Source of the DNA: Malacoraja senta | Taxonomy: Eukaryota | Assembly (NCBI GenBank): GCA_038087875.1 | Contig: CM075987.1 | Span: 27,962,001 to 28,026,000, forward strand | Direction of reading: 5' to 3' | Length of the DNA stretch: 64,000 nt | Shown here: piece by piece, positions 1-64,000 of the stretch | How the letters are laid out: each line of letters starts with the position of its first letter | Position numbering within the stretch: position 1 is the stretch's first letter | Notes under the pieces: model-generated | Told to the model about the DNA's origin: nothing | Databases searched by the model: none | Seen by the model: only the letters and a program-made list of their open reading frames with translations | Translations under genes and position numbers: made by a program

Positions 1-1540
1 GAGTTACTGCAGCTTTTTGTGTCTATCCTTTGACCCAGAAAGTCCATGCTGATCGTCAAATGTCTAACTATATTAATCCTCCCAGTACCTGAAACATAGC
101 CTCCTGAGCCCTGGCAGTTCAAGATCAGATATCTCATCTAGATATTCCGTACATGTTGAGAGCTGCTGGCTCCATCACCTGCTCAGCACATTCCCGATTG
201 TAATCACCCTGTGGGTGAACAGGTTCTGTCTCAGATCTCTTCTAATTCTAGAAACCTGGGATGGGGAAACATGGATAGCTGACGTTTTGGGTCGGGACGT
301 TACTTATCTATGTTCTCCACAGATGCTGCCTTTCCTGCTGAGTTACTCCAACACTTTGTGTCCTCTAATTCTCTAGTCCCTAAACCAACACTCTCTAGGT
401 TAGATACCTTTGCTATATGGGGGGGGGGGGAGGGGGGAGTTCCTTGCTCCCTACCTATCTACACCCCTCATCATTTTCACATCTCTAACTCCACCTCCTC
501 CGCTATAGGGAATGTTAAGGTGAGGGTTTCAGCCTATTTACGACTGAAATGTTCCAACTCTGCAATGTCCTGGTGAAATGTGTATGAAGGAACTACAGAT
601 GCTGGTTTCAACCAAAGATAGACACAAACGTCTTGGTGAATTTCCCCCACACTCTCTCCAATTTGCCTGCTGTATGATGTTACCGGATCTCGTGCACAAA
701 CAAAGAAGGTACATGTGACAATATAATGTCAATGAATACAATCATGTCCCGTGAGACCGTACTGACCACCACTCTGGACAGGACTCCACCTGTCGACCAC
801 AAATCATTATCAATCACTTGACCCGCTTCTACCACCTGCCAACTACATGTGGGAGAAGGTGGACAAAAATGCTGGAAAAACTCAGCGGGTGAGGCAGCAT
901 CTATGGAGTGAAGGAATAGGCAACGTTTCAGGTGTGGGAGAAGGTGGTCGATGGGCTGAACTACAGATGTCCAAGTAACTCATTAGACGGTGATTGGGAG
1001 CAGGTTGATGCCCAGTGACCATATCACATCGTGAGTGTGACCGTGTCACAGGGTGAGTGTGACCATAGACCACACAATGAACGACAATGGGACTTGTGTA
1101 AGTTGCAGCAAGCAAGCTGTACTGAAATGTTTCTTTGCCGGAGAGAGTCTATGCCTTGATTTGCTTTCTGCTAAACTAATGAGGCAGCTATTGAGCCAGC
1201 AATTGCCTTTTAGACAGAACTGGATCCACTGGTTCCTTCAGCAGCTCAGATCAGATGCAAGGAACGGCAGGTGCTGGCATCCTGAGCAGGTGCTGGAATA
1301 ACTCAGCGGGTCAGGCAGCATCCGTGGAGGGAATGGACAGACAGTGTTCTTGGTCGGGACCCTTCCTCAGACTGAATCCGTGTGAATCAATCTGAAGACG
1401 AGTCCCGGCCTGATACATTGATTGTCCATTCCCTCCAGATGCTGCCTGACCCGCTCAGTTCCTTCAGCACTTTTGTTTTTTGTTTCTGATCAGAATGTAA
1501 CTAGCAGCTTCAAACCAGCTCAACCACAATGTGACAGAGT

Positions 1541-1715
1541 GAGCAAGCATGCAGCAAGGAGCCGCTCTGCTGGCCCCCATGCAGTGTGAGCAACCGTGCA
1601 GCAAGGAGCCGCTCTGCTGCCACCCATGCAGTGTGAGCAACCGTGCAGCAAGGAGCTGCTCTGCTGGCCCCCATGCAGAGTGACCAAACCTGCTGCTCCC
1701 GTGCAGACAGAGCAG
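1541..1715. repeat. 47-bp minisatellite, about 3.5 units
   Basis: GAGCAACCGTGCAGCAAGGAGCCGCTCTGCTGGCCCCCATGCAGTGT repeated. Confidence 0.85.
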
Positions 1716-1726
1716 CCGCGCTGTTC

Positions 1727-1910
1727 TAGTTTATTTTAGAGATACAGCATGCAAACAGGCCCTTCGGCCCACCGAGTCCGTGCCAACCATCGATCATACG
1801 TACACTAGCAGTATCTTACACATTAGGGACAATTTACAGAAGCCAATTAACCTACAAATCTGTACGTCTTTGGAGTGTGGGAGGAAACCGGAGCACCCGG
1901 AGAAAACGCA
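1727..1910 (-). mobile_element. HE1-like V-SINE, 3' part
   Basis: GTGGGAGGAAACCGGAGCACCCGGAGAAAA (V-domain reverse complement) and GGCCCTTCGGCCCACCGAGTCC tail. Confidence 0.85.
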
Positions 1911-1931
1911 TGATATGTGTTTCTCCCACAG

Positions 1932-2108
1932 AGTATCCACCTGTCGTTCCTGCGCACTGTGCCTCCCTATTCTCACCAAGCCCAGGCCTGGTTTGAGATG
2001 ATGAGGCGCTTCCGTTGGGGACACATTATTCTGGTGGTCAGCAACGATCACGAGGGCCGGGCCACACAGAAGAAGCTGGAGACACTGCTGGAAGAAAAGG
2101 AGTCAAAG
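1932..2108 (+). CDS. grin1: GluN1 ATD exon [16 protein letters not shown]...LLEEKESK (177 nt)
   Basis: cacag|AGT...AAG|gttagt; peptide matches GluN1. Confidence 0.97.
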
Positions 2109-3265
2109 GTTAGTGTGTCACCTGTGTGTCACTTGCCGAGTGTTATGTGTGTGTAGATATCTGTACGTGAACACATTCTCTCTCCATTATGAACATGGCT
2201 AACATATTGCTTAAAGCATCTCCCATGTCTTGAGTGGTACCTGACAAAACTTGTATTTACCATTCCACGTGCTTTACCATAGTCAACATGTGATCTGCAG
2301 CAGGATAAAAACCCGTACACTGGAGCAGTGCAAAAAAACCACCCTGCAGCTAATCCCGTAGTCAGTCTACTTCTCCATCGATGAGTGAATGTAGACCCCC
2401 TGGAGCAGCTGGAGTGTAGAGCCCAGCGCCAGTCCGTAGCCACACTAGCCAGGGCAATGCCAATACCCACACCACACTGGCCACTGCACCTGGACACATG
2501 CTCTATCTATTCACATTCCCCTTCCCAGCTTTACTCCGCAGATGGATATTGGTCAACTTCTCTCCTCCCATCACCCTAATCTTCTGCCTGGTCCTTGAGC
2601 CAGAAGTGAAGCCCCTGCTACATCTCAAGCTTGCTTCAGTCTTCAGTAAGATCATCCATTGATTGCTTCAGATCCCAAAAACTCAACCATCCCAATCTCT
2701 GAGCATCCTCCGCTCCTGACTGGAGAATTCCAGCAATCACAACCCACATCATTTCTCCTTCATTCAGCACTACTTGCCTGGCCCTTTCTCCAGGGTGCTC
2801 TATTCTACATTCTCTCACCGGGAGAAAGAATCACTCAGAACTTTCCCGGCAAGCCTTCTCAAATCTTATTTCTCAACGAGCTTGCTGCTCATTCTTCTGT
2901 GGGGTAAACGGACTTATCTCTGTTCACGAACAAAGCTCCAACACATACCGGCTGCACTCTTCACGTCGACCTTCCCGTAGCTGTAAAGATGATGCAGCCT
3001 GAACGTACTCTGAGACAATTCCAACTCCAACACTTTGTGCCAACTCCCTTACAATACAATGCGTCATTTGACATTTTAATTGCCTGCTGTCTTTGCCAGT
3101 TAACTTACTGTGTTTCACATAAAATGTTCTTGCTGTTTAGAAATAAACCTTTCCTATTCTTCCTGGCAAAGGGAATAACCTACAATTAGCCACAATTTCT
3201 GTATCCTGCCCACACACTCGATCCCCAATGAATCCAGACTCAGCCCCTGGCTGTTCATTGAGTCA

Positions 3266-3580
3266 TTAGTTTAGTTTAGTTGAGAGATTCAACGCGGAAA
3301 CGGGCCCTTCATCCCACCGAGTCTGCAGCAACCAGAGATCCCCGCACATTAACACTATCCTACACACACTGGGGATAATTTACACTTATACCAAGCCAAT
3401 TAATCTACAAACCTGTATGTCTTTGGAGTGTGGGAGGAAACTAAAGATCTCGGAGAAAACCCATGGAGTCACAGGGAAAACGTAAAACTCCGTACAGACA
3501 GCACCCGTAGTCAGGATCGTGCCCGGGTCTCCGGCGCTGCATTAGCTGTAAGGCAGCAACTCTACCGCTGCGTCACCGTG
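3266..3580 (-). mobile_element. Full-length HE1-like tRNA-derived V-SINE
   Basis: tRNA-like head, V-domain and (CTAAA)n tail on the - strand. Confidence 0.9.
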
Positions 3581-4469
3581 TGGAATATGGACCTGGACAG
3601 TGGAAGTCTACCAGTCACCAGAAATGGTCATTTAATCCTGCCCTCTACTTTTTGTTCTTCAACTAATCCCCTATTAATGTTCATAGATTAGCCTGACATG
3701 TAAGAACGTGGAATCATATTTTATGCAACTACCTTTCATGAGACACGTAATAAATAAATTATTTCCTGAGAATTCAGTTACATTATATCTACCGATACCT
3801 TCCCTCAATTCAACCAAACCTGCTGTTACATATTCGAGTACTTGATTAGATTTGCCCAATGTAGCTGTGTATTGATTATATAAGCTCATGCAAGTACCCA
3901 ATTGGTCTCTCCCTTCTGTGTGAAACAGCAGGGTTACCTTCCCGAGACAGCTGCAGGCTCTGGACAAGTCACATTTAACCAGCATCTGCGGCAACCTGTG
4001 TCTAGCTTGTATAGCCCAGGGAATGGGAAGCCTCGGCCTCTCTCTCGCTTCGTAATTCGCAGCACTTCAATCCTCTCACACCTTCTGCTTTTATCTACGG
4101 CCTTTTTCCGACCAACTACTCCTCCCACCCAGAATCTCTGTTTCCTTGCTTCTACCCCACTGGCTCGCCCCTTCCCTTCCCCTTCCTGTCCTCCCTCCCC
4201 TGCCCTTCCCCTCCTCCTCCTCCTCCTCCTTCTCCCTCCCGTTCCCTGCTCTTCACCTCTCCCTAGTGTTACTCCACTGCCCTCCCTTCTCCTTCCCCTT
4301 CCCTCTCCTCTGTCTATCCTCCTCTCTCTGCAACCTCTTTGCCCGAGTCCTATTTATGCCAGACAGTCCGGGACGGGGCAGTGTCTGTAACTGGTTTACC
4401 ACCCTCTGAGTGTCCTGTCGCCTCATTAGACCAATGCACCAGTGACTGAATGAAGCTCCAAACTCAAGG

Positions 4470-5170
4470 AGGGTTAATGTTGTGGAATTCTCTGCCAGAG
4501 GGCAGTGGAGGCAGGTGCTCTGGATGCTTTCAAGAGCGAGCTAGATAGGGCTCTTAAAAATAGCGGAGTCAGGGGATATGGGGAGAAGGCAGGAACGGGG
4601 TACTAATTGGGGATGATCAGCCATGATCACATTGAATGGCGGTGCTGGCTCGAAGGGCCGAATGGCCTACTCCTGCACCTATTGTCTATTGGCTCGTGTG
4701 CGGCTCTGGTCCCCACACTGCGGGAAGGATGTGGAGAGATTCACCAGGATACTGCCTGGACTGGACTTGATGAACTGTCAGGAGAGGTTGGATAAACGTT
4801 GATTGTTCTCTATGGAACGTTAGAGGCTGAGGGGCGACCTGATGATGAATGTAAAGCGAGGAGTGATATAGTTCAGATTGATAGTTAGAATCTTTTTCTT
4901 GGAGTGTAAATGTCATGTAGCAGAGGGCACAGCGTTAAGGTGAGTGGGGAAGGTTAAAGGAGATGTGCGGCCAAGGTTTTCACATTGCGTGTGGTACAGT
5001 CTGCCAGAGGACATTGTAAAAGCAGTTACAACAGCAATGTTTATGGGGTATTTAGACAGGCACAGGAACAGGCAGGGAATGAAGGGGACATGTGCAGGCA
5101 GGTAGGTTGGCATCATGGCCAGCATAGACAGAGTGGGCTGAATGGCCTGTTCCTGTACTGACCTGTTGCA
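4470..5170 (+). mobile_element. Two adjacent CR1-clade (HER1-like) LINE 3' fragments
   Basis: TGGAATTCTCTGCC...GGATATGGGGAGAAGGCAGG...GAAGGGCCGAATGGCCTACTCCTGC 3'UTR signature. Confidence 0.8.
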
Positions 5171-5678
5171 TGGTCCACGGATTGTTGCAATGGGGTGGGA
5201 GCAGCGCCGCTGGAAGTTAAGCTTTAGCGCTCATTGTCAGAACTAGGTGCGAGCTGGTGACTACCTTGGTTTAGGAGCTAGTAATCTGGTTAATGTTCAG
5301 CTAGCTTCCAGGTAGATCTAGACTAGGTTATCTGTGTCTCAGTGGATGGAGCAGTAATCGCTCAGGGTGTTGGATGTCCAACAATGTCGGGTTGGTTGGT
5401 TCATTGATTTGATGTTGGCCAATTTAGTGAGTAAGGAGTTAATGACAAGGTGAAGTGTCCATGATCTACCAGCCAGGGTTTATTCATGCAGATGGAGTGG
5501 AGTGAGTGGTGTTGGGGCTATTGATTGTGTCGGTGGTATCAGTGATTGTGTCGGTGGTATCAGTGACAGAGGAGGGGTGTGCATTGGAGAGAGAGCTGGT
5601 GGTGGACTTTGGATAAAGTGATGTGAGACCACAACCTGACCCTCTGCTTAGTGCGCATTGTGGTCAACAAGATGTGGG

Positions 5679-5825
5679 AGGAAACGGGAGCACCTGGAGG
5701 AAACCCATATGGTCACAGGGAGTACTTGCAAACTCCACACAGACAGCACTCGAGGTCAGGATTGAACCCTGTGTCCCCTGACGCTGAGAGGCAGCAACGC
5801 TACCTGCTGCGTCACTGTGCCGCCC
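5679..5825 (-). mobile_element. HE1-like V-SINE, 5' part
   Basis: Similar to 3428-3580. Confidence 0.75.
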
Positions 5826-7734
5826 AAGATTTGAATATTTCAATGAGGTTATGCTGTCTAAACTCGGGGGAGACACAGTACGATCCACAATACGGCCCCT
5901 TCATTCCAGGAACCAGTCCCGTGGACCTTTGCTGCTCACTCCTCACTAGGGATGGAGACAGAGCTCCAGATGTGGTATCATAACCACCACTGACCCATCC
6001 TCCCCGACCCCCTCTGCTTCTCAACATCCACTAACCGTCCTCAATATTTGCGCAGTTTGTGAATGTTTTGTGACAGATGTTGAATTATCTGAACACTGAC
6101 ATTTAATAATATTCTGCACACCAAAGCGGATAACTTCCCCCAAGTGGTTCTCTGGCTGCCTTCCTTCTGCCTTTGGGATAACCAGCCCATCCTTCCCTGC
6201 AGACATCACAAACTTGCATATCTCACTGGCCCATTAGCCTGCTCATAAAGACGTGGAACAGAGGAGACAGAGCTATTTGGCTGATCCATCTCAGCACCAT
6301 ATCCCTGGCTGAGATCCTTAATTCCTCTCATATCCAGGAATCTCTCCATCCCTCAATGACAGCCTTCAGACACCTCCCAGTAGACTATTCCAAAGGTTCC
6401 ACATTGGCCAGTCTGTTGCCCCTAGTTCTAGAACTTCAGCAAAGGGAAAATCCTCCTCACCTCCTCCCCGCCCCCCACCCCCCCCCCCCACCCCGTCCAT
6501 CCTTGTAAACAGTGAAGATGTTCATGAGATCCCCTCCCATTATTTTAAACAGAGGCCTAGACGACTTTTTAAATACCAGACCCAGTAACCCAGCTGGTCA
6601 AATCTTTGCTGCCCTCGCTCTGTAACAATCAGGTCGTGTTTTAGATGGTGTCTAAAGCTGTCCACAATAATCGAGGCGAGGTTTACAATGCATTCTATAA
6701 TGTAGAAAGACATATTTACTCTTGTACCTTGTCATGCAGTAAAGTCTAGTGTGCCATTTGCCATCCATTACACGCACTATCTCTGCATGTTAGGCTTCAG
6801 TGCCACGCACAGAAGTACATGTTCCCCATCTGTCACCATTATAAAATACACAGCTTCTCATTTTACTGCCATTAATGTCGTTTGTTCACAGTCGACATTC
6901 TGACATCGATCCCTGACTTATTCCAATCAGCTGTTCTAGCACCTTGCCAACTTATTGCTATCCTTTATTTTCTATATATAGATCTTCTATACACACCCAT
7001 CTGTCATTCTTTACCTTGATCCCAGGACTCTTTATGATGTGGCTTTTTATCAAAAGTCTTTGGGAAAGACAAAATCAACCACAATCTTCTTCTTCCATAA
7101 TCACATCCTTGGTTTGCGTAAACGGCCATGAATCTGAAGGATTAGCAGAGGCAGCACCAGTGGTATCTCTGCATCACTTCACAATGCCCACACTGCTAAT
7201 CCGATTCCAAAGGGCAGGACTGCCATGGACCAACGCTCCACAAGCTTTGTTCAGCGTTTGACATCTTACTCTTCCAATGGCCAAAGGGTTCTGCTGGTGA
7301 CGGTGAATGTTCTCATCAGCAGCTGCTCGTACTTGGGAACTAGCTCACGCTTCTAGTCTAGTTTATTATAGTCACGTGTACCGAGGTACAGTGAACAGCA
7401 TGCTATCCAGTCAAAGAAGATGATACATGAATGCAATCAAACCTTCCAAAGTGCACAGATATAGGATACAACATTTAGTGCAAGATATAGGATCCAGTTT
7501 CAGTTTCTAGTTTCTAGCATTCATAGTTTCAGTTCTAGTTTCTATGATGTTCTAGCTCGGCATTGTACAGTCGAGCAGTATAGTTGTGTGGGAGGTGGGT
7601 GTAAGGCCCTTGCTGTTACAAATGTTGACAACACAAGACTCAAGTTGCAGCTGGAGACTAAGATTGAAGTGTCCTCACTTCTGGCGTGGAGGCAACGCAA
7701 AGTGAACCGTTTCTATCAGCTTGCACTTTAGCAG

Positions 7735-7920
7735 CAAGGCTGCTGAGGAGAGGTGCCGCACTGCAAGGCTGCTGGAGGAGTGGTGCCGCACTGCAAAGGC
7801 TGCTGGAAAAGTGGTGCCGCACTGCAAGGCTGCTGGAGGAGGAGAGGTGCAGCACTGCAAGGCTGCTGGAGGAGAGGTGCAGCACTGCGAGGCTGCTGGA
7901 GGAGAGGTTGCCGCACTGCG
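7735..7920. repeat. 27-30-bp minisatellite, about 6 units
   Basis: GCTGCTGGAGGAGAGGTGCCGCACTGCAAG variants. Confidence 0.85.
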
Positions 7921-10016
7921 GCGAGGAACAGAGGGAGAATAAAAGACCTTTAGAAGAGATGGGAGGAATTTCTTTAGTCAGAGGGTGGTGAATCTGTGGA
8001 ATTCATTGCCACAGACAGCTGTGGATGCCAAGTCATTGGTATTTTTAAAGTGGGGTTTGATAGGTTCTTGTTTAGTAAGGGTGTCAAAGGTTATGGAGAG
8101 AAGCAGGAGAATGGGGTTGGGAGGGAGAGATGGATCAGCCATGATTGAATGGCGGAGTAGACTTGAGGTGTCCCGTGTCCACCTGTTGATGGGGTCACAG
8201 TTTGCCTGTCCTCAGGATACAGGTGTAAGGGCACCAGAGTAGGTTAGGATCCATGATCACTCTCGACTGGCAGCTTGTGCAGGCCATCTCCATGCCTGAA
8301 GGCAGCTCCCACTGTTGCTCTTGGAGTTGTTCTGCGATGAGCCTCTCGATGGAGGGAGTCCACACTACTCACTCAGTCCAAGTGTCCAGGGTTCCTGCGG
8401 CAACATGATGGCACCCACGCACTGCTCTCTCCTGATGATGTGGTGATGTTGGCAACTCTGAGCTGCCCATTTACTCTTCTCTGCCCGCACATGGGAGATG
8501 AGGCCGGGAAGTTGTGTCCGAGGATCATCACTGACCGCTTGGACACCTCCGTAGGGATTCATCACACCAGCTGACGGGAATGTCACTCTCCTTCTGGGCG
8601 AGAGAGAGAGAGTGTGGGGAGAGAGAGTGCGGGAGTGTGTGTGAGAGTGCGAGTGAGTGTGTGTATGTGTGAGAGTGCGAAAGAGAGGGTCCACTGGTCA
8701 TGTCAGTGATCCAGTGCAAGGTGGCTTGGTGATCCTGTGGATGAATGGCTGTCCATCCCACAGGGTGTTTGATTGTGTAATTCTTATTGTCACATGTACT
8801 TGGTACAGTGAAATGTTTCTCCCATGGAGTGAGGGATGAGTGAAGGAGTGAAGGAGGGGTCTGGAAGCTGTATGCACACAGATCTCAGAGAGCAAATCAT
8901 AATTCAGGATACGTTTATGAAAAGTTCTTTCAAAACATTCATCATAATGATCATGAGTATTTCCTCCGAAAGAAATCGGCAGATGCTGGAACTGTGAAGC
9001 CAACGTTACTCAGGAGTGAACTCAGCAACCCCTCCTTCAGAACTGGAACCCAGTTCCACATGGGACAATGCATGGAGCTTCTGGATTTACCTGAAGACTG
9101 ATGGGTTTTCCTGGCCCAGGTGTGCAAGTGAGGAACGGTAGCCACGTCATTGATGGGCAGCAGGGCCGGCAGCTGGAGGGTTGTAGTCTTGGTGCTTCAG
9201 GCTGTTGGATGAACCAACTGTGAGCCCGTCCACACACTGATAGAGCTCAGCAGGAATCGCTTAAAGAGAGAGCAAAGATCATGATCGGGCCCGCTGTACA
9301 TCATGAAGCAACACAGATATCAGCTTGCGTTTCACAGAGTGCTGGAGTAACTCAGCGGGTCAGGCAGCATCTGTGGACAACATGGATAGGTGAAATACGT
9401 TTTGGGTTTCGGATTGAAGAAGGGTCCTGACTCACAACGTCACCTATCCATGATCTCCAGAGATGCTGCTGGATCCGCTGAGTTACTCCAGCACTTTGTG
9501 TCAATGAGGGAATACATGTTCCTTGTATAAAACCCTTCTAACCCTAACTTAGTGGGCCAGCACCTCATTGGATCAGCACATTTACACCAGGTCCACCGCA
9601 CCGCCCAACACCGCCACCTGCAGGTTCCCCTCCTGCTCACACTCTCTCCTGATTGTAAATACGCCGGTCCTTCATCCACTGACTCTCCCACACCCAGCAG
9701 CGGGAGCACTGCAGCAGCTCATGAAGGTATACACCTCCACCCCCTCCTCAGGGGCATGTCGGGGGCAGGAGATGGTGGCTATGTCAACAACTTGCGCATG
9801 TGACAAGTACATCATTAAAATCAATGTCATCAGTCATCCCCCTCACCACAGCGTTGGAATACAACACCTCAATTGATCAGTGGGTGAGAGAGAGAGAGAG
9901 ATCTCCTTCACCACTATGTCCCACTTCATCCAAAACGAACAGATCACAGAAAATACTGGAGACAGCAAGTCAGGCAGCAGCTATGGAGAGAGAAAGAGTA
10001 AATGTTGCCCACCATG

Positions 10017-10147
10017 NNNNNNNNNNNNNNNNNNNNNNNNNNNNNNNNNNNNNNNNNNNNNNNNNNNNNNNNNNNNNNNNNNNNNNNNNNNNNNNNNNNN
10101 NNNNNNNNNNNNNNNNNNNNNNNNNNNNNNNNNNNNNNNNNNNNNNN
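10017..10147. other. Assembly gap (131 N)
   Basis: N run. Confidence 1.
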
Positions 10148-10930
10148 GACACCCCTCACTGAGGAAGCTACACTCCTTCCAACTGAAGAGAAATTCTCTC
10201 AGACATAAATCACCCTTCCTGCTTCACCAAGGGTAAACCATTCCTCCCTGTGGATGGCAGGGATTGAACGCTCCTCTCCGCAGCTGCAAGGGCTGGAACG
10301 TTATTCAGAACCACTCAACATCACACTGGCGTACAAACATAGCTGGTGGCAGTAGGGGCTGGCTCTGCAGGGGACCCACCCCACACCATTTGCCCCCCCC
10401 AGGCTCACCGGAAACACAGAGAAGCCTCAGCCAGCAGAGGGAGAGGGAGAAGGGAGCTACTGCAAGTCTCAGCTGTGGTCCGTGTTACCTCAGGCCCAGA
10501 GCACAGGCACGGTCAACGTTGGCAGCAAAGAGGTACTAAAGCACTCACAGCCCACGCCCTCTCAGCCCAGTGCCACAAGGGCGGCCAGTGTACCAGAGCC
10601 ATTCGCACAGTGCCAGCTCACACCAGCATCACAGCACTAGTATCATCCAGGCAGTGGTATACGCACGCCAACCTTACTGAGATAGCACAGCAAAGCCAGG
10701 CTTCACGGCCAGTGTCATGGTCCCACAGAGCCAGCCTCACGGGGACTTGCCATTGTGTCCATATCACCCAGGCAGGCATAGCCACTCAACTATCCACCCA
10801 ATGAGGAGCGGTTTTTATTTGCAAGCTCCAGTGTTACGTACTGACCCTGAGGAGGAGGGTTAAATTGCTTACTACACGTCATTTTCAACTGTTTTATAAT
10901 ATTCTTCTGTGTCTGCATATTTTCTCTGTG

Positions 10931-10945
10931 CACATTACTCATCAG
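10931..10945 (+). promoter_or_regulatory. CaRRE1-like element in the N1 3' splice site
   Basis: CACATTACTCATCAG between the pyrimidine tract and the exon; resembles the CaMKIV-responsive CACATNRTTAT consensus described at this exon in mammals. Confidence 0.55.
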
Positions 10946-11008
10946 AATAAAAAAAGGAACTTTGAAAACAAGGACCGACATTCGTATGACAGCAGGCGAG
11001 GACCAAAG
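10946..11008 (+). CDS. grin1: GluN1 alternative N1 cassette ('exon 5') NKKRNFENKDRHSYDSRRGPK (63 nt)
   Basis: catcag|AAT...AAG|gtatat; 21 aa, phase 0-0; homologous to mammalian SKKRNYENLDQLSYDNKRGPK. Confidence 0.95.
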
Positions 11009-11015
11009 GTATATT

Positions 11016-11420
11016 TGCATGTAGAATGCACGAGCCCACCAATCTTAAACTAACGGAGTGACCGAGCCACAGTCACAGTATGACCCATGAGACTGTTCTG
11101 GTAGCACGCTGTTAGTTTCAAACAGATTCTTTGGTTTGTCAATGAGAATGGTTAAAGAACATCAGTCGTCCTACCTAACCAAATCTGGTCATAAGGACAC
11201 GTGCATGTTGATTAAAGACTAACTTGCAAGTTTCTTAAAGTACATTTTAGAACCAAGCCATGACTTGTTCCTGAGACATCAAATCCCTTTAAGACGCTAT
11301 TTTGTTTTTTTTTGAAAGAGCGACCAATTCCTTGTCAGGTTGAGATGCACTTTTCTGGTCTCTTCTACTCTGCCAGCTGCACGCGTCCTTTTTTGGTCTT
11401 GTTCTATCTTAGTTTGCATG
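11016..11420 (+). promoter_or_regulatory. Three Rbfox UGCAUG sites downstream of N1
   Basis: TGCATG at 11016, 11202 and 11415; the first starts 8 nt into the intron. Confidence 0.75.
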
Positions 11421-11590
11421 CCCAGTCCAGAGAATCTGTAGCTCACTCTGGCTCCAGATGGGGTCAAGTTCTCTCATCGCCTTTAAGATGATCTTTGCTG
11501 GAGATCAAAGGCATCGTTGGTGGAAAGAGCCTGCAAAGGAAAGTATTGGACAAGTCGTGTAGTAATTCTGAATCCCTGCACCAACTACAG

Positions 11591-11691
11591 GCTGAGAAGA
11601 TCCTGCAGTTTGAACCAGGCACCACAAACATGACATCGATGCTGCTGGAAGCGAAGGATTTGGAGGCAAGAGTCATCATTCTATCTGCCAA
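11591..11691 (+). CDS. grin1: GluN1 ATD exon [10 protein letters not shown]...VIILSA (101 nt)
   Basis: tacag|GCT...CCAA|gtaagt. Confidence 0.97.
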
Positions 11692-11869
11692 GTAAGTGTG
11701 AAACCACTCTGAAGCAAACACACCCGCCCACCACCCTGCTCTGCACCTATCTCTCATTCTGGATACTCTTCACAAGGAGGTGACCTTGTTGACCTGCATC
11801 CTCCAGTTTCCCATTCCTCGAAGCCGGTCCATATCCAGTTCTGCTTGCCACACCCACTGTGTCATCGCA

Positions 11870-12718
11870 CACACCACACCACCGTCACAAACCACACCAC
11901 CGGCACAAACCACACCACCGGCACAAACCACACCACCGTCACAAACCACACCACCGTCACAAACCACACCACCGGCACAAACCACACCACCGGCACAAAC
12001 CACACCACCGGCACAAACCACACCACCGGCACAAACCACACCACCGGCACAAACCACACCACCGGCACAAACCACACCACCGGCACAAACCACACCACCG
12101 GCACAAACCACACCACCGGCACAAACCACACCACCGGCACAAACCACACCACCGGCACAAACCACACCACCGGCACAAACCACACCACCGGCACAAACCA
12201 CACCACCGGCACAAACCACACCACCGGCACAAACCACACCACCGGCACAAACCACACCACCGGCACAAACCACACCACCGGCACAAACCACACCACCGGC
12301 ACAAACCACACCACCGGCACAAACCACACCACCGGCACAAACCACACCACCGGCACAAACCACACCACCGTCACAAACCACACCACCGGCACAAACCACA
12401 CCACCGGCACAAACCACACCACCTGCACAAACCACACCACCGGCACAAACCACACCACCGGCACAAACCACACCACCGGCACAAACCACACCACCGGCAC
12501 AAACCACACCACCGGCACAAACCACACCACCGGCACAAACCACACCACAAACCACACCACCGGCACAAACCACACCACCGGCACAAACCACACCACCGGC
12601 ACAAACCACACCACCGGCACAAACCACACCACAAACCACACCACCGGCACAAACCACACCACCGGCACAAACCACACCACCGGCACAAACCACACCACCG
12701 GCACAAACCACACCACCA
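11870..12718. repeat. 18-bp minisatellite (ACAAACCACACCACCGGC)n, about 47 units
   Basis: Near-perfect array; explains the long repetitive ORFs on both strands. Confidence 0.97.
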
Positions 12719-14451
12719 GCCGTACAGGTCAGAGCACCACATTGTCCCGTACACTCCCCCAGCTCAATCACACTTTCTCTTTCCCTGTCCTGACAGAGTT
12801 TTCAACTTGAAACATTAACTCTTTCTCTCTTCACAGATGCTGCTGAGTGTTTCCAGCAGTTTCTGTTTTCATTTCAGATTTCCAGCATCTGCAGTTTTTC
12901 GTTCCCATTAGTCAGGGTTCCACTCAGTCCCATCCCCCTAACATGGGCAAATACGTCCAGTTTAGATGGGGCATCTCAGTTAGTATGGATGAGTTGGGCA
13001 GAAGGGCCTATTTCCATGCTGTCTGGCTCCCTGACACTGACTAATGGCATGTGGGCTGGTAAGTTAATTGGTTGCTGTAAAGAATCATGACTCTAGTTGG
13101 TGGATCTAGGGGAACTGATGGGAATGTGAGGGGAGAAAAATAGGATTAATATAGGATTAGTGTAAACAAATGGCTGACGGTTGGCACAGACTCGATGGGC
13201 TGAAGGGCCTGTTTCCATGCCCTATCTCTCCACAATTCTATGACTGTAGAAAAAGAAGAGAAGGAAGGATTCAGGAAAGGACAATGTGAAAGTTAGGGCA
13301 GATCATTGAGTTCTGTTTGATTGCAGGAAGCAGCTCCGAGACTTCCATCAATGCACAAAACAGAGGCAAGGGCTGGGGCAAGGACACTGAGGAGATGGTG
13401 ATCCCATAAAGTCTTGAAGATGACAGAGTGAACCAGCATCTGCACTTCCTTCATTCTCCAATGCGGTTTACAGGAACCTGGAATACATGGGTCACCTTAT
13501 GAAGAAACGTTGGACATGTTGGGCTTGTATCTGCCAGAGTTTAAAATAATGAAAGTGGACTGAATTTAAATATATAAGGTCCTGAGATGTTTTGACAGGA
13601 GAGCCAGAGAGGATCTTTCTGCTTATGAGTGAAACTAGATCAAGGATCACTGTTTAAAAGTAAGAATCTGGTGTTTTTGGCGGAGAGAAGGTGACAGATT
13701 TCCTCCTGGTGATCCGTGAGTTATAACTCTCCACACCAACTGCTGGAAACAGTCATGGAATATTTTAACGGCAGACCCTTGATAAGCAGTGAGCTGAGTC
13801 ATTTGCTGTGAAGCAACTGGAATGTGGAGTTGATGCATCTGTATGACAAGCGACACTATGCCAAGACACACTGAGTAGGTCAGGCAGAAACAGCTTAGGA
13901 TGGTTCAGGGTGAGCTGCTGAGTACTCAGATCTCTGGCTTTTTCTTCTGTTTGATTTAAATCCTTAGACATTTTGTTCGACAATTCTGGTTACATTATGA
14001 TGACAGAGAAAGGGAGAGAAAGATTCATTAAATTGAAGTGTGGCTAAGAAATGGGAACCAGCAGATTCTGTGGGAAGTTGACACTTCCCGTTCCAGGAAT
14101 GCCTGGCTGCTTCCTTCTGTCTCTGCTGGAAGTCCGACACAAAGGGTGTGTGGAGGTGGGGAGCAGCCTTGCAGGAAGGCCGCAGAGAGGAGGTTGATTC
14201 CCAGAGAGGGCAGTGAGGGAATGGGAATAGACGTGTGCTGCAATGACCCCGGTGAATGTACTCTCCTGGGTCAATCGTCCTCCATCGGAGAAGATACTGA
14301 ACCTGACTGACCTCTCCAGTCACTGTGTCCAAGTGGTTATGTTGTGGAGAGGAGGTTCACCGTGACCCTGGGCCGTGGACACACGGTGGTTGTGCACAAA
14401 ACATGACCTCAAATGTTAACCTCTTCCTCTCCCCCCCCCCCCCCCCCCCAG

Positions 14452-14573
14452 TGAAGACGATGCAGTGACTATGTACAAGACCGCCACCCTCCTCAACATG
14501 ACCGGGCCTGGTTATGTCTGGCTTGTCGGAGAGAGAGAAATATCCGGCAGGGCCATGCAACACGTTCCAGAAG
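14452..14573 (+). CDS. grin1: GluN1 ATD exon EDDAVTMYK...[12 protein letters not shown]...PE (122 nt)
   Basis: poly-C-cag|TGAA...GAAG|gtatgg. Confidence 0.96.
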
Positions 14574-14753
14574 GTATGGCAGCGCCACACCACTCTTGTG
14601 CCCTTCTCTCTGACATCCCGTACATGAATGATGTGTCTCTGATGTGTATCCAGTCCACCGTCTGTCTACTCCCCCTGTCCCCTTTGTCCCCCCGCTGTCT
14701 AGCCGCTCTGATGCAGGGACCCACCCAGCTCTGGTGCTTTGCTTCACTTCCAG

Positions 14754-14928
14754 GTGTGATTGGTTTGCAACTTATCGACGGTAAGAATGAGACGGCTCAC
14801 ATTCATGATGCGGTGGGTATCGTGGCTCAGTCCATCCACGAGCTCTTTGAGAAGGAGAACATCACCGACCCTCCCAAAGGTTGTGTGGGAAACACCAACA
14901 TATGGAAAACTGGACCTCTCTTTAAAAG
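14754..14928 (+). CDS. grin1: GluN1 ATD exon [13 protein letters not shown]...[16 protein letters not shown] (175 nt)
   Basis: ttccag|GTG...AAAG|gtgagt. Confidence 0.97.
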
Positions 14929-14979
14929 GTGAGTCTGCACCTGTAACAATGCATTGTGGTAGCCACCGTGCACACCCGA

Positions 14980-15160
14980 GTGCATTGTTGCCCGTGCACT
15001 GCACTGTTGCCCGTGCACTGCACTGTTGCCCGTGCACTGCATTGTTGCCCGTGCACTGCACTGTTGCCCGTGCACTGCACTGTTGCCCGTGCACTGCACT
15101 GTTGCCCGTGCACTGCACTGTTGCCCGTGCACTGCACTGTTGCCCGTGCACTGCATTGTT
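14980..15160. repeat. 19-bp minisatellite (GCACTGTTGCCCGTGCACT)n, about 9 units
   Basis: Direct reading. Confidence 0.95.
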
Positions 15161-16026
15161 GCAGCTGGCATTAGTCCCACCTCTACCACTTTGTCCCATT
15201 GTTATTGTAAACTGTTATCAAGGTGTGGGATCGGATCCGAGGCCAGCTTTTATTGCCCAATCCCCAACACTATGTGAAGGCAGACAGACACAAAGTGCTG
15301 GAGAAACTCGGTGGGTCACACAGCATCTCTGGAGAAAAGGAAAGGAATAGGTGACGTTTTGGGTAGGAACCCTTCTTCAGATTGATAGGAGCGCTGAGTT
15401 ACTCTAGCATTTTGTGTCTATCTTCAGATAAAACTCATTGGGTAAAATGGCACAGACCACAGTTCAGCTGCACAGCTGAGGCTGGAGGTGGTGGAACTGA
15501 ATGTAATATTCACCTGGAGCTGCCGTGACAGCACCTGTCCATGTCCCAAGTAGGGCCAGAGGCAGCTACTGATTGCCTGGCAGTGGGAATAAGTTCCTGT
15601 CGGGCGGTGATCCAGAGAATCTGTGATCCCAGGGGCCAGGGATCCAGTGTGTCTGTGATCAGTGGGATGGCAGTCCTGTGATCTCTTGATGCTGTTGGCC
15701 AGTAATCTTGTTTAAGAAACAACTAGACAGGGGCATGGATAGGACAGGTTTGGAGGGATATGGACCAAACATAGGCAGGTGGGTCCAGTGTAGATGGGAC
15801 ATGTTGGTTGGTGTGGGAAAGTTGGGCCAAAGGACCTGTCTCCACACTCTATGACCTGTGATCCCTTGATGCTGTGGGCCAGTAATCTCATAGACCTGTG
15901 ATATATTGGGCCGGTGACCCAGGCCACCAGTGCCTCTAGTTCTCCAGCTGCCGGGACAGTGGCGGTGTGTGAACGTGCGTGTGGCTTTGGTGCCGTTGCT
16001 AAGGTGGTATCCATGTGTCCCCACAG

Positions 16027-16171
16027 GGTGCTGCTCTCCACCAAGTACCCAGAAGGCTTCACGGGACAAGTGGAGTTTAACGATGAGGGAGATCGGAAGT
16101 TTTCTAACTACAGCATTGTGAATGTGCAGAAAGGAAAGCTGGTGCAAATTGGAGTTTATAACGGCACCAAC
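16027..16171 (+). CDS. grin1: GluN1 ATD exon [10 protein letters not shown]...GVYNGTN (145 nt)
   Basis: ccacag|GGT...AAC|gtacgt. Confidence 0.96.
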
Positions 16172-16538
16172 GTACGTATAATCATCAGCCCAAGCCGTGT
16201 CGTCAGTCATGATTGCAACATGATTGTTTCCGTGTCAAAGCGGGGCAGGACCTTCAGAGTAAATGGCAGGGCTCTGGGGAGTGTTGTGGAGCAGAGGGAT
16301 CTAGGAGTGCAGCGACATAATGCTTTGACAGTGGCGTCACGGGAGATAGGGTGGTGAAGGTTTTCAGTACATTGGCCTTCATCAGTCAGGTTATTGAGTA
16401 TGGAAGTTGTGTTGTATGAGTCTATGACGGGGACTACATCTCGATGGGAAGACACTGACCGGTCGGGCCCTTGCCACTGGCTCTGCTGTGTTTGTGTCTG
16501 TAATACTCGCCTGATTCTCCATTTGGTCCGTTCCACAG

Positions 16539-16622
16539 GTTCTGCTGAATGACAAGAAGATCATCTGGCCAGGCAGCGAGTTAAACACTCCCAAAGGCTT
16601 TCAGATGTCGACAAGGTTAAAG
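16539..16622 (+). CDS. grin1: GluN1 ATD-S1 linker exon [28 protein letters not shown] (84 nt)
   Basis: ccacag|GTT...AAG|gtaaag; absent from the ORF track, translated by hand. Confidence 0.96.
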
Positions 16623-16677
16623 GTAAAGACTGGCCAGAGTAGAGCACAAGCCCCATTTCTCAGTGGGACCAGTAACG

Positions 16678-16865
16678 TGTGCAGCGGGTAGTGCTGCTGC
16701 CTCCAGTCACCCTGTTCAGCCCTGACCTTGGCCGTTATCTACCAGGGGGTTGCACATTATCCTGTGAACGTGTGGGTTTGCTCCGAGTGTTCCGGTTCCT
16801 TCCACATCTCACAGTTGTGCGGGTCAGTGTTTGAGTCGGCTGCTGTAAATGACCCTTGGGGTAGG
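16678..16865 (+). mobile_element. Diverged HE1-like V-SINE, 5' two-thirds, running into the 15-bp array
   Basis: GCAGCGGGTAGTGCTGCTGCC...CGTGTGGGTTTGCTCCGAGTGTTCCGGTT...TGTAAATGACCC. Confidence 0.75.
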
Positions 16866-17825
16866 TGGTCACTAGTGTAGTGGTCGTTAATGTAGAGGTC
16901 ACTAGTGTAGAGGTCACTAGTGTAGAGATCACGTCTAGTGGTCACTAGTGTAGAGGTCACTAGTGTAGAGGTCACTAGTGTAGAGGTCACTAGTGTAGAG
17001 GTCACTAGTGTAGAGGTCACTAGTGTAGAGGTCACTAGTGTAGAGGTCACTAGTGTAGAGGTCACTAGTGTAGAGGTCACTAGTGTAGAGGTCACTAGTG
17101 TAGAGGTCACTAGTGTAGAGGTCACTAGTGTAGAGGTCAGTAGTGTAGTGGTCAGTAGTGTAGAGGTCAGTAGTGTAGAGGTCAGTAGTGTAGTGGTCAG
17201 TAGTGTAGAGGTCACTAGTGTAGAGGTCAGTAGTGTAGAGGTCACTAGTGTAGAGGTCACTAGTGTAGAGGTCACTAGTGTAGAGGTCACTAGTGTAGAG
17301 GTCACTAGTGTAGAGGTCACTAGTGTAGAGGTCGCTAGTGCAGTGGTCGCTAGTGCAGTGGTCACTAGTGCAGTGGTCACTAGTGTAGAGGTCAGTAGTG
17401 TAGAGGTCAGTAGTGTAGTGGTCACTAGTGTAGTGGTCACTAGTGTAGTGGTCACTAGTGTAGTGGTCACTAGTGTAGAGGTCACTAGTGTAGTGGTCAC
17501 TAGTGTAGAGGTCAGTAGTGTAGTGGTCACTAGTGTAGAGGTCACTAGTGTAGTGGTCACTAGTGTAGAGGTCACTAGTGTAGAGGTCAGTAGTGTAGTG
17601 GTCAGTAGTGTAGAGGTCAGTAGTGTAGTGGTCAGTAGTGTAGAGGTCAATAATGTAGAGGTCAGTAGTGTAGAGATCATGTCTAGTGGTCACTAGTGTA
17701 GAGGTCAGTAGTGTAGAGGTCACTAGTGTGGCCATTAGTGTAGTGGTCAGTAGTGTAGAGGTCAGTAGTGTAGTGGTCACTAGTGTAGAGATCATGTCTA
17801 GTGGTCAGTAGTGTAGTGGTCAGTA
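16866..17825. repeat. 15-bp minisatellite (GGTCACTAGTGTAGA)n, about 64 units
   Basis: Direct reading; variants GTCAGTAG and TAGTGG. Confidence 0.97.
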
Positions 17826-18367
17826 ATGTTAGTGACGAGCTGGAGGATGCATTCACTGGTCACCAGGTACATTCTGTCAATTGAGATGAGTTCTGCGTTT
17901 TGTCTGAGATTTATAGAAGTTGTCACTGACACACAGTTAGGAAGTACTTTAAATTTAAAAGTTACCACAAGCCCGTGCATGTTTTATCTGGTGTATTACA
18001 AGATATTGGCAACAGTTTATTACTAGCTTATCTAAACCCACACAAAGAGCTGAGAATTACGGGTAAAGAGGATGCAAAGTTCATGACTTTACACCATGGA
18101 GTGTACCTTAGACTGAAGCCCTGCAGCACAGAATGTCACCCATTCCTTCTCTCCACAGATGCTGCCTGTCCCGCTGAGTTACTCCAGCATTTTGTGTCTA
18201 CCTTCAGTATGGGATCTGGCACTCGCCATCTTTGGCACTGCATCCAGTCGGAACCACAGCACGGCAAAACGCCTCTGGCTTTTGGGAAATATTTTTCAAC
18301 CTCCGGTGAAACTGCAAAAAAATTACTCATTAATGTACAGTTAGAATAGTTACAGTTAGACTCAGTC

Positions 18368-18765
18368 ATGTTGCTGGAGTTTAGGAGGATGAGGGGGAAC
18401 CTCATTAAAACTTGCCAAATAGTGAAAGGCCTGGATAGAGTGGATATGGAGAGGATGTTTCCACTAGTGGGAGAGTCTAGGACCAGAGGGCACAGCCTCA
18501 GAATAAAAGGACATACCGTTTAGAGAGATGAGGAACAATTTATTTCGTCACATTTGATGAATCTGTGGAACTCATTGCCACAGACGGCTGTGGAGGCCAA
18601 GTCAATGGATATGTTTAGGACGGAGATCGATAGATTCTTGATTAGTACGGGTGTCAGGGGTTATGGGGAGAAGACAGGAGAATGGGATTGAGAGGGAAAA
18701 AGAGATCAGCCATGATTGAAATGCGGAGTAGACTTGATGGGCCGAATGGCCTAATTCTGGTCCTG
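18368..18765 (+). mobile_element. CR1-clade LINE 3' fragment (related copies near 7960-8165, 21938-22140, 30119-30318, 39200-39298, 54073-54550; - strand near 26001-26160)
   Basis: RRMRG-type ORF2 tail plus the shared 3'UTR. Confidence 0.8.
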
Positions 18766-18809
18766 GATCTTGTGGATTTATGTTTGGATTTGATTTACTT
18801 TGCGCACAG

Positions 18810-18945
18810 ATCGTCAGTATTTACCAAGAGCCGTTTGTATACGTGAAGCCGACCACGGCAGACGGGACATGTCAGGAGGAATACACGATTCATGGGGATC
18901 CCATCAAGAAGGTGATCTGTACAGGGCCTAACGCCACTGTGCCCG
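18810..18945 (+). CDS. grin1: GluN1 S1 exon [14 protein letters not shown]...CTGPNATVP (136 nt)
   Basis: cacag|ATC...CCCG|gtaagt. Confidence 0.96.
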
Positions 18946-19309
18946 GTAAGTCCTGCATCTCAACACTGCGTGGGCATGAGGTGGCACAGTCCCCTCACAC
19001 GCTGGCACACACGTCTTGATGTACATATCCCTGGGGTGGAATGTGATTGGAGCCGTTCCCAGGCCGTATCGCACTCCTCTGCAAATTCAAGCAGGATTCA
19101 TCCATATATATGAATGAAAGATAGATCAGCCATGGGCCTCATTTCTGCACCAACAACTCATGATCTTTTACCGCAGAAACCTCTGTGATGTAGTCTGTCA
19201 GGCAGGTGTTGCAGGGAGCTTGGCCATTGCTGGGGTAACTGGGCCACATTGTCCCCTGCAACCACTGCTCTGTGCCTCTGTAGAGGCAGCATGTACATTG
19301 TGTCCCTGG

Positions 19310-19820
19310 GACCCCTCCCCCACCACCCGCTGACGACCTACCTCCAGCTCCGGTCCTGTGGACATCCGCCTCCCACCCACCACCCCCACCCCGAACCCCC
19401 ACCCTCCCCCATCCCCACCCCCACCCACCACCCCCGGCTGCAGCCAAGGGCTCCCCCATATCAGGCCCCAGGTGCACCTCCAACAGCCGGCTACAACAGG
19501 TCCTCACCCCAGGATCCCATTGCCACCCTCACCCCCACCACCACCCCCTCTACCCTCCCCCATCCCCACCCTCACCTCCACCCTCCCCCATCCCCATCCA
19601 CACCCTCACCCCACCCACACCCCCACCTTATCCCATCCCCACCCTCCCCCATCCCCACCCCACCCCTCCCCCATCCCCACCCACGGCCCACCCTCCCCCA
19701 TCCCCACCCTCACCCCACCCACACCCCCACCTTATCCCATCCCCACCCCCACCCTCCCCCATCCCAACCCCACCCTCCCCCCCCCCCTCCCCACCCCCCC
19801 CCCTCCCCCATCCCCCACCC
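19310..19820. repeat. C-rich low-complexity tract (CCCCATCCCCACCC-like)
   Basis: Direct reading. Confidence 0.85.
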
Positions 19821-20169
19821 ATGAGATGGACACAGTGAGAGACTGAGACACCGGATCAGCCACGATTTTCTTGAATAGCAGAATGGGTTCAAAGGGCTGA
19901 TTGGCCTCCTCAACCTGTGTTGCTGATGTTCTAGTATTCCTCTGGAGGAGATGAACACTAGTTGTGGGAAAGCAAGTTGTGTGTGACGTTAAAAATGAGG
20001 GTCCTGACGGCTGGGGCAGGACAGCTGCATTGCTGCAGGTTTCACGTTCCGCCCACCATCCCCACAACCACCATCCCCACACCTTACTGCATTGAATGAC
20101 GTGAGTTGCATTGTATGTGACCACGGGAATCGTGCATGTAAACCATGGCCTGTGTGCGTTGTCCGGCAG

Positions 20170-20303
20170 GTTGGCCCATCGTCCCTCAGTGTTGCTACGG
20201 ATTCTGCATCGATCTACTCATCAAGCTCGCCAGCACCCCCACACTCAACTTCACGTACGAGGTACACCTCGTCCAAGATGGGAAGTTCGGGACTCAGGAG
20301 CGA
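20170..20303 (+). CDS. grin1: GluN1 S1 exon [16 protein letters not shown]...DGKFGTQER (134 nt)
   Basis: ggcag|GTT...CGA|gtaggt. Confidence 0.96.
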
Positions 20304-20307
20304 GTAG

Positions 20308-20685
<378 letters not shown>

Positions 20686-20876
20686 TAACTGTAATGTTTG
20701 ATCATCATCCAGCTAGCTCAACATTGGGCATCAGCAAGACCTAGGAATGCAAGAATTCCAAATTAAGTTGCCAAGCTTTTTATCTTGTTATCCCCTCCCT
20801 CCAGATTGCATGACCCATAAGCTGATTGAGAGATCTTTAATGAGTGGTTGATGAGAGAGGCTGAGTGTGGTGGAGA

Positions 20877-21189
20877 TGGTGACGCAGTGCACAGTTGCTG
20901 CCTCAGCGCCAGAGACTCTGGTGCGATCCTGACCTTGGATCCTGTCTGTGTGTAGTTTGTACCTTCTCCCTGTGACCGCGTGCGTTTTCTCCGGGTGCTC
21001 TGCATTCCTCCCACATCCCAAAGACATGCAAGTTTGTTGGTTAATTGGCTGTCTGTAAAATGGACCTCGTGTGTAGGGAGGGGACGAGAAAGTGGGGTAA
21101 CAGAACAGTTATGAATGGGTGTTGGATAGTTGGCATGGACTCGGTGGAGTGAACGGCTTGGTTTCATGCTGTAGCTCTAAAAATAAACT
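20877..21189 (+). mobile_element. Full-length HE1-like V-SINE
   Basis: Reverse-complement similarity to 3266-3580. Confidence 0.85.
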
Positions 21190-21597
21190 CAGGTGCGGAG
21201 GAGAGATAGAGGTTGGGGGAGAGAGAAGAGAGATGGAAGAAACTCCTGAGATTGGGAAGTAGTTAATGATCAATGAGGATAAGTGGGAATGAGATATTTG
21301 ACAGACATTTGTCTTCAAATAGAAGTGGTGGCAGGCACAGGGAGAAGTAACTGAGGCCATTTTTGGGACGTGAAGCAGAGCTCTTAGATTGCGGTGTAGA
21401 AAGGAACTACAGATGCTGGTTTACACTGAACATACAAAGTGCTGGAGTAACTCAGCAGGTCAGCAGCAGCGTGAGTGATGTTTCAGGTCAGGACCCTTCT
21501 TCACTGCTGGAATCCCAGAGCTGTGGCAATTCCCCTTCCTTCTGTACGGGTGAGGCTCTTTAATCCAGGGTCAGTCATGAACCTAGAGTGAGGCTGA

Positions 21598-21753
<156 letters not shown>

Positions 21754-22870
21754 TAATGCACCATGAGACAGGATGGGTCCTTCACTCAGTGACGTGGACA
21801 CACAGACAGTGAGCAGTGGTGACATTACTAATCTTCACTGTAGTACCAAGGTCTCCAAAGACAATCAGGAACATTCTGAGCTGTGGATGGGAAGGTGATC
21901 AATGAGGCTCAGCACGTTTATGAAGAGCTGCCTCAGCCTGGTGAATCTGTGGAATTCATTGCCACAGACGGCTGTGGAGGCCAAGTCATTGGGTATTATA
22001 AAAGTGAAGATAAATAGATTCTTGATGAGGTGAGGGGTTATGGGGAGAAGGGCAGCAGAATGGGGTTGAGAGGGAGAGATTGATCAGCCATGATTGAATG
22101 GCAGAGTAGATGGGTTGAATGGCCTAATTCTGCTCCAATGTCTCATGGCTGCTGTCTTTAATCAGGAGGGCTGCAGGTGGAGATGGATGTTCAGTCCATG
22201 CAGTCCGGCCATCTGTCTGCTCACCTGGTTCCACCCCTGGGCGGTGTGGGGAATCGATACACGACACTGCCCCTGACTCGTGCTACCTAACGGTGGAGGC
22301 AAGAGGTACCTGTGTCCGAGTGGCCAGCGTGTCCTTCATTGATGGCCATCTCTGAGCCTGGGACTGGTTAGAAGTGGCCAGGGTAGTGGCAGCATCCCAT
22401 TGCTCTGCTGGTCAACAAGGATCCAGCAGGTATCTCCGGGGCAGCTGAAGGTGGGCGAGGGGGTGGAGATATAATGTGGGAGAGAGAGGATGGGGAGAGA
22501 AATGGGGTGATGGAAGAGAGAGAGAGAGTTTGGGAAGAGGGAGAGGAGGGAGGAAACTATTGAGATGATGATGCATGAGGATAACTGATAATGAGATATT
22601 TGACAAACTATTGTCCCAGAAGTGGCAGCAAGCACAGGGAGAAGTAAATGAGGTCACTTTGGGAAGTGAAGCAGGGCTTTGAGAGTGCTGCTCCTTTGCC
22701 AAAGCGACAGCAATTCCTTTTCATTTGATGCTGCTGCAATAATAGTGAGGCTGGTCCCGAGCAATGGAGAAGATTGTCCCATTGTATTCCTGGCAATTTA
22801 ACTTCAGCAAGTGTGGAGGACGGTATGGAGTGGAACTCTCCCCTGACCTCACAGAAAAACCCTGTGTTAA

Positions 22871-24133
<1,263 letters not shown>

Positions 24134-24167
24134 TGACTGTCGGCGCAAGGCCTGTGTTCAGGCGCTG

Positions 24168-25858
24168 ACACTGGTTATAGCGCACTGTTACACTGGGTTA
24201 TAGAACTGTTACACTGTGTTATAGAACTGTTACACTGGGTTATAGCACTGTTACACTGGGTTATAGCACTGTTACACTGGGTTATAGCACTGTTACACTG
24301 GGTTATAGCACTGGGTTATAGCACTGTTACACTGGGTTATAGCGCACTGTTACACTGGGTTATAGCACTGGGTTATAGCACTGTTACACTGGGTTATAGC
24401 ACTGTTATACTGGGTTATAGCACTGGGTTATAGCACTGTTACACTGGGTTATAGCACTGGGTTATAGCACTGTTACACTGGGTTATAGCACTGTTACACT
24501 GGGTTATAGCACTGTTACACTGGGTTATAGAGCACTGTTACACTGGGTTATAGCACTGTTACACTGGGTTATAGCACTGGGTTATAGCACTGTTACACTG
24601 GGTTATAGAGCACTGTTACACTGGGTTATAGAGCACTGTTACACTGGGTTATAGCACTGTTACACTGGGTTATAGCACTGTTACACTGGGTTATAGAGCA
24701 CTGTTACACTGGGTTATAGCACTGTTACACTGAGTTATAGCACTGTTACACTGGGTTGTAGAGCACTGTTACACTGGGTTATAGCACTGTTACACTGGAT
24801 TATAGCACTGTTACACTGGGTTATAGCACTGTTACACTGGGTTATAGAGCACTGTTACACTGGGTTATAGCACTGTTACACTGGGTTATAGAGCACTGTT
24901 ACACTGGGTTATAGCACTGTTACACTGAGTTATAGCACTGTTACACTGGGTTATAGAGCACTGTTACACTGGGTTATAGCACTGTTACACTGGGTTATAG
25001 CACTGTTACACTGGGTTATAGCACTGTTACACTGGGTTATAGCACTGGGTTATAGCACTGTTACACTGGGTTATAGCGCACTGTTACACTGGGTTATAGC
25101 AGTTACACTGGGTTATAGCACTGTTACACTGGGTTATAGCACTGTTACACTGGGTTATAGCACTGTTACACTGGGTTATAGCACTGTTACACTGGGTTAT
25201 AGAGCACTGTTACACTGGGTTATAGCACTGTTACGCTGGGTTATAGCATTGGATTATAGCACTGTTACACTGGGTTATAGCACTGTTACACTGGGTTATA
25301 GCACTGTTACACTGGGTTATAGCACTGTTACACTGGGTTATAGCACTGTTACACTGGGTTATAGAGCACTGTTACACTGGGTTATAGCACTGTTACACTG
25401 GGTTATAGCACTGGATTATAGCACTGTTACACTGGGTTATAGCGCACTGTTACACTGGATTATAGCACTGTTACACTGGGTTATAGCACTGTTACACTGG
25501 GTTATAGAGCACTGTTACACTGGGTTATAGCACTGTTACACTGAGTTATAGCACTGTTACACTGGGTTATAGCACTGTTACACTGGGTTATAGCACTGTT
25601 ACACTGGGTTATAGAGCACTGTTACACTGGGTTATAGCACTGTTACACTGGATTATAGCACTGTTACACTGGGTTATAACACTGTTACACTGGGTTATAG
25701 CACTGTTACACTGGGTTATAGCACTGTTACACTGGGTTATAGCACTGTTACACTGGGTTATAGCACTGTTACACTGGGTTATAGCACTGTTACACTGGGT
25801 TATAGCACTGTTACACTGGGTTATAGCACTGTTACACTGGGTTATAGCACTGTTACAC
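24168..25858. repeat. 21-bp minisatellite (GTTATAGCACTGTTACACTGG)n, about 80 units with 13- and 23-bp variants
   Basis: Direct reading. Confidence 0.97.
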
Positions 25859-26371
25859 CTAGACAAGGAAACAAGCAGTTACTGTGCCTCTCTCTCCGTC
25901 CCCCCCCCCCCCCCAATAAACTGCAGCTCCTCAGTAACAGTCACAGTAGCTTTGTAATCTTTAACAGTCCTGTCATTTTACTGCAAGGGCCAGCGGAGAA
26001 ACATGGAAACATAGAAACTAGGTTCGGAGTAGGCCATTCGGCCCTTCGAGCCAGCACCGTTATTCAATATGATCATGGCTGATCATCCAAAATCAGTACC
26101 CCGGTCCTGCTTTTTGCCCATATCCCTTCATTTCGTTAGCCCTAAGAGCTTAATCTAACTCAGAGCGACCTAACTCGCCGTTTCTCACAAGTTAGACAGT
26201 GAGTGGATCCCAGTGTGAGCAAATTAACATCACTAACACACATTAACCTGGCCATTAATACTGATAAAATATCCATTAATAACTGATTGAGAAGTGCAGC
26301 CACAACTCTTACACAGGGTAAGTCTGAGGGTTAATAGATGCACAGAATGATTCCACACAGAACAAACTGAG

Positions 26372-26501
26372 TAGGAAGGAACTGCAGATGCTGGTTTACA
26401 CTGAAGATAGACACAAAATGCTGGAGTAACTCAGCGGGTCAGGCAGCATCTCTGGAGAGAAGGAATGGGTGACGTTTCGGGTCGAGACCCTTCTTCAGAC
26501 T
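26372..26501 (-). mobile_element. Penelope-derived short terminal repeat with the best-preserved minimal hammerhead-like core
   Basis: - strand reads AGT-CTGAAGA-A-GGGTCTCGACCC-GAAAC-GTC-ACCC; family recurs many times in the window. Confidence 0.7.
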
Positions 26502-27844
26502 TCAAACTAAAGAGTGACAGGTAAAAACAAAGATCTGCACATGCTGGTTAATACACAAATGGACACAAAGTGCTTTGTGTCCTTGAGTGACAAGATAATC
26601 TGTTTTTAGTAGTGGTGTTTGATGTCAAGTCAAGTCGTCGAGTTTATTGTTATATGCACAAGCATTCTCCGTAATATGTTTGCTGTTAACCCTGTTCAAA
26701 GCCATGGGAGGTTGGCTATTGACTACATGTCATCCAATCCAATAACAATTGGAGGTTATTTATAACAAAGCATGCCCATCAAAAAGCCTTGGCACTGTAA
26801 ATATAAGACTCAAAGCGAAGAAATTTGGAGAATTCAGGAGATTGGTGGGTTTTTGTTGGTTCATGATTTAATTAAAATATTTTAGAGTGAAGGTGGATAA
26901 GGTGCAGACCAGTGAATGGGACAGCAGGACTGATGGGCTGAATGGACCTATCCTGGTCCTAAATACAAGAGAGGACAAAACAAACCATTGGCTTTATGGA
27001 CGTTCAAGGATTATTGAGCAAATTAAAATCAAAAACACTTCAGATGCCGGAGATGGAAACAAACACAGGAAGAGCTGGGAACATTCTGCAGGTCAGACAT
27101 TAACTATGGAGAGAGGAATAGGGCCAAACAGGTCCCAGACCCTTTGTCAGAACTGGAATAGAAAACAAATCAGTTTTCAGTAGCAGGGAAGGCTGAGGAG
27201 GAAAGGGTAGAACAGTGGGAATATCTTTGACAGGGTGAGTCCAGATGAATTAGTCTGAAGAAGGGTCCTAACCTGAAATGTCACCTATCCATGTGCTGTA
27301 CAGATGCTACCTGACCCGCTGAACGACTCCAGTACTTTGTGTTAACCAGCGTCTGCTGCTCTTTGTTTCTACATTCTGAATTGGAGTGGTGTTTGAACAG
27401 CTAAGAACCATAATATGCAGTGTGTGGCAGACATCGAGCAGAGAAGGTATAACAATAGAAAGGAGAACATTGATCCAAACCACAGGTGGATGAATGGTAA
27501 AACTGAGCAGTCCAGTACAGACAGAGAGAGTGTGTTGGAGTATTGAACGGTGAGTTCTGCAGGCTGCACAGGTGGAAGATGAGATATTCCTCAAGCTTGT
27601 GACTGACCTCAGTCTGACAAGAGGCCACACACAGAGGTCAGAGGGAGTGGGATGGAGAATCCAAGTGGCAAAACTGTTTTGTGATAGCTCTCCTTGATAC
27701 AGAAATCCACCCAATACTGGAAAAGCCGTGGGTAGAGAGAAGTGAAGCATGAAGACAACACGGAGAAGCATGGTGTGTGTGAGGTTGGTGCGGGGCGACC
27801 ATCTTACAACTCTAACTTGCTGTCTCCTCAACCTATATCTACAG

Positions 27845-27993
27845 GGGCTCCAAGAAGCTTCTCGGCTCGAATCTTGGGCATGGTTTGGGCTGGATTTGCT
27901 ATGATCATCGTCGCCTCCTACACCGCCAACCTGGCAGCTTTCCTGGTGTTGGACAGACCCGAGGAGAGAATCACTGGAATTAATGACCCCAGG
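27845..27993 (+). CDS. grin1: GluN1 M3 exon [35 protein letters not shown]...NDPR (149 nt)
   Basis: tacag|GGG...AGG|gtaaga; SYTANLAAF gate motif. Confidence 0.98.
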
Positions 27994-28029
27994 GTAAGAT
28001 CACTGCTCTAAAGCCAGACCACCACACCA

Positions 28030-28168
28030 NNNNNNNNNNNNNNNNNNNNNNNNNNNNNNNNNNNNNNNNNNNNNNNNNNNNNNNNNNNNNNNNNNNNNNN
28101 NNNNNNNNNNNNNNNNNNNNNNNNNNNNNNNNNNNNNNNNNNNNNNNNNNNNNNNNNNNNNNNNNNNN
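28030..28168. other. Assembly gap (139 N) with CA-rich flanks, probably an unresolved repeat
   Basis: N run starting 37 nt after the M3 exon donor. Confidence 0.95.
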
Positions 28169-28373
28169 CTCCCACACAGTTACACCCACACACACTCACC
28201 CAGGCAGACACCCACACAATGTGTGTCGGTCTGTGTGTGTGTCCGTGTGTGGGTGTGTCAGTCTGTGTCTGTATGTGTCTGTGTCATGTGGAAGTGCAAA
28301 TGTGTGTGTGTGTGTGTGTGTGTGTTTTCTCCACGGTGTCGGTGATTTGAGGGTTGTTGGTGTTCGTTCCCAG

Positions 28374-28531
28374 CTGAGGAACCCGTCGGATAAGTTCATC
28401 TACGCCACGGTGAAGCAGAGCTCGGTGGACATCTACTTCCGGCGCCAGGTGGAGCTGAGCACCATGTACCGGCACATGGAGAAACACAACTACGAGAACG
28501 CGGCGGATGCCATCCAGGCCGTGCGGATCGG
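28374..28531 (+). CDS. grin1: GluN1 S2 exon [22 protein letters not shown]...AIQAVRI (158 nt)
   Basis: cccag|CTG...TCGG|gtaatg. Confidence 0.97.
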
Positions 28532-28827
28532 GTAATGTTCAGCGCTACCTCCGCACACTGCGCTCCGCACACAACACTGCGGCTGCTCTGGGATCACGAG
28601 TCCACACTAACAAAGTAAAGGTCACAAAAAGCATTCAGATCGGGTTTAAAAACAAAAATGTGTAAAGACTCAGCAGGTCAGACTAAAGTTTCCACAGAAG
28701 CTGCTTGACCTGCAGAGTGTTGTCAGCATTTTCAGTCTTTATTTCAGATTTCCAATACCTGCCTTTATAAAAACTTTCATTCAGATTAGGGAGCAGTACG
28801 CCAAGAAAGCACTACAACTGTTGAAAC

Positions 28828-29145
28828 AAGGAGCTGCAGTTTACAAAAAGACACAAAGTGCTGGAGTAACACAGTGGGTCAGGCGGCATCTCTGGAAAAC
28901 ATGGATAGGTGATGTTTTGGGTTGGGACCCTTCTTCAGACTGATTGTGGGGGAAGATGGGAATAAGCCATTCCCTCTTCTCGCTTTCTGCCATACTCCCC
29001 TCTCTACAATCAGTCTGAAGAAGGGTCTTGATCCGAATCATTACCTATCCATGTTCTCCAGAGACATGCTGCCTGATCCGCTGAGTTACTCCAGCACTTT
29101 GTGTCCTTTTGTGTATTAACCATCACCTGCAGTCTCTTGTTTTTA
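28828..29145. mobile_element. Fold-back pair of Penelope-derived repeats (similar units near 1290-1475, 9338-9500, 15285-15425)
   Basis: GCTGGAGTAAC...CCCTTCTTCAGACTGATTGT followed by its reverse complement. Confidence 0.75.
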
Positions 29146-29591
29146 CAAAGAAAATGTCACCCAATGTCTCCAGTCTCGGGATGCAATGGTCAATGCAGTG
29201 CTCACTGGAGAATCAGTGGTCAATGCAGTGCTCACTGGACCATGTGCTTGGCAAGCAGGTCTGAGATTCTTGCTCCGTGTGCAGGCAAATGTGGGGGCTG
29301 TAGGAAGGATGAGCAACCTGACCAGGGCACTGTGGTTCAGGGGGCCAATCGGCAGAAGAAAAACATTGTTGTCATTGAGGAAAATCCCCCTGTATATCTT
29401 TCCACGGTCAGTCTGTGTTGTGAGAGGTGAAGCTTGGGTTCACTGGGTTTTATGGGGAGGAGTATCTGTTGATGCCTGTGAATTCCACCAGGGTCAGGCC
29501 ACACTGGCTGTCAGAATATTCATTGTCAGCACAAGCATGGATGGTTAGCTGCAGCCCTGGGAGTGGTTTGGTGGCTCAGCCCACTCTGTGA

Positions 29592-29870
<279 letters not shown>

Positions 29871-31404
29871 TAGGTCTTCAGTGTGTAATTACACATCTTT
29901 CTCTCCTGCTCGTGTAAACTGGGCAACACAGCCAGATCCCTGTGCAAGTGTTGCATGCAAGGTCCATGGCTACTGGCAGGCTCTTTATTGGCTCATGTTG
30001 CCTTAGGTTGGATGGCCACTACATGACAGCGGTTCCTCAGTGCAGGGGTTCACAAGGTCAAAGCTGAAGTGGGATGTGTTCTCCAATGAAGAGGAGAGGC
30101 TGGAGGGTCAAAGGTTCATGGATGGATTTAAGAGAGAACTGGATGGATTTAAGAGAGAGTTAGATAGAGCTCTAGGGGCTAGTGGAGTCAAGGGATATGG
30201 GGAGAAGGCAGGCACGGGTTATTGATAGGGGACGATCAGCCATGATCACAATGAATGGCGGTGCTGGCTCGAAGGGCTGAATGGCTTCCTCCTGCACCTA
30301 TTTTCTATGTTTCTATGTTCACTTTCTAAAATATACATTTTCTAAAATACTAGAGGTTGGTTAAATGCTGGATGTTTGTTGGTAGTTATTATTATGCTTT
30401 CTTTAGTGTTTCTAAAAACAATCCAATAATCTCTAATATTTTTAATTCACTGATTATTTTAGTGAGTTCTGGAATGTTTTTAGGGACAATTGGAACATTA
30501 GTTTTCCCAATGTTGACAGCTAGCTAAGCAGTCATCCATGTTGGTGCTTGATCTCCAGTATAGAAGAGACTGCACGCAGTGCTGGGTTGAAAATCCATTG
30601 GTATTCCGCTTGGATGGCAGGAAGTCCCACATGTGCCAGGGCAGGATGTGCATCTCGTGGGCCCATTTGGGAGTGAGTGGAGGGGAGATGGGTTGAGAAT
30701 CAGTGGAAGAAGAATGACAGGCAGATTGATGATCGTTTCTCACCTTGTGCTCAGTGACAACTCTTCAGCAGGAAGCAGCCAGGCTTTGTGCAGGGATAGA
30801 CACAAAATACTGGAGTAACTCAGTGGGTCAGGCAACATCTCTGAAGAAAAGGATAGTGCTGGCAACACAAAAAGAGTTTGTGGTGGGATAAATACGAGGC
30901 TGGCTGGCATCTACAGTGACGGCATTGAAAGCCACTTCCAGTCCACCACCTGAAATACCTCACAGTTCTCCAGCTTCCTGTCTGGCAAACATCACTGGAT
31001 GAACTGAACTGTGTTTACAGCTGTGGTTATCTGTGGCCAGTTATGTTGAATGAACCAATGTCAGTGATACAGCAGGGAACTGGGAGCCAGGGAGCTGGCT
31101 CCTCTCCTTCCGCCATCACCCCTGGACACTCTTCCTCCTTCTTCTGCCCAGACCATGCAAGTTGACTACTTGCCCCAGAGAGGTTGATTAAAACCCAGGT
31201 TTAAATTCTATGGTTAGAAGTATTTCTCTAGAGTTCCTTGGTGAATTTATTACTGACCAACTTATATTGACGATGCTGTGAATCAAACAGAAGATGCACG
31301 AGGAACATTGCCACTTAGGGAAACTGCAGACTTTGGCAGAAGTTCCTGAGCACTGAACCTACACCGTGTACATTCTCAGGACACTCGGTGGCTAATTATT
31401 TTAA

Positions 31405-31572
<168 letters not shown>

Positions 31573-32114
31573 TAAGAGTAGAGAGGAGAGAATGTCAGAG
31601 ATGTAATCCCCTGCGAACCAGTGCAAGACTAAAGTCCTCTGATCTCAGTGCCACTTGTCCAGCAGGCATGGGCTGGGCACCCGGCACTGCCCACTGTCGC
31701 CCTGATAGCGATGCCATCGATAAATATAGGCTGTCACAAGGCTGATGGTTTAGCTGCCCACAATATTGTGAGCAATGAGCACATGATACACAGTTGAAAG
31801 TGTAAATCAAGGCAGGAATGTTTGGGTTTGCATTCATTGGAAAATGAGGAGTTGATGTTGTATCTCCTGTGCGTCGCATGGGAAGATGCAGCGGGGAAAT
31901 GCGGGGTTTTTGGGGAGATCAGGAGTTGGACCAGCAATGTGAAAGACCAACGCCTTTGGCATGCAGGTGGGTGAAGAAGTGGAGGTGGGTTGGTGGCCTC
32001 CATGAATCTCAGAGTAGGCCATTCAATGAGTGGGGAAAGATTGAATGAATGGAGAGAAGGTGGGCATGTGACAGAGTCCATTACATCTCTGTACTGTGCG
32101 TCTAGGGACCATGA

Positions 32115-32477
<363 letters not shown>

Positions 32478-34537
32478 TGAGACTCGTCACTGAGGTAATT
32501 GTAGGCACACGGCCAGGTTTGTGAACCAGCTCAACAATAGGGCAGTGGTGAAAGCACTGGGAATTTCACAGCCTCGGCACTGCAGGTAAGAGTGATGGAG
32601 CGGTGATGGCCTGCCCAGTGGGCACAAGAGCTTCATTACATGGACAACGTTACAGTGAGGACCCACTTGCCATGTTTATTACATTTGTGAATGAAATTCA
32701 AAAAGTTCTATTATTGACAGCACTGCATTAACCTGGTTGAAGTAATTTACATGACTGATTAAACGCGTTGCTCCCTGTGAACAGAACGACACCCTGTAAA
32801 TGTCTTCATGTTTTAATGCATTAATTAGCTGTAGTTGGCTGGCGGTTGCCTGTATATCTGCCCCCACGTTGCATTATCCTGTGACCCCTGCATGGCACTC
32901 CAGGGACATGATGTGCTCCCACTTGGCCAATCTGTAGACACATTCTGCCTCCTGCCGCTCTGTGGCTTCAGTGCACGACCTCTCCCCTTGCACCTTGAGC
33001 ACCTTGTGGCTGCCGTTTCATGTGTGATGCATGTGCACATGTGTAGTATGATCCGGGCCACCCACGGTATTCTTAGCAATCCTTGTGCATGCTTTGAGGC
33101 AGCAGAGATCGCAGACTCACACTGCCAATCTGGCGCTCAACAATTCTCACCATGACACGGCAACACAGAGCTTGGCAACTGGAAGGAGACTCTCCCCGCG
33201 GGACTTACAAAGGACCGACAATTACCTGCAAGTCTGTTGGTGAGTTCTTGGACGTAGAGTTGCCGATGGTGTTTGGTGTTTCGGAGATCTTCACAAAGTG
33301 GGAGGCTGAAGTTTGCGTCTGAACTTTAGTCAGAAGCTGCTGCAGCTGGAGCCGGTGACAATCCCCAGGTCTAAAGGGAGGGAGAGTAAAAAGAGGGTTT
33401 GTATTAGAGGAGAAGAGGAAGGCCAGTTACCGAGAACTTTCAGGGACAGATCCCCAGCTCCCATGACAACAAGGAGCAGTGTGTCCAGTAATGCGAGGCG
33501 TGGTTAATCGAGACATGCAACGCTGCAGCCATATGTGCAGCCAGGGAGCGCGACGGGACTGTGTTCTCAGTGGTAGTGAAGGTGAGAGGCCAGGCATTCC
33601 TACATCTCTCAGCCTGTCAAAACTTGTACCACATCAGTATCTCAAAACATTAAATCACTCTACACCACTCGTAGGATTGACCGTGGTCAGTGCTGGTACC
33701 CTGAGAGCAACCACCACCCCGTCATCCTGCACAGTCCAAGCCTGTGTATGCAGGAGAGGTGTCGGACAGCGAGCATGAACAACCTGCCACTGCACAGAGG
33801 TCTCTTGCTCTGGGCGTTGGAGCACGTCTCCAAACATACTGCCCCCACCCCCCCCATGCTGTAACCTGTACATCATGGCGGTGATGTGTTGTCTGCAGCA
33901 CTGCAGCAATAGCTGGAGGGTGGCACAAGGAGGAGAAGGGAGGGGTTGCCAATGCCAAATGTCCCTCTTTGACTGGCGGGTGAAAGAATGAGCGATTAGA
34001 TTATGACTGTGGTCCCCATCATATTCTTCCTGTGGCACTCATCAACTGGGTGTGAGGAGGTTCTGGTGGTGGGCTGTGATCAGGCAAAGATATACTGTTT
34101 GGTAAACATATTTACTCCTAATGACAAAATGCAAATTCAGAACCAGTCAAAGGTGAAATTAAAACAGATAATGCTGGAAATACTGAGTAAAACACAAGAG
34201 TGCTGGAGGAAGGCAGTGGGTCAGGCAAGAACTGTGGAGGGAATGGACAGATGATGTTTTGTGTCGGTGCTGATGGAGTAGGGGGGAGAAAGCTGAGGAA
34301 GTGAGGTGGAAATGCGGCAATGCCTGGCAAGTGATAGGTGGATACAGGTGAGGGGGGGGGATTGATTGATTGGCAGATGGGTGAAGTAAGTGACAAAGGG
34401 GAGAGGTGAAAAGAAGACAAAAGGAAATAGGAGGAATTAGATGTAAAGGCAAAGGGAAGGATATGAGTGGAAGGGGATAGGGGAGGGAAAGGAGGGGGAT
34501 GAAAGATGAAAGATGACTGGGGAATGGTAGATGAACA

Positions 34538-34895
34538 TCAAGTCAAGAGTCAAGAATATTTTATAGTCATGTGTCCCAGATAGAACAATGAAATTCTTGC
34601 TTGCTGCAGCACAACACAATATGTGAACATAGTACATAACGGGAGAAAAAAATTCAGTGTGTATATATACACATGCACACATACTCAATAAATAAACTAT
34701 TATAGTGCAATAATAATAATAGTCTATTGTAGTTCAGAGCTTATTTGTTGTTATGTTTAATAGCCTGATGGCTGAAGGGAAGAAGATGTTCCTGAACCTG
34801 GACGTTACAGTTTTCAGGCTCCTGTACCTTCTTCCCAATGGCAATGGTGAAATGCGTGTGTGGCCAGGATGGTGTGGGTCTCTGATGATATTGGC
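34538..34895 (-). mobile_element. Rex1/L2-type LINE 3' fragment
   Basis: IIRDPHHPGH...GRRYRSLKTVTSRFRNIFFPSAIRLLN is the typical RT-ORF C-terminus. Confidence 0.8.
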
Positions 34896-36371
34896 TGATG
34901 ATGGGAGGGAAACACTGAGCAGGTCAGATAGCAAAGCAGCATCAATTGAAAGATAAATGGAGATAACATTTGGAGTTTGATGAAGAATCTTGGACCTGAA
35001 ATGTTAACTCATTTTCTCTTGTTACCCATGCTGCCCGACCTGTTGGGTATTTCCAGCATTTTCAGTTTTCATTTCATACTTCCAGCATCTGCAATTTTTC
35101 AAAGCCAAAGTACTACCTTATTTTCTGGAAGATCCTCCCCTCTTCCACCTCCAAAGGCTAAGAAATAAGTTTTTGGGGAGAAAGAAACAGCATGCTGGGG
35201 GAACCTATCAGGTCAGGCAGCATCTGTGGAGCGAAATGGACAGTTGATGTTTCAGGTCAAGACCCTTCATCTGGACTTCAGGTGGAAGATCACCAGCATA
35301 AAGAAGTGAGGGAGATGGGTAGTAATTTGTCCCTATACTTGCTCTCCACTTTGTCACCTTTGGTATTTAGCTGTAAACATTCCCAGCCCAGGTGAAGGGT
35401 CCCTGGTCTGTAGGGAATTCAGAGACAGGCTAAAGGTAACTCACTGTAAGCCTGCTGTGGCTTCATCAAAACACACTTGTTTAAAAATCCATTCAGAAAA
35501 TTCCAAAGAAAAGGTGCTGTTTTATTGAAAGTCAGGTTAGTGGGGGAGAGCTATTTGGAACACAGTTCTTGGTGTGCCACGAAACTGGTCTCATCTCAGC
35601 TGCATTTCTTATCACTTTGTTGACCCATCAATAGAAGTGCCACAGGCGATATTTGTCTGCTGTGGGATTTTAAACGTTATTGAACTGATGAACCGGAGTT
35701 GGTATTTACCCAGCCTGTTTCCCTGCTACCCTGCTAGTTAAAGGGCCACTCAAACATGCATGTCGGAACCTTTTTCCTCGCTCAGACATGGGCCATGTGT
35801 CTTCACTCATCTAGCCTCAGGATCACTGCAAGATACTGCTGCTAATCTCTGCCGTATCTCGCACCTTACTGCCCACCCATGCCTTTGGCTAATCCCACAA
35901 ACTACATATGCAAAGACTTAACTATGTATCCTTCAGGCCACAGAAATAGGCAGAGTGGGTGCAGAGTGCTCCAGGCTCCTACAAAGTGCAGGCATTCAGA
36001 GGCAACACTCGCATTCCCACAGATATCTCCTTCCAAGGAACACCTGGCTGCAAACCTGCAAGTCTTCATGCCACATTGCACAAAGATCATGCCCATTCTG
36101 AGCATTGCTTTTCACCAGCCTATCCTGGCTCGCCTGAGACCCTGAAAGTACCCTCTGCACCCCCCCCCCCCCCATCAATTGAAGAAGTGAGGATATCTTT
36201 GAAGGTTGAAGGCAGGGAATGCAGTGACGTTATAGTTAGATTATGAAACTCAGAATCTGCTTATCGAAGGTCATTGGTGGGCACCAAGGCAAGAGAGAAG
36301 TGGAATTAGGACAAGAAAAGCAGAGTTTTGGATGAATAGTTTGTGGAGAGGAGGACAACCACATTGATGAA

Positions 36372-36780
36372 CTTTCCTCCATTGATGAACTGTACACTGC
36401 AAGGGCCAGGAAGTGAGTGGGCAAGATCATCTCTGACCCCTCCCACCCTGGCCACAATCTCTTTGAATCACTTCACTCTGGAAGGCGACTCCCGACTGTC
36501 AAAGCTGCCACAGCCAGACATAAAAACATTTTTTTATCCACGAGTAGTTGCTCTACTCAACAGCCAAAAATCTGTAGCCTCCCTTTGATCTGGTATTTTG
36601 TTGGTTCGCATGCTTGATCAATGGTGTTTTATCATTAATGTTTTATTATTATTAATGTTTAGTGTTTTCTGAGTCATTCGTGACTGTCACTATGTCATGT
36701 TGTTACTTGTGGGCGGAGCACCAAGGCAAATTCCTTGTATGTGAATACTTGGCCAATAAACTTACTTACTTACTTTACTT
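36372..36780 (+). mobile_element. Rex1/L2-type LINE 3' fragment with AATAAA-(CTTA)n tail
   Basis: KIISDPSHPGHNLF...SGRR motif; microsatellite tail. Confidence 0.8.
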
Positions 36781-39700
36781 AAACATGACTGACACAAAGG
36801 CAAGCATTAGTTTCAGCAGAGATCAGCTAATGGTGCAACAATGCCAGAGGATGTTGCAGTGCTGGGAATAAGAGGTCCAGGTGATGCTGCAGATAAGTGC
36901 TCTGTGGTCCAATGAATGGTAAAGATACAAAGGCCAACATACAGCAAACAGCCTGGTTCTGGTTCTGTCTCATTCAGATTATTGGAGAGGAAAGGAGTTG
37001 ACAGCTTGGGGTCGGTGTTTGCAACACCACAGCTTCAGTCCTGCAAATATTTAATTGAGAGAACTTCTGCTCATCCAGGGCAAAATACTAGTGAAGCAGT
37101 CTGACAATTTAGAGGCAGTGGAGAGGCCGAGGAAGGTGGTGGCCAGATGAAGATTGTAATCTTTAGCATAATGTGGAAGCTAATGGTGTTTTCAAATAGA
37201 TGAGACATTCTAATCTGCCAATACTATTGTAGTTTTTGTTTACAACCCTTTGCAGGAAGAGATTTCATCTTTTGATTGATGCAGGCATTGAAGAATAAAT
37301 TAGGTGTTGGTAATGGGGACACATCGGGCACATGCTATTAGCCTGTGGAGAATACTCATCAAGGTGAACTTTGTTGTATTGGCACATCTATGTACTTGTG
37401 TAAGAAGGAGGTTAACTGCAAGAAAATTATAAAAGATAATTGATAACGTTGTAGAAGCTATAAAGGAAGAATGAAAGAAAGTCAGTTGACATTGTATCCT
37501 GGCAGATTTGGAAATAATATCATATAGCCTAAAACAAATATGAATTACAAGTCTGTACTCCAATGTTGAACTCCATTTTCTCTTATTTATTTTCTTTCCA
37601 ATCATTTCCTGTCTTTATGGAAGTTGTGTATTATAATTGATGGGAAGTTTACGTGTGTAACATATGTGGCCAATGAAACCGGGTGCAACAGATTCTTTCA
37701 CTGAACGTGATTCTTAGAGGGCATGTGATTTTTGTAGCTCTCTGACCTCACTTTGACTTCATTCTGTCAATGCCAACCTGACAATGAAATAGGACATGGG
37801 ATAGATTTGAGGAGGATAGTGGTGGTGGGAGTTGTCAGCCTGTGACAATAAGCAGTAGACGTCAGCTGGATTTTTCTTATGTCAAACAGGGATATGTAAA
37901 AAACCTAAGCCTGTTGGGTTGAGATTTTACAATTTCACATTGATTGAATATTGTCATGATTAGGGCATGATTATCTTCAAATAATATGCTGTGATAAATT
38001 CTACCTTTGCAACAATTTAAACAGACAAACATACTTTCTGAGGTTTTTTTTATAGTTTGATGAGTGATATTATTTCATAGTTTATAATCCCTATTTACAT
38101 TATAAATGTGAAAACTGCACAAAACATCCTTCAGAAGGAAGTTGTGTTCACTGTTTGTAATGAGACTGGTTTCTTACACCTGTGTGTGGTATGGGCATGT
38201 GTTGGTTACAGGAAGACAGCAACAGGAGATGTATGTGCAATGTGGTAAAGGATCCTTGTTGTTAAATGTCCTCATCATCACAACTCCTGCATTCTGAATA
38301 TACAAATCATGTCAGGCCAAGGGTTCAATATCAGATTCTGATGAATGCCAGTTTCTAGAGGGGCCATCCTTCATATAGAGTAAAAGGCAGAGGGCAATGC
38401 AGTCCGATGGCCTTTAATGGCTCGATCATCAAAATCCCTTCAACTGTTTCTATGTCTCTGAAAATTGTTTTAAAAAAACTCTCTGATCAGACACAAAAAT
38501 ATTTGAAGTAGATTTAAACAATTAAAAAATACTTAAAAAGATATAAACACACACACATAATTAAAGAAATCATTGAGAATTAACATAAAAAGACTTCCTT
38601 CACATAGCTTTGCTTTCCAGGTCAGTGGTTCTGTTCCGATGAATGGGACTATGCATTGTAGTCAGTTGTGGTTGACATAAAGCTTAGGGGACAGATGTCA
38701 AGTTTCCAGGCCCTCATCTCACCAGAGAAGTCTGGTCCAGCACCTGGTGCTGAGCCCAGTAGCTGAGAGAAGACCAGATCCACCGGCATCTGACCACTAA
38801 CACACTTGTACGTTCTACACCAGTCAGGAAGGTTGGTAAGCCACGAAGAGGATGTCACCAACAGTTCTCTATCAAAATGCCAGCAAAAGGTGAGCATATT
38901 GCAGCCCAATGCTCTGCCCGCTTACCACGCAATGTCAGAGAAGAAAATGAATTTCTGAGGAAGAAACAAAGAAGCAATTGAGGAATGATTGGGTCAGGCA
39001 ACAACAAGGAATGCACTGAGTCAAGTATTGGGGTCACTGTTCTACAGTGTGCAGACTGAGGTCCTAATACTTCCACTTCTTCTAAGATCAATGCTACATC
39101 CTGAGTCCGTGCATTGTACAAGAAGCCAAGTCACACAAATTTCACTCTCTTGGATACTAAAGTGCCAGTAATGGTAAATGGATGACTCTGTAAATGGATG
39201 CTACTGATTTAGGATGATCAGCCATGATCACATTGAATGGTGGTGCTGGCTGAAAGGGCCGAATGACCTACTCCTGCACCTATTTTCTATGTTTCTATGA
39301 GATTATAGAAATCGGCAGGCTGCAATAGTGAGAGGTTGCAGTGTTGTGGCTGCATTAGTGACTACATTGGAGCTCGAAAGTGCAGCTTGCAACTGTCATT
39401 GAACAGAGGAAGCAGATGTGGGGGATGCTACACTTGGTCGCTGTGGTTATTGTGAATTAACACTGGCTGACCTGACTGGGCAGCTTCACTTGCAGGCTGT
39501 TCAATCAAACGTGAACGAGGAGCAGGAGTAAGTGCAGAGTTCTTCAGCTGCAGCTTCTTCACCTCTCATGTTCTTTATCTACACCTCTCAGCTCTGTCCA
39601 CCTGAGCTTTCTACCATCAGCTGTTGCTGTTTATAAAGGATTTTTAACAGGACAGATTACAAGGATAGGCCAGGGCAAAGCCAGGGGGAGAATGATGAGG

Positions 39701-40421
39701 ATCTATTAATCATATTGCTCTTTATTAATGGTGCATGCCTTGAATTCATGAGACTTTTGTGTTGAAACTGAATGAAGTTTTGCTTTAGCTTTGATATAAT
39801 TGACATGACTCCTTACTCACTTAAAATCACACAAGCTAACCATTTAAAGGGAGGTGGTAAGGCAAACAGTAGTAAGGCCTATCGAACCGTTGAAAGGAAA
39901 TTTATCTCTGAGGAAGCATAAGAACAAAGCAATATCTGACAATATTTATCTTTTCTTTAGTTTTAATTTTTCTTGAAGTTTAATTGACCATATTTTCATC
40001 AGGTTGCAAAGCCTTAGATGTTGATGCCGAGGAGACGCGATATGTATTATTAATAGACTCTGACTCGCTGTTACATTAATCAGAGATGATCGCAATGTGT
40101 AGTGGTTCATTACTACTGGAAGTTGATGCTTCCTTTATATTGGAATGCATTTAGTATTCTTTTATAAGTCTGTTATTAGTTGACAGACCTCCCCATTTAC
40201 CAATCTGTTTCCTTCAGACCAATATCTGAATTTTACCAAAACAACTGCAGATACTGCAGATATCTCAACAGAAAATGCAGTTGGTCAGGTACGGCTGTGG
40301 AGGGAGCAAGTACTTCAAGCATGAATGCAATATAAGAACATTTATTGATGCACCTAATTAGCTGGGCAAAACATGACTCCTGTAAGATATACTATTGTTG
40401 CTTGCAGAACATTAATTGTTT

Positions 40422-40990
40422 AGTCAAGTCAACTTTATTTGTCACATACACATACAAGATGTGCAGTGAAATGAAAGTGGCAATGCCTGCGGATTGTGCA
40501 AAAACTACAGAACAGAATAGAACAGAATCAGTATTTACATGTTAGAAAAGAATTTTTTACAAAAGACACAACACAACAGTAAATTAGTACAGTAAATTAG
40601 TCCCTGGTGAGATAAGAGTTTACAGTCCTGATGGCCTGTGGGAAGAAACTCCGTCTCATCCTCTCTGTTTTCACAGCATGACAGCGGAGGCGTTTGCCTG
40701 ACCGTATCAGCTGGAACAGTCTGTTGCTGGGGTGGTAGAGGTCCCCCATAATGTTGCTGGCTCTGGATCTGCACCTCCTGGTGTATAGGTCCTGCAGGGG
40801 GACGAGTGTAGTTCCCATAGTGCGTTCAGCCGAACGCACTACTCTCTGCAGAGCCTTCCTGTCCTGGGCAGAGCAATTCCCAAACCAGATTGTGATGTTG
40901 CCGGACAAGATGCTTTCTACAGCCCCAGAGTAGAAGCACTGAAGGATCCTCAGAGAGACTCTGAATTTCCTCAGCTGCCTGAGGTGGTAA
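40422..40990 (-). mobile_element. Rex1/L2-type LINE 3' fragment
   Basis: ORF 40597..40908 ITIWFGNCSAQDRKALQRVVRSAE...RSFFPQAIR. Confidence 0.88.
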
Positions 40991-43271
40991 AGCTTCCTTG
41001 CCTTACCTTACTTCAGAGCTTTGCAGAAAATCTGAAGATGTAGACTCAATTCATTCTGAATTTTAAAAGTCAGTCTACTCCACTCCCGTGCTCATCCTTC
41101 TTCACTGATCCTCATATTTTGGGAGACATGTCTCACTGGCTTTGCATCAGTATATTAATAAGATTAGAATAATTAAGATCTTAAATGCTAGGAGCAAAGA
41201 CAAGATATCTTTCATACTTCAGAAAGAGCACAGCATGTAACTCCATCTGATTTCTGTGGAAGCGCTGGATTCATTTGTATCTGTAATTATATCTCCCGAA
41301 AAGCAACTGGAATAATCTGATCCACAAGAGCAATGATTTATGTAGACCTACAAAAGGAGGACGTGTAGAGAAGATCTTTTAATCCAAAGTGTAAAGGGAT
41401 ATTTCTCTCTGAAGTCCTGAAATGAAATTTTAATTTGTGCAAAGAGAAATTACAAAGTCATCAGTGTGGGCTATACGAAGAATGAACTTCATTAGCTTAT
41501 GGAATGCGGTAAACATTTCTCTTGTTCTTTTACAAGGAGGAAAATTTGATTTCTGTAGACATTTAGATGAAGATCTTAGGTGATAACTAGGTGAGCCATC
41601 AAATTTGATGAAAGCATTGAATGAATTACTCTAGGTCAGGCACTAGATAGAGCAATAGATTTAAGGGGAATATGTTTAAATTGTCTAATACAATAGTAGT
41701 AATCTATGTGCTAACATATTTGTTTCATATTCCTTCACATGGTTTAATATTAATACATTTAGGTTAAATGGTCCATACCTTAATGAAAACATTGGTGGAT
41801 GAAATTTCAGATGAACTATTTGTTGTTAATATTGTTCTGTGCAATTTCCAACCTTGGCTGCCTCATTTTATAATTACGGATTCTGAATATAGAAGAGGGG
41901 CCAGCACACATGTGGAAGGTATGAAAGTGTCGAGATCTCTGCTGTGTTCTTCATCAGTGAGTCTTCCATCACATGGAACTGACACACAGCCATTATTCTG
42001 ACAAAAGTGAAAACAAATAAGAAATTTTAAGAAGAAAGTGAGATAACACAAAGGCTGTTTTCTGTCCTTCTTTATTGTTGGGTTTCCCATTGAAGGACAT
42101 ACCTAGTAGCATGTAAATCACATTTATCACTGATGTATATTGTGTATCAGCAGTTTCAGTAATCAATCCAATACATAATACTCAAGGCTCTATTGTAACT
42201 TTACCTATTACAAACTCTCCTTGCTCGGGTGTTTATTTTTTAGCGTCCTGATTGTGCGTCAAGTCACGTATCTGTTTTTCAGCACTTGTCTCTCTACCCC
42301 CAAGTCTTTCTCAATTTAAAAGAACTCGTGCTTTGCTTCTAAACTTGACAGACATCAGCTGCATTGACACGCGTCATTGTATTCTGGATTCCACAGTTCA
42401 AAGCTCAAGATTAGAAAGTTCTTGTTTATATTTCTATTTTGTTTGGAAACAATATAGCATCTAGTAATGGATCCAAGTTAATGAAGAGTCTGGGCTCCAC
42501 ACCGAAAATAGCGACTGCTGACATCTCAGTCTTAAGTAAATGAACTGGAGCCTATTGGCTCCTTCACTCATGGTTATTAAATGCATCCTTCTGCATTCTT
42601 TAAAAAAGACTATTCTTCAGGACATCAAAGGAGGAATCAGTTTGGAACAAGAGTTACACAAGTAGCCTGGTGGTCGGCTCAAAATAATGTGTCTTTCATG
42701 GCTTTTCACAGCAAAAGAGGCAGAAGGAATAGAAACATGTTAACATGGATTATGAATAATATTTTAATGGTAACGTTCAGGTATTACTTATTTTGTTTTA
42801 AGTTTATTTAGGTTTAAATTTTTTATAGATTTTATTTTATTTCTATAAATTGTTTTGAAAATCATACAAAGAACACGAGTGTATTAGTGACTAGTGCACT
42901 ACATACATGAAGGTTCATACATTCTCATCTTCAAGATCTGAGTCACGTTCATCAGATTCACTGCTTTCACAAATCTCAGCTTGCGGTGAGGTTTTTCCTT
43001 TGATTTACCATTATTGCTGCTTGACAGTTAGGCCCTCCTTTGCCAGTTGAACAATGTGGGATCCTCAAAGTGATTAAATCATCCTCTAGCAGTCAGTTTG
43101 TTGGAACTGCCTTTCTTGGGCCTGGTTGCCACAGAGGTTTGTCAAGCCAATTATCTGTAGTGTACAGCTACTTGATTTCTACTTGCCACTACAAATATTA
43201 GACAAAGGTAGATTATAAATAGCTACTATCGACAGAAAGAAAGTCAATAACATCAAATATATCTGTTCTAG

Positions 43272-43385
43272 GATAGAAAAAGTGGTAGCGCAGAACCTGA
43301 CCCTAAAAAGAAAGCAGCATCTTTTAGATCGCTCACTTCAACACTGACCTCCAGCTTCAAGAGACGTAGGTCTTCCAAAGACACG
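43272..43385 (+). CDS. grin1: GluN1 alternative C1 cassette [38 protein letters not shown] (114 nt)
   Basis: ttctag|GAT...ACG|gtaaga; KKK and RRR ER-retention motifs and kinase-site serines present; absent from the ORF track. Confidence 0.96.
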
Positions 43386-43407
43386 GTAAGAGGATCTGGG
43401 ACTCCTT

Positions 43408-43479
43408 TCACCATACCATGAGTCCATTAGCCCAAAGCTCATTCAGTACTATTACATAACCACATCACCACATGCCCAT
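43408..43479 (+). promoter_or_regulatory. Nova-type YCAY cluster 1 downstream of C1
   Basis: 9 YCAY tetramers in 72 nt, starting 23 nt into the intron. Confidence 0.7.
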
Positions 43480-43718
43480 GTGAAACAGCTGCATCGCATC
43501 CTTAACACTGGGCAAAGGAATCACCGGGGGAGAACTCCAGAAGTGTTGATAACATCCTTGAATGTTTATGTCTGACACTTGTTCTTGCTCTCATTGCCAT
43601 TGTTAGTTGCCCTGGTCTTCAGCTCTGTTCTAAAAAGTATTCCCTATGCTTATTGCTGATCCATTCATGATGAGAGTAACCTTCAGTTAAATCTTACAAC
43701 TGCTACTAGTCTGTAGGT

Positions 43719-43858
43719 TCATTGCCAAATCCATGGACTTCATCATTTCTCAGCTTCATGTCTTCTGCCATGTCCAAGCATTAATATTTTATCTACTCCC
43801 TTCAAATCATGTTCTTTATCATTCCAAAGAATCATCCTTCACCATTTGCAAGGATCAT
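43719..43858 (+). promoter_or_regulatory. Nova-type YCAY cluster 2
   Basis: 12 YCAY tetramers (mostly TCAT) in 140 nt. Confidence 0.6.
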
Positions 43859-46800
43859 GTTCTTTCAGCTGCTTTTTGATGATGGTGATGATGAGGATGA
43901 AATTTCTAAATTAAGTCACTGACATGACCTTTTTTTAACTGTGATGATATAATGATGTAATGATGTTTTGACTTTGTCTTTCTCTCTGCAGACACTTGAG
44001 CTTCCTTTTAGATTTCATCTTTTACTTGACCAATTTTACCAAGTTCTTGTTGAAATTCATCTTTACTGTGACTTGTTTTTGCAAGGTCAACAAAGTCATG
44101 CAATTGTCACACATTTTTAACAACTGCAGCCTTTTATCTTGACATCATCCACTTCCTTTTTGGATGTATTTTCCATGTATTTAGTAATGGATTTATGATC
44201 AGCAGCAGTCCCACACATAAATATTATCTTTCAAAAGGAATATTATATATGTGGGAAATGAGGACAAATGTCTTGCTAGTTTTAGCACTCACAGTGGGTA
44301 TGAAAGTAGAAGCTGGAGCCTTCAATAAACGTGCATTCTCACAAGAGTGATCTAAATTCAGGTTGTACACTCAAACAAAATTTGGTGTCTATCTTCAGCT
44401 ACATTAAATTTGAGTTTCACCTGCCAAATTAGATTTCATTTGCTGCAAATAAACTTAACTTACAGGTACATGTAGGGTGAAATTTCCCCAATATGAAGAG
44501 CAAAATTAATTTTATCTACATTAGCAACAGAACTAAAAGATTGCAGAAATGCACAGCTCTGAAATGTAGTATATGAGAATATATTCTCACACTTGTAGGG
44601 AAACAAGCGTTTCCTGCTTTTCATTAAAGTATGAATCTGGCTTCTAGATATCATAACATTTATGCCATGTACATGATAACATCATGAAACCATTTTAGCT
44701 ATTCAGTCCTTTTCTGCTTCTACTGTAAGTTAGCAGTATTCCTTTCACAATCTTTACTTTCACTGAAGATTTAGTTTAATATCTTTGCTCCCCATTTTAA
44801 TTGATATTTATAAAAGAATTAATGTAAGGCAAGTAAATTATATCTAAATCACAGTCCCTAGATCAATAGTTGTGTCTCAAAAATAGAAATAAAAATATAT
44901 AGATTGTCCATGAGAACCTGACCAGGTTTGACAATAGCATTAGAAGAAATGTCGCCAATCAAGGTCGCTTAAGATAAATGATAAAAATTAACGGGACCTA
45001 GACAGGAAATAATGAATTAGACTGCCTGAACAATAACAACTGTATGCTTGATAAAAGCTACATTTCTGAAGTGAACATTTCTACTAACTATATTGCAGGT
45101 GCTGGTGCACTGCAATGTCATTTCTGTTCTCAAGGACCGTTGAGTTGATTGTGAGTTGAACGGCATTTTTCAGATCCAAGAATGACTCTGTCCAATTGAG
45201 GAGAGGAATAGTGTTGGATGTTGACAAGGGAAATACAGTAGATAGTGTGGTACGTGCCTTGTGAATCCATGTTCTCTCTCTCCTGATAATCGAGCAGCAG
45301 TGCTATCGGGTAGTGTATCAAATCGTCAAATGTGGTTGGATATATTCATGGAGTTATCATCTGATGACCTCCTGCCTCCAACTTCATCCCTCCTGTCAGG
45401 GATTTGGTTAGTTGATCTTTCCATCCCGTAGGTCTTTAGCGATCTTAAACCAACTGTGAAGTGAATTAACACTTCATTACCCATTTGGATTGTTCCTGAT
45501 TGTCAAGTCAAACAGTAATTTAAAATCCATTTTTTTATTCTCTCAATTATTTATCAGCTATATTTTCTGCGGGCATCCCCTGGAAATGAATGTAATTCCT
45601 TTAACTTGAAAGGTTGGTTACCTTGGCCCTGAAATGATTGTGTCATTTTGCTTCTCCAGTTGCCCTTACTTTGGAACACTTGTCATATTTGTTGGGACTG
45701 TTTCCTTTCTTAAATTAAGGTATTGCTTAACAGACATGTTTATTTCAAGAGTAGGGCTCCCAGTTGTCTTCTGTCCTTTTCCTCTGTCTGCCTCCTTACT
45801 TAGAAGCCCAAGTTTCATTTGCATCATTTCACCAGTGGCATCTTAAATTAATTTTGCTTTTACAGTGTTTTGATCTTCATATATTTAAAGTCAGACAAGA
45901 TGATATATAAGAATAGTTGCATGATGAACTCCTTTCCCATTCCCCTTAATTGTACACTGTGCTATTCTTTCAGATCTTGTTTAGAAAATTTTAATGTACT
46001 TTTCTTTTAACTGAACAGCATTTTACTTTCTAAATAAAATAAAATGCAAAATGACCTGTCTTGTCTGTCAGCCTGGTTTATGTGCTTTCCTGTTCTTTGA
46101 TATGCACTGAATGATTTCATCTTCAACCAAGTCCAAAGTTGCAAACTTTGTGTTCTTCATACCCTCTGCTCCATTGTGCAACATGCCTGCCGGCTGTCAT
46201 TTCTTAGGCACTGTGACATTCCTCAAAAAGCATCTTGATATATATTACAATTTTGTATTCTGTTGTTCTGACAAAAAAACATATTTTCTCCTTGCTTTCA
46301 GACTGAACAGTGATGCTTCTTCCTGCTTCTCCTTCTTTAGATTAGAAGGTTGTCTTCCCAAGTAACAATATAGACCTTTGGGAATTGCTTCTCCACCTCA
46401 GTCTGGCTGTCTAGGACTGACGCAAAGACCAGAAGGCTAGGCTTGATAAATTGAATATTCATGAAAACATAATTTGATTAATCTGGTTGTTTTGCTCTTT
46501 GAATGATGAATGATGTATGATCTGGTTATGTGAAAAATGGTGACCTCACTGGATCGTGAGGAATGGATACTATATGTAAAAGTTTTAAAGTTCTTGCTTT
46601 ATTGAAGGAAAGGATGTTGATGCAGCAGACTCTGGTCCATATTTCCATGCAGGTTGTAAAAATCATTGGGTATTTATTTATGTAAGACAGCAATCTTATA
46701 TTGACTAATAGATCAAAACCATCATGAAACAAGTTTTAATGTAATAGATACTAGTATTGTAATTTGTCCTTTTTAAAATTAAGAAATAGTATTCTAATTG

Positions 46801-48220
46801 CAGATAAGCACAATTATTTATCTGTCATGGTTTGATAAGCAAGACAAGATGTATTATTATTGAAACAAACCATTCAAAAATAAAAGTTCATCAATGCTAG
46901 CCATGTGTCTAATAATGAGTAGAATATAGATGCCTACAATGAATGCATTGATAAAATGGATGGGTTGGACTGAAATTATTTACTTGGGTGAGATGCAGCC
47001 CACAGTCAAAACTTGTTACCTCAGTAATGGCACAGCATCTTTATCCTTTAATAAATGGGAGTAAACATAGCCATCAACATTTTTTTCTTAGTGCAATGGC
47101 AATAATTTATTTTTGTGGAATACAATTAAAAACATCTGTGGATCTATTGTAACATTTTATAAAAAAGAGCTGGGGATGAAAATGTGAGCATAGTGCCCTG
47201 AGAGCACAACATATGATCCGGAAAGTTCCACAAGAAAAAATAGTTTCTGTGATCCTTTTCAGTATATTTATTCCACTAAATAACCACTGGTAGCTGGTTT
47301 AGAGACAGTAAAAGCATCTATTAGTGTTAATGTCATTTAGCATTATTTTTTAAAAGCTCCATTCTCTGAAATGTTTCAGGGATTCCCAGTTTACCTTTTG
47401 ATTCTGAACCATCTCGTCCTCAACTATGAATTTGACTATGAAATATCACAAATGTCAAAAATATTAAACAGTACACTTGGTTAACTTTGTGCAATAGTGA
47501 AGACAATGCTGGGCCCCGTACATTGTTCCATGGTGCAGTGTTGGGTCAGACACCAATTTAAACACTATGGCAGATGTTTTAAGTACATAACTAATTAGGA
47601 CTTCTGAAGAGAAATGAAGATAACCAAGAAAGGCTCATGATAAGATTGTTTCCCCAGATGGTGAGATGCCTAATCAGCAATCCGTAAAGGGACTGCTGGA
47701 GGATTCTCCCCAAAGGTAAGATTTCTGTTAGGCTGTGCAAAAAAATGTCCCCAAAGTCATCTCCCTCAAAAGGTGCAACTGTTGGTTGGTTAACTGGGGT
47801 AGTGAACAACTCTCGCGATTAAATCAGTGACCTTCAGCAAGTTGCCCAGTTGATGCCCACAGTTCACCAAGAAAATACCAACCCGGCCTGAATCTGGACT
47901 TGGTTCTGGACATTTATCTCTCCTGTTCAAAAGGCATCAAGCCAGCATTGCCAACATAGTACCCAACTTGTGTCCAACTCCCATCTCCACATTCATTAGC
48001 TCTGCTGAATGCAAATGTAAGATTCCCATTTCCTCCGTGAATAAATAAAATGTCAAGCTTTGACAAATTCAGTTTATGTGCAGTGGAGTTGCTGGTTGCC
48101 TGCAAGGTTAAGCAATGACAAGTAGACATCTAGGGTGAAGGCCACACTAATTGTTCTGTGTACTTGTGGAAGACTAGTTCTAATTCCTCTCTCTCTCTCT
48201 CTCTCTCTCTTATTTTACAG

Positions 48221-48289
48221 CAGTACCACCCTACTGATATAAGTGGGCAACTGAATCTCTCAGACCCTTCTGTCAGCACAGTAGTGTGA
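48221..48289 (+). CDS. grin1: GluN1 terminal C2' exon QYHPTDISGQLNLSDPSVSTVV*
   Basis: (CT)n-tattttacag|CAG...GTG TGA; ends in the STVV PDZ/ER-export motif. Confidence 0.96.
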   Translation, partial: QYHPTDISGQLNLSDPSVSTVV

Positions 48290-48610
48290 ATCTTCCCACA
48301 ATACAGATGTTTAAAACCAGAAAGAATTAAGCAACTCAAGAATTATTATCCAACAGCGGTAGACTTTAGAACACCAGCAGTAAGCAGAGTGAAAGGAAAG
48401 AAGAATCAAAAGATACCGTGGAATCACAACAGAATCATCAGCATTAGCTTTTTCTGCAAAACTTCAGTGTTAAAGTTACTGAAACTTGTGTGGCCTAATC
48501 AGAGGAAAGTTGCACATACTGCCAGTATTTTATTTGCTTACTCAGCCTCTGGTATTAGATATTCATCAAACCAATCAGCAGAATTTCAGCATTTCTCACT
48601 GACCATCAAC

Positions 48611-48632
48611 ATTAAAACTACTGATGAATAAA
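48611..48632 (+). terminator. Candidate proximal polyadenylation signals for grin1 (ATTAAA, AATAAA)
   Basis: Hexamers about 330 nt after the C2' stop; more distal sites also exist. Confidence 0.3.
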
Positions 48633-51600
48633 TTGGGTAGCTCCATGGTTTAGTGGGTCCCTTGGGAATCTGCCATTAATCTATCCAAGAGTAGTGCAAT
48701 GACTGCCTGAGTTACTCCAGCACATTATGTCTTTATTTTGTAAACCAGCATCTGCAGTTCATTGTTGCTATTAGTGCAATGATACTGCCTGGCTCTGGAA
48801 GCAATGAGTACAATGGGGTTGGTGCGTGCAGGAATCAAGCCACAACATAATACAACCCTCTGCTCTGTAGAAATTGTCATTCACTTGCCGGATGTAATCA
48901 GGGAGTCCACAAAAAGGGTAAGTGTGAATGAAGAAAATGATGATGCTGGTGCAATAGCTGGCATGTTTCTGAGAGGCAAAGCATATAATGTGTGGGGGAA
49001 GAGAGCAGATTTGTTGTGTTTTGACAGTTGTGCCAAATCTAAACAAAAATAATTTTAAAGACTTAAAGCATTGTATTGTGAGAACAAACTTTGAATTCAC
49101 ACATTTACTGCACATATTTTAATGAGAATAAGATTAACATATCTTTTACTTGCTAACATTAGTGGATAAGTCTGTTGATATATCAAAATGTACATCAAAG
49201 ATTAAGTAAAACAACTTGATTGAAAGATTATAATTAAAAAAAGACTTAAAATGTCTTCTTGGAACATTGCAGCAGAGGTTATATCTGATGTTTGGTGAAT
49301 TAATAACCAGGGATAGAATCTCAGGATCATGAGCAGATGATTAAAAGGATGAGCAATGGGAGTGTGTGTGGGGGAAGAGTTAAATGAGATGTTAAACAGA
49401 ATCGTTCAGACATGAATTTTCATTGAAGTGGCTATTAAGACACACACATTTGATATATAATTGCTTATGTAAAAAGAAAATAAAGGTAAATAGAAAAATA
49501 CGAAATTGGATTTTCGTAGATAATTCTTGTTAAAAGTAAAACTACTACTAGCATAGAATTGACAAACCTAATTGTCCTTAATTATCATTTCCGTGCCAGT
49601 GAGGAAAACTGCTTCAGAATTATATCAACTCTTTTGTTAAGGTTATGAATAGAATAAAAAATCAATGTGTGAGATGCATGAAGAAAAGTCCATACCATGC
49701 ATAGTATCAGAGGAAACTGAAACACCTAAAGAGTGCCACTGTAACAGGCTGACAACATGCCTACATAACTATAGACTCAATTCAACAATGCACTCAATTA
49801 TATGAATCAACCAATATTTTGTTTTAACGTAAAATCCAGGCATCAAATGTCTGGGAGCAAACTAAAAAAAGTGATGCATTAACAAGTTTGCTTTTCATTG
49901 TTTTAATGTTACTCCAACTCAACGGACAACATTTACCAACAGAATCTGAACATATACGCCCTATATCTCAAGGCTTCCTTTCAATATGCCAACCAGTGGT
50001 ATGTGTAAAACTATCAAAAGGCTATATAACTTTTTGGGGAATTATTTTAGTCTCTCCACTGCTGTGCTTGTTCCCAAAGAAGGGCAGGTGCAGTTTGAGA
50101 ATCCAGTGAAATTTTCTGTTGAGCAATTTGTGCTGATTTTCTCGACCAGTTTTTCTGGATGAGGGGAGATGATGTTTGTCTGCTGATCTTTCATCTTAAG
50201 TATTCGACAGATTTAATATATTTAAACTAGAGTAACATGATTTCAATACAACTCCACCATGATTTCCTAAGCTATGCACTCTGTTAATATAATTTCCCAG
50301 AATTACTCATCAAACATTGAAAGAAGGCAGGAGATTAGAATTATTAATTATTAAGCTCCGAAATGTATATTTGCTTGTTTATTGGTGCTATGTTGTGTAT
50401 TTTGAGGGAACCTTTGGCAGTTTTGATAGAGTTGTCCTCTATTTGGTTATTCTGCAAGGAGTACATTTTAGAATGACACTCAGGAAGGACAAGCGTGCAA
50501 CAAAACTCTTGAAATGTCACCCAGATGTAATTTTTGGCAAGATACCCAATCTCCAAGATACCCAATGCTTTTTCTTAATATGTTAATTATTTTGGGGGGT
50601 CCTGGTATATCCATGGACTGGGCTGATAATATGCTCCAAGGAATTGAAAACAAAATCACTTTTATGAAGGACTTAATCAGAGTAATTAAATGCTAAATTG
50701 TTCTCATTGACATCAAGAATCGGAAACGATTGGGTAAGATTACCTCGGGTAGGAGGAGGAATCTCGATTCCACAAAAAGCTAAAAACCTGTGATCCGAAA
50801 ATCACCACCAGAGAGAGTGGTGGGAAAAGATTCAACTGTTACTTTCAAAGAAAACTGGATTGATACTTTTGGGAGCAAAACATTATAGGTGCATAGGGAA
50901 AGAGCTGGGGAATGAGATTGGCTACATTTCTCTTGCAGAGAGGAAACATTTAAGGGGCACAGCCATTTCTGTTTTAACAATTATAAAGTTTTATTCATGA
51001 AAATGGCAAAGAAAATATTAAGAGATGAAGTTGGGTATGGAATTGAGAAGAAATAGAATATCTAAAATCCTACATTCTGTGGGATCCTACATCATACTTT
51101 CAAGTTTTCGAGCACTGTTAATGAAAACATCCCATACCATATTAACAAAATCACCCATACTCTTCAATGCACAGCAAAAACTCCGTTCAGTGATTTTCAT
51201 CTTTTCCTAAACAAAATTTATGTGCATTATTTTATAGTTCATGTTATTTAAAATTGTCATGACATGAAGAGCTGAGTGAATATGAGGTATAGTTATTGAC
51301 TGACCTTGCCCAAGAATATTTATAAAATTAAACAGAACAACTTATATAAACTTCCGTTATTTACTTGCAGAGCTATACACGCATTAGTAATTGCATGCCT
51401 TCTATAAATGCAGCACATTTCTTCTCATCTGCACAGTAAACTTCCCACTGTAAATTTTATTTTCCTCATACATAACTAATAATTAGTTATGATTTGCACC
51501 TGGGAGAATAATGTATAGAGGGATGCTGCAGTTTTTTTTTAATATATGGGGATAAAAATCTCTTAGGAATTGCCACGTGATCAATTGCCAAAATATTTGT

Positions 51601-54600
51601 GAATAGGTTAGAAATTATTCAATTTTTCCATGATGAGAACTAGAAATACATTAAATCATTTTTTATATTTGATTTGAAAAGTGGTAATTTCAACTGGGAA
51701 GTTAATGTCATACTTGTTTTGTTTGAGAAATGCTTGTAGTGGACTTATCTTCACTGTTGCAGGACATTGTAGATGATTCAACCTGTATTATTCACCATGC
51801 AAGTGGATAATGTACAATAAAACAAAACATGCTGGAATATCTCAGTAGGTCAGGCAAAATCAATGGAAAGCAATTAATGTTCACAGTCAATTAACTTTTA
51901 TCAGAGCTAAGCTAAAAATTGCAAAGAGAGGGGGGGGAGTGTGGAACAGAAGAGATGCTCCATGGTATGAGAGTTTGAATGACACAAGTGGCGATGGTGC
52001 TTGCTGAGAGAGGGTAGTTAAGGTGAGTCTGGAAGAGGAATAGATAGCAGATGAATGAAATCAGAGGAGAAAAGGGGAAAAAATTGAATGCTAGGGATGT
52101 GAGATAGAAGGCTGGAATGGCTAATTATGTGAAATTGTAATTCATTATTAATTTCTGAAGGCTGTATTGTGATGTTGGAAGATGAGGTGTTGCCCAAGTT
52201 TTGTCAGAACTTTGGACTCCCAAAGTTCTTTGATTAGACTTCCTCCTTACCTCCTTCCAAGAAGGACTCTGTTTCTCTGTCTCTGTTCCATCATCTTCCA
52301 CACCAGTGTTTCCAGTATGGTTTTTTTTCTTCAACCAGTTAATCAGGCATGTATATTCCAGTTCAAAGAACAGTACCTCATCTTCCAATACAGAGGAGGT
52401 ATTTCTTTACCACCCTCTTTTAGTTGGCACCACCGCCTGTCTCCATCTGATGGCCTGTTCTATCTGCCCTGCTTCTCAGTTTCTGTAACAAAATAACAAA
52501 ACTAGTTTCATTTCTAAAGTCTGCCTAGTTCTGATGAAAGATTATCAACCCATTAACTATTTTTCTTCACCCACAGATGCTGCCTGATCTGCTGAACATT
52601 TCCATCATTTTTTGTTTTATTTCAGATATCTGGAATCTCCAGTATCTTGGTTTTGAGTAATGTTTAGTATTTGTGATTGTTTACATTGATTCATGTAAAT
52701 TTGGTTTAGAACTGGGTAGATAAACTGCATGGTATTGACAATGGACACACTTTTTCAACAATTCTGAAATAATAAAAATAATTTAAAAAGAAGTTTGTCA
52801 TTTATGTAATGTTGTAATGTAAACATTTTGAACCTTTGACTTATGGTCCATGGACAATTCTTATTTTGATATAAAATGATTAATGTTCTGCAAAACAGAT
52901 AACATTGATAATTCATATAGAACACATATCAGATTGAACTAAAATGCCATGAGGATGTCAGAGCAAACTTGGCACTTACGTGGCTATATCATTTTAGCAG
53001 TCAGGGTTAATTCTAACTTAATGAAAGGATTAAAGTCTGATTCAGATGGCATCACCCTCAGGAATGGCATTTCAGGTCCAGAAGGTGAACACTGGGATCA
53101 CAATGGAATGTTACTGGTTATCAAGTAAATCGTGATGTATCCAGACATAATTGCTATCTAGGAAGACTGAGGGGAGGAGATGCCAGGCATAGATATGGCA
53201 GTCCATGGGTTTCTGTGGAATTTTGAAGTATAATACTGTTTCATCCGGACCCACATTTTCTGGGTCTGTTCCTGTCCACCAGCGACCTCATCTGGTGAAC
53301 TTGAGATTGCTCAGTCTATGCAAGTAGCGATTAAACTCACACATTAAATTCCATTGTTGACCGATGACTGTTATTAGATCGTCGCACCATTGAAAGGCCC
53401 CAAACACGGTCTGATACATTGTTATTATACCACTTATAGTTAGCCTGGGTACCAAGGCAAGTGCGTCAAAAAAAAGCTGCCTTCATTTTAACTCCACAAA
53501 TGGCTCTCAGGTACACTATGTGAAAATTATTCCTAAAGTAGCTAGAAATCTTGCTTCCAATAAGTCTTAACTTTACTATTAGTACTACCAATAGTTGGAA
53601 AGCTAGCATTGAAAATGTTAACCATAGCTATATTGGCAGAGGCAGCTAAAGATAGATATAACCTTATGTTTATTGATTTTTAATTCTAGACCAGTGAGAT
53701 GCTTCTTCAGGTTTGCTTTCAGCCAAAGTTGCAGTATTGGTTTCCTTGCTTTATAGTTCTTCAAGATAACCTATAGGGTGAATGCAGGATATTTAGAAGG
53801 TCTTACCTTTTAGTTCAGCAGAAAACTTGGTAATATAATGGTGTATTTGTTTATTTACAGGGAAAGATGAAGAAAGTGAAATGCCATCAGGGAAGACTAA
53901 TTTTAATTAGATAAGACCTGGAAAATATAGACTGTGATCAGCTACCTTCTGGCAGCTCTTATACCCAACTTGGCAGACATTCAAAAGTGAAATAATAATT
54001 TCATATAATAATATTAAAATAATAATAAAGGCCAACATATTCACATGAGGGTGAAAGGTTAAGGGCAGTAAATCTTATATGCTATTCTGGTCGTCGCATT
54101 ACAGGAGGAATGTGGAGGCTTTGGAGAGGATGCAGAAGAGGCTGGATTAGAGGATTTTAGCTATAGGAAAGGCTGGACAAACGTGGATTATTTTCTCTCG
54201 CCAATCAGTGGCTGAGGGAGACGGGAGAAGTTTATATAATGAGAGGATAAGATTGAATACACAGTCATCACCGTTTCCCCAGGGAGGAAATGTCAAATAC
54301 TAGACGACGTAGCTTTAAGGTAAGAAGGGTAAAGTTTAAAAGAATGGGGCAAGTTGCACAGAATACCTGGGACGCACTGCCAGGAGAGATATAGGATATG
54401 CACAGGATAATGGCTTCACATAGGCACATGAATATAGAGAGATGGAGGGATATGGATCATGTGCAGACAGAAAGGGTTTCTTTAATTTGTCATCTTGTTT
54501 AGTGCAGACAATATGTAACAAAGGACCTGTTCCTATGTTATATTGTTCTATATTCAAAATGTCTAAGATCCATGTCAAGTGAGATTAAGGTATAAAGGGG

Positions 54601-56169
54601 AAAAAATGGATCATAAAGATACAGAGAACTAAAAACAAGGGAGCCCTTTGAGAAATATATAAATTGTATGGGAGTATTTAAAAGGAAATTGGGAAGGTAA
54701 TGAGACAGCAGACAATATTAGGGAAAACACCAAAAATTGTATATGTATATTAATGGCAGAAGGGTAACTAGTTAAAGAATTAAACCCATTAGTGACCAAA
54801 ATGCTGGAGTAACTCAGCGGGCCAGGCAGCATATCTGGAGAAAAGGAATAGGTGCATTTCCTGCTACCTACTAAAATGCTACCTGACCTGAGTGTCTCCA
54901 GCATTTGTTTTGTTTCTAAGGCAGGCATGCTTTCAGTCAATTATTGTCGAAACAGAATTTTCTTGGCTGCTGGTACATTATTCTCTACCTTGCTTTTAGA
55001 TTGCTTTGTTGCTCTAAGACTGCTTGTGTATAACGGTGGGTAATTGTTAAATATTCACTTTTATTGACCAAATTCCTCATTACAGCTAGTGCAACTGACC
55101 TCAAGGTTTCAAAATCATCTTTTTGTACATTTTGTTTGCAGCAATTCATGATTTGCATGACAAATCAGATACCAGGTGATTTTTTTCGAATGAATATTTC
55201 TGAACTAGCATTTCTGCTGTTTGGGCACACATCATACCATTTCTAGAAGATTTCTGTAACAAATGGTATTGCTCTACAATGTGAATCACATCAGGAGCCG
55301 GGGATTTTCAAAAGTATTTATTTTTGAGTTAAACTAAAAAAATTCAACTGTGTATTGTGAACAAATTTTCAGGAAAGCTTAAGGAAGAAAATATACAGTA
55401 CAACACTAATGACCTGGCAAACCCAGGACTTTAGTCGTGCTGAATTGGCAGATTTTCAAGACCACTGAATACTTTTTCTATTAATACTCCAATACACTTT
55501 TAATGCACTTTTTAAGATGATATTCTGTATTTTACATCTTCCAATGAACCAGGTTAAGTTTCAGGGGAGAGTGGAAATCGGGACACAGGTGAGTGAAAAG
55601 GGAGCCAAGGAACTGGGCCCCCCATGGATGGAAAGTGAGGGTCGTCACCCAATCCCCATTGAGTGCAAAGGGGTCACGGGAACTGGGCATCCACGGGAAC
55701 ATGAGAGTTCAGAGAACATGGAAACTACAGCCCTTGTTAACTGAAAGTATGGCAGACATCACCGGCTGAGCCTGATGCCCAACCACTGGGATTCACAGAT
55801 AGTTGGAAAGCAGACTATCAGAGTTTTAGTGTATTAAATAATAAATAATAGAGTTTGTTATCTTCAGTAAACAGATAAACCCATCAACGGATGATCTTAG
55901 AATTAAAACAGCTTTCTGAAGAAATACCAGAAATGGTAAGTTCTGGCATCATTCTTTGAAGTCCAATAGATGATTGTGCCACGTTCATCTTGAAATCCAA
56001 TTTTCTTCTGCAATTGTCAATTATAATATTTTCTGCATATTCCTAAATAAGCACAAAAAGATGAGTTACTTATTTAGTTTTAGTAATAAAGTGAAAACAA
56101 TGGACATGATTTGAAGGACAACTACCAGGCGATTAAAGCTTCCTTCATACAACGAACTGTGACCTACCT

Positions 56170-57103
56170 GCATCGTGGGAGTGGCGGCGCCTAATGGCAG
56201 CGGCTCAACTACAGTCGTCCGTCTTTTTTTTATTTTTTGTCTTGTTAAATGTATGTCTGGAGCTTAGTTTTTTATTATTTTTTAGCTGTGTATATGTGGG
56301 GGTGGAGGGGGGGATGTTGGGGAAACCGTTAATCTCCTCCCTGTACGGGGACCCGACTTTTTCTCTGTCGGATCTCCAATGTCGTTGGGCCTAACATTGT
56401 GGAGCCGGCGGCGGCCTCCAGCCGGGACCAACCTGAGGGCTCAAGTCGCGGAGCCTGGGACCTGACATCGCGGAGCTGGCCGACTTTGGAGCGGGGAGAG
56501 CTGTGGTGGCGCGCGGCTGCGACCCGATTTTGGAGTTTTGGAGGCTCCGGCTGCGGGCCCGGTGGACAGGAACATCGGGAGCTCCAGGTCCCTGGTGGGA
56601 GACGTTTTTTCGGAGCACCCGCAACGGCAACTTCTCCCGCTGGAATTGCGAGGTTCAAAGGACATGGACGGGACTTACCATCGCCCGCCGGGGGCTCTAA
56701 CATCGGAGCCCCAGTTCACCTAGACACTGCAGTTGGACTGCGGGTTGGACTGCTTGAACCGCGGGGTTTGAAGGGCGCGGAGCCTGAAGGGCGCGGAGCC
56801 GGGGCTAGCATCGCCCGGCGTGGCCACGGGATTTGCCATCGTCCGCCGGGGGCTTTAACACCGGAGCCCCAGTTCGCCTAGACGCTGCAGTTGGACTGCT
56901 GGTGAAGAATAAAGGGAAGAGATAAGACTTTGCCTTCCATCACAGTGAGGAGGTGTTGGAGACTCACTGTGATGGATGTTTATGTAAACTGTGTTAAGTG
57001 TGGGTCTTGGTTTTTTTTTGTAATGTGTTAAAAAAAACTGTAGTAATGATATTTCGTTCAAGCCTAGGCTTGAATGACAATAAATAGCATTCAATTCAAT
57101 TCA
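56170..57103 (+). mobile_element. CpG-rich non-autonomous retroelement with internal direct repeats and AATAAA-(TTCAA)n tail
   Basis: Abrupt GC/CpG island in AT-rich DNA; ~60-bp internal duplication (about 56680 and 56838); LINE-like tail; related 3' end on - strand at about 59910-60110. Confidence 0.7.
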
Positions 57104-57645
57104 AAAATAGGTTAAATAACCTGCTCCTATTTGTTTCTCACAGCACGAAAAACAATTCAATGCGGCTGAAGATAGGTTTAGCTCTGGGCAGAGTAAATAT
57201 AGCTATTGCTTTGCACAGCAAGACCCATTTATGTTGATCCCATTTATGTTGATCCCATTTTATTTTCCCCACATTTAGTTTATAATGACTGCCAACATCC
57301 TCTCTAACACAGAAGGCTGAAGCTCCCAACATGACTCTCAGCTTCTGGCAAATTTCTACTAGGGAGCACTCAGAACACTGAATATTGCTAAATAGCTTTT
57401 ATTATTTTCACAAATCTTATTTTTATATCTGAGTATAATTTCATATTATCTATCCACAATCTTTATGACCTTGAATTAATCTCATCAGCAGTTACCAACC
57501 TAAAGGTTCCTACTCATTCCCATCCAACTCTGCAACAGCTTAAAAAAAAGAGTCTTGATAAATTAACAGACCAAGTTGTTATTTCTTGTGAGTATGCCCC
57601 GATTTATCAGGATGTGCTGTGCAATACCAGATTTTAAATCATTCA

Positions 57646-57651
57646 TTTATT
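57646..57651 (-). terminator. Candidate polyadenylation signal (AATAAA on - strand) for the unnamed gene
   Basis: TTTATT on + strand about 230 nt past the stop; common hexamer in AT-rich DNA. Confidence 0.3.
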
Positions 57652-57883
57652 CCAGGCATGCAGCCACTTACCTTAAGTTATCCACATCTTTGAAAAATCT
57701 CAAACTCACACGAGTACCCAGCATGCAGTGAAGATCAATGTACATGTGGATGTTTCAGGCGCAGGAGCTATATCAATTATTTCACTGTTCTGAGCATTGT
57801 TAACTACTTTTCACCATAATTGTTAAACCTACAGTATTTTTGAATCAATCAAACTTACTGTGGTTGAAGCAGACAAGATTAAA

Positions 57884-58026
57884 TCATTTTGTTTTGTAAA
57901 ATACATTAAATCCATCAAGGAAATTCTGGTCATTGACAGTTAGAATAGAAGCGCCTTCAAAAATCCTCTCCTTTGCCATCATTATTACTGAAGCCTCTTC
58001 CATACTAAATACGTCTTCTGCATTAT
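57884..58026 (-). CDS. Exon D (last coding) of unnamed gene: (D)NAEDVFSMEEASVIMMAKERIFEGASILTVNDQNFLDGFNVFYKTK*
   Basis: - strand ctttgttttccttctcag|AT...; open to TGA in phase 1 within AT-rich DNA. Confidence 0.72.
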
Positions 58027-58056
58027 CTGAGAAGGAAAACAAAGTAAATCACATAA

Positions 58057-58262
58057 GAAAGGAACTGCAATGCTAATTTACACTGAAGACACAAAATGCT
58101 GGAGTAAAGAGCGGGCAGGCAGCTTCTCTGGAGAAAAGGAATAAGCTACATTTCAGAACGAGACCCTTCTTCAGTCTGATTCCTATTTTCATTCACCTAT
58201 TCCTTTTCTCCAGAGATGCTGCTTAACCTGTTGAGTTACTCCAGAATTTTGTGTCTATCTTC
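58057..58262. mobile_element. Fold-back Penelope-derived unit with 11-bp target-site duplication
   Basis: AAATCACATAA at 58046-58056 and 58263-58273. Confidence 0.8.
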
Positions 58263-58991
58263 AAATCACATAATTAGTTCCTTTTCATTACAGTCATGTG
58301 TTTTTTGAGATGTTTCACTCTGTTTTCACCCACCTACACTCTGATACATAGTTCTGTACAATCTGTTATTACAAAATAAAAGGATTGAATAAAAAGCTAA
58401 AAACACCCTCTCTGGAAAGTTGGTGAATAATCTATGAATCTTCTTAAATTGATATTGATATATTGTCACGTGACACAGTGAGATACTGAGATACAGTGAA
58501 AACCTTTCAATCTTAATCTTAATTATCTCTTCTCATTTCAGAGTACTACTGTTACTAGGATCTGAGATTTGGGGATTGAAATCTATTACGGTCAGTTTTT
58601 TACATAAGTGCTGCATTTAAGATTTTTGAATCATTTCTATGATCAGGTTCTTTTCATTCTTGCTTTTAGTCAAGTTGAGAAGGAAGACAATACCATTAGA
58701 ATAATGACTTGGCATTGCACATTTCCAATTGGAGTTAGGGGAGGGAATGGGTTTCCGTAAAGACAATGTTAACAAAATTGAGAAGCAAGGCTTCCATACA
58801 CATAATCCAGATTTCTAAGCAAGCGGGAAAAGTTATTATACATTTTGGAGTACTACAATATGAGTGGTTCCCCTTTCTGTTGCTAATTAACTGAAACTAG
58901 TCGCACAATGAATTCTGTACGCTCTTTTCAGAATAATCCCTTTTATTAACCAAATATTGGAGACACAGAACTCACTTCATGGGATACTAAC

Positions 58992-59081
58992 CTGGACAAA
59001 CTGGAATACACTTGGAACAATCTGTGCCATCCTTCTTTCTGGCACATAGGTCCTGGCATTTTTGCACAGAAATACCACACA
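58992..59081 (-). CDS. Exon C of unnamed gene: (V)CGISVQKCQDLCARKKDGTDCSKCIPVCP (90 nt, phase 1-1)
   Basis: - strand ctcttttttcatag|TG...CCAG|gttagt; 6 Cys in 30 aa. Confidence 0.82.
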
Positions 59082-59198
59082 CTATGAAAAAAGAGATATA
59101 TGCAATTCATGAGATACATGCTTTGCTTTCTTATATTTCTACAAATGTTCACAATCTATTCATTGATTAAAAAAGAACAAAGACATCAGCAATCATAC

Positions 59199-59276
59199 CT
59201 TCACTAAATGAAGTTTTTACAATCCCAATGCAATTACACAATTGATCCTCTTGGCCACATATTGGTCCAGGAAATT
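59199..59276 (-). CDS. Exon B of unnamed gene: (E)FPGPICGQEDQLCNCIGIVKTSFSE (78 nt, phase 1-1)
   Basis: - strand gtgtttcag|AA...GAAG|gtatga; open in the phase required by exon A. Confidence 0.78.
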
Positions 59277-60465
59277 CTGAAACACATACTGCAAAGCAAC
59301 CAGTGTCATATTGGAGAACAAAATTAAACAACACTGGAGACAACAATTAGAAAATAATTATTCTAAAAATTTTTGTCAACTTTTCTCAAACACCCTTACA
59401 TTGGCTTCATTAGCAAAACCATTATTTGAATTTCACTTTTTTCACCTTTTATCATTTTGGTCAGTCAAATTCTTACTTTATTTACTTGAGCAACTAACAC
59501 AATAAAAAAATCTTAACCTAAAATTCTCCATAAAATCTGAATGTTATTCTTAAGTTATTCATTTCTTTAAAAAGGGAAAGTGTATTATTCCATTGACCAT
59601 TGATAAAAATACAGTTCCAGTATAAAATTTCTGCTACAAATGAGACCCTAATGGCCTGAAAATAATGCTACAACTAAGATTAGTAATTTGCCCATCAAAC
59701 CTTAACAGATAAATTCTGCAACCCCAACACCGCCACGTATTTCACTGTTCATTTATACCACCCCCACCCCCCCCCACCTTGCTCATAATCACCCTGAGGT
59801 TCCCACAATGCCAAGGATCCATTCCCAAAACAGTCCTGAACAACCCCAAGGCTAGAGCTTTCCCCCCAGTCAGAAATGTCAGCTGTTTAGTTACATTTTT
59901 CCGACAGTTAAAATCAAATTCAAAGTCAATTTTATTCGTCACATACACCCGAAGGTGCAGTGAGATGAATTTGCCAGCAGCGATACAATTTAAAAAGAAC
60001 ACACAATACACAATACGATTTAACACAAACATCCACCACAGGATTCTTCACTGTGGTGGAAGGCACAAAGTTCAGTCAGGCCTCCTCCTTGTTCACCCGT
60101 GGTCAGGGCCATTAATGAGTTCATTAATGTTCAAAAAATTATAAAGGATGAATAAAAAGAATAAATTAAAGTAAGAAATTAAAGTAAGAAATGAAGCCTA
60201 CCTTCCCCCATTGTTCCTGTATCTGTACCCTACAAACCCCATTTCAATCAATCAGTTCTCATATCTTACACCCAGTCTGACTGATGGTGATGCTGGAAAA
60301 TCTCAGCAAGACTGGATCAATCCATGGATACAAGTTCTCTACTTGCAAGGATAGTGGAACAATATCAGTCATGGCTTTCAAAGTGAATCAGATAGGCACT
60401 TGAGGGATAAACAATCTTAAGTAGAACTTAAGGACAAATGAGGTATAAACAGATGATTGTTTTAC

Positions 60466-60687
60466 CTGCCGGGGTATAGATGGTCGAATAAAGATTGAAG
60501 GTGAAAATGGTTGAGGCATCAAGAAGATAAAACACTTTGGGTCTCCAAGTCTCCAGTATTCCAGTGCATGCCCTTCCTTGCTGCAAGCATTCACGTTTGG
60601 CTGCAGTCAGAGTAGTTTTTGAAGGGTAATCATATGGAGGTTTTAATGTCAGCCCAATCCTCGCTTTTTTCTGAAACCAGTCCATAT
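60466..60687 (-). CDS. Exon A of an unnamed convergent gene: MDWFQKKARIGLTLKPPYDYPSKTTLTAAKRECLQQGRACTGILETWRPKVFYLLDASTIFTFNLYSTIYTPA (222 nt, phase 1-1)
   Basis: - strand ctttcag|AT...GCAG|gtaaaa; fully open (inside ORF 60428..60769); resembles a PAN/apple-like module (inference). Confidence 0.75.
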
Positions 60688-60757
60688 CTGAAAGGTACAT
60701 AGTTCTACGTAAATCCACAATGCTATCTGTAAAAAGAGGGTTACATTGATTGGCAGA

Positions 60758-61175
60758 GTGAGGCTGCATACAAACTGGAGAAACAGCACCTCATATTGGA
60801 TGATATGAATATTGAATTCTCCAATTTAAGTTACAACACCCCCCCCCCCCCAGCCTCATCCCTCTCCCCTATTTCTTGTGCCCCTGGACTCGCACCTATT
60901 TCTCCCCTCCCCCTACATTCCTTCCTCTAGTTTCACAATTCACAACTCTTCAATCTTTTTGTCTCACGCCTTCTGCTTTGTTCATCTCTGGCATTTGTCC
61001 AACCATCTGCCTATCAACCTCCTCCCTCACCCTTACCCACCTATTACCTGCAAGACTTTGTCTTATTCCTCTCTCTTCCTGCTTTCTCCCAACTCCCACA
61101 TACAATCAATCTGAAGAAGGGTTCCAACCCAAAACATCACCTATCCATGTTCTCCAGAGATGTTGCCTGACCCTC
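60758..61175 (+). mobile_element. Penelope-like element 3' remnant (endonuclease tail, pyrimidine-rich UTR, terminal repeat)
   Basis: Encodes KLEKQHLI...MNIEFSN, like the Penelope GIY-YIG C-terminus; similar remnants on - strand near 27535-27615 (KLEEYLIFHLCSLQ) and 52130-52200. Confidence 0.65.
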
Positions 61176-61932
61176 GGCGATATTCAGAGACAGTAGGGTG
61201 GAGTGCAGATAAAGGACAGGACATTTGGACCTGGATGATTCCATTCCGAGGATGTGAGTTCGTTTAAAAAAAAAACTGGCAGTTTTCATGGGGCTTTGTT
61301 TCAACTGTGAAATTTCAGTTAAACCCAATTCAATTTAGATTCCCACTGTTATCTGCCATAGGATGATCTTGATGGGATATTTGTATACTTCAGTGAAAAA
61401 AGGTTTTCTACGACTTAGGTTCCTAGCATTCACATGGGCTAGACAGCCAGTATGTCTGTCTAGCTCTGTCCTCAGTGAGCTTAGTGTGAATATTAGTGGA
61501 AACATTTGTTACAAGTTTTAGGTTGCTAATAAACTAAAAAAGGGTTTTCTCCATCAAAGCAACTTTGGGCTAATCGCTGGATATCAAATATTCTTATGGG
61601 ACATAAGGAATGAAAATGTTACACTCAAAAGGAAAGGCTATGTTGATAAAATTATCATAGATGTGATTTTTTGGATTAGAAGAGTGCTGAGAGAGAGGCC
61701 GCAGCAGTCAAGAGTTAACCGCTTGTAAGGAACACATTGCAAGAAGTCAGACGTAGAATATTCTGATTGTTAAGCATGGTGAGTTCTGTGTAAAGTCATC
61801 CACAGCAAGTGAATACAGGCCATCTGGGACAGGAATGGGATCTGTTTTTACACACAACAATGAGTTGATTTGTGAAGGAAGGAACTGCAGATGCTGGTTT
61901 AAACCAAAGATAGATACAAAAAGCTGGAGTAA

Positions 61933-62500
61933 AGGGGCTGTCCCACTGCGGCGACCTAATTGGCGAGTTTAGAAGAGTTTAGGAGAGTTTGGAAAAATGT
62001 CATGTTGAAGACCTCCGACTATGTAGAAGACCTCCTTCGACCTCCTTCGACTATGTTGAAGACTAGCTTTGACTAGCTACGACTAACATCGGGAAAATTG
62101 GACACCGAATAGTGGAGAGTGAAGACAACCTCCTTCGATCTCCTTTGACCTCCCTTCGACTATGATGAAGACTATCTACGACTACCTTAGACTACCTTTG
62201 ACTACCTTCGACTACCCTCGATTACCAACGACTAACATGCTGACCTACTACGACTAAACCTACGAGTAAAAAAAGTATCGATTTTTCCATGGCGACTTTT
62301 TTTTACTCGCGGGCATTTTTCAACATGTTGAAAAATACGGCGCGACCTAGCTGATGCCTTGAGTACACGGGGACTACTCTCGAGCATGAAGGAGAGTTAC
62401 AAAGACCTCCTAGGACCTCGTGCGGACCATGCTGCGAGTATGAGTCGAGGGCAAACTCGCCAGAACTCGCGGATTAGGTCACCCAAGTGGGACAGCCCCT
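61933..62500 (+). mobile_element. PIF/Harbinger-type MITE, copy 1 (568 bp)
   Basis: TIR AGGGGCTGTCCCACT...AGTGGGACAGCCCCT; TAA duplication; splits a Penelope-derived repeat at GGAGTAA|CTCAGC. Confidence 0.88.
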
Positions 62501-62713
62501 TAACTCAGCAGGACAGGCAGCATCTCTGGAGAGAAGGAATGGGTGGCGTTTTGGGTCGAGACCCTTCTTCAGACTCAAGTTGATTTTGTCTATTTGTTGG
62601 AAAATAGATTTTTAAAAACTCAGTATGGTAACCATACCTTCACAGCATTGTAATGAATGATATCAAAGTATACAGCATTTAAAACAATATTCATATCCTC
62701 TATTTTTATCCTC

Positions 62714-62846
62714 TTTCCAGAAGAAGGGTTTCGACCCGAAACGTTGCCTATTTCCTTCGCTCCATAGATGCTGCTGCACCCGCTGAGTTTCTCCAGCATT
62801 TTTGTGTACCTGGGATTTTCCAGCATCTGCAGTTCCTTCTTACACA
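62714..62846 (+). mobile_element. Solo 133-bp Penelope-derived repeat with 16-bp target-site duplication
   Basis: CTCTATTTTTATCCTC at 62698-62713 and 62847-62862. Confidence 0.8.
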
Positions 62847-63436
62847 CTCTATTTTTATCCTCCCTTTTTACAGCGCCAACCTTCCTGTTCATCGCGGTGT
62901 GTGTCTGTTTCACCTTGGCTTTGCACTGTGTGAATTTTTTAGACAGCGCTCCCCCCGCTTGCCCTGTCCCCGCCCGCATAACGGGCTGGTGAGGAAGCGA
63001 TGTGTTTGTGACAGTCGCCGGTAGTCTGCTTAAAATCGCCTGTGGGACAGGCCCATAAGAATCCCCAAAGTTTCAGAAAAAGGAAGCTTCTTGTCATCGT
63101 CCAATCAGTCTTCTGCCAACCTTATTGCCAATTACTACAATGATATGGTTCAATGTCAGAAGATGTCAAGAGAAAACGATGCTCATGATTTAATAGTGCA
63201 AGAGTAGATTCTTTTATTTGTTATTAGTGTTACCCACTGACCCTACAGAGGGTGCTATTAACAATATGATCATAATCCTTGCAATGTACATTGGACCAAC
63301 ACTTTAAAGGGAGTAGCCAGACCATTGGACAGTATAGAGGGCAGTCATTAAAATGGATCGGACCTCCTACAGCAATCCTTGCACAGGGAAGCCTACATTG
63401 CACCTATATACTACAACTGCTAAAATTCTCTCCTTA

Positions 63437-63880
63437 AGGGGCTGTCCCACTGCGGCGACCTAATTGGCGAGTTTAGAAGAGTTTGCCCACGACTCATACT
63501 CGCAGCATGGTCGACACGAGGTCCAAGGAGGTCTTTGTAACTCTCCTCCATGCTCGAGAGTAGTCTCCGCGTACTCGAGGCCTCAGCTAGGTCGCGGAGT
63601 ATTTTTGAACATGCTGAAAATTGCCCGTGAGTAAAAAAAGGTCGCTATGGAAACAAATAATTTTTTTTTTTACTCGTCCGTTTAGTCGAAGTAGGTCGGC
63701 ATGTTATTCGTAGGTAATCTAGGGTAATCGAAGGTAATCAAAGGTAGTCAAAGGTAGTCGTAGATAGTCTTCAACATGGTCGAAGGAGGTATTCTACATA
63801 GTCGAAGGAGGTCTTCAACATGGCACTTTTTCAAACTCTCCTAAACTCGCCAATTAGGTCGCCGCAGTGGGACCGCCCCT
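63437..63880 (-). mobile_element. PIF/Harbinger-type MITE, copy 2 (444 bp), inverted relative to copy 1
   Basis: Same TIR; TTA duplication; interior is the reverse complement of copy 1. Confidence 0.88.
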
Positions 63881-64000
63881 TTAATCTTTTTAAGTAAGTT
63901 ACTACTCGGAACTTAATTTACACAATAATTTAATAATCTAAATAAGCAAGAGGATGAAAGATTACTGGAAAGAGGTGGAAATGAAGAGCTGAGGTTACAT

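What the first reader, a model, noticed from the sequence alone, without database searches (positions are those of the whole stretch)
57884..60687. Hidden convergent gene: four phase-1 exons encoding an unnamed Cys-rich module, tail-to-tail with grin1
Seen: four - strand segments (60687-60466, 59276-59199, 59081-58992, 58026-57884) each have a pyrimidine-AG acceptor. The first three have GT donors and lengths of 222, 78 and 90 nt, all multiples of 3. All four are open in the same phase in stop-rich AT DNA. Spliced: ..MDWFQKKARIGLTLKPPYDYPSKTTLTAAKRECLQQGRACTGILETWRPKVFYLLDASTIFTFNLYSTIYTPAEFPGPICGQEDQLCNCIGIVKTSFSEVCGISVQKCQDLCARKKDGTDCSKCIPVCPDNAEDVFSMEEASVIMMAKERIFEGASILTVNDQNFLDGFNVFYKTK*. 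Established: symmetric phase 1-1 exons are typical of shuffled extracellular modules. Inference: this is the C-terminus of a secreted multidomain protein, with a PAN/apple-like unit followed by a C-x6-C-x-C / C-x6-C-x3-C-x8-C-x2-C-x3-C disulfide unit and no transmembrane segment. I do not recognise it as a named mammalian gene. Its 5' exons appear to lie beyond the window. Only exon A appears in the ORF track in the right frame.
Basis: partly seen in the sequence, partly recalled or inferred. Interest (0 to 1): 0.85.

Follow-up and report, generated by a model that had tools for sequence, protein, structure and literature searches.

The report
Uncharacterised lectin-family gene beside grin1
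The four minus-strand segments are real exons: they encode the C-terminal half of an old but unstudied secreted protein (C-type lectin domain, then a PAN/apple-like domain, then a 10-cysteine unit) that has sat tail-to-tail with grin1 from skates to lizards, is already predicted as an "uncharacterized protein" in related genomes, and gave no mammalian match.

Summary
The four minus-strand segments have AG acceptors, three have GT donors, and they splice into one open frame ending in a stop.

One boundary needs correcting. Exon B most likely starts 12 nt further upstream, at 59288. This restores a cysteine that all orthologues keep and matches the RefSeq model in thorny skate.

The spliced peptide is 93% identical to Amblyraja radiata LOC116991016. 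It is 71% identical to an electric-ray protein, about 59% to shark proteins and about 30% to coelacanth, lizard and turtle proteins. All 12 cysteines are conserved, and so are the phase-1 intron positions.

Orthologues carry a signal peptide and one C-type lectin domain (elasmobranchs), or five lectin domains plus a LamG/pentraxin domain (reptiles, about 1,680 aa). None has a transmembrane segment in this tail.

The gene is convergent with GRIN1 in thorny skate and in Pogona as well.

Exon A folds as a PAN/apple domain. The 10-cysteine unit matches no family.

No paper mentions the gene, and no mammalian, bird, amphibian or teleost hit appeared.

It is a real but only automatically annotated gene, of modest interest. 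The lectin exons lie outside the window, so I could not check whether the gene is intact in this species.

The parts
60466..60687 (-). Exon A (222 nt, phase 1-1): PAN/apple-like domain, starts ..DMDWFQKK, 2 Cys
   Evidence: Splice sites and frame. tblastn E 2e-21 to 5e-20 to shark orthologues. phmmer hits to shark, lizard and coelacanth proteins. PAN fold of the orthologous segment. The equivalent single phase-1 exon exists in Pogona. It is skipped in frame in Narcine isoform X4.
59199..59288 (-).
   Evidence: The upstream acceptor restores a Cys conserved in all orthologues. The same site is used in the A. radiata RefSeq model. The 59276 acceptor remains a possible minor alternative.
58992..59081 (-). 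Exon C (90 nt, phase 1-1): VCGISVQKC..C..C..CIPVCP, 6 Cys
   Evidence: The Pogona equivalent exon is also exactly 90 nt and phase 1-1.
57884..58026 (-). Exon D coding part (143 nt): acidic/amphipathic C-terminal tail ending ...FYKTK, with TGA stop at 57886-57884
   Evidence: (E 6e-12 to Scyliorhinus). The conserved E-E-x-A and K-[IVLF]-[IF]-Y motifs extend to reptiles.
57646..57651 (-). First AATAAA after the stop (233 nt downstream): candidate polyadenylation signal, untested
   Evidence: Pattern scan only. Further AATAAA sites at 57403 and 57264.
48221..48289 (+). Context: grin1 terminal coding exon (C2' cassette, QYHPTDISGQLNLSDPSVSTVV-stop), convergent with the gene above
   Evidence: The same ending is found on the convergent neighbour in A. 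radiata (L002) and Pogona (L001).

Best explanation
These are the last four coding exons of the skate orthologue of an unnamed, ancient jawed-vertebrate gene for a secreted, disulfide-rich CTLD-containing protein. The window comes from a rajid skate close to, but not the same as, Amblyraja radiata. In elasmobranchs the full protein is about 330 aa: a signal peptide, one C-type lectin-like domain (three exons), then the tail encoded here. The tail is a PAN/apple-fold domain with a single C-x6-C pair (exon A), a 10-cysteine unit that opens with an EGF-signature-like C-x2-G/x-F-x-G-x2-C (exons B and C), and a cysteine-free acidic helical tail of about 45 aa (exon D). In coelacanth and reptiles the same tail ends a much longer protein, which in reptiles has five CTLDs, a LamG/pentraxin domain and three copies of the PAN-like unit. 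Shown here: the exons, their orthology, the synteny with grin1, the conserved cysteines and intron phases, the predicted PAN fold, and the absence of a membrane anchor. Inferred: the protein is secreted and acts as an extracellular binding or adaptor protein. Its PAN and CTLD surfaces would bind protein or glycan ligands. The CTLD next to the tail lacks the EPN/QPD and WND motifs, so classical calcium-dependent sugar binding by that domain is unlikely. Because all exons are phase 1-1, modules can be skipped in frame, as seen for exon A in one electric-ray isoform model. Ligand, tissue and physiological role are unknown.
For: The spliced ORF and splice sites are. Orthologues were found by phmmer with exon A alone and named. 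All four exons hit the Scyliorhinus protein in order. Identity is 93% aa / 97% nt to A. radiata LOC116991016 and 71% to Narcine. All 12 Cys align across skate, shark, coelacanth, lizard, turtle and snake. Pogona has the same four-exon, phase-1 layout, with exon C at 90 nt in both. Synteny: A. radiata has the gene followed by a convergent GRIN1. Pogona has a RING gene, this gene, an LRRC26-like gene, then a convergent GRIN1. A Phrynocephalus model even fuses this gene with LRR domains. Sixteen squamate and turtle orthologues of 1,143-1,916 aa (most about 1,560-1,740), most with Lectin_C + Pentaxin/Laminin_G_3, are all unnamed. A PAN/apple fold is predicted for residues 1-75 of the tail, with pLDDT about 71-90. 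pLM features also point to PAN. The PAN-like + C-x2-G-F/Y-x-G-x2-C unit is repeated inside the long forms. There is no TM-grade hydrophobic stretch in the tail, and orthologues have signal-peptide-like N-termini. Three intact CTLD exons lie upstream in A. radiata, and the last ends in phase 1, matching exon A.
Against: The lectin and signal-peptide exons are not in the window. Orthologous alignment to A. radiata stops 28 nt upstream of exon A's acceptor, and the 3.3 kb beyond is partly repetitive and non-orthologous. Intactness of the gene in this species is therefore unproven. dN/dS against A. radiata is about 0.8 (12 non-synonymous, 4 synonymous changes). Exon identity (97%) barely exceeds intron identity (93-97%), so there is no short-term signal of constraint, although the counts are too small to decide. 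No RNA evidence could be consulted. Pfam PAN profiles do not match, and only 2 of the usual 4-6 PAN cysteines are present. The cysteine-rich unit could not be modelled (pLDDT 44). The function is entirely inferred.
Confidence: 0.82

Rival explanations
1. It is a decaying or truncated copy in this species. The four tail exons are still open, but the lectin exons were removed or separated by rearrangement or transposon insertion, so no functional protein is made.
For: Orthology with A. radiata breaks 28 nt upstream of the exon A acceptor. No CTLD exon lies within 3.3 kb, whereas in A. radiata all three lie within 4.1 kb. dN/dS is about 0.8 against A. radiata. Dispersed repeats fill the upstream stretch.
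Against: All splice sites, the frame, the stop and all 12 cysteines are intact. The 12 amino-acid differences from A. radiata all fall at variable, mostly conservative positions. Sixteen substitutions are too few to test for constraint. Large introns are normal for this gene: the Scyliorhinus model spans 83 kb. A transposon insertion of more than 3.3 kb in an intron is harmless.
Confidence: 0.13
2. It is a member of the mannose-receptor family (MRC1/MRC2-like), as several RefSeq names suggest.
For: Automatic names such as 'C-type mannose receptor 2-like' and 'macrophage mannose receptor 1-like'. The long forms have multiple CTLDs.
Against: Pfam finds no ricin-type Cys-rich domain and no fibronectin type II domain in any orthologue scanned. 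The C-terminus has no transmembrane anchor. A LamG/pentraxin domain and PAN-like units are present, and mannose receptors lack these. The genomic position beside GRIN1 is unrelated to the MRC loci.
Confidence: 0.03
3. The segments are chance open frames flanked by chance splice-like motifs in AT-rich DNA.
For: Short ORFs and AG/GT dinucleotides are common. Only exon A shows up as a long ORF.
Against: There are ordered, in-frame protein matches to orthologues from six vertebrate orders, with E down to 1e-21 and 2e-131 for the spliced peptide. Intron phases are conserved.
Confidence: 0.01

Closest known systems
Amblyraja radiata LOC116991016 (XP model, 203 aa, 'uncharacterized protein') and its elasmobranch orthologues (Narcine bancroftii 333 aa; Scyliorhinus canicula XP_038638546-8 'C-type mannose receptor 2-like'; Rhincodon typus XP_048469296 'lectin BRA-3-like'; Pristiophorus japonicus)
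   Same: Same gene. It has the same four terminal exons, the same exon B acceptor as corrected here, and the same convergent position next to GRIN1. Identity is 93% (A. radiata) down to 59% (sharks).
   Different: It is a different species: 16 nt differences in 543 nt. The A. radiata model is itself truncated, starting at an in-frame ATG in the intron before exon A and missing three intact CTLD exons upstream. None of these models has been studied.
Reptile and coelacanth long forms (e.g. Pogona vitticeps LOC110087453, 1,687 aa; Anolis LOC103281621 / UniProt H9G5D8; Chelonoidis LOC116820418; Latimeria LOC102355497); gar W5MZM1
   Same: Homologous C-terminal tail with all 12 Cys, the same exon phases and the same neighbourhood with GRIN1.
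   Different: About 30% identity. The long forms carry five CTLDs, a LamG/pentraxin domain and two extra PAN-like units that the ~330-aa elasmobranch form lacks. Pogona has an LRRC26-like gene between this gene and GRIN1, and that gene is absent from the window.
PAN/apple domains (HGF N domain, plasminogen PAp, factor XI/prekallikrein apple, TgMIC4 apple, HAI-1 MANEC, leech antiplatelet protein)
   Same: The predicted fold of the exon A product is a five-stranded sheet packed on one helix. About 70-77 residues align at Z 5-8, with Foldseek probability 1.0 and TM by hit 0.56-0.59 for single-domain entries.
   Different: No sequence-profile match to PF00024/PF14295. Only one cysteine pair (C-x6-C) is present, instead of two or three disulfides. 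Identity is 7-15%.
Vertebrate CTLD-protein groups I-XVII (Drickamer; Zelensky and Gready, PMC514892), especially group VI mannose receptors and group XIV (CTLD + EGF)
   Same: Extracellular proteins built around C-type lectin-like domains, in some groups followed by EGF-like cysteine modules.
   Different: The groups quoted in the passages of PMC514892 returned by a term search do not include a CTLD + PAN + 10-Cys tail, with or without LamG/pentraxin; 'apple' and 'LamG' occur nowhere in that text and 'pentraxin' once. From my own knowledge, no group does either. The CTLD beside the tail lacks the EPN/QPD and WND sugar/calcium motifs (sequences).

Membership tests
Orthologue group of A. radiata LOC116991016 / Pogona LOC110087453 (unnamed CTLD-PAN-Cys-rich gene next to GRIN1) | Full-length collinear similarity of the C-terminal tail, including all 12 cysteines | tested here: met
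   93% identity to A. radiata, 71% to Narcine, 59% to sharks, about 30% to sarcopterygians, with all Cys aligned.
Orthologue group of A. radiata LOC116991016 / Pogona LOC110087453 (unnamed CTLD-PAN-Cys-rich gene next to GRIN1) | Same exon-intron layout (four terminal exons, all junctions phase 1) | tested here: met
   Searches (Pogona; A. radiata) compared.
Orthologue group of A. radiata LOC116991016 / Pogona LOC110087453 (unnamed CTLD-PAN-Cys-rich gene next to GRIN1) | Convergent neighbourhood with GRIN1 | tested here: met
Orthologue group of A. radiata LOC116991016 / Pogona LOC110087453 (unnamed CTLD-PAN-Cys-rich gene next to GRIN1) | Upstream signal peptide and C-type lectin domain in the same gene | not testable with these tools
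   No CTLD exon in 60688-64000. The sequence beyond 64000 is not available.
PAN/apple domain superfamily | Fold: antiparallel sheet cradling one helix, about 70-80 residues | tested here: met
   AlphaFold model of the Scyliorhinus orthologue's tail, pLDDT about 71-90 over residues 1-70. Foldseek and VIA top hits are consistently PAN/apple. These are predictions for an orthologue, not the window's own sequence.
PAN/apple domain superfamily | Match to the Pfam PAN_1 / PAN_4 sequence profiles | tested here: not met
   No hit at E up to 10 for exon A or at E up to 5 for 16 orthologous tails.
PAN/apple domain superfamily | Core disulfide pattern (two or three conserved disulfides) | tested here: not met
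   Only two cysteines (C33, C40; C-x6-C) occur within the domain in all orthologues.
Mannose receptor family (CTLD group VI) | N-terminal ricin-type Cys-rich domain, FNII domain, 8-10 CTLDs, C-terminal TM anchor | tested here: not met
   Pfam on the orthologues finds only Lectin_C, Laminin_G_3 and Pentaxin. There is no TM in the tail.
Calcium-dependent carbohydrate-binding C-type lectins | EPN or QPD motif plus WND motif in the CTLD long-loop region | tested here: not met
   I read these directly from the orthologue sequences. The CTLD preceding the tail has D-L-x-N-G...KDCV and G-L-L-T-D in those positions. Other CTLDs of the long forms were not examined.
EGF / laminin-EGF domains (for the cysteine-rich unit) | Profile match and six-cysteine EGF pattern | tested here: not met
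   Only sub-threshold hits (E 0.23-2.3) in 1-2 of 19 members. The unit has 10 Cys. A PDB profile search gave only FSTL1 at E 2.1.

The most novel reading that the evidence does not exclude
This is the elasmobranch member of an undescribed vertebrate CTLD-protein group: CTLD, PAN-like domain and a new 10-cysteine domain, with or without LamG/pentraxin. The group would predate the split of cartilaginous and bony vertebrates, would have stayed linked to GRIN1 for more than 400 million years, and would have been lost in mammals and possibly in birds, amphibians and teleosts. Its cysteine-rich C-terminal unit would define a new domain family.
Probability: 0.45. Interest if true: 0.45.

Novelty: new member of a known kind. 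Interest (0 to 1): 0.3.

Why it matters
The result turns an unannotated-looking stretch into the 3' half of a real gene, and it corrects one exon boundary. It also shows that the thorny-skate RefSeq model of the same gene is truncated. More broadly, it documents a conserved gnathostome gene for a secreted lectin-domain protein that has no name, no paper and no Pfam family for its C-terminal 105 residues. The gene keeps an ancient linkage to GRIN1, and no mammalian counterpart was detected. That makes it a modest candidate for studies of gene loss and of non-mammalian extracellular or innate-immune proteins. It does not reveal a new mechanism.

Tried and rejected
- **Word-indexed protein search with exon A alone:** it found nothing because of the length filter. 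This says nothing about novelty.
- **PDB sequence searches:** exon A, exon D and the tail profile gave nothing significant.
- **Pfam:** nothing on the exon pieces, on 16 tails or on 19 cysteine-rich units.
- **AlphaFold on the cysteine-rich unit plus tail alone:** pLDDT was 44, so I ran no fold search on it and its fold stays undetermined.
- **DNA of other orthologues:** Scyliorhinus DNA could not be fetched because the file was too large. The P0002 and P0028 look-ups were not on record. No deep dN/dS was therefore possible.
- **Upstream exons:** I looked for lectin exons and any open exon-like frame in 60688-64000 and found none. I looked for orthologous A. radiata upstream DNA anywhere in the window and found only repeats.
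- **LRRC26-like or RING neighbours:** neither is in the window.
- **Signal-peptide exon in A. radiata:** no convincing candidate within 6 kb upstream of its CTLD exons.
- **Literature:** searches by locus and accession names and by synteny terms gave no relevant paper.
- **Earlier scan notes:** nothing bore on this locus.
- **Not done:** I did not type the spliced 181-aa peptide into any database tool, because no reference exists for it. Structure work used orthologues as proxies.
Full report

There are four segments of 222, 78, 90 and 143 nt. Each follows a pyrimidine tract and AG. The first three are followed by GT. Joined in phase 1 they give the 177-aa peptide and a TGA at 57886-57884.

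The window is vertebrate DNA with grin1 exons on the plus strand. These include the C1 cassette near 43.3 kb and the C2' terminal exon ending ...SDPSVSTVV-stop at 48289. The two stop codons face each other 9.6 kb apart.

**2. Is it a gene?**

A word-indexed search with exon A alone failed because of its length filter. An exhaustive phmmer search of exon A against 1.84 billion representatives found four true relatives:
- Scyliorhinus canicula 'C-type mannose receptor 2-like', 321 aa
- Rhincodon typus 'lectin BRA-3-like'
- Pogona vitticeps LOC110087453, 1,687 aa
- Latimeria LOC102355497

tblastn of these proteins against the window hits exons A, B+C and D in order and in frame, with E of 5e-20, 4e-17 and 6e-12 for Scyliorhinus.

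A later search added Narcine bancroftii (333 aa), Pristiophorus japonicus, and Amblyraja radiata LOC116991016 (203 aa). The spliced window peptide is 93% identical to the A. radiata protein over 180 residues, 71% to Narcine and 58-60% to sharks. The window therefore comes from a rajid skate close to, but distinct from, A. radiata. The CDS differs at 16 of 543 nt, and introns are 93-97% identical.

**3. A boundary correction**

A second acceptor 12 nt upstream (exon B = 59288-59199, 90 nt, still phase 1-1) supplies VCVS.

This brings the cysteine count from 11 to 12, and all 12 align in every orthologue. The A. radiata RefSeq model uses the equivalent acceptor. The 59276 site may still be a minor tandem acceptor.

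**4. Gene structure and synteny elsewhere**

In Pogona (locus L001) the tail is encoded by four exons with the same phase-1 junctions. Exon C is 90 nt in both species, and the preceding CTLD exon also ends in phase 1. The Pogona neighbourhood is:
- a RING-finger gene
- this gene
- an LRRC26-like LRR gene
- a convergent gene whose last exon ends QYHPTDIAGQLNLSDPSVSTVV-stop, which is GRIN1

In A. radiata (L002) the gene is followed directly by convergent GRIN1, as in the window. A Phrynocephalus model that fuses this gene with LRR domains fits the same adjacency. No LRRC26-like sequence lies in the window.

**5. What lies upstream?**

In A. radiata three intact CTLD exons lie 1.4-4.1 kb upstream of exon A, at L002 about 6021-6182, 6786-6905 and 8542-8665. 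They have proper splice sites, and the last ends in phase 1, so ...CKSMK joins D-MDWF. The 203-aa RefSeq model, which starts at an ATG in the open frame just upstream of exon A's acceptor, is therefore truncated.

In the window the situation differs:
- Orthologous alignment with A. radiata stops 28 nt upstream of the acceptor, at 60715.
- The remaining 3.3 kb contains dispersed repeats and no CTLD exon.

Either a large insertion pushed the lectin exons beyond 64000, or they were lost. This cannot be decided from the window.

**6. Domain content**

Pfam finds Lectin_C (one domain in elasmobranch proteins, three in coelacanth, five in reptiles) and Laminin_G_3/Pentaxin in the reptile long forms. 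It finds nothing for the tail.

An AlphaFold model of the Scyliorhinus tail, from a 16-sequence alignment, is confident over residues 1-70 (pLDDT about 71-90). It is mediocre over the second half of the cysteine unit (59-76) and poor elsewhere.
- Foldseek against the PDB gives the HGF N domain, plasminogen PAp, MIC4 apple and SML-2, at probability 1.0 and TM by hit 0.56-0.59 for single-domain entries.
- An independent all-against-all VIA search puts PAN, apple, MANEC or WSC domains in most of the first 28 ranks, at Z 8.0-3.8 over 66-80 aligned residues.
- Language-model features also point to PAN.

By fold, exon A encodes a PAN/apple-type domain. By sequence profile and disulfide pattern (one C-x6-C pair only) it is not a canonical member.

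The 10-cysteine unit opens with an EGF-signature-like C-x2-G-[FY]-x-G-x2-C, then follows C-x-C...C-x6-C-x3-C-x8-C-x2-C-x3-C. It matches no profile, and a stand-alone model failed (pLDDT 44).

The PAN-like + C-x2-G-[FY]-x-G-x2-C unit recurs after internal CTLDs: three times in Pogona and twice in Latimeria.

The tail has no TM-grade hydrophobic stretch and no N-glycosylation sequon in the skate. Orthologues begin with signal-peptide-like segments. AlphaFold DB clusters return Anolis H9G5D8 and gar W5MZM1 as the only hits that align well beyond the PAN part with clear scores: residues 1-176 at E 2e-11 and 2-133 at E 8e-8. This extends the family to ray-finned fishes.

**7. Constraint**

Over deep time the evidence is strong: 12 of 12 cysteines, motif conservation in exon D, and conserved intron phases across more than 400 million years (established divergence of cartilaginous and bony vertebrates).

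Between the two skates the signal is absent. There are 12 non-synonymous and 4 synonymous differences, giving dN/dS about 0.8. All 12 fall at variable columns and none touches a cysteine. With 16 substitutions this neither supports nor excludes relaxed selection.

**8. Function (inferred)**

The protein is most likely a secreted extracellular binding protein. The CTLD adjoining the tail lacks EPN/QPD and WND (sequences), so canonical calcium-dependent sugar binding by that domain is unlikely. PAN/apple domains elsewhere mediate protein or carbohydrate binding (established knowledge).

The symmetric phase-1 exons permit in-frame module skipping. Narcine isoform X4 lacks exactly exon A, though that is a model I could not verify with reads. 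No ligand, tissue or phenotype is known.

**9. Known or new?**

RefSeq pipelines already predict this gene in at least 25 species, always as 'uncharacterized protein' or with borrowed lectin names. No paper in the searchable library cites any of the locus names I tried.

The groups quoted in the passages of the Fugu CTLD survey returned by a term search (PMC514892) include no such architecture; 'apple' and 'LamG' do not occur in that text and 'pentraxin' occurs once.

No mammalian, avian, amphibian or teleost protein appeared in any search. Those searches were limited by length filters, word seeding and a single-exon query, so loss in those lineages is likely but not shown.

**10. Verdict**

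The gene is real and old. It is only automatically annotated, and it is built of known kinds of extracellular modules plus one unclassified cysteine-rich unit. Interest is modest.

Noticed in passing
L002:5982-8665 (Amblyraja radiata, upstream of RefSeq LOC116991016): Three intact C-type lectin domain exons with good splice sites lie upstream of the 203-aa RefSeq model. The model starts at an in-frame ATG in the intron before exon A, so the public annotation of the sister species is truncated.
   Followed up: yes
window 60688-64000: Orthologous alignment with A. radiata ends abruptly at 60715, 28 nt upstream of the exon A acceptor. The rest is non-orthologous and contains at least five dispersed-repeat blocks (61000-61173, 61871-62085, 62137-62578, 62720-62846, 63434-63886). 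This is either a large insertion or a rearrangement in this intron.
   Followed up: partly
window 56173-57104: A segment of about 930 bp is absent from the orthologous A. radiata sequence, where the alignment jumps across it at L002:14771. It is GC-rich with several 74-160-aa ORFs. A 70%-identical copy sits in the A. radiata intron at L002:9097-9573. It is probably a recently mobile element.
   Followed up: partly
window 59276-59288: Tandem acceptors lie 12 nt apart (cag|TATGTGTTTCAG|). Using the downstream one would delete VCVS, including a conserved cysteine. This is a possible minor isoform or splicing noise.
   Followed up: partly
P0031 (Narcine bancroftii isoform X4): This predicted isoform joins the lectin domain directly to the cysteine-rich unit and skips exactly exon A (the PAN domain) in frame.
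   Followed up: no
P0011 (Latimeria XP_064420727, residues 681-745): This newer coelacanth model replaces the acidic tail (the exon D equivalent) with a different C-terminus that contains a strongly hydrophobic stretch (KD19 2.26 at 717). It may be an alternative membrane-anchored end or intron read-through.
   Followed up: no
P0029 (Pristiophorus japonicus model, residues 1-230): The N-terminal part of this model looks like a retroelement integrase fragment and low-complexity sequence fused in front of the true signal peptide. It is a likely annotation chimera.
   Followed up: no
window 11770-12820, 16750-17800, 22760-24140, 25250-25870: Long minisatellite or low-complexity arrays lie in grin1 introns. 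They produce 250-400-aa artefactual ORFs on both strands.
   Followed up: no
window 43270-43380 and 48221-48289: The grin1 C1 cassette exon (...[11 protein letters not shown]) and the C2' terminal exon are recognisable. My motif scan found no C2-type ending (...HRES-stop) after 30 kb.
   Followed up: no
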